Source: a virus
Virus record (IMG/VR): IMGVR_UViG_3300009965_000029
DNA length: 34,098 nt
Direction: 5' to 3' (one strand)
Shown piece after piece: positions 1-34,098 of this stretch. Each line of letters opens with the position of its first letter. The first letter of the stretch is position 1. The translations under genes and the position numbers were made by a program. The notes below the pieces were generated by a model. That model was not told the DNA's origin. It saw nothing but the letters and a program-made list of their open reading frames with translations, and searched no databases.

Positions 1-127
1 ACAGTAGTAACATTCAGTTCCCATGATGATAAGACTGTCCAATATTCCCTCGTGTACTGTATTGTCTGTCAATGTTACTTTAACTTTTTTGTTTATGTAA
101 TCATCTATCATAGGTTTATTTCCCCTC
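1..127. repeat. Terminal direct repeat, copy 1 (identical to 33972-34098)
   Basis: Base-by-base comparison of the window start and end. Confidence 0.95.
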
Positions 128-799
128 ATGTTCCTTGAGATATTCCTTGTCTAATAGAAAACTGAGATTACAAGCCATATGTGCTAGGTGGGATAGTCCA
201 CTCTCCTCATCCACCTCGTTGCCCTCGATGTACGCAAGTAAGTGTCTGTAGAGTGCGTCTATATACCTCTTAGGCTCTACCTTTCGCCAGTTCTCGCTAT
301 CTCCGTACTTCTCCGTGCCATACATTCTCACCTCGGCTACTGCCTTAACAAGCTGAGGGTTGACAAGGGATAGTTCTAGCTTCCCCTTATCTGCCTTTGC
401 CGATTGGTCTGTGTCTGTCGTTTCTAACGCACTCAAATTCAATATTCCTATTGTCTCATCGTTTGCAAATAGTGCATTTCCTCGTTCATCCACCACTCCA
501 CCTAATTCACCATTTAGCTCATTTACAAGGCTGATGATGTTTGCATAGACTTTGTCTGCGTCCTCGGTGGTGTCATAAGATTCGCTAAAGGTAATATTGT
601 CTGTGCTACGGATTCTACCCCTCACATATAACCTATTTCCAATCAAGGCTGGGCAAAGACTCGATAAGATTAAAAACTCTGTATTTCTTATAACTAATTC
701 AGGATTCCGTCCCTCGTTAGTTCTCAAAATCTCATCTTGCTCCAATACTCTTCCTGATATTGTTTTGTCCTCTAGCTTTAACTCTATTTTTAGTTTCAT
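116..799 (-). CDS. Two-domain protein: unknown N-terminal half plus C-terminal MazG-like dATP/dGTP diphosphohydrolase (DUF5664 / MazZ-type) domain
   Basis: 227-aa ORF with RBS AGGAGGGG. The C-terminal half (DKGKLELSLV..YGTEKYG..NWRK..YRHLLAY..DEESGLSHLAHMACNLSFLL) fits the conserved pattern of that domain. Confidence 0.6.
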   Translation of the reverse strand: MKLKIELKLEDKTISGRVLEQDEILRTNEGRNPELVIRNTEFLILSSLCPALIGNRLYVRGRIRSTDNITFSESYDTTEDADKVYANIISLVNELNGELGGVVDERGNALFANDETIGILNLSALETTDTDQSAKADKGKLELSLVNPQLVKAVAEVRMYGTEKYGDSENWRKVEPKRYIDALYRHLLAYIEGNEVDEESGLSHLAHMACNLSFLLDKEYLKEHEGK

Positions 800-1089
800 T
801 TCTGCACCCCTCCTACTTCCTCAAATGCGCTGATTATTTCATCGCAAAGACATATGACTGCGTTCGCTTTATTATTTGTCGGTTCATCTGAAAACAAATC
901 GTACACATAGTCACAAAACTCGGTTCTTTTGTTATTTATTTCGTCAAAGTCCACATGGGGTTGTTCGTCTATTGCTTGCATTATTCCAATTGTAAACATC
1001 CCCCTATCGATTGAACCACATTCATCTGCTAGAGAGTAATCGTGCTCCTCTATTGTTTTTATCAGCTTATCTGCGTCTATTAATCTCAT
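796..1089 (-). CDS. Hypothetical early protein
   Basis: 97-aa ORF with RBS AAGGAG and a 4-nt overlap with the downstream gene. Confidence 0.75.
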   Translation of the reverse strand: MRLIDADKLIKTIEEHDYSLADECGSIDRGMFTIGIMQAIDEQPHVDFDEINNKRTEFCDYVYDLFSDEPTNNKANAVICLCDEIISAFEEVGGVQK

Positions 1090-1091
1090 CG

Positions 1092-1229
1092 TTATTTCTC
1101 CTTGATTTTATCCTCAATCAACTTATGTATCTTTGCTCTAACATCATCTGCTATTTCAAAGTGCTGACTTGCACAACAGCGTTCTAACTCGTCTAATAAG
1201 TCGTCTAATTCGCTTTTAAAATCGTTCAT
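1092..1229 (-). CDS. Small hypothetical protein (45 aa, below the ORF-track cutoff)
   Basis: Hand translation gives MNDFKSELDDLLDELERCCASQHFEIADDVRAKIHKLIEDKIKEK. The ATG at 1229 is preceded by GAGGAA, and the stop lies 2 nt before the next gene's ATG. It fills an otherwise empty gap. Confidence 0.5.
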   Translation of the reverse strand: MNDFKSELDDLLDELERCCASQHFEIADDVRAKIHKLIEDKIKEK

Positions 1230-1404
1230 CTGTTCCTCGCTTTCTGTTGTATGCTCCTCTTGGTAGCAAAGGTGATGTCCATAATTGTGGTGTTTTTAAT
1301 GTGCTTATCGCCATTTCAAGTGCTTTTACATTATTTGACCATCCCATCTGCTCGCATACACCTTTTAGCTTAGTTAATTGCTCTATAGCGTCATAATTTG
1401 TCAT
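1216..1404 (-). CDS. Hypothetical early protein (62 aa)
   Basis: The track ORF begins at a TTG (1425). The ATG at 1404, preceded by AGAAAGGA, is the more likely start. Confidence 0.65.
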   Translation of the reverse strand: MTNYDAIEQLTKLKGVCEQMGWSNNVKALEMAISTLKTPQLWTSPLLPRGAYNRKRGTDERF

Positions 1405-1441
1405 CGTTACATCCTTTCTTCTCAACTCTTCTGCGTTCTTC

Positions 1442-1756
1442 TCAACGCTTCCTTTTTCCTAACTTATATTTTCTTCCGCAATTTGTGCATTTTGCAGTGA
1501 ATGCCCCTTTGCGTGTTTGCCTTAATTCTCCACCACATTCACAAGCAACATCTATACACCGTTGTTTCATAAATTCGTCTATTTGAGAAGGTGTGTATTG
1601 CCTTTTTTTAACAGAGGGTTTAAACCCTAACAAACGCATTGTTTGTCTGTATTCATTTTCTATCCATTTTCCATCTGGCTCTAAATGACACCCATCGCCC
1701 ATTAAGTCCCCCAATTTTATCAGCCTTTCATACAGATAGGCTTTATTATCATTCAT
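1442..1756 (-). CDS. Hypothetical protein with C-terminal zinc-ribbon-like Cys cluster
   Basis: 104-aa ORF with RBS GAGGTGA. It has a CECGG..CTNCG motif and a basic tail. Confidence 0.75.
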   Translation of the reverse strand: MNDNKAYLYERLIKLGDLMGDGCHLEPDGKWIENEYRQTMRLLGFKPSVKKRQYTPSQIDEFMKQRCIDVACECGGELRQTRKGAFTAKCTNCGRKYKLGKRKR

Positions 1757-1759
1757 CTT

Positions 1760-2032
1760 TCACCTCTTCAATCGTTTCGCATCCATATCTATAAGTTTGC
1801 ACCAATCAGGCCTTTCAATGTCCTTTCCAATTTGAGCCCGTAGTACTTGTGTGTACTTTCCATTTTCGTTAAAGTCGATATTGCATACATATCCGTATGT
1901 ATTCTTGATATTTGATTTAAGGTCTATAGGTTCTATCCTATCTTCGCTCGACCAAAAAGGTTTGGTGTATTGATGTCTGCTAAACGGACATTTATTACAA
2001 TGTTTTGGAATTTCCATTGGAACTTTATACAT
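1760..2032 (-). CDS. Hypothetical protein
   Basis: 90-aa ORF with RBS GGGAGAA, tightly packed in the operon. Confidence 0.75.
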   Translation of the reverse strand: MYKVPMEIPKHCNKCPFSRHQYTKPFWSSEDRIEPIDLKSNIKNTYGYVCNIDFNENGKYTQVLRAQIGKDIERPDWCKLIDMDAKRLKR

Positions 2033-2034
2033 CT

Positions 2035-2271
2035 CTATTCTCCCAACTTTATATTTTTCATGTGATTGCTCTCCTTTAAACTCTCGTTGCCCTTTTGCTT
2101 TTCCGATATTTCTTTGATGATTTCGTCTACAGACTCCTCAAAGGCTTTTGTTATCATTTTTTCAAACTGCCTTTTGGCTCTTCGCTTTGCAAAATACTTT
2201 GTCAATGTGTGCCCTGCAATGCTTCCGACTATCGCTGCTAATACCCATACTATTCCGTATACTAATGTCAT
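2035..2271 (-). CDS. Small membrane-anchored protein
   Basis: 78-aa ORF with an N-terminal hydrophobic helix (LVYGIVWVLAAIVGSIAG) followed by a charged tail. RBS GAGAGG. Confidence 0.75.
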   Translation of the reverse strand: MTLVYGIVWVLAAIVGSIAGHTLTKYFAKRRAKRQFEKMITKAFEESVDEIIKEISEKQKGNESLKESNHMKNIKLGE

Positions 2272-2276
2272 TGTTT

Positions 2277-2420
2277 TTACCTCTCTTTATTCTTTAATAT
2301 CTCGTTATTTCTCTGCGTTTTCTTGTAGCACCATATACAGAGTTTTACTTCCTTTTTGCCGATTACTGCACTGTACTTGCCGTATTCGTTTATTCGCTTT
2401 CCACATAGTTCGCACTTCAT
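2277..2420 (-). CDS. Small zinc-ribbon protein (47 aa, below the ORF-track cutoff)
   Basis: Hand translation gives MKCELCGKRINEYGKYSAVIGKKEVKLCIWCYKKTQRNNEILKNKER (CxxC..CxxC). Its ATG overlaps the upstream stop as ATGA. Confidence 0.55.
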   Translation of the reverse strand: MKCELCGKRINEYGKYSAVIGKKEVKLCIWCYKKTQRNNEILKNKER

Positions 2421-2776
2421 TTGTTGCACCTCTCTAGCAAGCGTATTGCACTTTGGGTTATATCTGACTCATCTGTAAGAACATTAACAGGTTCGTGTCG
2501 TTCTAAATTATCTACCCTTAGTGTCTCTAACATTTTTTCATACTCCGTCTCTGTTAAAGACTTCTCTACATCAATGTTTATTGAGCATATATCGTCTATT
2601 CGCTTGATATAGATGTCTTTATGGTCTGTATAGACTATGAATGTATTATCCCATATTCCACTAACAATCTCTGTTATTGCACCCTCATCTAAATAAATAA
2701 TGTGATTGCATCCATCTTTAAATTTCATTCGTGCCTTAAAAACAATTACCTCATCATTGAATTTTTCGACATTCAT
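2417..2776 (-). CDS. Hypothetical protein
   Basis: 119-aa ORF with RBS GGAGTAAG and a 4-nt overlap with the upstream XRE gene. Confidence 0.75.
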   Translation of the reverse strand: MNVEKFNDEVIVFKARMKFKDGCNHIIYLDEGAITEIVSGIWDNTFIVYTDHKDIYIKRIDDICSINIDVEKSLTETEYEKMLETLRVDNLERHEPVNVLTDESDITQSAIRLLERCNK

Positions 2777-3156
2777 ATTCTTACTCCTCTCAGTTTCCTT
2801 GTGATTCTGTCACAAGCTTTAATTGCGTCTTCCCACGCACTGCTTATATCCTCAAGTTCTTCCATCATTCTGTTTAAGTGCTTCACCTTTGCTTCTGACC
2901 ACGATTTAAGCTTTGCAAGGTCTCCCTCTATCTCTTCTCGGTCATCGTCTTCGCCTAGCAGGTAGGATAAGCTACAATCAAGCACTTCGCACAGTTCTGC
3001 AAGTATGCTTGTTGTAGGGTACTTTGTTCCATTTTCAATTCCTGATAGTGTCGCTTGTGATACTCCACAATAACTTCTAACTTCTAGTTGCGTAAGCGAT
3101 TTCTTTATCCTTGCTTCTTTGATTCGTTCGCCAATCATTACCTTATCGTATTTCAT
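2773..3156 (-). CDS. XRE-family helix-turn-helix protein with a charged C-terminal extension
   Basis: IGERIKEARIKKSLTQLEVRSYCGVSQATLSGIENGTKYPTTSILAELCEVLDCSLSYLLGE is a canonical HTH_3/XRE domain. Confidence 0.8.
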   Translation of the reverse strand: MKYDKVMIGERIKEARIKKSLTQLEVRSYCGVSQATLSGIENGTKYPTTSILAELCEVLDCSLSYLLGEDDDREEIEGDLAKLKSWSEAKVKHLNRMMEELEDISSAWEDAIKACDRITRKLRGVRI

Positions 3157-3461
3157 TACCTCTCTCCTCTATGAGTTACATTAAGATTCCTTACTAACTC
3201 AGCTACATCAATTCCGCATAGTGTTTTAGTGTCTCGCACAAATTCGTTTACAGTCGCTCTGTGGTCTACTGTTTCCTCTAGCAATGCTATGTATGATTCG
3301 CAAAACTCATCTAGCTTCGCTTTGTCAAAGTCGTACACCATAAAGAGCGTACGCACCATAATTGCAAAATTTAGCTGATTCGCCATTTCCGTTACTCGCT
3401 CTATGAGTTCTTCTCTTTCAGAGCGACTAAGCTTTGGTTTCTTTGTTCTTGGAACGCTCAT
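3156..3461 (-). CDS. Hypothetical protein
   Basis: 101-aa ORF with RBS AAGAGGG and a TAATG overlap with the next gene. Confidence 0.75.
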   Translation of the reverse strand: MSVPRTKKPKLSRSEREELIERVTEMANQLNFAIMVRTLFMVYDFDKAKLDEFCESYIALLEETVDHRATVNEFVRDTKTLCGIDVAELVRNLNVTHRGER

Positions 3462-3536
3462 TGCCAGCCCTCTTTCTTAATGCTATATCTGTGATTTTCC
3501 TCGAATGTTCTTTATGTTTCTTCGCTATTTGTTTCA

Positions 3537-3965
3537 TTACTGCTCCTTTGCTTGCATTATTGCAACATACTTTCCGTAAGATATTCCTAGCATTCTCGCT
3601 TTTGCTATCTTTTCGTCGAGCGATAGCTTCCTAGTTTTTTTCTCTTCCTTTGCGTCTTGTTTTTTCTTTGTTGCCTTTTTCGATGTTCTCCTTGCTCTTT
3701 CTAAAAAGCATTCGTGTGAGCATACTTTTTGCCTTGCCGTTTGGGAATAAAATTCGCTCCCACATATCTCACATTCTTTAACAGATAGGCTCGGTATTAT
3801 GTCAACCATTTCTGCTATCACTTCAGGCTTGAATCGTCTTATCTGTTCATCGGTCTTTGACTTCTCGATTAAGTACCTTTCGTCTGTCTCGGTAGAGACG
3901 ACCACAATTCCTTGTTGGGTCGTCTCATACTCGATATAATCAAACATTTCGCTATAGTAAATCAT
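3537..3965 (-). CDS. Hypothetical protein with a CxxC..CxxxC motif and a lysine-rich linker
   Basis: 142-aa ORF with RBS GAGGTA. Confidence 0.75.
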   Translation of the reverse strand: MIYYSEMFDYIEYETTQQGIVVVSTETDERYLIEKSKTDEQIRRFKPEVIAEMVDIIPSLSVKECEICGSEFYSQTARQKVCSHECFLERARRTSKKATKKKQDAKEEKKTRKLSLDEKIAKARMLGISYGKYVAIMQAKEQ

Positions 3966-3978
3966 TGCGATACCTCGT

Positions 3979-4380
3979 TTAGAACGGCACGGCTTCGTCT
4001 AGGGTCTTAAAGTCGTCTATGCTTTCCTGCGCTTCGCTTTCTGAGTGGTTTTCTGTGCGATTCTCAGCGTCTCCCCATTCTAGGAACTCGACCCTCTCAG
4101 CGATTACATCGGTTGTGTACACCTTGCTTCCATCGTTCTTTTCATAGCTTCCAGTCTGCAATCTGCCTTGTATTCCTACTAGTCGCCCTTTTGCTAGGTA
4201 TTTCTCGCAGTTCTCAGCTTGCTTTCCGAACACGATTATGTTCGGAAAATCGGCTTTCTTTTCGCCATCCTTTGTCGGTCTGCTAATAGCTATGGAGAAT
4301 CTCGCTACTGCCGTTTGGCTTGGTGTGTATCTTAGTTCTACTTCCCTTGTGATTCTGCCGATTAGTGTTACATTGTTCAT
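3979..4380 (-). CDS. ssb: Single-stranded DNA-binding protein
   Basis: MNNVTLIGRITREVELRYTPSQTAVARFSIA is an OB-fold N-terminus, and the acidic tail ends DEAVPF. The ATG at 4380 is preceded by AAAGGAG, whereas the track start at 4386 is a TTG. Confidence 0.9.
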   Translation of the reverse strand: MNNVTLIGRITREVELRYTPSQTAVARFSIAISRPTKDGEKKADFPNIIVFGKQAENCEKYLAKGRLVGIQGRLQTGSYEKNDGSKVYTTDVIAERVEFLEWGDAENRTENHSESEAQESIDDFKTLDEAVPF

Positions 4381-4382
4381 CT

Positions 4383-4709
4383 TCAAATCTCCTTTATCGT
4401 TAGGTCTTGATACCTTTTTTCAAATAACTTTTGCTTTAGCTTGTAAACATCTGTTTTCATCCCCTTGACATCCTCTATGATTAGCTTTCCGTCTTGCTTA
4501 TACATAAAGTCGGCTACATACTCAATCTTGCGATATGCTTTTCCGTTCTTCCTAAAACCCTCTTGCAGTAAGAATTTCGGTTGCAGTGTTAGGTTTTCAA
4601 TCTCTCCCTTGTTCTCTAATGCCTTTAAAACGATGTATCTTTTTGCTTCTTTCTTGGAATCAAACTTGATTCCGTCAACCTCGGTTTTCTTTGCTCTGTA
4701 TTTCGACAA
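4383..4709 (-). CDS. DUF1064-family protein (nuclease-like fold, common in Firmicutes phage replication modules)
   Basis: SKYRAKKTEVDGIKFDSKKEAKRYIVLKALENKGEIENLTLQPKF matches the family N-terminus. It has a TTG start codon preceded by AAGGGGG. Confidence 0.7.
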   Translation of the reverse strand: MSKYRAKKTEVDGIKFDSKKEAKRYIVLKALENKGEIENLTLQPKFLLQEGFRKNGKAYRKIEYVADFMYKQDGKLIIEDVKGMKTDVYKLKQKLFEKRYQDLTIKEI

Positions 4710-4836
4710 ATTTTATCGCCCCCTTGTTTGAGCCTCTATTTTTCGTTTTAAGCGATTTTTATTTTTAAACGATAATTCTATCGACGATACGCTTTTCACC
4801 GCTCTATGAGTTTAAAATCGACCTCAAAAGCATATC

Positions 4837-5373
4837 TTAATCTAATGTCTTACCCTCAATCATCATTAAGCCGTTTAGCTTGTCCTTAATCTCTGCGGGT
4901 AACATCGCCACTGCTTGCTCTCTCTCCACCACTGCCGACATCGTCTTAAAAAACTGTCCTCTAGTCACAGTTTGGAATGTCTCAGGGGGAAGCATAGCTA
5001 GTTCTTTTAGCTGACCTAAGTCTTTTAGCCACACCCTCAAAGCCTTTGGAAGCCTATCAAACTCTGCTTGTGTAAAGTACAGTCCTCGCCTTACGGCTTT
5101 GCCAAGTTCTCCCCACAACTCGGTTATTTCACTGTCTCCCCCTTTTGTGATTAGGTCTATTTCTGCTCTTAGCCCTGCAATAGTCGGTGGGTACTTCTCT
5201 TTTGCGATGTAATTTTTTAAAGCAACTGTCACTATCTGTCCGTCATCTTCTGCGAACATCAGCTCGTAAAGGCTTACTTGCGCTTTCATTTCGTCAATGC
5301 TTAGCTTTTTATAGTGCGTTGGAAATGCTGAGCTCAGTATCTGCAGTAATGCTTTTATCTCTGTTCTGTTCAT
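4837..5373 (-). CDS. G39P-like replicative helicase loader
   Basis: N-terminus (EIKALLQILSSAFPTHYKKLS..MKAQVSLYELMFAEDD..VTVALKNYIAKEKYPPTIAGL) resembles the SPP1 G39P loader family. It lies directly downstream of the replisome organiser. Confidence 0.5.
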   Translation of the reverse strand: MNRTEIKALLQILSSAFPTHYKKLSIDEMKAQVSLYELMFAEDDGQIVTVALKNYIAKEKYPPTIAGLRAEIDLITKGGDSEITELWGELGKAVRRGLYFTQAEFDRLPKALRVWLKDLGQLKELAMLPPETFQTVTRGQFFKTMSAVVEREQAVAMLPAEIKDKLNGLMMIEGKTLD

Positions 5374-5382
5374 TGCTCCCCC

Positions 5383-6084
5383 TTACAAGTCTATAAAGCT
5401 TACAGGCTTATCTTGTTTCGGCTTTCGGTTTCGCTCCCAAGTTCTCACTGCAGCTTTCCAATCCACCATCGGCTTACCTGTGCCGTACTTCCATCCTCGA
5501 GCTTCGTAATAGTCAAAGAATTGTTGTGCGTCTATGCCATTAAGTCTTTCGTCACAGTAGGCTTGTATTTTTTCGACAGTCGGTTTCTCGCGCGCACGCG
5601 ATATATTATTATTAATATTTCCCTTGTTATCTTTGTTATTTTTGTTATTTGTGGTGCAGTCGTGGTGTAATGGTGGTGCAGTCGTGGTGCAGTCGTGGTG
5701 TAATGGTGGTGCAGTCGTGGTGCAGTCGTGGTGTAATGGTGGTGCAGTCGTGGCACGCACATCTTGATATATCGTGTAATTTACAATGTTTATAGTGGTG
5801 CAATATTTTGTACTTTCTATTTCGACCATCTTGTCACCCTCTAACGCACTTAAAAATTTATCAAGTTTGCGTCTGTTCCATTTCCACCTATCAGCTAGAT
5901 ACCTTTTAGAGGTGTAGACTGTTCCTGCTTTTTTATGTTCTAACTCTCCGTGAAAATATGATTTATGGTCTTTCCACGAAGCCGTTAGTAAAAGGTCTAT
6001 CCACGCTTGCCCAAAAGAATATGGTTCATCTTGCCACAACCAATGCTCCACAAGGCTTCGTTGTACCCTTATCCATCCGTCCAT
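5383..6084 (-). CDS. Replisome organiser / DnaD-like replication initiation protein with an internal 3 x 11-aa repeat
   Basis: The N-terminal segment (GWIRVQRSLVEHWLWQDEPYS..AWIDLL) looks winged-helix-like. The C-terminus (IQAYCDERLNGIDAQQFFDYYEARGWKYG..MVDWKAAVRTWERN) resembles the DnaD/phage conserved C-terminal domain. The centre carries TTAPPLHHDCT x3. Confidence 0.7.
   Translation of the reverse strand: MDGWIRVQRSLVEHWLWQDEPYSFGQAWIDLLLTASWKDHKSYFHGELEHKKAGTVYTSKRYLADRWKWNRRKLDKFLSALEGDKMVEIESTKYCTTINIVNYTIYQDVRATTAPPLHHDCTTTAPPLHHDCTTTAPPLHHDCTTNNKNNKDNKGNINNNISRAREKPTVEKIQAYCDERLNGIDAQQFFDYYEARGWKYGTGKPMVDWKAAVRTWERNRKPKQDKPVSFIDL
5587..5652. other. GC-rich near-palindrome (CTCGCGCGCACGCGA) followed by an AT-rich tract with TTGTTAT x3 at 9-bp spacing; candidate DNA-unwinding element of the origin
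   Basis: Read directly from the sequence. It abuts the iteron array. Confidence 0.5.
5653..5751. repeat. Iteron array: nine 11-bp units (six GGTGCAGTCGT, three GGTGTAATGGT), giving 3 x 33 bp
   Basis: Read directly from the sequence. The period is 11 bp, about one helical turn. It lies inside the replisome-organiser gene. Confidence 0.9.
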
Positions 6085-6614
6085 TGTTTCTTTAACCTCT
6101 CTAGTTCTGCAGGTGTCAGAGTTTCGATTCCTTGTTCTTTACACTCGACCACCACGCTGTCTATAAGCCGTGACATTTCATCAGTTTTATAGGTACTGCT
6201 TCCGTAGTAGCTTTTGATGTTGTGATAGCCTTTAAAGTTCTTACATTCGCCCAAGTCTTCACATATCCACCCCTCACCGTGTTTTTCCCATACCTTGACC
6301 CAATGTTCCACAACATCAGCCTTTATCGGCACTATCTCAAATACTCCGACCTCGGAGATTAACTTTCGGTATATGTCAGTTTTCATCTGCCTTGTCTTGT
6401 CTGCTAGCTTTCCAACAAGTGTCCAAAAGTACGCGTTTGCGTCAAGGCTTCTGCGTTTTGATTTAGGCTTGATGATGATGTCATAGTCCTTGTTTGTGTC
6501 AATCTTTATGCCGTCGATTAGTTCCAGAATTTGTCTGTGCTGACCCTTAGGGAGATTGATTGATATTTGGTCGACTTGATATAAAACCCTTAGCTGAATA
6601 TCTTGTATTTTCAT
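6069..6614 (-). CDS. NinB/Orf-like recombination mediator
   Basis: KSKRRSLDANAYFWTLVGKLAD resembles the lambda NinB RSLDQN..W..LGD motif. It sits inside the recombination module. Confidence 0.45.
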   Translation of the reverse strand: MKIQDIQLRVLYQVDQISINLPKGQHRQILELIDGIKIDTNKDYDIIIKPKSKRRSLDANAYFWTLVGKLADKTRQMKTDIYRKLISEVGVFEIVPIKADVVEHWVKVWEKHGEGWICEDLGECKNFKGYHNIKSYYGSSTYKTDEMSRLIDSVVVECKEQGIETLTPAELERLKKQWTDG

Positions 6615-6883
6615 AAGTAATTTTTCCCAAACTCCTTTCTAAAATCTTTGTTTGGATAGTGCTTTTCAAAGGCTTTCTGCCCTAGTTCGTGAAAGTATTG
6701 CATTACTGATTTGTTGTGATGAACACCGTTCGGTGGCTCGTTGTGGTCACAGTGGCAAAGGAAAACCTTTAAGCCGTACTGCTCACTCTTCTTTCGATAC
6801 GGACCACCGAAGATATGATGTTCTTCCACATAAGGACTTCCACAGATAAAGCACTCTCGCTCACTCTGTATGATTGATTTCAT
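6611..6883 (-). CDS. Small Cys/His-rich (HNH-like zinc-binding) protein
   Basis: CFICGSPYVEEHHIFGG..RKKSEQYGLKVFLCHCDHNEPPNGVHHN. Start and stop are coupled to neighbours by ATGA and TAATG overlaps. Confidence 0.4.
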   Translation of the reverse strand: MKSIIQSERECFICGSPYVEEHHIFGGPYRKKSEQYGLKVFLCHCDHNEPPNGVHHNKSVMQYFHELGQKAFEKHYPNKDFRKEFGKNYL

Positions 6884-7635
6884 TACTGCTCCTTGCCGTT
6901 CTCAATATCCCTTAGGATAATTAAGGCTCTGCCGTGGTGTTCCTTTGTCATCGGTCCACTTGTCCATCCTGTCTTTTTTAAAATCTCTGTTGCGTCAAGA
7001 TTCATAGCCTTGCAAAGTTCAATGTATGTCTTTTTTTCAGCCGATGTGGCTAGTTCTTCGGATAGGTCTATCGGCTCATCGTTTAACGGCTCTTTGGAAG
7101 TCGTTTTTTTGCCTTTAGGAACGGCTTTGCCCATCTTGTAGACAACTACATTACTTTTAGTATTAACTATGCTTAAATCGGAAATTTTGCCGTTATCATC
7201 ATAGCTGATTTGGTTTACGATAAATTTATCGAAGCATTGCCACTTTCCATTCCTTTGAACGATATTACAGTCGGTCTTATTTATGAAAATGAATGGTGCC
7301 GTGTATAGTTCTCTACCGATCCCCCAATTAAAGCACGCTCTCTTAAAGCTATCGCTCGCTTCTCCTTTTTCTTTTTCGGTCATACTTTCGGTTCCGACAT
7401 CCTGCTTCCACACCCAATCATTTCGATTTTCAAAGTAGATACCGACTGAACAAAATAGGTTGTCCTTTATTACCTCGTGGTGTCTTTGCCAATTTTCAGG
7501 ACCTACAGTTTCATCAAGGATATTCATATCGCACCTTGCGTCTTTATACAGTAGCAATATCAACCCTTTTTCTGTGACTGACTGCACCCTGCAATCAATC
7601 TCATCTGCTCTTAGCTTTCTAAACTTTAATCCCAT
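6883..7635 (-). CDS. Rad52/22-family single-strand annealing protein (Sak-like recombinase)
   Basis: KGEASDSFKRACFNWGIGRELY is the hallmark Rad52-type motif. The N-terminal beta-rich domain is also consistent. Confidence 0.7.
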   Translation of the reverse strand: MGLKFRKLRADEIDCRVQSVTEKGLILLLYKDARCDMNILDETVGPENWQRHHEVIKDNLFCSVGIYFENRNDWVWKQDVGTESMTEKEKGEASDSFKRACFNWGIGRELYTAPFIFINKTDCNIVQRNGKWQCFDKFIVNQISYDDNGKISDLSIVNTKSNVVVYKMGKAVPKGKKTTSKEPLNDEPIDLSEELATSAEKKTYIELCKAMNLDATEILKKTGWTSGPMTKEHHGRALIILRDIENGKEQ

Positions 7636-7928
7636 TCGTCCAACCTCTCCTCTATTAGTTCTTTAGGGTTATCGTGCCCTCTGTTTGTTAGCCATTCCTC
7701 AATTTCTTTGAGGGTTTCGTCTATCTCGCTCGAACAAGTTTCGCACATATCCTCGCCCTCTTTCATGTACTCTCCACAACCACACTTGACAGCATCGTCA
7801 TAAAGTTCTCTGCCACAGTAAGGGCAAGTCAATACGATTTCCTCTTTTGTGTACTCGCCATATCTCGCATAGTCTGTTGTGCGTCTAGGCTCGACGGCTT
7901 CGTTACAGCTTTCGCACCATTTATACAT
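7626..7928 (-). CDS. Cys-rich zinc-ribbon protein
   Basis: CESC..CPYCG..CGCG..CETC motifs in 100 aa. RBS GGAGATAG. Confidence 0.75.
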   Translation of the reverse strand: MYKWCESCNEAVEPRRTTDYARYGEYTKEEIVLTCPYCGRELYDDAVKCGCGEYMKEGEDMCETCSSEIDETLKEIEEWLTNRGHDNPKELIEERLDEWD

Positions 7929-8631
7929 TTGCTATCTCCTCTATTGTCATTTGATTAGGGTCTATTCCCTCCATTACCTTAGCTACTCTGAGTAGCTTAA
8001 ACGCTCTCGACCTTAGCTGGTTTACTGTCGCCCTTACATCCTCTTTGCTTCCCATCCAATAGCCTTTGCCGTGTGTTAAGGAACATATCGGATAGCCTTG
8101 TTCTCGCAGGCTTCTTATAGCAAGCCTTATAGTTCTTTCGTTTTCTCCTATCATTCCTACTAGGTAGCCTTTTGATTTAGGCTTACTGCCTAGAATTGAC
8201 AGTAGGCGCTCCTCTATGATAAGATTCTTTTGTGTTTGGGCACTCTTCGGAGTGTCTTTTTTACTGTTCCTATTGCCACTGTTCCAATTGCCACTGTTCC
8301 TATTGCCACTGTTCCTATTGCCACTGTTCCTATTGCCACTGTTACAAAGTGTCAACACTTCTTCCCAAGCCAGCTCACGAACAATCTTGATTTTGTTAGT
8401 GCAGTGCTTTGTATCATCGTCATCCTTGTCAATCTCCCCAAGTGCTTCAATCTCAGCAACCTTGTTGTCAGTATTAAAGCTGTAATAATTAAAGCAATCG
8501 GCTAAGTTAGTGCAAAAATGAAACCCTCTACCACAACACTGAGGTGATTCTTCCATTTCGTATGTTTTGCCGACTTCATATTTAAAATCTCTGCAAGTCC
8601 AATCTCCATTAAAAACTTTATAACCTTTCAT
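7921..8631 (-). CDS. Chimeric protein: Cys-rich N-domain, (NSGNR)5 pentapeptide-like repeat and C-terminal winged-helix (HTH_11/BirA-N-like) domain
   Basis: The N-terminus (GYKVFNGDWTCRDFKYEVGKTYE..CGRGFHFC) is of the type that precedes SGN-type pentapeptide repeats in phage proteins. The C-terminus (GYLVGMIGENERTIRLAIRSLREQGYPICS..GKGYW) looks like a winged helix. Confidence 0.65.
   Translation of the reverse strand: MKGYKVFNGDWTCRDFKYEVGKTYEMEESPQCCGRGFHFCTNLADCFNYYSFNTDNKVAEIEALGEIDKDDDDTKHCTNKIKIVRELAWEEVLTLCNSGNRNSGNRNSGNRNSGNWNSGNRNSKKDTPKSAQTQKNLIIEERLLSILGSKPKSKGYLVGMIGENERTIRLAIRSLREQGYPICSLTHGKGYWMGSKEDVRATVNQLRSRAFKLLRVAKVMEGIDPNQMTIEEIANV
8263..8343. repeat. 15-bp tandem repeat ACTGTTCCTATTGCC, 5.4 copies (one copy has a 1-nt variant)
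   Basis: Read directly from the sequence. It is in frame and encodes the NSGNR repeats of the 7921-8631 gene. Confidence 0.95.
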
Positions 8632-9116
8632 TTTCTCAATATCCTTTCTGCGTATGCTTTTCCGTCTTCGGTATTTCCTGAGTTGTAAACTGATAGTGCG
8701 TCCTCGTAGTTACCATACTTGTCATATAGGTCTGACAGAATGCTACATCCTAGAATTACATTTTCTTGTGGGTTAAATAGGCTTACGATTCCTAGTTCTT
8801 CCATTCGCTTTTGGTGGTGCTTTGGTTGTATCTGCATTAAGCCTATTGATTCGCCATTATCACCTACTGCGTTAGGATTGCCTCCTGATTCCTCTTTGAT
8901 GATTGCTTTGACGATGTTAGGGTCTACTCCACATCTTGTCGCTATATCGTCAATCATTTCATTTGAGATTCCCTTTACATCAATCTGTATATTGCTAACG
9001 ACTTTGTATTCCGTCTGCTGATACACTTGAGGGTTGTCAATCGCAGTTGCTATGCCGTTAAGCGTAAGCACTGCAGATATAAATAGTGTCGGTGGTATGA
9101 TTGATTTAATCTTCAT
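8628..9116 (-). CDS. Exported lytic transglycosylase (SLT domain) with a signal peptide
   Basis: MKIKSIIPPTLFISAVLTLNGIATA signal-like N-terminus. IIKEESGGNPNAVGDNGESIGLMQIQ is the SLT catalytic motif. The ATG at 9116 is preceded by GGGGGAAG and overlaps the upstream stop as ATGA. Confidence 0.8.
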   Translation of the reverse strand: MKIKSIIPPTLFISAVLTLNGIATAIDNPQVYQQTEYKVVSNIQIDVKGISNEMIDDIATRCGVDPNIVKAIIKEESGGNPNAVGDNGESIGLMQIQPKHHQKRMEELGIVSLFNPQENVILGCSILSDLYDKYGNYEDALSVYNSGNTEDGKAYAERILRK

Positions 9117-9319
9117 TTTGCTTCCCCCTTGCAACAATTTATGTAGTATTCAGCTACATCGGAAATAAGATACCTTTTACATCCGTGTGGCAAGTGTCTT
9201 AGCTTTCTGCTTAAAGTCTGTACTGACGCTCCCCACCATTGAGATATCTCTGTTATCGTGACTAGCCCATCGCCTTTAGCCACCTTTTGGATATCTCTTA
9301 TTACATCCTGTTTTGTCAT
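9113..9319 (-). CDS. Small HTH DNA-binding protein (excisionase or regulator candidate)
   Basis: 68 aa. VTITEISQWWGASVQTLSRKLRHL looks like a helix-turn-helix. It is the second gene of the early operon. Confidence 0.45.
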   Translation of the reverse strand: MTKQDVIRDIQKVAKGDGLVTITEISQWWGASVQTLSRKLRHLPHGCKRYLISDVAEYYINCCKGEAK

Positions 9320-9332
9320 TGTATTTCCTTTC

Positions 9333-9347
9333 TACGGTTAAACCGTA
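9333..9347. promoter_or_regulatory. Operator O-left: perfect 7-1-7 palindrome TACGGTTaAACCGTA
   Basis: Part of an 18-nt sequence (9332-9349) identical to 9596-9613. It lies between the cro stop and the RBS of the next gene. Confidence 0.7.
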
Positions 9348-9350
9348 ATT

Positions 9351-9545
9351 CTAAACTAAAAAAATAAGGTCGTTGTAGCTTACTTTATAGACTTCTTCAA
9401 TCTTCTTTATGATTGGAACATCAGGAAAGCTTTTCCCCCTCTCATAGTTAGACAGTGTGTCGTGACTAATCCCTATAAGCCTTGCAGCCTCTTCCTGAGT
9501 ATATCCCCTCATAACCCTTATCGCCTTTAAAGTATAGGTTCCCAT
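9351..9545 (-). CDS. Cro-like XRE-family repressor of the lytic/lysogenic switch
   Basis: LKAIRVMRGYTQEEAARLIGISHDTLSNYERGKSFP is an HTH. The ATG at 9545 is preceded by AAAGGGGGTG. It is divergent from the S24 repressor gene. Confidence 0.8.
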   Translation of the reverse strand: MGTYTLKAIRVMRGYTQEEAARLIGISHDTLSNYERGKSFPDVPIIKKIEEVYKVSYNDLIFLV

Positions 9546-9589
9546 TTTGTCACCCCCTTTCAAGCATCCATCTTTATTGCTATGGCTTT

Positions 9590-9618
9590 ATTCTACTACG
9601 GTTAAACCGTAATGTCAA
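9590..9618 (-). promoter_or_regulatory. Leftward early (cro) promoter: TTGACA-17 nt-TAGAAT
   Basis: The minus strand reads cgTTGACAttacggtttaaccgtagTAGAATaaag, about 45 nt upstream of the cro ATG. Confidence 0.8.
9597..9611. promoter_or_regulatory. Operator O-right: perfect 7-1-7 palindrome TACGGTTaAACCGTA inside the early promoter spacer
   Basis: It occupies the 17-nt spacer between the -35 and -10 of the leftward promoter. Confidence 0.75.
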
Positions 9619-9648
9619 CGGTTTTTTCGTAAAAATTTAAAAAAATAC

Positions 9649-9677
9649 TTGCACAATTTACGGATATAGCATATACT
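9649..9677 (+). promoter_or_regulatory. Rightward repressor promoter: TTGCAC-17 nt-TATACT
   Basis: The plus strand reads TTGCACaatttacggatatagcaTATACT, about 25 nt upstream of the repressor ATG. The spacer contains a TTACGG half-site. Confidence 0.7.
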
Positions 9678-9701
9678 CTGCGTAAATATGGGAGGTATAA
9701 T

Positions 9702-10337
9702 ATGTCTACGCAATTAGGAAACAAAAGTATAATGGCTAGAAATATTCAATACTATATGGACTTAACAGGGAAAACAAGAAACGATATGTGCGAAGCTTTG
9801 GGGGTGAAATATACCACATTTACAGATTGGGTCAAAGGTAAAACATATCCACGAATAGATAGCATAGAGAAGATGGCAAATTATTTCGGTGTAGAAAAGT
9901 CTGATTTGATAGAACCACGCACAGGGTTAAAAGAAGTCAAAGCCGTGAAAATACCTGTTCTTGGGATGGTTCACGCAGGGTATCCTATGGAAGCAATCGA
10001 AGAAATTTTAGATTGGGAAGAAGTAACCCCTGAAATGGCATCTAAGGGCGACCTTATGGCTCTTAGGGTTCAAGGTGACTGTATGGAGCCGAAATTCAGT
10101 GACGGAGATACAGTTATCGTGCGTTGTCAAAGTACTGCAGAGAGTGGCGACATAGTAATCGCTATGGTGAATCACGACGAAGCAGAAATGAAAAAACTTA
10201 AAAGGTTCGATAATGGCTTTATCAATTTAATACCTCTAAATCCGTCATACTCGGCAAGGTCATTCTCCCCTCAAGAAATAGAAGAATTACCTATAAGGAT
10301 ATTGGGTAAGGTAGTAGAATTGAGAGCGAAGTTCTAA
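9702..10337 (+). CDS. CI/LexA-like phage repressor (XRE HTH plus S24 peptidase domain)
   Basis: N-terminal HTH and an Ala-Gly site in VLGMVHAGYP. The S24 block (LRVQGDCMEPKFSDGDTVIVRCQSTAESGDIVIAMV..EAEMKKLKRF) aligns with LexA GDSM..DGD..V..GDIVVA..KR. RBS GGGAGG. Confidence 0.9.
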   Translation: MSTQLGNKSIMARNIQYYMDLTGKTRNDMCEALGVKYTTFTDWVKGKTYPRIDSIEKMANYFGVEKSDLIEPRTGLKEVKAVKIPVLGMVHAGYPMEAIEEILDWEEVTPEMASKGDLMALRVQGDCMEPKFSDGDTVIVRCQSTAESGDIVIAMVNHDEAEMKKLKRFDNGFINLIPLNPSYSARSFSPQEIEELPIRILGKVVELRAKF

Positions 10338-10346
10338 GGAGATATT

Positions 10347-10745
10347 ATGGATAACGACAAGTTCGCTGCTAGACAAAGAATAACAAAATATATCTTTACT
10401 ATAATATTCGTTGTTCTAGTTATAGCTTCTGTAATAGCCGTAAAAGAGATTATAGATGATAAATATATAGAATCAAGAGCACCTGCCACTTGGACAGGCA
10501 AAACATACGATGTTGAATCAGACGGCGAATACTATTCGATGTATGAGGTAGTTCCACCACAATATTTTGAGTTAGTAGCGTATAATAAGAAAACGGAAAT
10601 GCTTGCGATAAAGACATATGACGAAACAGAGGAGCATATATACTATGATGTTCCTGAAAGTGTGTTTGAGAGGTTTATAAATCATAAATCGCCACTAGAA
10701 TTTTATAATAAATATCTAAAGAACACTTTTGAAAGTGATTATTAA
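10347..10745 (+). CDS. Membrane-anchored protein with a C-terminal KTSC-like domain (lysogeny-expressed moron)
   Basis: N-terminal TM helix (YIFTIIFVVLVIASVIAV). The C-terminus (LAIKTYDETEEHIYYDVPESVFERFINHKSPLEFYNKYLKN) resembles the KTSC domain pattern Y.Y..VP..v...f....S.G..fn..i. Confidence 0.55.
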   Translation: MDNDKFAARQRITKYIFTIIFVVLVIASVIAVKEIIDDKYIESRAPATWTGKTYDVESDGEYYSMYEVVPPQYFELVAYNKKTEMLAIKTYDETEEHIYYDVPESVFERFINHKSPLEFYNKYLKNTFESDY

Positions 10746-10797
10746 AACAAAAGAACCCTCTGCATAAAACAAATAAAAAGGGTGCAGAGGGCTCTGA

Positions 10798-10852
10798 GGT
10801 TGCAATGACGCAACGGATGTATCAGCCTTATTGTATCATTGCGACCCCTTTT
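10798..10852 (+). terminator. Terminator/attenuator-like hairpin upstream of int
   Basis: GGTTGCAATGA (10798-10808) pairs with TCATTGCGACC (10836-10846), giving 11 bp including one G-U, followed by CCTTTT. Confidence 0.5.
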
Positions 10853-10891
10853 AGTCAAAGGGGAATTTTATTTCCCCAAAAGGGAGTTAAA

Positions 10892-11926
10892 ATGGCAAGG
10901 AAAGAATATATTCAGAAAGCCTTTACCTTTAATGGTAAGAGGTATTATGCTTACGGCAAAACGGAAGCTGAAGCTATAAGAAATAGAGAATTAAAGAGAA
11001 TAGCACTAGAGCAAGGAAAAGTCATTACAGAAGCTACTATGACGCTTGCTGAGTGGTCTGCTCAGTGCATAGAAACCTATAAGGTGAACTGTTCCGAAAA
11101 AACAAAGAAAGATTTTACCTATACTGTAAACGGAAATATCTTGCCTTTAATTGGATCATATCAGTTAAAAGCGATTAATGAAATAATGTGTCAACAAGTG
11201 ATGAATAGTCAAAAGGGAAAATCTGCGTCGCAAATATCAAAGGTGTATCAAGCGATGAGATTTTTGTTTGATAAGGCAAAGGCTCTAGATTTAATTAATA
11301 AGAACCCTGCCTTACATTTAGAAAAGCCCTTAGGACAATCATTAAAACGCAGAGCATTAACTCAAGATGAGCAAGAATTAATCACAAGGGTTGCTCTGAC
11401 AAAACGCAAATACTACGGCTATTTACTAATGTTGTATTGTGGTTGCCGTCCGTCCGAAGCCTTTAATGTCACTGCAGAGGATATATCCGTGCTAGATGGT
11501 GTGCCATTGCTCCATATAAGAGGAACAAAGACGCTTAATGCTAATCGTACAGTTCCTTTACCAAAATGGCTCTATGATGAATTTAAAGGCTTACAAGGGT
11601 ATATCTGCCTTACAGAAATGGGAACAAAGATAAATAATAACCGTAGTAAAAATGCTTGGTATAAATTTAGAAATGAGTTAAATCTCGCTCTAGGTTGCAA
11701 AACATATCGCAACAAACTTGTTCCACCATACCCATTAGCAAGCGACATAGTACAATACTGTCTTAGACATACATATTGCACTAACCTAGCGAAAAAAGGA
11801 GTAGACATCAGAACGGCTCAAAAACTGATGGGTCATTCAGATATTTCTCTGACGGCTAATATCTATACACATACAGACAATGACGATATACTAAACGCAG
11901 CTAAACTTATAAACAGTAGTACATAG
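10892..11926 (+). CDS. int: Tyrosine recombinase / phage integrase
   Basis: Catalytic-type motifs are CGCRPSEA, HIRGTKT, LRHTYCT and MGHSDISLTANIYTH. The ATG at 10892 is preceded by AAGGGAG. The upstream 29 codons of the track ORF overlap a hairpin and lack an RBS. Confidence 0.9.
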   Translation: MARKEYIQKAFTFNGKRYYAYGKTEAEAIRNRELKRIALEQGKVITEATMTLAEWSAQCIETYKVNCSEKTKKDFTYTVNGNILPLIGSYQLKAINEIMCQQVMNSQKGKSASQISKVYQAMRFLFDKAKALDLINKNPALHLEKPLGQSLKRRALTQDEQELITRVALTKRKYYGYLLMLYCGCRPSEAFNVTAEDISVLDGVPLLHIRGTKTLNANRTVPLPKWLYDEFKGLQGYICLTEMGTKINNNRSKNAWYKFRNELNLALGCKTYRNKLVPPYPLASDIVQYCLRHTYCTNLAKKGVDIRTAQKLMGHSDISLTANIYTHTDNDDILNAAKLINSST

Positions 11927-11938
11927 TGTGGTACATAT
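11917..11938 (+). repeat. Candidate integrase arm-type sites, left arm: GTAGTACATA and GTGGTACATA, 12-bp period
   Basis: Read directly from the sequence. They resemble the right-arm GAGGTACAAA pair and have the same orientation. Confidence 0.45.
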
Positions 11939-11970
11939 AGATATATCGTTGGAATATCAACAAACAACTA

Positions 11971-12019
11971 CTGACTCTTAATCAGGGTGTCCAGGGTTCG
12001 AACCCCTGATGACGCACCA
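11971..12019 (+). other. attP core: 3-prime half of a tRNA-Lys(CTT), from anticodon arm through CCA
   Basis: Anticodon loop CTCTTAA with stem CTGA/TCAG, variable loop GTGTC, T-arm CAGGG-TTCGAAC-CCCTG, acceptor strand ATGACGC, then A and CCA. There is no matching 5-prime acceptor strand or D-arm upstream. It lies 45 nt after int. Confidence 0.75.
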
Positions 12020-12028
12020 TAAGACAGA

Positions 12029-12070
12029 AACCTTGAAAACACTGTGTTTCACAGTCATTCAAGGTTTTTT
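12029..12070 (+). terminator. Rho-independent terminator after the tRNA fragment
   Basis: AACCTTGAA..TTCAAGGTT outer stem, CTGTG/CACAG inner stem, then TTTTTT. Confidence 0.75.
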
Positions 12071-12137
12071 CTTTGCCTAAAATCGGAACTTATCTACGCT
12101 GATTTTATGTCAAAACTGAACCTTTCTGAATCTTTTG

Positions 12138-12161
12138 GTGAGGTACAAAGTGAGGTACAAA
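12138..12161 (+). repeat. Candidate integrase arm-type sites, right arm: GTGAGGTACAAA x2 in tandem
   Basis: Perfect 12-bp direct repeat read from the sequence. Confidence 0.5.
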
Positions 12162-12172
12162 AAATAAAAAAA

Positions 12173-12193
12173 AGAGGGGGATAATCCCCCTCT
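12173..12193 (-). terminator. Late-operon terminator
   Basis: AGAGGGGGA-taa-TCCCCCTCT hairpin lies 2 nt after the endolysin stop. On the minus strand it is followed by a T-rich run (TTTTTTTTATTTTTT). Confidence 0.85.
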
Positions 12194-12195
12194 AA

Positions 12196-13479
12196 TTAGT
12201 TAAATATATCAGCCAATATATCATCGGATATATCGCCTAGCACAAAAGCCTTTTTGATTCCGTGCTTATTGATGTATGCCTTAGCTGATTCATTGGTATA
12301 CTTATTGACTAGCAGTACAGGATAGTCACCTAGATTGCTTGCCACTAGTCCATCAGCCCACGCATTTACAAGTATCACAGTATCTGCGTGAGGATAAAAT
12401 AGGTCAGCAATCTTTGTTGATGTCTCGTACCTATCTAGTCCGTCAAGCCTTGTTACCTTGCTGATGTCTGCAAGCTGTCGCTCAATATCCTTTGACACTA
12501 CACTTTCGCCACCTAGAATGATGTACTCAAGGTCAGACTGTCTATCTAAGAATGACGCTTGCTTGATTGTGAGATAATCGCCCACCATCATTACAGGGTG
12601 ACGCACTGTTGATACAGATACACCATCAGCCCAATCCTTGCCACTTGTGATGATTAGCTTTTTAGCACCTTTGATGCACTCTTTGAGCACCTCAAGATTA
12701 GTTGCGTATCTATCAGCACCACTCAGCACCTTTACTCCAGCACCATTAATCTTTACATCGCCACCGACAACGGTTGTCTCAAGTCCATTAGTACCCTTGC
12801 ACTCATCATATACTAGATTAGCCTTTTTAGTGTATGCAAGATAACCAGCACTCAAGCCATCTGCAAAGCCTTTGCCACTAACGACAACCTTATTAGGTTT
12901 TAGATGTGATTCAGCGATTAGGTCTGCTGTCTTGTATCTATCCTCGCCATTATACCTAGTGATAGTCACATCTGATGGTATTGTCTTTTTCTCAGGTACA
13001 GGCTGAGCACCACCACCATTATAGTAATACTCTGCTCTGCGATAGAGCTCGTCTAGTCGGTCATACCATACTCCCGGACACTGTGTCGGCTTGATGTCTC
13101 TATGCCCTCTAAGTGGTAATTTTCGACCGTAGAATCTCCATATATCAGCGATAAGTTCTGCTACTGTCTCAAAATCAGCTGGTCTACACTCAGGTCTACA
13201 CTCGATACCGATTGAGCGTGCATTCTCCTCCATCACTCCAGTGTGCCAAGCGACATTAGGATAACTAACGATACAAGCTACTCTACCAGCTTCTGCGACT
13301 AGGTGAGCCGATGAGCCACTCTTAGGATTACATAGCCAATTAACGACGCCCATAAAGGACAGTCCGTAGGCTCCCCACCAATGAATGCAGATGTATTCAG
13401 GGTGGTTCTGATTCGTTTCACCAACATAGTATTTGCCGTAGTTTGGACTATCGTATGATTCTATTAGTTGATATGCCAT
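12196..13479 (-). CDS. Endolysin: N-acetylmuramoyl-L-alanine amidase (Amidase_2/PGRP type) plus three CW_binding_2 repeats
   Basis: ICIHWWG..SAHLV..NARSIGIECR..GHRDIKPTQCPG is the amidase core. The three repeats are marked by GEDRYKTADLIAE, GADRYATNLEVL and GLDRYETSTKIAD. Confidence 0.9.
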   Translation of the reverse strand: MAYQLIESYDSPNYGKYYVGETNQNHPEYICIHWWGAYGLSFMGVVNWLCNPKSGSSAHLVAEAGRVACIVSYPNVAWHTGVMEENARSIGIECRPECRPADFETVAELIADIWRFYGRKLPLRGHRDIKPTQCPGVWYDRLDELYRRAEYYYNGGGAQPVPEKKTIPSDVTITRYNGEDRYKTADLIAESHLKPNKVVVSGKGFADGLSAGYLAYTKKANLVYDECKGTNGLETTVVGGDVKINGAGVKVLSGADRYATNLEVLKECIKGAKKLIITSGKDWADGVSVSTVRHPVMMVGDYLTIKQASFLDRQSDLEYIILGGESVVSKDIERQLADISKVTRLDGLDRYETSTKIADLFYPHADTVILVNAWADGLVASNLGDYPVLLVNKYTNESAKAYINKHGIKKAFVLGDISDDILADIFN

Positions 13480-13482
13480 AGT

Positions 13483-13761
13483 CTAGTCCTCGACTTTCTT
13501 CTCTGTATCGTCTAATTTTAAAATTTGTTTAAAAATCTGATGTAATCCTGTGCTTGCAAGTCCACTAATCATACCACTTGCAATGGCAACAAGTGTTATC
13601 GCTTGAGCATTGATACAGCCTAGCACTGCTCCTAGCACTGTAACTGTGAGCGGAATGTACTTGTTGTCTGTTGGTAGGAACTTCTTCATTAGATAGCCTA
13701 CTACTAAGCAAACTGCGATAACTAATGGAATGTAAAGATTTGTTAAAAATTCAAGATTCAT
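13483..13761 (-). CDS. Holin (three hydrophobic segments)
   Basis: MNLEFLTNLYIPLVIAVCLVVGYL.. followed by two more hydrophobic helices. The ATG at 13761 is preceded by AAGGAGG. It lies immediately upstream of the endolysin. Confidence 0.7.
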   Translation of the reverse strand: MNLEFLTNLYIPLVIAVCLVVGYLMKKFLPTDNKYIPLTVTVLGAVLGCINAQAITLVAIASGMISGLASTGLHQIFKQILKLDDTEKKVED

Positions 13762-13808
13762 AATGTACCTCCTTGAATAAAATAAAAAAGGTGGAGTTAT
13801 TTCCACCT

Positions 13809-14138
13809 TTACTTAACTAAAATGTTTTGAATAACTAGTGTCATTCCTGAGCCTATTAACACGGATATGATAGCTTGGACAACTGCATTCCATCTCATCT
13901 TTGGTACTTGCTCAAGTGCGTTTATTCTTTCGCCTTGCTCGTTGAGTTCCTCGTGGTGCATATCCATTTTTTGTATCATAAGCTCTATGTTCGTGTTGAT
14001 TTTCTGTATTTCCCTTGTCATGTCCTCAACAATCGTCAATCGCGTATTCATTCTTTTGATTTCGTCATCGTGGCATTGTATCTTGATGTCAATGGTATTC
14101 TTGCGTTCTAGCCACTCTTCCCTTGTCAGTTCTCCCAT
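13809..14138 (-). CDS. XhlA-like lysis-associated protein (coiled coil plus C-terminal TM)
   Basis: Same architecture and position as PBSX xhlA-holin-amidase cassettes. The C-terminal TM is WNAVVQAIISVLIGSGMTLVIQ. Confidence 0.5.
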   Translation of the reverse strand: MGELTREEWLERKNTIDIKIQCHDDEIKRMNTRLTIVEDMTREIQKINTNIELMIQKMDMHHEELNEQGERINALEQVPKMRWNAVVQAIISVLIGSGMTLVIQNILVK

Positions 14139-14147
14139 ATGCTCCTC

Positions 14148-15200
14148 CTACTTCCATTTACCGATAACATATATCTGTAAGTTTTTAACTTCAGCCGTGC
14201 TTGCACCTTGACTTCCTGCAGAGGTTATCTGTATGCCTGTAAATTGGTTGCCAGACTTAATATGAGTAGTCTGTGCTCCCAACGAATATCCTGTGCCAAT
14301 CTGCACCGAAGCGACAACAACAGGTGTTTTCACAGGTCGGATTTTTAACGGATAATTGAACTCTTTTCTACTAAAAATCATATTATTCCAAACGCCATCA
14401 GTCCATCCTCCTGAGTCAACCTCTTTTGACACAATCATTTCGATAGTGCCTTTAGCCCATTTCGTATACTGCCATCCATCAATCTCGCCTTGCTCGATGA
14501 TGTAGTCCTTTACGACATCAAGCCTGCCTTTGAGCTCATCAATCTTTTCAGGCAAGTGCTCTACTTGTCCGTAAATGTCTCCTAGCATAGCTTCGGTACT
14601 TGACTGTACCGACTGTATCGCAGTATTTAGTGTCGAAAATTTACCCTCTAACTGATTGAGTTTATATGTTGCGTTAGGGTCTGTAATACAGTGCCACTCG
14701 TAGTCGTGATAGTTATTAGAAGCCGTTAGCGACGGCTTATTTAGTCCTAGTCCTATCCAATCGTGTGTCTCTCCGTTGTAGGTGTGTGAAAAGTCTGTGC
14801 CGTCATTATCGCTTGCATAAGCGACCCAAGTATACACAGATGTTCCCCCACTTCCACCTTGACCCTTAAACAGAGCCCATTTATATCTAGTAGGTGTTGT
14901 AGGTGCTATATCATCTACCGATGTACAAAATCCTATATAGCTTGAATCTGCTTGAGGTGTGAGTGTCATTCCTGTTCCATCGCTAGAACTAGAATATGCG
15001 ATATATAGTTTTGGTTGCTTTGCGTTTTTTAGTTCCGTAACGGCTACCTGAACACTCCTAACACTATTTGATAGCTGATTGACAGTTCCCTCTGCAGAGG
15101 ACACCCTTGTTTTGGTCTGCTCAGCACTATCCTTAGTTTCAAACTTCTGCTTAATAGCGTTCCATAGCTTTGTTACTCCGTTTTTGTCTAAATACTGCAT
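14148..15200 (-). CDS. Tail fibre / receptor-binding protein
   Basis: The N-terminus (MQYLDKNGVTKLWNAIKQKF) is typical of Firmicutes phage fibres. Two copies of the Y.aY(A/S)s.DGT.f....yiG...Y.W motif are present. It is the last virion gene before the lysis genes. Confidence 0.6.
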   Translation of the reverse strand: MQYLDKNGVTKLWNAIKQKFETKDSAEQTKTRVSSAEGTVNQLSNSVRSVQVAVTELKNAKQPKLYIAYSSSSDGTGMTLTPQADSSYIGFCTSVDDIAPTTPTRYKWALFKGQGGSGGTSVYTWVAYASDNDGTDFSHTYNGETHDWIGLGLNKPSLTASNNYHDYEWHCITDPNATYKLNQLEGKFSTLNTAIQSVQSSTEAMLGDIYGQVEHLPEKIDELKGRLDVVKDYIIEQGEIDGWQYTKWAKGTIEMIVSKEVDSGGWTDGVWNNMIFSRKEFNYPLKIRPVKTPVVVASVQIGTGYSLGAQTTHIKSGNQFTGIQITSAGSQGASTAEVKNLQIYVIGKWK

Positions 15201-15209
15201 ATATCCCCC

Positions 15210-15632
15210 TTAATCTAATAGAGTGGTTAAAACTGAATCAGGAATTGGCGATAAACTGTCTACCTTGTCCATTAGCTTTACTACGACTGTTCCTAGTGTG
15301 CTATCTTTACTTGCTGACGCACTTTGAGACTTTCCATCAAAGATACTTTCAACAACCTCTATCATCAAAGGTTCGGACTTCATTTCATCGGTGTACACTC
15401 CGATTTTGATTCTGCCTTTCTTTAGCATATCTGACGGAATCAAGCACTTGTCGTCATTGATAGCGACATCACGGAAAAACTTATCTTTCTTAAATCTCGC
15501 GATTTTGGACTTGCCGTTCCATTCATCGTCAAAAGAAAAAACGGCGATATAATCGCCGTTATGCCCTATAAACTTGCCACCACCATTTAAGGTGAGTGTT
15601 CTATCTTTTACATTAAAATTAAACTCTTTCAT
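15210..15632 (-). CDS. Virion-module hypothetical protein
   Basis: 140-aa ORF with RBS AGGGGGA, lying between the giant protein and the fibre. Confidence 0.6.
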   Translation of the reverse strand: MKEFNFNVKDRTLTLNGGGKFIGHNGDYIAVFSFDDEWNGKSKIARFKKDKFFRDVAINDDKCLIPSDMLKKGRIKIGVYTDEMKSEPLMIEVVESIFDGKSQSASASKDSTLGTVVVKLMDKVDSLSPIPDSVLTTLLD

Positions 15633-15640
15633 ATATCCCC

Positions 15641-18600
15641 CTATCTATAAGGATTGTACTTTGTACTGCGTGCCGATAGCATATCGAAGAGAACCTTTTT
15701 CTGCTCCCTTGTGTACTGACTGTTGTTTAGATACGATATAAGTTCAGCTTTTTTAAGGCTTCCGTTTCCGTCATAGTCGGCACTGCCCTTAACTGCTTCT
15801 AGGTCACTTGTTGTAAGTCCTACTCTAGTAGCATATACTGCCTTGCCGTATGTGTTCTTATCTACTGTCATTACACCGTTAATGTCTCTAAAACTAACCC
15901 CTGACTGAACAGCCGACATCGTTTTCGCCATCTTAGACTTGTGGTCTTTTTGTGCATTGTAAGCAAGAACAAAGCTTTCCTTTGACTGAGTGCTAGGATT
16001 GTACTTTAGCTGTACTGTCTTAGATAGCTTTGAAAACTCTATATCGCCTTTGCTATATCCTCTGCCAAGCAAAAACTCATCTTTTGCGCTTCGCTCAGCC
16101 TTGCGATATACATCGCTTATAGCCTTTACTTTGTCATCATCAGACATTCTCCTATACTCGCTACTGTTAAACAGATTCTGTAAGCCGTTTTGAACCTCTG
16201 CACCTTTGGTCTTTCGATATGCTGTTCGCTCCTCTACGGACATACGCATATCATCATCGCCAAATTTGATATTAAGGTTTACTGACTTATCAGGAATTAT
16301 CTTTCTTCCACTTGAGCCATCAACAGAACGCAATAGTGATTCTAATTCATCTGTCGTTGAATCGTTTCTGCGTGCCTTTAAGCTTCCAGGTAATAGCATA
16401 TTCTGTGCGACTGATAAAGCATAATCTGAAACGCTTTCCTTTCTGTCTGTCTTGCCAAATGTGTCAACCTTAGGTTGTAATACCATTTCGTTAAGTCCTG
16501 GTATCTTGCTAGCCATACGGAATAGGAAGTTCTGTATCTCTCTTTCCGTTGCACTCTTTGCCGTTGGTGTGACATCAAGGTCCTCGGAAGCCGTTATCCT
16601 TGCAATCTGTCCAAACAGTGTAGGTATATACTGCGACAAATAACTCTCGCTAGAATTACCTATGATTCTGTATATAGGGTTAATCTCTTGATTTCCCCTA
16701 GATGATTCAAAGGCTTGTCCTACACCTTGTAGCATAGACATTGAGAACACAGGGTCTGACATCTGAGTGAATGCGTCTAGCACTCGTCCAAATGTTCCGT
16801 CGCCCTCTTTGCCGTTTGCTAGTTCCACTCCAATAAAGAACGGAATACAAGCTGGTGCTGCCCAATCCATAGTGAAGTTAAAATCTCTGCCACCTATGTT
16901 TACTGAGTATGACTGCTCGCCCATCATCTTTCGGAATTTCCCCTCGGACGATGAATCAATCTTGCCTGTTGCTAAACCCTCGGTTCCCATATAGTAGCCT
17001 AGTGCCATAATCCCTGTACCTGTCATTCCTGATGTTAGGTTGTTCAGTCCTTTTATAAACTGAGCAGGGTTCTCATACTTTACCATCTGCTTAACCCCTC
17101 GCATTAGTCCAACAGGCGAAAACTTTGTCGCTTGCATTAGTACATTGCTAGGTGTCTTTACAAATGGGAATACTGCGTCAACAAACATACTGCTTGCTTT
17201 GTTCAGAACTCTGCCACCACCCCAATTATTAGGTATATCGGCAAGTGGGACATTCGCATACCTTTTCATCTTCATAATGAAATCTGAAAGATTGTTCGCA
17301 TTTCGGAATGTTGATTCCAAGCTTTCGTTCATCGCAAACTCTTTAGCTTTCTTTAATACATCCTCAGGAACATTGCTTGCCTTATATCCTTTAGCCTTTA
17401 GGAACCCTGCAAAGCTATTGTTGTACGCAGGCTTGCTGAACCATAAGTCCTCTACATTTAGTGCGTGGGTATTCCACTTAGAAAGCGTATTGATGACTTT
17501 AAATCTCGACTGAATCGCATCAGGGTGTCTATGAACCTCTTTATATTTATTCATTCCCTCAATGATGTATCGGTCCTCTTCATAAGCCTTGCTTGCTAGT
17601 GCCCTTAATGCTCCATCTTCGCCTGTTCTTCCCACATGGAAAGCCTTTGTCCTATCTGCTTGCTTAACTAGATTGCTCTGCAAAGTAGCTTCCACCTTAT
17701 CTCTTACCATTCTTAGAGGTGTAAAGATACAGTTACCGATAAGGTTTCGTACATGCGTTCTAGGACTGCTTAGCATTGAAAGGTATCTCCAAGCGCTGAG
17801 CTCATCGGTTAATGTAGGTGGAATCTGATTCCACATTGTTTTACCTATCTCGTTCTTAACCTCGGCGATTTCCTTTGCTCCACTTGCTTTTCTCAATCTA
17901 TTAAACAGTTCATCAGGAACACTAACTGTGATTCCCTTTTTGCTTAGAGTGTTTGCAAATTGTTTATTAAGCCTATCGACATTTCGCTTTACGGCAACAA
18001 CTCTGCCCTCAGGTGATATTTGATTAAACCATCTCATCGTTTGTAGTCCTCTAGCATATTCGCTCGCTAGTGAGACAACCTCGCCTGAGACGATTGAAGC
18101 TTCTTCGTGTCTGCCTAGTTCCTCTAGCTTATTGAAGAGTGCCACTCCACGAACCATCGTATCGCTGTTCGTTTGCCCTGTTTCCACGGACATTTTAAAG
18201 TGATTGAGTGTTCCATCAATATCATCACCAATCTCGGCTGTAGCTTGTTTTAGAGCGTCTTGATTGCGTGTTGTATCGGACATAAAGTCCATCGTGCTTG
18301 CGTGCCTATTATCAATAGCTGTTTGAGTTCCCTCGCTTGCGTTAGAACGCACTGTCATTAGCCCTTTTGATTCCTTAGTTCCAAAAGTACCAAGATGTTG
18401 TTCTGTCCTTGTCGCTACTCCAATAGGCTCAAGATTCCTTATCGGTGCGTCAACTGATTCAGAAATGTTTTTCAGCTTTGGTGTTTCAACATTTTTCAGA
18501 ATAGGTGCGTCAACACTCTTTAGCTTTGGTGCTTCAACATTCTTTAAAATAGGTGCGTCAACGCTCTTTAGTTTCGGTGCTTCAATAGTGTTTAACGGAA

Positions 18601-19483
18601 TATCTACTCGCTTTGGAATATCCGTGTGGACCATATCGACTGTTTCTATTGCCTTAGGTAGTTTTGCTCGTTCTAGCTTGATTGCGTCTGCTAGTGCTTC
18701 AGGGTTTGTTACTGTTGCAGGCTTATTCCTTACTGCCTTTGTTATAACTCTATCTGCTCCACCAACATTAACTGTCTTAGGGTCAATCATCGCTGTAGGT
18801 AAATGTGGTGTAGTCTTTGGTGTCCTTAGTCCTCTTAGAAATGCAGGTGCAAGGTCAGAAGCTGAGCCAAGCCCTACATCTAGTGCCGTATTCAGTCCTA
18901 CTTGCTTCCAGTAGTCTTTACTGCCGAACTTGTGTCCATCGCTTAAAATTGAGCCTTGTGAGTTATAAAAGCCTAAAGGTGTATCAACGGCTATTTCTTT
19001 CGCTAACTGCTTTGTAACACCCTCTGCCGTCTTTGTAGCAAGGCTATTTACTGCCTTATCGGTTGCCACCATTCCTAGCTTCCCTAGACTTTTTCTCGCT
19101 CCATTTTGGATGAATTTATTTGTCGCTAGCTTTCTAGTAAGTGCTTGTCCTGCTCCACTTTTTGTAAGCGCGTTAGTAATTGCTCCTGTTGCTCCTGCTC
19201 CCTTTAAAAGAGCCCCACCAAGCAAAAAGGAAATTCCTTGACCTGCCATATCACCTAGCTTAAATGACCAAGTGTCCCTAGTCGAATCCTTTATGGAATC
19301 TACCTTATATGGAACAGGGGCTATTCCGTGAACACCACCCTCCATAGTTCCAAGCATAAAACGACCACCTGCCGTATCATTCATCTTGACTTGCTTCTTA
19401 TATGCTTCATCTAGTTTCGCGTTGCTTTCTTCCCTAGCTTTTCTTTGGTCTGCTACACTTATTACATTTAGCCTTTTAGCCAT
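15641..19483 (-). CDS. Giant (1280 aa) virion protein, probably an internal/ejection or tail-associated protein
   Basis: Gly/Ala-rich hydrophobic N-terminal segments, a 16-aa tandem repeat (APKLKSVDAPILKNVE) and a C-terminal EF-hand-like loop. Position is within the structural operon. Confidence 0.55.
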   Translation of the reverse strand: MAKRLNVISVADQRKAREESNAKLDEAYKKQVKMNDTAGGRFMLGTMEGGVHGIAPVPYKVDSIKDSTRDTWSFKLGDMAGQGISFLLGGALLKGAGATGAITNALTKSGAGQALTRKLATNKFIQNGARKSLGKLGMVATDKAVNSLATKTAEGVTKQLAKEIAVDTPLGFYNSQGSILSDGHKFGSKDYWKQVGLNTALDVGLGSASDLAPAFLRGLRTPKTTPHLPTAMIDPKTVNVGGADRVITKAVRNKPATVTNPEALADAIKLERAKLPKAIETVDMVHTDIPKRVDIPLNTIEAPKLKSVDAPILKNVEAPKLKSVDAPILKNVETPKLKNISESVDAPIRNLEPIGVATRTEQHLGTFGTKESKGLMTVRSNASEGTQTAIDNRHASTMDFMSDTTRNQDALKQATAEIGDDIDGTLNHFKMSVETGQTNSDTMVRGVALFNKLEELGRHEEASIVSGEVVSLASEYARGLQTMRWFNQISPEGRVVAVKRNVDRLNKQFANTLSKKGITVSVPDELFNRLRKASGAKEIAEVKNEIGKTMWNQIPPTLTDELSAWRYLSMLSSPRTHVRNLIGNCIFTPLRMVRDKVEATLQSNLVKQADRTKAFHVGRTGEDGALRALASKAYEEDRYIIEGMNKYKEVHRHPDAIQSRFKVINTLSKWNTHALNVEDLWFSKPAYNNSFAGFLKAKGYKASNVPEDVLKKAKEFAMNESLESTFRNANNLSDFIMKMKRYANVPLADIPNNWGGGRVLNKASSMFVDAVFPFVKTPSNVLMQATKFSPVGLMRGVKQMVKYENPAQFIKGLNNLTSGMTGTGIMALGYYMGTEGLATGKIDSSSEGKFRKMMGEQSYSVNIGGRDFNFTMDWAAPACIPFFIGVELANGKEGDGTFGRVLDAFTQMSDPVFSMSMLQGVGQAFESSRGNQEINPIYRIIGNSSESYLSQYIPTLFGQIARITASEDLDVTPTAKSATEREIQNFLFRMASKIPGLNEMVLQPKVDTFGKTDRKESVSDYALSVAQNMLLPGSLKARRNDSTTDELESLLRSVDGSSGRKIIPDKSVNLNIKFGDDDMRMSVEERTAYRKTKGAEVQNGLQNLFNSSEYRRMSDDDKVKAISDVYRKAERSAKDEFLLGRGYSKGDIEFSKLSKTVQLKYNPSTQSKESFVLAYNAQKDHKSKMAKTMSAVQSGVSFRDINGVMTVDKNTYGKAVYATRVGLTTSDLEAVKGSADYDGNGSLKKAELISYLNNSQYTREQKKVLFDMLSARSTKYNPYR
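18441..18596. repeat. Imperfect 48-bp tandem repeat, about 3.2 copies, within the giant virion gene
   Basis: AGCTTTG recurs at 18474 and 18522, with a variant AGTTTCG at 18570. The repeat encodes APKLKSVDAPILKNVE units. Confidence 0.85.
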
Positions 19484-19488
19484 TTTGA

Positions 19489-20313
19489 CTACCTCTTACC
19501 CTTTTTCTTCTTAGGTGACGGTTTAGATGGAGCGAACGACTGAAAACCTCGGTTTACATAGTTCATTGAGATTGCTCCACTAGGATATGTTGGGACTATC
19601 TTTTTCGTTTGCGTGGGTGACTCCTTTCTTGCTTCAGGATGTCCTCTTGCGATTAGGAACGAATCAGGAGCCTTTTTCTGCTTAAACAGTCCTGCCACTG
19701 CGTTCGCTGCGTTTACCATTCTAGGTGTAGGGTCTTCAACATACATAGGTGATTCATCTGCATAGTCGGAATAGTCGCTTGCACTTCCTCCACCATAACT
19801 GCGTCCACCACCATAGCTACGACCGTAACCACCATATCCGTAACTTCTAGCAGCAGCTGCCTGTTGTGCTTCTATTTCTGCTTGCTTTGCTTCATCCCAC
19901 GCTGCGATTTTTGCGTCGTAATCTGCTATTGCATCGCTCTGTTGTTTTAGGTACTGATTAGCTAGCGACTTTAAGCTATTCATGTACGCGTTGTTAAGGT
20001 CTGTTAATGCTCCCTCTCTCGCTGAATTACCTTTGGCTAGTGCGTCTGCATAAGCCGTCTGCAAATTCACCTTTGCCGTTTCGCTTGCTCCACCTGTGAT
20101 TCCTTGTGCCGACAAGTGCTCAGGTAGTTCAAGACTATTCTTTTGATAATTAACATAAGCGTCTCTAGCTGACGCTTCATAGTTCTTGTTAGCCTTATCA
20201 ACTTCCTGATTGTGCTTCTGCTCTAGCAACGCAGTGTCTGCGTCTTTTGCTTTCTGTATGCTCTGCAAATATGCTTCCTTTAGTGTTGCATATGGGTTTC
20301 CTGCTAGTGCCAT
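19489..20313 (-). CDS. Virion-module protein with coiled-coil N-half, YGG/RSYGGG low-complexity tract and lysine-rich tail
   Basis: 274-aa ORF with RBS GGAGG. Residues 156-183 read RSYGYGGYGRSYGGGRSYGGGSASDYSD, and the C-terminus is KPSPKKKKGKR. Confidence 0.6.
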   Translation of the reverse strand: MALAGNPYATLKEAYLQSIQKAKDADTALLEQKHNQEVDKANKNYEASARDAYVNYQKNSLELPEHLSAQGITGGASETAKVNLQTAYADALAKGNSAREGALTDLNNAYMNSLKSLANQYLKQQSDAIADYDAKIAAWDEAKQAEIEAQQAAAARSYGYGGYGRSYGGGRSYGGGSASDYSDYADESPMYVEDPTPRMVNAANAVAGLFKQKKAPDSFLIARGHPEARKESPTQTKKIVPTYPSGAISMNYVNRGFQSFAPSKPSPKKKKGKR

Positions 20314-20322
20314 AAATACCTC

Positions 20323-22434
20323 CTACTTTGAAAAATTACCTACTGAGTAGGTCTTAGCTAGGCTGATGATACTGAAAGGTCTTGCGTCTTCGCTCTCTAA
20401 CCTTATCTGTAAGTGCCTATATTTCTTTTCTTTCTTCTTGATATGAATATCGGTTTGCTCTGAACTTGTTGTCATTATTAACTGTTTCCCCTTGCCGTCT
20501 ACGATAAAGTAAATGCCTACTTCGGAATCAGCAACATCTAGCAACAAAACATTCCCTCGCTTCTGCAGGGTCTTATATACTGTTTCGTTGCCGTCATAGT
20601 CAACAGGTGTAGTCCAATGAGCCTTGACTGGTTCACCATCATACAAAACTCCATAACCTTGCTTTGCTCCATCTCTGTATGCTCCGTCATTTTCATAGTC
20701 AGTAGAAAAACAACAAATGTTTTCTCCACTGCCGAATAAAAGCATATCATTGCTTACGCAAAATACATTTACAGGGATGTTGTCAAACACATAGGTTTCA
20801 TACGCAAAGTTTGTTCTGTTCTTATCGTCTCTAGTCGTCTGCCTACCATCGAATACATAGCACTTACCACTAGGCAATGCTAGGATGTAATAAGAGTTCC
20901 ACGCAACGGCAATCGCCCTATCTAAGTTTTTCTCCTTGCATAGCACCTTATTGACAAATACACTGCGATTTCTAATCGCTAGCTGAGTACTCATATAGTG
21001 GTTTGAGATACCATATAAGCCTGTTGATGATAGGAACATAGGGTCATCTATCAAGGTTGCAAAGGTGTTCGGTGCGACTGCTCCTGTTGTTACCGAAGAC
21101 GAACGCAAGATAAAGGTTTCTTTGCCGTCTTGCAATTTTGCTCCACTGATGAAATATACCGATGATTCATTCTGCGTATTTCCTGTAACAACGACAAGGT
21201 TATCCTCGTATCGGTGCAAATTAACGATTGAATCTGCATTAGCAACATTGATGAAGCTATTATCAGGAATATAGGTTGCGTCGCTAACTGCTGAAAAGTA
21301 AACCTTATTCTTTCCTGATACTCCGAACAGTCTATCGTTGTTAGCATAGCCATAATTACGGATTTTCCCATCACGGCATAGCAAAGCGTAGCTCTCATTA
21401 TAAAACCCTTTGTAATAGCCGTTTTTATCGCTTATCCACTGTCCGTCATCATCCACTCTGCCCTTTTCATCGCTGAAAGATACATAAGTAACACGGATAT
21501 TGTCTTGTCCTGTTACAGGTGGTTTATAAGCCTTAATCTTGATTATCGGTGATTCAAGGAAAGTGTCGCCTAGCATTCCGTTGGCTAGATAGCCTTGTGT
21601 CTTTGTTGCGTTCTTAGTAGTGGTATACTCGGCTTTCTTCCACGCACCGTCCGTATCAAGATATTCAACATTTATAATCAAGTACCTTTTGAACAGTCCG
21701 TCTGATTCCTCGTTTTCCTTTTTAGGTAGTAATCTCAGTTCCGTTGTCTTATCATCGCCCAAATAAGTTACTCGCCTATAAGGTGCTAAAAGATTCACTC
21801 CTGCCCCTATATTCTTACCACCTGTACCATCAAGGTTTTTAGATATGGCAACATCAGGAACAGTCTTTGAGTTCATCTTGATTCTAGCTTCGTGATTAGG
21901 GTAACCTGCACCGATGATAAAGTCTTCGATGATTTTATCTACCTCGCAAAAGAAATACCCTTGTGGATATAACCCATCAAACAGTCCACTAAGAGTAGAC
22001 AATCCATACTTACTAGGTGTTAAAGTGCTTGCATCTATGTGTCCAAAACCACAAGCATAACATTTACCATCAAACGCAAATAGCTTGATTGAGTTAAAGT
22101 CACAAGTCGAACCACCATAAAGAGTTTTTACATTCTCTAGGATGTTGAAGCCATTGTGTTTCCACTTCTCCACATAGACATTCTTATTTGTCGCAACATA
22201 GAGCAAGCCGTCTACCTCTATCATATCAAGGATTCTCTCGCCCTCGTATGACTTCATATATCGCCATCCCTTACGCTTTCTAGGGTTTCCCCCATCATCG
22301 CTTATCATATTGAGCATATCAGGGGAATGTCTACGATTAACCTCTTTCGGAGAATGAGAAAGGTCTATACCTCTTAGCCCTGAATATTTAGCCGTAGAAA
22401 GTCTAGGCTTACTTGATACTGTTAGCTTTCCCAT
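20323..22434 (-). CDS. Large tail/structural protein (703 aa)
   Basis: The ATG at 22434 is preceded by GGAGA, whereas the track start at 22452 is a GTG overlapping the upstream gene. It follows the adaptor-like gene. No motif was recognised. Confidence 0.5.
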   Translation of the reverse strand: MGKLTVSSKPRLSTAKYSGLRGIDLSHSPKEVNRRHSPDMLNMISDDGGNPRKRKGWRYMKSYEGERILDMIEVDGLLYVATNKNVYVEKWKHNGFNILENVKTLYGGSTCDFNSIKLFAFDGKCYACGFGHIDASTLTPSKYGLSTLSGLFDGLYPQGYFFCEVDKIIEDFIIGAGYPNHEARIKMNSKTVPDVAISKNLDGTGGKNIGAGVNLLAPYRRVTYLGDDKTTELRLLPKKENEESDGLFKRYLIINVEYLDTDGAWKKAEYTTTKNATKTQGYLANGMLGDTFLESPIIKIKAYKPPVTGQDNIRVTYVSFSDEKGRVDDDGQWISDKNGYYKGFYNESYALLCRDGKIRNYGYANNDRLFGVSGKNKVYFSAVSDATYIPDNSFINVANADSIVNLHRYEDNLVVVTGNTQNESSVYFISGAKLQDGKETFILRSSSVTTGAVAPNTFATLIDDPMFLSSTGLYGISNHYMSTQLAIRNRSVFVNKVLCKEKNLDRAIAVAWNSYYILALPSGKCYVFDGRQTTRDDKNRTNFAYETYVFDNIPVNVFCVSNDMLLFGSGENICCFSTDYENDGAYRDGAKQGYGVLYDGEPVKAHWTTPVDYDGNETVYKTLQKRGNVLLLDVADSEVGIYFIVDGKGKQLIMTTSSEQTDIHIKKKEKKYRHLQIRLESEDARPFSIISLAKTYSVGNFSK

Positions 22435-22435
22435 C

Positions 22436-22840
22436 TTAAATCTCCAAACCACCTACGAATTTACATTTTCTAGGCTTGATTATCGCTGACAATAACTGCG
22501 TCTTGAGGTCGTCTGCATTGTTCCAATACATAGTCGCTTTTCGCTCATCGTCATCTAGCCATATAAAATACGCTGACATCAACGGAACAATTCCACATAC
22601 CATTTCAGGTAAGTCGATTTCTTCCATTTCGTTCGTATCTGATGTTATAAGGCTAGGCTCATACACATCGGCTTCGACAACATCCTCAAAATAGTTCTTA
22701 TACGGCTCAACGACTGTGCGATACACCCAATCAATGCTTCGATTAATTGCGTTTATCACTATCTCAGAATAGAGTTCCATCGTTGAATCTTCCTCGAAGC
22801 CTAGTGTCTTTATATTGCTTTTTAATTCTTTTATAGTCAT
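22436..22840 (-). CDS. Head-tail connector / adaptor candidate
   Basis: 134-aa acidic protein directly downstream of the capsid gene. The call rests on position only. Confidence 0.45.
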   Translation of the reverse strand: MTIKELKSNIKTLGFEEDSTMELYSEIVINAINRSIDWVYRTVVEPYKNYFEDVVEADVYEPSLITSDTNEMEEIDLPEMVCGIVPLMSAYFIWLDDDERKATMYWNNADDLKTQLLSAIIKPRKCKFVGGLEI

Positions 22841-22861
22841 ATATCACCTCAAACAAAATAA

Positions 22862-22881
22862 AGAGGGGCAATCGCCCCTCT
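22862..22881 (-). terminator. Hairpin/attenuator after the major capsid gene
   Basis: AGAGGGGC-aatc-GCCCCTCT, followed on the minus strand by TTATTTTGTTT. The next gene starts 22 nt further on. Confidence 0.6.
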
Positions 22882-22888
22882 AGTCTTA

Positions 22889-23722
22889 CTACTGCTTGCA
22901 GTTTAGGACAATAAGTTCCTTAGGTCTTGCGATTATTCCACCATATAGGACGAATCCCTTTACAGCGTCTGCGAACGAATTGTCAGGTCTGTATGGCTCA
23001 ACATGAGTTAGAGGGTTAGCAAATGCGATAGCCTTGTCTGTTCTAAGCATAATGAACGAATCGGCGCCTACTGTGTGAACATTGTTGCTCATCTTCACGA
23101 TAACATTTCCGTATCTACCTACCTTGCCGTTCTCAATCATTGTTGAGTTGCTCTTGTCAAGGTCTACATAAGCCTGCTTCATCAGCATATAGAACCATGG
23201 TGGAACAGTAAGGGTGATTTTGCTATTAGGTGAAACATTCTGCTCATATAGCTTCTTTAGACCCCTGTCAACATAATCAAGGATGTTAGCCTTTGTTACC
23301 TGTGTTGATGCAGTGTCAAGCTTTGTTGCGTCTGAACCTCCAGCAAGCTTTGCGATATACTGATCCATCTTATCAGCTACACCATAAGCACTCTCAGACA
23401 TAAGAGCGTCCATTGGACCATTTGCAACAGACTGAGCCTTGTCGATATCGCCTACCTTGAAATTGTAGTAAGCAATCTTGTCAATCTTCATTGGAATTGA
23501 TGTGTCTGCTACATTCTCAGCCCCTGTAAGAGCGATATCTGTTGCCGTTGTTGTGTCTGTGATAGTAGGCTTGCCTACTCCCAAAATTCTTACTGTGTCA
23601 CCTGCCTGCTTAACTTCGCCCTCGTACTGTCTGTTACAGTCCTCTGCGAATACAAGTGCCTTTTCTAGTTCTCTGTTGTACTGCTCTGACCAAATTGTAG
23701 GTACAAAATTTCTATAAGCCAT
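22889..23722 (-). CDS. Major capsid protein (HK97 fold, P22-coat-like family)
   Basis: The N-terminus (FVPTIWSEQYNRELEKALVFAEDCNRQYEGEVKQAGDTVRI) follows the pattern seen in P22-coat-type capsid proteins. It is preceded by a scaffold-like gene and followed by a hairpin. Confidence 0.7.
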   Translation of the reverse strand: MAYRNFVPTIWSEQYNRELEKALVFAEDCNRQYEGEVKQAGDTVRILGVGKPTITDTTTATDIALTGAENVADTSIPMKIDKIAYYNFKVGDIDKAQSVANGPMDALMSESAYGVADKMDQYIAKLAGGSDATKLDTASTQVTKANILDYVDRGLKKLYEQNVSPNSKITLTVPPWFYMLMKQAYVDLDKSNSTMIENGKVGRYGNVIVKMSNNVHTVGADSFIMLRTDKAIAFANPLTHVEPYRPDNSFADAVKGFVLYGGIIARPKELIVLNCKQ

Positions 23723-23736
23723 TTTTTACTCCTTTT

Positions 23737-24429
23737 CTACCACTTCGTCATTGATTTACGAATGGTCTCATAATTTTTCTTAACTTCATCTTTTGTCATA
23801 GCTTCGACTTCCTCTCGAGTGAAGAACTCCTTAGGTGCACTTGTTGTGCTCTCGACTTTGCCTGTTGCCTTTGGTGGGACGATTGTTGTTGCCTGCTTTT
23901 CAGCTTTGCACGCAAAATACGCTTGCCTTGCAGTAAGTCCACTGCTGATATATCCTGCGTATGATTCTCCCAAGTCCTCTAGGCTTTTAACATTAGGGTC
24001 AAGGCTCTGCACCTCTTTGAGGTCATCTGCCATTCTTTTTTCAGCCTGTTGTTCAAGCACTGCTTGCATTAACTGCTCGTTTTCCCTTTTTAGACCATCA
24101 ATGACGCTCGCTTCCTCTCTCTCTGCGACTAACTCGTCATACTCTCTGTTCTGATAAAAGGCTTCCGCTGCGAGTGCTTTATCTTCGGCATCAGGAAAGA
24201 AATTTGATAATGCTCTTTCGTACTCTGCGTTAGAGTTTCTTAGTGCTTCAAGTTCTCTCCTCATTTCTGCAAATGCTGAATCAGAATCTGTTTTTCCTGT
24301 TTCAGTTTCTGCATTATCAACCACAGGTTCGGCGACTTCCTGTTCTTCTGCGCCTACATCTTCTGATTCGATTGTTGGTTCGGCGACCTCCAACACTTCT
24401 GCGCCTGCATTCGTTTCAAAATCTGGCAT
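23737..24429 (-). CDS. Scaffolding protein
   Basis: 230-aa, very acidic, helical/coiled-coil composition. It lies between the portal and capsid genes. Confidence 0.65.
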   Translation of the reverse strand: MPDFETNAGAEVLEVAEPTIESEDVGAEEQEVAEPVVDNAETETGKTDSDSAFAEMRRELEALRNSNAEYERALSNFFPDAEDKALAAEAFYQNREYDELVAEREEASVIDGLKRENEQLMQAVLEQQAEKRMADDLKEVQSLDPNVKSLEDLGESYAGYISSGLTARQAYFACKAEKQATTIVPPKATGKVESTTSAPKEFFTREEVEAMTKDEVKKNYETIRKSMTKW

Positions 24430-24468
24430 TGTTTTTAACTCCTTTTTGTATAATTAAAAAGAAGCGCC

Positions 24469-26115
24469 CTATTGCGCTTCTCTTAATTCAGTGTTTTCTG
24501 TTGGCATTTCTTCGTGTTCTGCCATCGTTTCGTGATTTTCGATAGGAACATCTTCTGTCGGTGTGTTTTCTGCGTTATCCTCTAAAATTTGAGGCTCTAT
24601 TTTCGCTTCTGAGCTTCTTTTGCATATGAGGTTAAGTAGTTTACCCTTGCTGATTGCTCCGCCGTCAGGGATTAATTCTGCGTACTCCTCAAATGTTATC
24701 TGCCCTTGAGCAAGTAGTGCGTCGCAAGCCTGTTGCTGAGCAAACTTTGTCCACTGATTATCTTGTGAAACATCGACTTTTACCGACGGCTTAAAGTCCA
24801 AAAGTTCATCTGCAGATATCTTAATCTCGTTTCCGTGCTCGTCCTTAGTGGTAAAGCTATCTATATCATATACTAGCCACATATCAAACCACATAAGGGC
24901 TATATCCTCTACTGTCTGTTGGAAAGTATTTATCTGTTCATTGAGTGGAATCTGTGCTTGGTCACGGATTGCGATAATAGCACTGCCACTCGACCTCTGA
25001 GGGTCGATATTACCCACGGCAAAATCACCTGCTCCTGCAAGTTCTCTTGTCTGTGTGATTAAATCAGCAAATAGTTTATCTGCGTCGCTAGATATGTTTG
25101 ACGCGTTTATGTAGCCTATCATCTGATTTATGGACTGCTGGGCATTTCCTCTTACTCCAATCGCAGCGCCAACCTTGTTTAGGTCATCAGGGTTTTCCAC
25201 TGCGTCTGCGTCATAAGCAATTCTAGGAAAAGCCGATATCTTAACAGTGACTGCTCGTCTAGCTAAGGTCTTATTTAACTCAATCTGATTAGGAATCATC
25301 GAAGCGACCTCGCTAACTCCTCTAGCATTATTAGGTCTAGGCTCCCATATAAAGTTCTGTATAGGATATAGAGTTAGTCCCGCGAACTCTTTTCCGTCTA
25401 CGGATGATGTAATTCTTCTCGTAGGTTCGATAAGGCTTTCTTTTGTCGCCCTCGTAACAGTGATTACATCGTCTTTATCCTTTGATAGATAGATAACGCA
25501 AGTGACCTTATCGCTTACTTCGTCTTGGTTCGCAATTTGACTTTCTCTCTCTGCGTCGGTTCTTATCTTATCTATCTCTTCCTTAGGAACCTTGTTCTCT
25601 AGGGCAATTCTTTTGACTGTCTCTAGTGGGAGCCTTTCCATAATCATTATGTAAGGCTGTTCCTGGATGTTTGCCGTATTCTCATTTCCAAACAAAATGT
25701 TCGTGTTATCGATAAGCTGAGGTGTATCTAAGGTTGAATCTGTTCCCCAATAAAGGTATGAATCGCCTTGAATCGCAGAAGCCTTAATGCACTTCCACAG
25801 AGCACTGTTCATCTTCGCCTTTTCCCACGACTGAATGAACTTTCTGTTCAGTATGTCATATATTGTCTGCTTCGATGAATCGTCGCTCATATCGGTGAAT
25901 TTTGCCGTCATAGCGTGCTGACAAACAGTCGATACCTTGTACTTGATTGTCGGCTTGATAATATTCAGCATAGGTAGTTCCTCGCTTGTCTTTGCTCCTA
26001 CCCACTGATTATCGCCATAAAAGTTCCAATTTCGCTCAGTGTTCTTTACTAAGTTCTTGGTCTGCATGTACTTTTTATTGTTTTCGTACATCTGCCATAT
26101 TTTTTCACAGTTCAT
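24469..26115 (-). CDS. Portal protein
   Basis: 548 aa, immediately after terL and a small ORF, with an acidic C-terminus. Size and position are typical. Confidence 0.8.
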   Translation of the reverse strand: MNCEKIWQMYENNKKYMQTKNLVKNTERNWNFYGDNQWVGAKTSEELPMLNIIKPTIKYKVSTVCQHAMTAKFTDMSDDSSKQTIYDILNRKFIQSWEKAKMNSALWKCIKASAIQGDSYLYWGTDSTLDTPQLIDNTNILFGNENTANIQEQPYIMIMERLPLETVKRIALENKVPKEEIDKIRTDAERESQIANQDEVSDKVTCVIYLSKDKDDVITVTRATKESLIEPTRRITSSVDGKEFAGLTLYPIQNFIWEPRPNNARGVSEVASMIPNQIELNKTLARRAVTVKISAFPRIAYDADAVENPDDLNKVGAAIGVRGNAQQSINQMIGYINASNISSDADKLFADLITQTRELAGAGDFAVGNIDPQRSSGSAIIAIRDQAQIPLNEQINTFQQTVEDIALMWFDMWLVYDIDSFTTKDEHGNEIKISADELLDFKPSVKVDVSQDNQWTKFAQQQACDALLAQGQITFEEYAELIPDGGAISKGKLLNLICKRSSEAKIEPQILEDNAENTPTEDVPIENHETMAEHEEMPTENTELREAQ

Positions 26116-26339
26116 TCAATGTCCTCTCCGTAACTATCAATAGCTTGTAATAACTGTTCTAGTCTCGCTCTCTCCCTCTCAGAGTCTCTTTCGGCTTTAG
26201 TCTTATATCCGAATGTCTTCGCAATCTTCGTCGGTATAGGCTCAATTTTCGCCCTCTCAGGACGCAACTGAATACCAACGGAGACTCCAATTAAAAAACA
26301 CACTAAAAGTAGTGTGCCGTGTAATGCGTTATATAACAT
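26112..26339 (-). CDS. Small membrane protein between terL and portal
   Basis: 75 aa with an N-terminal TM (LLLVCFLIGVSVGI). It overlaps both neighbouring genes. Confidence 0.6.
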   Translation of the reverse strand: MLYNALHGTLLLVCFLIGVSVGIQLRPERAKIEPIPTKIAKTFGYKTKAERDSERERARLEQLLQAIDSYGEDIE

Positions 26340-27786
26340 TTATCGCTTCTCCCTTTCCTATCGCACTAGCCTTACTCTTTTTCGCTAAGTTAAACTGTAT
26401 TAGCTTATTATCTTCTCTCGGAGCACTAGCTTTGCCGTTTCTCCAATAAATCAAGCGATTTAATGCTTGACTCATTGCGTCTACTTGGTCGTCGTGCTTT
26501 CCGTTAGGAAATGCTGAGCACTCATTGACAAAGTCTTCAGTGAAAGGTTTCTTCTTCGGAAGATAGACATTCCCACTTTCTATCGCTCCACTAACGGCAT
26601 TTACTCTCGATACCTTACCTCCTTGTGGTGTTATAGGTACGATTCCGTGTATCTGTCTCCTTAACACTTGGATTACAGATGAACCATTAGCTTTATCCTC
26701 TATCAAGATCCTGTCAACAGTAGGGTACATTCCCTTTAGCCTTAATATCTCTTTTACAGTGTGGGGCATATCTAGGTGTTTTTTAACGGCATCTACCAAA
26801 TAAAAATCACTATCCTTTTTCCCCCACATCTGTATCGCTACAAAGTCATTATCCTTGCCGTCCTTAAACGACGCGTCAACACTCATTATCAAAGTGCTTA
26901 GTTCAGGAAGCTTTTCGTAATACTGCCACCACTCCCTCTGCAGGAGGTTTCCTTGAGCACTTACAGGTCTGCCTTGAAAAAGTGCGTTCCATGTTCTAGA
27001 ACCCTTAGTGCTCATACACCCACGCTTAAAGTCCTTTAACCACTTAGCCCCCTTACCTATCTCGGGACAAAGTGGTTCGCCCACCTTACGACCTAAGACA
27101 TCGCCATCTTCAGCTTCACAAGGTAAATTAACTACCGTTACATTAGGTTCATTTTCTATCATACGACCTGCTAGGTCGTCCTCGTGCCACCTAGTCATTA
27201 TTACTATGACTTTTCCGTTAGGAGAAACTCTCGTTCTATACGATGAAAGCCATTCATCCCAAAGGTGTTCTCTAGTAGTCTCAGAATCGGCTTCTTGCTG
27301 AGTCTTTATAGGGTCATCTATGATAAATAAATTAGCAGGGTTACCAGTTACACCACCTGTAACGCCTCGGCTTATCATCTGTCCTACATTACCAGCCATC
27401 CAAAACTCATTAGCCGTATTCTTATCCTTACTGAGTCCAGTTCCGAATATCTCTCCGAACTCTTCAATCTTGCTCTTATTCTTTAATCCGAACTTCTGAG
27501 CAAAGTCTTCACTATAACTTACCTCTATAACTTTCCTCTCAGGGTGTTTTAAAAGGTACCAGCTAGGCAAGGTCTCCGTTATCGTCATACTCTTTCCATG
27601 CTGAGGGGGTGTGCTTATTATCATTATCTCATAAGCCTTATCGGTCTCCCTTTCAACAAACTCTTGAACAGTATCGCACAAATAATCGTGGAACTTACTA
27701 TGCTTCCATCCCATATTAGTTAGGGCAACATAGCTTTTATAGTCGTGTTGTATTAAGGCTTTTACTATCTCTCTACTATCTGCCAT
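26329..27786 (-). CDS. terL: Terminase large subunit
   Basis: Walker A-like STPPQHGKS, Walker B-like LFIIDDP, and a C-terminal nuclease motif (NGKHDDQVDAMSQAL) typical of the Terminase_6 type. Confidence 0.9.
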   Translation of the reverse strand: MADSREIVKALIQHDYKSYVALTNMGWKHSKFHDYLCDTVQEFVERETDKAYEIMIISTPPQHGKSMTITETLPSWYLLKHPERKVIEVSYSEDFAQKFGLKNKSKIEEFGEIFGTGLSKDKNTANEFWMAGNVGQMISRGVTGGVTGNPANLFIIDDPIKTQQEADSETTREHLWDEWLSSYRTRVSPNGKVIVIMTRWHEDDLAGRMIENEPNVTVVNLPCEAEDGDVLGRKVGEPLCPEIGKGAKWLKDFKRGCMSTKGSRTWNALFQGRPVSAQGNLLQREWWQYYEKLPELSTLIMSVDASFKDGKDNDFVAIQMWGKKDSDFYLVDAVKKHLDMPHTVKEILRLKGMYPTVDRILIEDKANGSSVIQVLRRQIHGIVPITPQGGKVSRVNAVSGAIESGNVYLPKKKPFTEDFVNECSAFPNGKHDDQVDAMSQALNRLIYWRNGKASAPREDNKLIQFNLAKKSKASAIGKGEAINVI

Positions 27787-28298
27787 AACTTCTCCAAAAT
27801 TTTATAATAAAAAATACCCATCGGCATATTAATCTAGTGGGTATGAATTGGGTGCAATCGATTGTGAAAAGGTGATATGAGGGTGAGGGGTAATATATAC
27901 GTACTATAAGAACGAGTGGCTCTGATTGGGGATAGTGGTCTGTATTCTTCCCCTTTAACCCTTTATTTACTCCCTTAACCTTTTCTATTGTTTGAGGTCT
28001 TCCATCCCCTTAACCCTTTATAGAGGGTATAGGGATATGGTAATAAATGGTAGTTTTATTTATTCCGTAAACTATGATTTACGGAATAGTTTAAAACAAA
28101 TGTTGAAATTTTAACGATTCCATTTACTGCTTATATAGTCTTATTCAGTAAATATACAGAGTTCAGAATAGTATTCGCTGATTCACTGCTATATTCTTTA
28201 TTCACCTCTGCATATTCTTTGTATATAACTATCGTAAATATCGTTATTAATGCATAAGGCTTGTATAAAATGTATATCGTTAGTATATCTTTTATACA

Positions 28299-28937
28299 TT
28301 ATTCTGCTTTATCTAGGCTTGATATATACTCTTTAAGTATCTTGTCGGCTTTATCTTTACTAATTGGTTCTTGCTTTGTAGTGGTTTCAATCTTAGTATT
28401 ATCCGCCCAGCCACACCAATTTTTAAGGCAGAACATAGTCATTTGACGGTCGTAAGCCCCTGCAATTACTCCCTCTGTAAGTATGTCGCTTAAAATTCCA
28501 TCATATAACGGTTTGAATTCTGCCTTATATTCGTTCAGATATCTTATTAGTGTAGAGTAGCTTATTCCGATGTAGTCGGCTAGATTAATCTTTGTAGGGT
28601 ATATGTTGTAATCACTTTCTCTTATGTAGTCTAAAAAGCTTCTATATAGTACTGCTAGATGCTCAGGTGATTTGATATAGGTTATGTTGTCATATACTAG
28701 TTCGTTTGCGTCTAGTCTATCCCTTAAATATATTTTATTCCCTTCTTCATCTGCTCCAATCCATTCATCAATAGGGGTTATTTTACCGACTGCACAATTA
28801 GCCCTTATATATAAGCCGTCATATATGGTTCTTACCTTAACTTGGTTTATATGCTTTCTTGTATTGAGGGTAGTTTTAGCCTGCTTGCCTAAATAAGACT
28901 CTCTAAGTGCTTTGTCTCTTGGTTTAGCTTTTGCCAT
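28299..28937 (-). CDS. terS: Terminase small subunit
   Basis: PTKINLADYIGISYSTLIRYL is an HTH, followed by MTMFCLKNWCGWAD, matching the gp3-type DNA-packaging protein pattern. An N-terminal extension of about 100 aa is present. Confidence 0.65.
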   Translation of the reverse strand: MAKAKPRDKALRESYLGKQAKTTLNTRKHINQVKVRTIYDGLYIRANCAVGKITPIDEWIGADEEGNKIYLRDRLDANELVYDNITYIKSPEHLAVLYRSFLDYIRESDYNIYPTKINLADYIGISYSTLIRYLNEYKAEFKPLYDGILSDILTEGVIAGAYDRQMTMFCLKNWCGWADNTKIETTTKQEPISKDKADKILKEYISSLDKAE

Positions 28938-28960
28938 ATTCTCCCCCTTTCCTTTATCCT

Positions 28961-29269
28961 CTATCTTTGGCTCTTATTGTTATCAAATAAACACCCCTTG
29001 TTATCTTCTAGGAAGTTATATAACGCAACCCCTAACTGCTCAACTTGTTTCTCTTCAAGACCAATGTTGTAAACATCGTCAAGCGTGTGGATCACCTCGT
29101 GTATTAGTGTTTCACGCTTTCGCGGGTGGCTTGCTTCCTCGTTTAGTAATATCCTTTGTTGGATGTACTGCACTTGTCCAAGCAATTCAGTGCTGCCTTC
29201 ATGTATATTTCTGTCTTCTACAACTTCATACTCAAGATGTAAAACTTTAATTTTCTTTGGTATATTCAT
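28961..29269 (-). CDS. Small HExxH zinc-metallopeptidase-like protein, first gene of the late operon
   Basis: RETLIHEVIHTL motif. The ATG at 29269 is preceded by AAGGGTGGGG, whereas the track start at 29278 is a GTG. Confidence 0.5.
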   Translation of the reverse strand: MNIPKKIKVLHLEYEVVEDRNIHEGSTELLGQVQYIQQRILLNEEASHPRKRETLIHEVIHTLDDVYNIGLEEKQVEQLGVALYNFLEDNKGCLFDNNKSQR

Positions 29270-29342
29270 TGTCCCCACCCTTTCAAACTAAAATAAAAAA
29301 AAACACAAGCTCAATCAAGATTTGTAGTTATCAAATAAAAAG

Positions 29343-29392
29343 GCTTCTAGGTTCGCCATTCCTCTGATATTGAGGTGGTTACTTGTAGAAGC
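29343..29392 (-). terminator. Terminator-like compound hairpin within the late-operon leader
   Basis: On the minus strand, outer stem GCTTCTA..TAGAAGC and inner stem CCTC..GAGG, followed by CTTTTTATTT. Confidence 0.45.
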
Positions 29393-29549
29393 ATTATATT
29401 GTATCGCTCGCCCTTTGCGATGCTTTACCCCTTTTAGGTCCTTTCTTTGTATGTGCGAAAGGCTCACCACTACGGCAAGCCCTACCCCACATAATTTAGA
29501 AAGGTTGAAATCATGGACAATAACTAACTATTGTACTGCTTACAAGTAT

Positions 29550-29558
29550 ATTATATCA
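29550..29558 (-). promoter_or_regulatory. Candidate late promoter: extended -10 TGaTATAAT with no good -35
   Basis: The minus strand reads tgTGATATAATatac. A palindrome occupies the -35 region. Confidence 0.5.
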
Positions 29559-29578
29559 CATCTTAAACATTTAAGATG
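29559..29578. promoter_or_regulatory. Perfect palindrome CATCTTAAA-ca-TTTAAGATG abutting the late -10
   Basis: Read directly from the sequence. It has 9-bp arms and a 2-bp spacer. Confidence 0.6.
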
Positions 29579-29588
29579 AATTTTTTCA

Positions 29589-29608
29589 TTGAAATTTACA
29601 CATTTCAA
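29589..29608. promoter_or_regulatory. Inverted repeat TTGAAAT-ttacac-ATTTCAA between the divergent promoters
   Basis: Read directly from the sequence. Confidence 0.5.
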
Positions 29609-29649
29609 GCCATTTTGAAAAAATATTTTAAAAAAGTTTTAAAAAGGTG

Positions 29650-29678
29650 TTGACATACTGCACAATGTGTTATATGAT
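29650..29678 (+). promoter_or_regulatory. Accessory-operon promoter: TTGACA-17 nt-TATGAT with an A/T-rich upstream element
   Basis: The plus strand reads gtgTTGACAtactgcacaatgtgttaTATGATac, preceded by aaaaaatattttaaaaaagttttaaaaa. It lies about 70 nt upstream of the J-domain gene. Confidence 0.75.
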
Positions 29679-29746
29679 ACATACAACGAAGCGCACAAAG
29701 TGCGTAACGCAAAGATGTATCAAATAAAAGAAATGAGGTTGTAAAG

Positions 29747-30229
29747 ATGTATTTTGAAAATTGTAGCACACTAGAACAGTTAAAAGCAGAGTATAAAAGG
29801 TTAGCCATGATGTACCATCCTGACCGTGGCGGTGATTTGAGGACAATGCAAGCTATCAATTCCGAATATGATAGCAAGTTTAAGCAGGTCAAGGACTGTC
29901 ACATTAACAAAGATGGTAAAACTTATAGCAAAGAGACAAGCGAGAAATCAAGCGAATTTGTAGAGTTAATCAATCAGCTAATCAGAATGAAAGGTATTGC
30001 AATAGAGATTATAGGTTGCTTTGTATGGGTCAGCGGAGATACTAAGCCACATAAAGACGGCTTGAAAAAATTGGGCTTTAAGTGGCACAGAGTAAAGGCT
30101 TGTTGGTATAAATCGCCGCAGGGATATAGGCGTTTTAGCAACAAGAAAGAGTACACATTTGACGAAATCAGGGCGATGTACGGGTCGATGACGGTAAACA
30201 CAAAGCCAATGCAGGAATTAACAGTTTAA
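29747..30229 (+). CDS. J-domain protein (DnaJ-like co-chaperone) with an unrelated C-terminal domain
   Basis: LEQLKAEYKRLAMMYHPDRGGD carries the HPD signature. The C-terminus (IEIIGCFVWVSGDTKPHKDGLKKLGFKWHRVKACWY) is not a DnaJ G/F or zinc-finger region. Confidence 0.8.
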   Translation: MYFENCSTLEQLKAEYKRLAMMYHPDRGGDLRTMQAINSEYDSKFKQVKDCHINKDGKTYSKETSEKSSEFVELINQLIRMKGIAIEIIGCFVWVSGDTKPHKDGLKKLGFKWHRVKACWYKSPQGYRRFSNKKEYTFDEIRAMYGSMTVNTKPMQELTV

Positions 30230-30240
30230 AAAGGATATTA

Positions 30241-30258
30241 GCCCCTCTACGGAGGGGC
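30241..30258 (+). other. Intercistronic GC hairpin GCCCCTC-tacg-GAGGGGC
   Basis: Read directly from the sequence. There is no U-tract, and the RBS of the next gene follows immediately. Confidence 0.6.
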
Positions 30259-30271
30259 AGGAGGTGAAAAG

Positions 30272-30904
30272 ATGAACAGATTTAAAAAATATTGTCCAAA
30301 TGTATGGGTTGCAGAGTGTGAAGAAGAGTACAGCAAGGGCGACATCATAGAATTAACTACTAAATATGACAAAGTCGTTGAGTGTGAGGTTTACAACCTT
30401 GTTGGGCAGACTGGTGATAAATACTATTACTCAATCGTGAGACTAGAGGGCTTAAGCTATGCGGAGCGTAAGGCTGACAAATACAGAACCGCAAGCGCTC
30501 GCAATATGGCACGCAGTAACGAAAGATTGAAATCTGCAGAAGAGAGTAAAGAGTTTTTATCACTCGGAGAACCCATCAAGGTTGGACATCACAGCGAAAA
30601 ATCGCACAGGGCACTAATTGAAAGAAATTGGAAGCGCACGGCTAAAGCCGTTGAGTATATGAACAAAGCGGAAGAGCAGGAACATAAGGCGGAGTATTGG
30701 GAGAATAAGGCTAAAGAAATCACCCTTGCAATGCCTGAAAGCCTTGAATTTTTCACCGCCAAGCTGGAGCAAGCAAAAGAATATCATAAAATGTTGAAAG
30801 AACATCCGGAAAAACGCAAGCATTCTTATTCTTTGACTTATGCAAAGAAAGAAGTCAACGAACTAACAAAAAAAGTCGAGATAGCTACAAAGTTATGGGG
30901 TTAA
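30272..30904 (+). CDS. DUF3560-domain protein
   Basis: GEPIKVGHHSEKSHRALIERN..AEEQEHKAEYWENKA fits the DUF3560 core (GQPILVGHHSE..R type). RBS AGGAGGTG. Confidence 0.6.
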   Translation: MNRFKKYCPNVWVAECEEEYSKGDIIELTTKYDKVVECEVYNLVGQTGDKYYYSIVRLEGLSYAERKADKYRTASARNMARSNERLKSAEESKEFLSLGEPIKVGHHSEKSHRALIERNWKRTAKAVEYMNKAEEQEHKAEYWENKAKEITLAMPESLEFFTAKLEQAKEYHKMLKEHPEKRKHSYSLTYAKKEVNELTKKVEIATKLWG

Positions 30905-30916
30905 GTTGAGCCACTC

Positions 30917-30938
30917 AGAGGGGGAATCGTCCCCCTCT
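30917..30938 (+). other. Intercistronic GC hairpin AGAGGGGGA-atcg-TCCCCCTCT
   Basis: Its arms are the same as those of the late-operon terminator at 12173-12193. There is no U-tract. Confidence 0.6.
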
Positions 30939-31010
30939 CTGGCACAAAATAGATTGTAAATTTTGAATTGTAATGTTATAGTGTGATATATAGTAAGGAG
31001 AGGTTTTAAA

Positions 31011-31733
31011 ATGTTGAAAGTTAAATGGATTGAAAACGGAGAACTTAAAGAAACTACAGTATATGAGAGCGTGCAAGACGCAACAAACGGCAAGGATGTA
31101 AATGCATTTTTAGACTTTCTTGTTGAACAAGGCAAAAACATAGATATTGAGGAGATTAAAAGCAAACTCAAGAGTTGCGATTGCATCGAAGAACTTAACG
31201 CAGTTTTTAAACAGTATTTTGATTATAGCAATATTGCTCTAGATGTTGCACATCTTGACTATGAGGTGTGGGTCGGCCACATAAATAAGTACGGTTGTCA
31301 CGGTCCTGAGGTTTCAGATTCTTGGTTAATGCTTCAGACGGACGACCTGGAAGAAGCTAAGGCAAGGGCTAGAGACGAATACAACGCAAAGAGCGATTAT
31401 ATTGTTGAGTTAAGGAGCGACATTGGTCTAGACTATGACAGTTACGACCTTGTAGACTTTAAGGAGTACAGCGATGATATATTCAACATTTACGATTTAG
31501 CAAAAGTAGAGTACGACGAAGACGCTGACACCTGCGATTTAAAATTTTATGATAAGACTTGGGATATAACGGCATATATCCACAGTGTACCAATTCCTGA
31601 ATGGCTCAAAACCGAAGAGGATGACAAGCCTGTGTACATCTTTGATGCCTTAGATTGGGAAAGCGACAAAGCTATAGAGTACGCTTTAGAGCATGGAGAA
31701 AAAGAAATAGTAAGAGATACAATTAATTTTTAA
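31011..31733 (+). CDS. Highly acidic 240-aa protein (DNA-mimic / anti-restriction candidate)
   Basis: My count gives 59 Asp+Glu against 24 Lys+Arg. RBS AAGGAGAGG. No motif was recognised. Confidence 0.7.
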   Translation: MLKVKWIENGELKETTVYESVQDATNGKDVNAFLDFLVEQGKNIDIEEIKSKLKSCDCIEELNAVFKQYFDYSNIALDVAHLDYEVWVGHINKYGCHGPEVSDSWLMLQTDDLEEAKARARDEYNAKSDYIVELRSDIGLDYDSYDLVDFKEYSDDIFNIYDLAKVEYDEDADTCDLKFYDKTWDITAYIHSVPIPEWLKTEEDDKPVYIFDALDWESDKAIEYALEHGEKEIVRDTINF

Positions 31734-31751
31734 CAAAGAAAGGATTTTGAA

Positions 31752-32000
31752 ATGTATACGCACGAAGATTTTAAAAAGTTCTCAAAAATCCTTGCTGATA
31801 ACGGCTATACATATAGCTATAACGAGGGCTCAGGGTCTCATCAATTTACTAGCGCAGATGGTGGCGAGTGTCTAGAATATCGTGATTATAGCACAGCAGA
31901 CGGCAAGCCCGAAGATTGGGGCGGTATCGTTTGTAGCGATTGGCACCGAATTTGCCTAAACATTGTGGAAGAATCAGGTTTTATTGATGGGATTGAATAA
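31752..32000 (+). CDS. Small acidic protein (82 aa)
   Basis: 16 Asp+Glu against 6 Lys+Arg. RBS AAAGGA. Confidence 0.65.
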   Translation: MYTHEDFKKFSKILADNGYTYSYNEGSGSHQFTSADGGECLEYRDYSTADGKPEDWGGIVCSDWHRICLNIVEESGFIDGIE

Positions 32001-32005
32001 GATTA

Positions 32006-32027
32006 TAAGGGCGATTAATCGCCCTTA
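32006..32027 (+). other. Intercistronic perfect 22-nt palindrome TAAGGGCGATT/AATCGCCCTTA
   Basis: Read directly from the sequence. Confidence 0.6.
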
Positions 32028-32049
32028 ATCGTTTGTTTAGGAGGTTTAA

Positions 32050-32418
32050 ATGATTATCAACGGCAAAAGATACGACACAGATAAAGCCGTATATATAGGC
32101 TTATACGATGAATCAAAGCTATACAGGAAGCGCACAGGGGAATTTTTTCTTGAAGATGGTGGAAAAATCAAACCACTGTTAATCGATGAAGCAAAGAAAA
32201 TTATTGAGGTTGTGGCACCTGAAAAAATGGCGGACTTATTCCCTGATACAACCATTATTGACAGGGTAAAGGCTCTTAGGGGGGCTCTAACACAGCACGA
32301 ATTTAGCAAGGCTTACGGTGTTCCTGCGAGGACCTTGCAAAGTTGGGAGATGGGCGACCGTGTACCTCCTGCTTATGTTCTTGACTTGTTAGAGTTCAGA
32401 ATCAAGCACGAAGCCTAA
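32050..32418 (+). CDS. Two-part protein: unknown N-domain plus C-terminal MqsA/HigA-like HTH
   Basis: LTQHEFSKAYGVPARTLQSWEMGDRVPPAYVLDLL is the HTH pattern (xRTLQxWExGxRxP). It is the last gene of the operon. RBS TAGGAGG. Confidence 0.7.
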   Translation: MIINGKRYDTDKAVYIGLYDESKLYRKRTGEFFLEDGGKIKPLLIDEAKKIIEVVAPEKMADLFPDTTIIDRVKALRGALTQHEFSKAYGVPARTLQSWEMGDRVPPAYVLDLLEFRIKHEA

Positions 32419-32639
32419 AATTGCGTTTTAAGAGGTTTTTATTTATTGCCCTATAAGATGGCACGAAAACCCTTAAACTGTTGCCAGTGGTTCGCTAGGC
32501 TTGTTACAAGCCTATGAATATATACCACTGCTAACTAGAATATAGTCGCTCAGTTAGAGCCTATAAAAAGTGGTCTGTGGGGAACCCTAAAAGATGGTGG
32601 TAAAATGCTCAAACTCTTAATTTAATACATCAAGAAAAA

Positions 32640-32667
32640 AGCCTTGAATAATCAAGGCTTTTCTTTT
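32640..32667. terminator. Bidirectional rho-independent terminator between convergent operons
   Basis: AGCCTTGA-ataa-TCAAGGCT, flanked by AAAAAA upstream and TTTTCTTTT downstream. It ends both the plus-strand accessory operon and the minus-strand early operon. Confidence 0.85.
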
Positions 32668-33073
32668 ATTTGATAATATATTCCACTCTGTCAAGTGTCG
32701 CTTCTTTTAGCCTGTGGGCTTTGGAAGAATTGAGGTTGAAATATTTCTGAACGGCTTTTGTTTTGTTGGGGATATTGTGCATATATAGTTCGTATATATA
32801 GTTTTCGTCTGCACTTGAACCCTCTATTAGCTTTGCTATCCCCTTAAAATACCACCTATAAGGCTTTAATCGTTTCTCGAATCTTTCCCTCTGTATGGCT
32901 TTGTTTTCCACTTCTGAAGCTATGTTGCTGCTCGTCACCCTTTCTTTTGAATAATCAAGTCCCATACTTGTTAGAATATCTTTGTATTCTTCGCAAAGCT
33001 TTTCGTATTCTTCCTTATTCCTTTTGTAGTCCATCAAATAAGCTTTTACATCAAACTTATAGTAGTTCTGCAT
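32666..33073 (-). CDS. RinA/ArpU-like late transcription activator
   Basis: 135 aa. Its layout parallels RinA-type activators of Firmicutes phages: YLMDYKRNKEEYEKL..DYSKERVTSSN..SEVENKA, then ENYIYELYM, then NLNSSKAHRLKEATLDRV. It is the last gene of the early operon. Confidence 0.5.
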   Translation of the reverse strand: MQNYYKFDVKAYLMDYKRNKEEYEKLCEEYKDILTSMGLDYSKERVTSSNIASEVENKAIQRERFEKRLKPYRWYFKGIAKLIEGSSADENYIYELYMHNIPNKTKAVQKYFNLNSSKAHRLKEATLDRVEYIIK

Positions 33074-33075
33074 TA

Positions 33076-33501
33076 TTATTTTCTCCTTACTACCTCAGGT
33101 CTTACACCGTCTTTGAGTGCTTTTAATACATCAGACTTCTGTTGCTCACTTCCAACGGCTAGAATGAGTAAAACCATAAAATGTTCTAACGGAAGTATAG
33201 CTTTCCACATTGTATCTTTATACTGCTTTTGACAAACAAGAGGAATGAATAAGTCGTGCCTTTCCATTCCGTGTTCTATCGCCCTGCCTAGATGTCTTTC
33301 AAGGCTTAATTTATCGCAGATTTTAGTTTCAATATGGCAATACGGCACTCCGTCAACAAAGTTGGTTTTATCCTCTAGCCTATTGATTTTCGCTTCGGTG
33401 AACCCCATTTGTCTAAACATCTTCGCCACTTCTTTGTCGCTCCAGGTTCCCCATTCAAAGCCGTTATATCGTTTCTGTTGCTCTTTTGATATTCTCCCCA
33501 T
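33076..33501 (-). CDS. Possible PD-(D/E)xK nuclease / Holliday-junction-resolvase-like protein
   Basis: KEVAKMFRQMGF...FVDGVPYCHIETK gives a D..ExK-like arrangement. Evidence is weak. Confidence 0.35.
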   Translation of the reverse strand: MGRISKEQQKRYNGFEWGTWSDKEVAKMFRQMGFTEAKINRLEDKTNFVDGVPYCHIETKICDKLSLERHLGRAIEHGMERHDLFIPLVCQKQYKDTMWKAILPLEHFMVLLILAVGSEQQKSDVLKALKDGVRPEVVRRK

Positions 33502-33903
33502 TTAGTCCTCCTCTGCAAGCCTAGCAAATTCCCAGTCAATAATTTGAGATTCGGTTTTTGATGTGCGTCCGTCTAGGTATGCATAGATTTTACCATCTTG
33601 GTATTTAGCAAAATAACGCCTATCCCACGGTCTTTCTCCATTTTCTCTAACCTCTATTAATGTGTCTTTCTCGACCTTAGCCCAATCGACCACAGGCTTG
33701 TCTTTTGTACCAAACATCATCACACTTCGTATATGATTTTCTGCACCTATATCAGCTATTTCCTCCGTTGATAAACAAGATATATTATGATACTTGCAAT
33801 CTTCACAATCTATATAAGGACAACAAGTTTCCTCGCTTTCTATTTCTATAAGTTTCTCTAAATATTCCATTGCCGAAACCTTTGTTACATCTATTTCGTT
33901 CAT
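33502..33903 (-). CDS. Hypothetical protein with an N-terminal Cys cluster
   Basis: 133-aa ORF with RBS GGAGAAG and a CCPYIDCEDCKYHNISC motif. Confidence 0.75.
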   Translation of the reverse strand: MNEIDVTKVSAMEYLEKLIEIESEETCCPYIDCEDCKYHNISCLSTEEIADIGAENHIRSVMMFGTKDKPVVDWAKVEKDTLIEVRENGERPWDRRYFAKYQDGKIYAYLDGRTSKTESQIIDWEFARLAEED

Positions 33904-33905
33904 AT

Positions 33906-34082
33906 TTACTTCTCCTTGATTTCCTTGATATTTTCTAGCGTAAATACTCGTTCATTATCTGTTCCATTTTTACAGTAGTAACATTCAGTTCCCATGATGA
34001 TAAGACTGTCCAATATTCCCTCGTGTACTGTATTGTCTGTCAATGTTACTTTAACTTTTTTGTTTATGTAATCATCTATCAT
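33906..34082 (-). CDS. Small protein (58 aa) whose gene spans the circularisation point
   Basis: Hand translation gives MIDDYINKKVKVTLTDNTVHEGILDSLIIMGTECYYCKNGTDNERVFTLENIKEIKEK. RBS GAGGGGAAA. The same ATG is at 109-111 in the left repeat copy. The ORF is only intact when the contig is read as a circle or in the right-hand copy. Confidence 0.55.
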   Translation of the reverse strand: MIDDYINKKVKVTLTDNTVHEGILDSLIIMGTECYYCKNGTDNERVFTLENIKEIKEK

Positions 34083-34098
34083 AGGTTTATTTCCCCTC
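33972..34098. repeat. Terminal direct repeat, copy 2 (identical to 1-127)
   Basis: Base-by-base comparison of the window start and end. Confidence 0.95.

Follow-up and report, generated by a model that had tools for sequence, protein, structure and literature searches.

What is the function of five consecutive plus-strand ORFs (29747–32418) that lie between a RinA-like gene and terS in a temperate siphophage, away from the early operon and oriented against it, and do they form a single system? The phage, whose host group is Clostridia, comes from a human mouth sample and has a complete circular genome of about 34 kb; "the window" denotes the whole stretch of 34,098 nucleotides that was analysed. 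Besides the block, the window encodes a CI-like repressor (HTH plus S24 peptidase), a Cro-like HTH protein, a tyrosine integrase, an amidase lysin, TerL, TerS and, by a weak match (TIGR01636, E = 0.003; phrog_36), the RinA-like protein, in agreement with the flanking genes named in the original prediction. A separate early replication/recombination module in the same phage contains SSB, a Rad52-like protein and DUF1064. All five ORFs of that prediction were present in the ORF list (g1–g5), and a Shine-Dalgarno sequence can be read upstream of each. They are arranged on a fixed scaffold consisting of a promoter (P_main) and 5'UTR, a first cargo position (slot A), a hairpin and second promoter-like sequence (P_int), a second cargo position (slot B), a further hairpin, g5, a 220-nt 3'UTR and a terminator, with the following features:

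29279–29649, no strand assigned: divergent intergenic region between the late operon (minus) and the block, including an A/T tract
29650–29678, plus: P_main, predicted sigma-70-like promoter, TTGACA-17-TATGAT, 11/12 consensus match, the best of the region
29692–29704, plus: small hairpin CGCAC-AAA-GTGCG in the predicted 5'UTR
29747–30229, plus: g1, 160 aa, slot A, J domain plus C-terminal domain
30241–30258, plus: g1/g2 hairpin GCCCCTC-TACG-GAGGGGC without a T-run, read from the sequence
30272–30904, plus: g2, 210 aa, slot A, N-terminal domain of about 60 aa plus DUF3560 core
30917–30938, plus: slot A end hairpin AGAGGGGG-AATCGT-CCCCCTCT, likewise read from the sequence
30954–30982, plus: P_int, promoter-like, TTGTAA-17-TATAGT with extended -10 TG (TG-n-TATAGT), kept before slot B in every variant
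31011–31733, plus: g3, 240 aa, pI 4.2, two domains, slot B, orphan
31752–32000, plus: g4, 82 aa, pI 4.4, slot B, orphan
32006–32027, plus: hairpin TAAGGGCGAT-TA-ATCGCCCTTA, immediately 5' of the g5 ribosome-binding site
32050–32418, plus: g5, 122 aa, phage-group-specific N-terminal domain plus C-terminal HTH
32419–32636, plus: structured non-coding 3' region after g5 (about 220 nt), 90–94% identity in relatives
32637–32662, no strand assigned: predicted hairpin terminator in common with the convergent RinA-like gene, 11-bp stem, T-run on one side and A-run on the other

P_int, the three intergenic hairpins and the conserved 220-nt 3'UTR had no counterpart in the original prediction.

Both P_main and the terminator are predicted elements, recognised by consensus match. 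P_main lies on the correct strand 68 nt 5' of the first ORF, with an A/T-rich tract (29612–29648) directly upstream of its -35 hexamer. When both strands were scanned, three sites matching at least 11 of 12 consensus positions were found in the whole window, among them P_main and the expected cro/early promoter at 9618(-). Since random Markov-1 genomes yield 1.2 such sites, the match by itself is not significant, and P_main is credible because of its position and strand and its retention in relatives, where the -35 hexamer is kept and the -10 hexamer reads TACGAT in some. The promoter sequence and upstream A/T tract originally proposed are real. For the terminator, which had been called bidirectional, the 11-bp stem and T-run are present and the scan flagged the plus strand only, the bidirectional part being visible from the sequence. 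Folded together with the terminator, the 3' region of g5 gave a fold z-score of -3.4, and an Rfam search of this region returned no family above threshold. The search for an operator revealed no convincing repeat common to P_main and P_int. The G+C content of the block did not differ from that of the rest of the genome and gives no sign of a recent foreign origin.

The block varies among relatives. Seven gene contents were found at exactly the same site in phages whose RinA-like proteins are 97–100% identical (p113 and p117 being unrelated genes of slot A):

variant 1: J-DUF3560-g3-g4-g5
variant 2: J-DUF3560-g3-g5
variant 3: J-DUF3560-g4-g5
variant 4: J-DUF3560-g5
variant 5: g4'-J-DUF3560-g5, with a 3' remnant of a g3-like gene
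variant 6: p113-g4-g5
variant 7: p117-g3-g4-g5

Slot A is accordingly filled either by the genes for the J-domain and DUF3560 proteins, g2 always being accompanied by g1 in this lineage, or by an unrelated gene of 113–117 aa. Slot B may contain g3 or g4, the two together or no gene at all, and g5 is the sole gene found in every variant. At the junctions of the slots the variants have conserved sequences. The divergent region 29279–29649, in which no long ORF was called, is kept in all of them, including those lacking the J gene; in the 5'UTR hairpin the left arm alone varies (GCGCAC to GCACAC); and the slot A end hairpin is present in most variants, including those with p113, and missing from two loci (L003 and L004). 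The hairpin at 32006–32027, which is conserved and marks where slot B ends on the right, may be an attenuator. Among the relatives found, none has a site that is entirely empty. More distant phages with the same terL and portal types carry the J gene first, followed by unrelated cargo, in which one protein has a DarA_C domain and another is of the Bro-N/ANT type; in L154, the last position is taken by a g5-like HTH protein (41% identity). Small proteins of acidic pI (4.1–4.6) are over-represented in the cargo of related loci.

This polymorphism supports the earlier view of the block as an inserted, transcriptionally self-contained island, given that gene content changes beside a RinA-like protein that is at least 97% identical. 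It does not support the suggestion that the five genes constitute one combined system: the genes are exchanged independently among near-identical phages and are thus not co-inherited as a unit. The pairing of J-domain and DUF3560 genes, for which co-occurrence elsewhere had been proposed as a check, proved to be confined to this lineage, as none of 76 other DUF3560 viral loci contained a J gene and none of 43 other J-gene loci contained DUF3560. In view of this lack of linkage outside the lineage, the two proteins need not act together.

The J domain of g1 is, judged by homology, genuine, as had been proposed. Although the single sequence scored slightly below the Pfam DnaJ cut-off (27.1 versus 27.8 bits), the family profile matched solved J domains with E = 9e-8, and the HPD motif (residues 24–26 of g1, in its N-terminal domain) is invariant in all 34 family members compared. 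The C-terminal domain has a beta-beta-alpha-beta-beta order and is weakly DUF5710-like, with 16 of the 34 members weakly matching DUF5710, a domain associated with TOPRIM primases. The AF2 model consists of two domains (pLDDT 86.9); Foldseek searches of the g1 and g3 models against PDB and BFVD gave no match below E = 0.03. More than 240 proteins make up the family, encoded by phages or conjugative elements in Clostridia, Bacteroidota and Fusobacteria; on the conjugative elements the gene adjoins Replic_Relax and coupling-protein genes.

The second gene, g2, encodes a DUF3560 protein (Pfam E = 2.5e-34; full-length match to phrog_17519). Relatives were found in contigs of viruses, in phage isolates and in plasmids or ICEs; in ICEHin1056, a protein 54% identical to g2 over its full length is encoded beside ssb, topB, radC and a gene for ICE replication. 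A relative in pO157 adjoins an ssb gene, Pasteurella and Porphyromonas phages carry DUF3560 in early operons together with Bet/RecT, exonuclease, SSB and an Apyc1-like gene, and by Pfam annotation DUF3560 also adjoins an SNF2 helicase gene. Matches in Vibrio and Yersinia plasmids align to residues 57–176 only and not to the extra N-terminal domain that marks the 210-aa subfamily. The original description of DUF3560 as a leading-region family was correct: as DUF3560/YdbA it is family 28 (the 28th largest) among those enriched in plasmid leading regions, with 1913 members (FDR p = 0). The family is oriented on the T-strand, and its median position of 12 from oriT is close to that of ssb (Samuel et al. 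2024, PMC11541004, supplement).

The residue counts ascribed to g3 were exact, with 59 acidic and 24 basic residues; g4 has 16 and 6, respectively. Neither protein has a PHROG or Pfam match. The N-terminal domain of g3 is also found as free-standing acidic proteins of 82–115 aa, and its C-terminal domain occurs in a natural fusion to a g5-type HTH (HTH-g3C), encoded at a moron site after the lysin gene, between lysin and integrase. The C-terminal HTH of g5 is weakly Xre/MqsA/HigA-like, as originally described; the nearest families are HigA-2, MqsA, NadS and Atu1735-type HTH domains, all matching below curated cut-offs, and a PDB sequence search found Atu1735 and HigA-2 and did not find Aca1 or Aca2.

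Taken together, the block is, on balance, probably a hypervariable moron-type island with its own predicted transcription, flanked by terS and by the RinA-like gene, the last of the early genes. Its arrangement is one typical of phage loci for counter-defence and host takeover. By analogy we lean, with some reserve, towards an accessory island of the Acr/Aca type, anchored by its HTH gene, that would manipulate the host or counter its defences; the layout foreseen in the original prediction is seen in the constancy of g5, the location of P_int directly before g3/g4, the acidic cargo (pI 4.1–4.6) and the HTH-g3C fusion. None of the five proteins matched known anti-defence or defence families, and PADLOC returned nothing meaningful. 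Beyond the anatomy, polymorphism, domain identities and family distribution described above, a working can be proposed that is conjectural as to expression timing, interaction with DnaK, any anti-defence effect and control of the locus by its own g5. The locus would supply its functions while the phage DNA establishes itself. The HPD motif of g1 would trigger ATP hydrolysis by host DnaK, which the C-terminal domain might steer to a particular target in a Rki-type hijacking of the chaperone. Judging from the ssb, recombinase and topoisomerase genes that accompany its family in leading regions, ICEs and phage early operons, g2 may act on or protect incoming or replicating element DNA. The g3 and g4 products could be acidic proteins with a fast turnover that block host proteins by binding to them, perhaps by mimicking nucleic acids, and g5 would bind the locus promoters and limit expression in the manner of Aca proteins.

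A resident prophage rather than an infecting phage could be the source of expression, the block being a lysogenic-conversion or superinfection-exclusion moron that benefits the lysogen, for instance by excluding phages or plasmids or altering host physiology, with g5 as local regulator. We regard this as unlikely, even though a counter-oriented block that has a sigma-70-like promoter and a terminator of its own agrees with it, as do the HTH-g3C gene at a classic moron site in the lysin–integrase interval and the presence/absence polymorphism, which is also typical of prophage-borne defence hotspots. Moreover, no CI/Cro operator-like repeats were found within the block, the promoter included, so CI would not silence it and P_main could be active in lysogens, which fits lysogenic conversion better than early infection. 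On the other hand, PADLOC detected no defence family, and elsewhere the DUF3560 and J-domain families occupy early or leading regions rather than lysogeny-expressed sites. Superinfection-exclusion proteins are typically membrane-associated, and small, very acidic and presumably cytoplasmic proteins suit inhibitors better.

The content of slot A raises the further question of whether J and DUF3560 form a DNA-establishment or replication accessory module, and not a counter-defence one, in which DnaK, recruited by the J protein, would remodel a complex for replication or recombination, DUF3560 would work with SSB or a recombinase on phage DNA, and g3 and g4 would be unrelated passengers. Host DnaJ and DnaK have an established replication role in remodelling lambda P-DnaB and plasmid Rep proteins. 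The DUF3560 neighbourhoods (ssb, topB, ICE replication gene, radC, Bet/RecT, exonuclease, SNF2 helicase) fit a role in DNA replication or recombination equally well as one in anti-defence, and the Replic_Relax and coupling-protein neighbours and weak DUF5710 matches of the J family point the same way. Such a module nevertheless appears doubtful: the phage already has an early module with SSB, Rad52-like protein and DUF1064, the site lies outside the early operon on the opposite strand, and near-identical phages have exchanged J and DUF3560 for an unrelated 113-aa protein or have no DUF3560, which indicates that the pair is dispensable for replication. Far less probable still is an addiction or abortive-infection module with g5 as MqsA/HigA-like antitoxin and the upstream g4 or g3 as toxin. 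The order would be that of higBA and mqsRA, in which the toxin gene precedes the antitoxin gene, and HigA-2 and MqsA are among the HTH domains most similar to that of g5; yet all HTH family matches fall below curated cut-offs, the gene preceding g5 is g4, g3 or DUF3560 depending on the variant, so that there is no fixed partner, and g3 and g4 are strongly acidic, unlike RelE, HigB or MqsR toxins.

Among known systems, the original statement that none of the five proteins belongs to a family with a demonstrated function in phage was wrong for J-domain proteins: Rki (ORF 057w) of the T4-like phage RB43 is an early protein that binds DnaK, aids phage growth and acts through stabilisation of sigma-32 (PMC3486835). 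Both Rki and g1 are small phage proteins with a genuine, HPD-containing J domain and without the generic client-binding domains of DnaJ, and g1 follows the same minimal logic of a J domain plus one private domain. Outside the J domain no sequence relationship was seen, RB43 being missing among tblastn matches at E <= 1e-3, and the beta-beta-alpha-beta-beta domain of g1 belongs, in contrast to Rki, to a large family in phages and conjugative elements. As Firmicutes are not known to have sigma-32, the target of g1 would have to differ from that of Rki.

Leading-region islands (ssb, psiB, ardA, klcA, methylases, YdbA/DUF3560) resemble the locus in that g2 is a true DUF3560 member with ICEHin1056 and pO157 neighbourhoods of the same kind, but this is a dsDNA phage and not an element transferred as ssDNA, it is without Frpo-type ssDNA promoters, and the g2 subfamily has its additional N-terminal domain. 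With phage morons the block shares its own promoter and terminator, transcription against the flanking operons, a position between a normally adjacent RinA-type activator and terS, and variable presence in relatives; it differs in its unchanged G+C content, the lack of an empty-site relative and its multi-slot rather than single-gene design. P22 immI is likewise a regulated island among late and regulatory genes, and one relative here carries an antirepressor-type Bro-N/ANT gene, though the window has no ant, arc or mnt homologues. Acr/Aca operons, as outlined in PMC9410906 and PMC8633003, similarly combine a strong promoter, small proteins of low conservation that are often acidic and differ from one close phage to another, a conserved distal HTH gene as the only constant member (here g5) and insertion between otherwise conserved phage modules. 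In contrast to these operons, the present locus has no protein related to any known Acr or Aca and no operator was found in it, and it has two slots, two promoters and large families (J, DUF3560) beside orphans. The HTH-g3C fusion, finally, resembles HTH-Acr fusions, of which AcrIIA1 is an example.

The first 127 bases of the window are identical to the last (bases 1-127 and 33972-34098), which indicates a circularly closed assembly and thereby a complete phage genome of 33,971 bp, so that the genes at both ends of the window form one continuous early operon. Human metagenomes, including at least one oral metagenome, are the source of the contig and many of its relatives. The phage genes lie on the minus strand with the exception of the lysogeny unit. 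The genome encodes a CI-like repressor (HTH and S24 peptidase), a Cro-like HTH protein and a tyrosine integrase. It further encodes a lysin with Amidase_2 and CWB2 domains, a TerL of the Terminase_6N/6C type and an SSB. A 132-aa KTSC-domain protein is encoded on the lysogeny strand between the CI-like repressor and integrase genes (10347-10745). The early operon also encodes, on the minus strand, a DUF7666 protein (7921-8631, E = 7e-37) and a protein with weak similarity to Rad52/22 (6883-7635), so the phage has recombination functions of its own apart from the block. Another early gene (116-799, minus strand), which is kept in all relatives, carries Pfam dGTP_diPhyd_N (PF18909) in the existing annotation of the identical contig. 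It may have to do with manipulation of the nucleotide pool or with DNA modification.

The block itself lies on the plus strand between terS and a RinA-like gene, and consists of a J-domain gene (g1, or J), a DUF3560 gene (g2), two genes for acidic orphan proteins (g3 and g4) and an HTH gene (g5). The five reading frames, as well as the promoter and terminator motifs named in the original prediction, were all found in place, together with several further elements:

29560-29577: perfect 8-2-8 palindrome, ATCTTAAA-CA-TTTAAGAT, in the divergent promoter region
29584-29620: run of TTTCA/TGAAA half-sites in the divergent promoter region
29650-29678, plus strand: P_main, promoter-like site, TTGACA-17-TATGAT, 11 of 12 consensus positions
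29747-32418, plus strand: g1 to g5 (160, 210, 240, 82 and 122 aa), each preceded by a Shine-Dalgarno sequence
30917-30938: G+C-rich hairpin after slot A, the exchangeable position held here by g1 and g2
30954-30982: P_int, internal promoter-like site, TTGTAA-17-TATAGT with an extended -10 TG, followed by a ribosome-binding site
32006-32027: hairpin after slot B, the exchangeable position held here by g3 and g4; the g5 ribosome-binding site is next
32419-32636: non-coding stretch of approximately 220 nt from the g5 stop codon to the terminator
32637-32662: terminator hairpin with an 11-bp stem and A- and T-runs at its flanks, closing the block against the RinA-like gene
32666-33073: RinA-like gene, convergent to the block

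Comparison with phages whose RinA-like protein is 97-100% identical to that of the window firmly establishes a modular, rapidly exchanging locus, with its own predicted transcription signals and one invariant HTH gene. At this one site seven gene sets were found, in which g5 is the sole gene common to all and the others vary. The original prediction had considered that the five genes may form one system, a view that was rejected since they assort independently among relatives.

Gene sets at the locus and the loci or contigs that carry them
J-DUF3560-g3-g4-g5: the window
J-DUF3560-g3-g5: L003, L133-L140
J-DUF3560-g4-g5: L004/L145
J-DUF3560-g5: L002/L152
g4'-J-DUF3560-g5, with a 3' stump of a g3-like gene: L005, L141, L142
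p113-g4-g5: L146, L147, L150, L151
p117-g3-g4-g5: L148

In each variant of the window's lineage, J and DUF3560 are either both present or both absent, and a search for their co-occurrence found no instance outside this lineage, on which ground a conserved J/DUF3560 pair was rejected. Their place can be taken by p113/p117, an unrelated gene of 113-117 codons (L146 8407-8748, minus strand; L148 5978-6331), for which no Pfam, PHROG or PDB match was obtained with p113. There are relatives of 43% identity in phage contigs from human faeces, as well as a partial match in Edwardsiella phage ET-ABTNL-9. Where a slot is empty its borders are joined directly; no relative with a completely empty site was recovered. 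The G+C content of the block is not atypical for the genome, and a DNA-level search with the block yielded nothing in isolated phages and, in plasmids, weak matches over the DUF3560 gene only.

The case for P_main as a promoter is convincing because of its location and conservation, not because of its score. The whole window contains three sites that match at least 11 of 12 consensus positions, compared to 1.2 in random sequences. One site (9618, minus strand) falls between cI and cro, and is the early promoter expected there. The third (TTGACA-16-TAGAAT, 12492-12520, plus strand) lies inside the lysin gene and antisense to it, and is probably a chance match. P_main and the 5'UTR are identical whether J or p113 is the first gene, and the consensus matches of both predicted promoters are conserved across the variants.

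The palindrome and the run of half-sites may be targets of the RinA-like activator or of g5, in DNA that is A/T-rich and holds several inverted repeats near P_main, one of which is not conserved in relatives. No A/T-rich inverted repeat, and no operator, was found to be common to P_main and P_int, and an alignment of 14 relatives, used as a footprint, was uninformative for operators. The gene at 32666-33073 is itself RinA-like by size and position only, its full-length match to TIGR01636 (E = 0.003) scoring 17.8 bits against a cut-off of 31.9; it also matches phrog_36, "transcriptional regulator", with E = 3e-4. At the other end of the block, the non-coding stretch after g5 is conserved like coding sequence (90-94% identity), contains a long hairpin at approximately 32478-32535 and, with the terminator included, has a more stable fold than shuffled sequence (z = -3.4). 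It could represent a 3'UTR-derived RNA or a protein-binding site. Rfam and tRNA scans gave no match above threshold, and an Rfam STnc430 match that overlaps the terminator was dismissed as chance (32.8 bits against a threshold of 47).

The J domain predicted for g1 was borne out. The HPD motif (residues 24-26) is invariant in all 34 family members, and a search with the family profile recovers solved J domains (T antigen, DNAJA1 and DnaJ) with E = 9e-8 to 8e-6, the single sequence scoring 27.1 bits against a Pfam cut-off of 27.8. In the AF2 model (pLDDT 86.9, pTM 0.82), the J-domain helices span residues 9-23 and 31-48, and a compact beta-beta-alpha-beta-beta domain follows at residues 84-122, with a weak Pfam DUF5710 match in 16 of the 34 members (best E = 0.0012). 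Judged from sequence, g1 has a genuine J-domain fold with HPD, while DnaK binding and ATPase stimulation are proposed. The glycine-rich, zinc-finger and client-binding domains of DnaJ are absent, which suggests a specialised J protein, like Rki of phage RB43. Foldseek, applied to the AF2 models, found nothing below E = 0.03, neither for g1 in the PDB nor for g3 (pLDDT 81.9) in the PDB or BFVD, with TM-scores of at most 0.31 (query-length normalised) in both cases. Equivalence of the g1 C-terminal domain to the N-terminal domain of DUF3560-adjacent phage SNF2 helicases was rejected (hhalign probability 3.8%), and a PADLOC match to the ZorC C-terminus (E = 0.005, 13.7 bits) was too weak for use.

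The J family comprises more than 240 proteins of approximately 160-170 aa, some of them annotated as "molecular chaperone DnaJ". Members occur in isolated Cellulophaga and Fusobacterium phages, in an Enterococcus phage record that is unverified, and in Clostridia genomes beside DUF3846 and conjugation genes (Replic_Relax, coupling protein and M48 peptidase). DUF3846 is the upstream neighbour in four genomes, and lies just upstream of the J gene in L103, a Peptococcaceae genome. There (2403-8791) the J-family gene adjoins a UvrD-like helicase and a 1430-aa helicase with an MrfA Zn-binding (MZB) domain, which may be a defence-type pair. Among more distant phages with terL and portal types in common, three groups have the J gene at the head of a counter-oriented block located between terS and the end of the early operon; in one of them (L082) a small gene lies upstream of J on the same strand. 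The cargo of these blocks is entirely different from that of the window, and much of it is of 59-117 aa with a pI of 4.1-4.6:

L082: four small genes
L086: ten genes, including a stand-alone DarA_C-domain protein (9718-9909, E = 6e-19) and a Bro-N/ANT antirepressor-type protein (10512-11348)
L154: six genes, the last being a g5-like HTH gene (41% identity)

The identification of g2 as DUF3560 was confirmed (PF12083, 118.5 bits against a cut-off of 27.2, E = 2.5e-34, model positions 6-122 of 124). The 210-aa form occurs in 80 viral contigs and many contexts, with 48-54% identity across phyla. It adjoins ssb, topB, an ICE replication gene and radC in ICEHin1056; in phages of Pasteurella and Porphyromonas it belongs to early operons that also encode Bet/RecT, an exonuclease, SSB and an Apyc1-like nuclease. 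Other neighbours are SNF2 helicase, ParB_N, a TET-associated glycosyltransferase, a PAPS-reductase-like protein and a Dam-like methylase. In the survey of plasmid leading regions by Samuel et al. 2024 (PMC11541004), DUF3560/YdbA stands as family 28 among the thirty most abundant enriched families, with 1913 members, at median gene 12 from oriT on the T-strand. On pO157 the family is found beside ssb.

The acidic character of g3 was exactly as predicted (59 acidic and 24 basic residues) and extends to g4 (16 and 6). A word index gave 13 homologues of g3, and a HMMER profile search of 1.84 billion representative proteins only 7. Its N-terminal 80 residues also occur as free-standing acidic proteins of 82-115 aa, and its C-terminal two-thirds recur in a 219-aa protein of other prophages, where they are joined to an HTH of the g5 type. 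This HTH-g3C fusion is located after the lysin gene at the prophage end (L090 6649-7660, also L091-L094), and upstream of it lies an unannotated 120-aa gene with a poly-glutamate tail, truncated to 49 aa in some contigs. No homology of g3 or g4 to known inhibitors was found, and g4 has no Pfam or PHROG family and no PDB match. For g5, with 56 close homologues and one distant, the predicted MqsA/HigA-like HTH stood as a C-terminal Xre/MqsA/HigA-like domain, its closer assignment being weakly supported: all Pfam HTH_3 and NCBIfam NadS/MqsA matches fall below cut-offs, that to TIGR03830 (MqsA-type antitoxin) reaching 17.7 bits of 61.8. In a PDB sequence search Atu1735 (E = 2e-4) and HigA-2 were recovered; neither Aca1 nor Aca2 was among the matches.

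At the locus, variable genes lie upstream of a constant HTH gene and behind predicted promoters, in an Acr/Aca-type layout. Such an architecture is the one through which anti-CRISPR loci are found via aca genes (PMC9410906 and PMC8633003). The resemblance is strengthened by the position of P_int directly upstream of the variable acidic genes, by the existence of the natural HTH-g3C fusion and by the acidity of the cargo. Moreover, the large families that fill slot A, J-domain and DUF3560, are both typical of those regions of mobile elements that are expressed first, which favours a role in host manipulation and counter-defence at establishment. Such a combined role, with g5 as a local repressor, has in our estimate somewhat better than an even chance. 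It is rather unlikely that the block is instead a conversion or exclusion moron expressed from the prophage, a reading favoured by the absence of CI/Cro operator-like repeats at the block. A replication or recombination accessory role of slot A would fit the neighbourhoods of DUF3560, but J and DUF3560 are replaced or lost in near-identical phages, and we regard it as likewise rather unlikely. A toxin-antitoxin pair with g5 as the antitoxin was rejected and seems very unlikely indeed, since the gene upstream of g5 differs among variants, leaving no fixed partner, and the candidate toxins are acidic.

A bolder proposal, also rather unlikely, is that the J-DUF3560 cassette would constitute an undescribed counter-defence or establishment device common to phages, ICEs and plasmids. 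The element-encoded J protein would then commandeer host DnaK, leading to disassembly or mis-folding of an immunity or DNA-surveillance complex, with DUF3560 as a DNA- or SSB-associated partner or decoy. Similarly, p113 and the acidic slot-B proteins would act as interchangeable inhibitors of different host defences, and g5 would represent a new Aca-like regulator family governing all cargo.

If true, the locus amounts to a natural experiment, in which near-isogenic phages differ only in the genes of two defined slots, so that phenotypes should be straightforward to assign to the J-domain protein, DUF3560 and the acidic orphans. It gives clean and testable access to DUF3560 and to the widespread J-domain family of mobile elements, and any function established here for DUF3560 would hold for thousands of plasmids and ICEs as well. 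In turn, g5 could serve as a marker gene for further accessory loci in the poorly studied oral and gut Clostridia phages.

To our knowledge, Rki is the only phage J-domain protein characterised, and its sigma-32 mechanism cannot, as far as we know, apply in Firmicutes. A second and widespread phage J-domain family would widen the theme of chaperone hijacking beyond it. In RB43, the early-expressed Rki binds DnaK and supports phage growth (PMC3486835); it bears no sequence relationship to g1. As a type, the locus is already known, as a variable island of accessory or anti-defence genes with a regulator for its anchor; undescribed are the window's locus itself with its two-slot scaffold, each of its proteins, and the J-first/HTH-last layout that recurs in a group of Clostridia phages.
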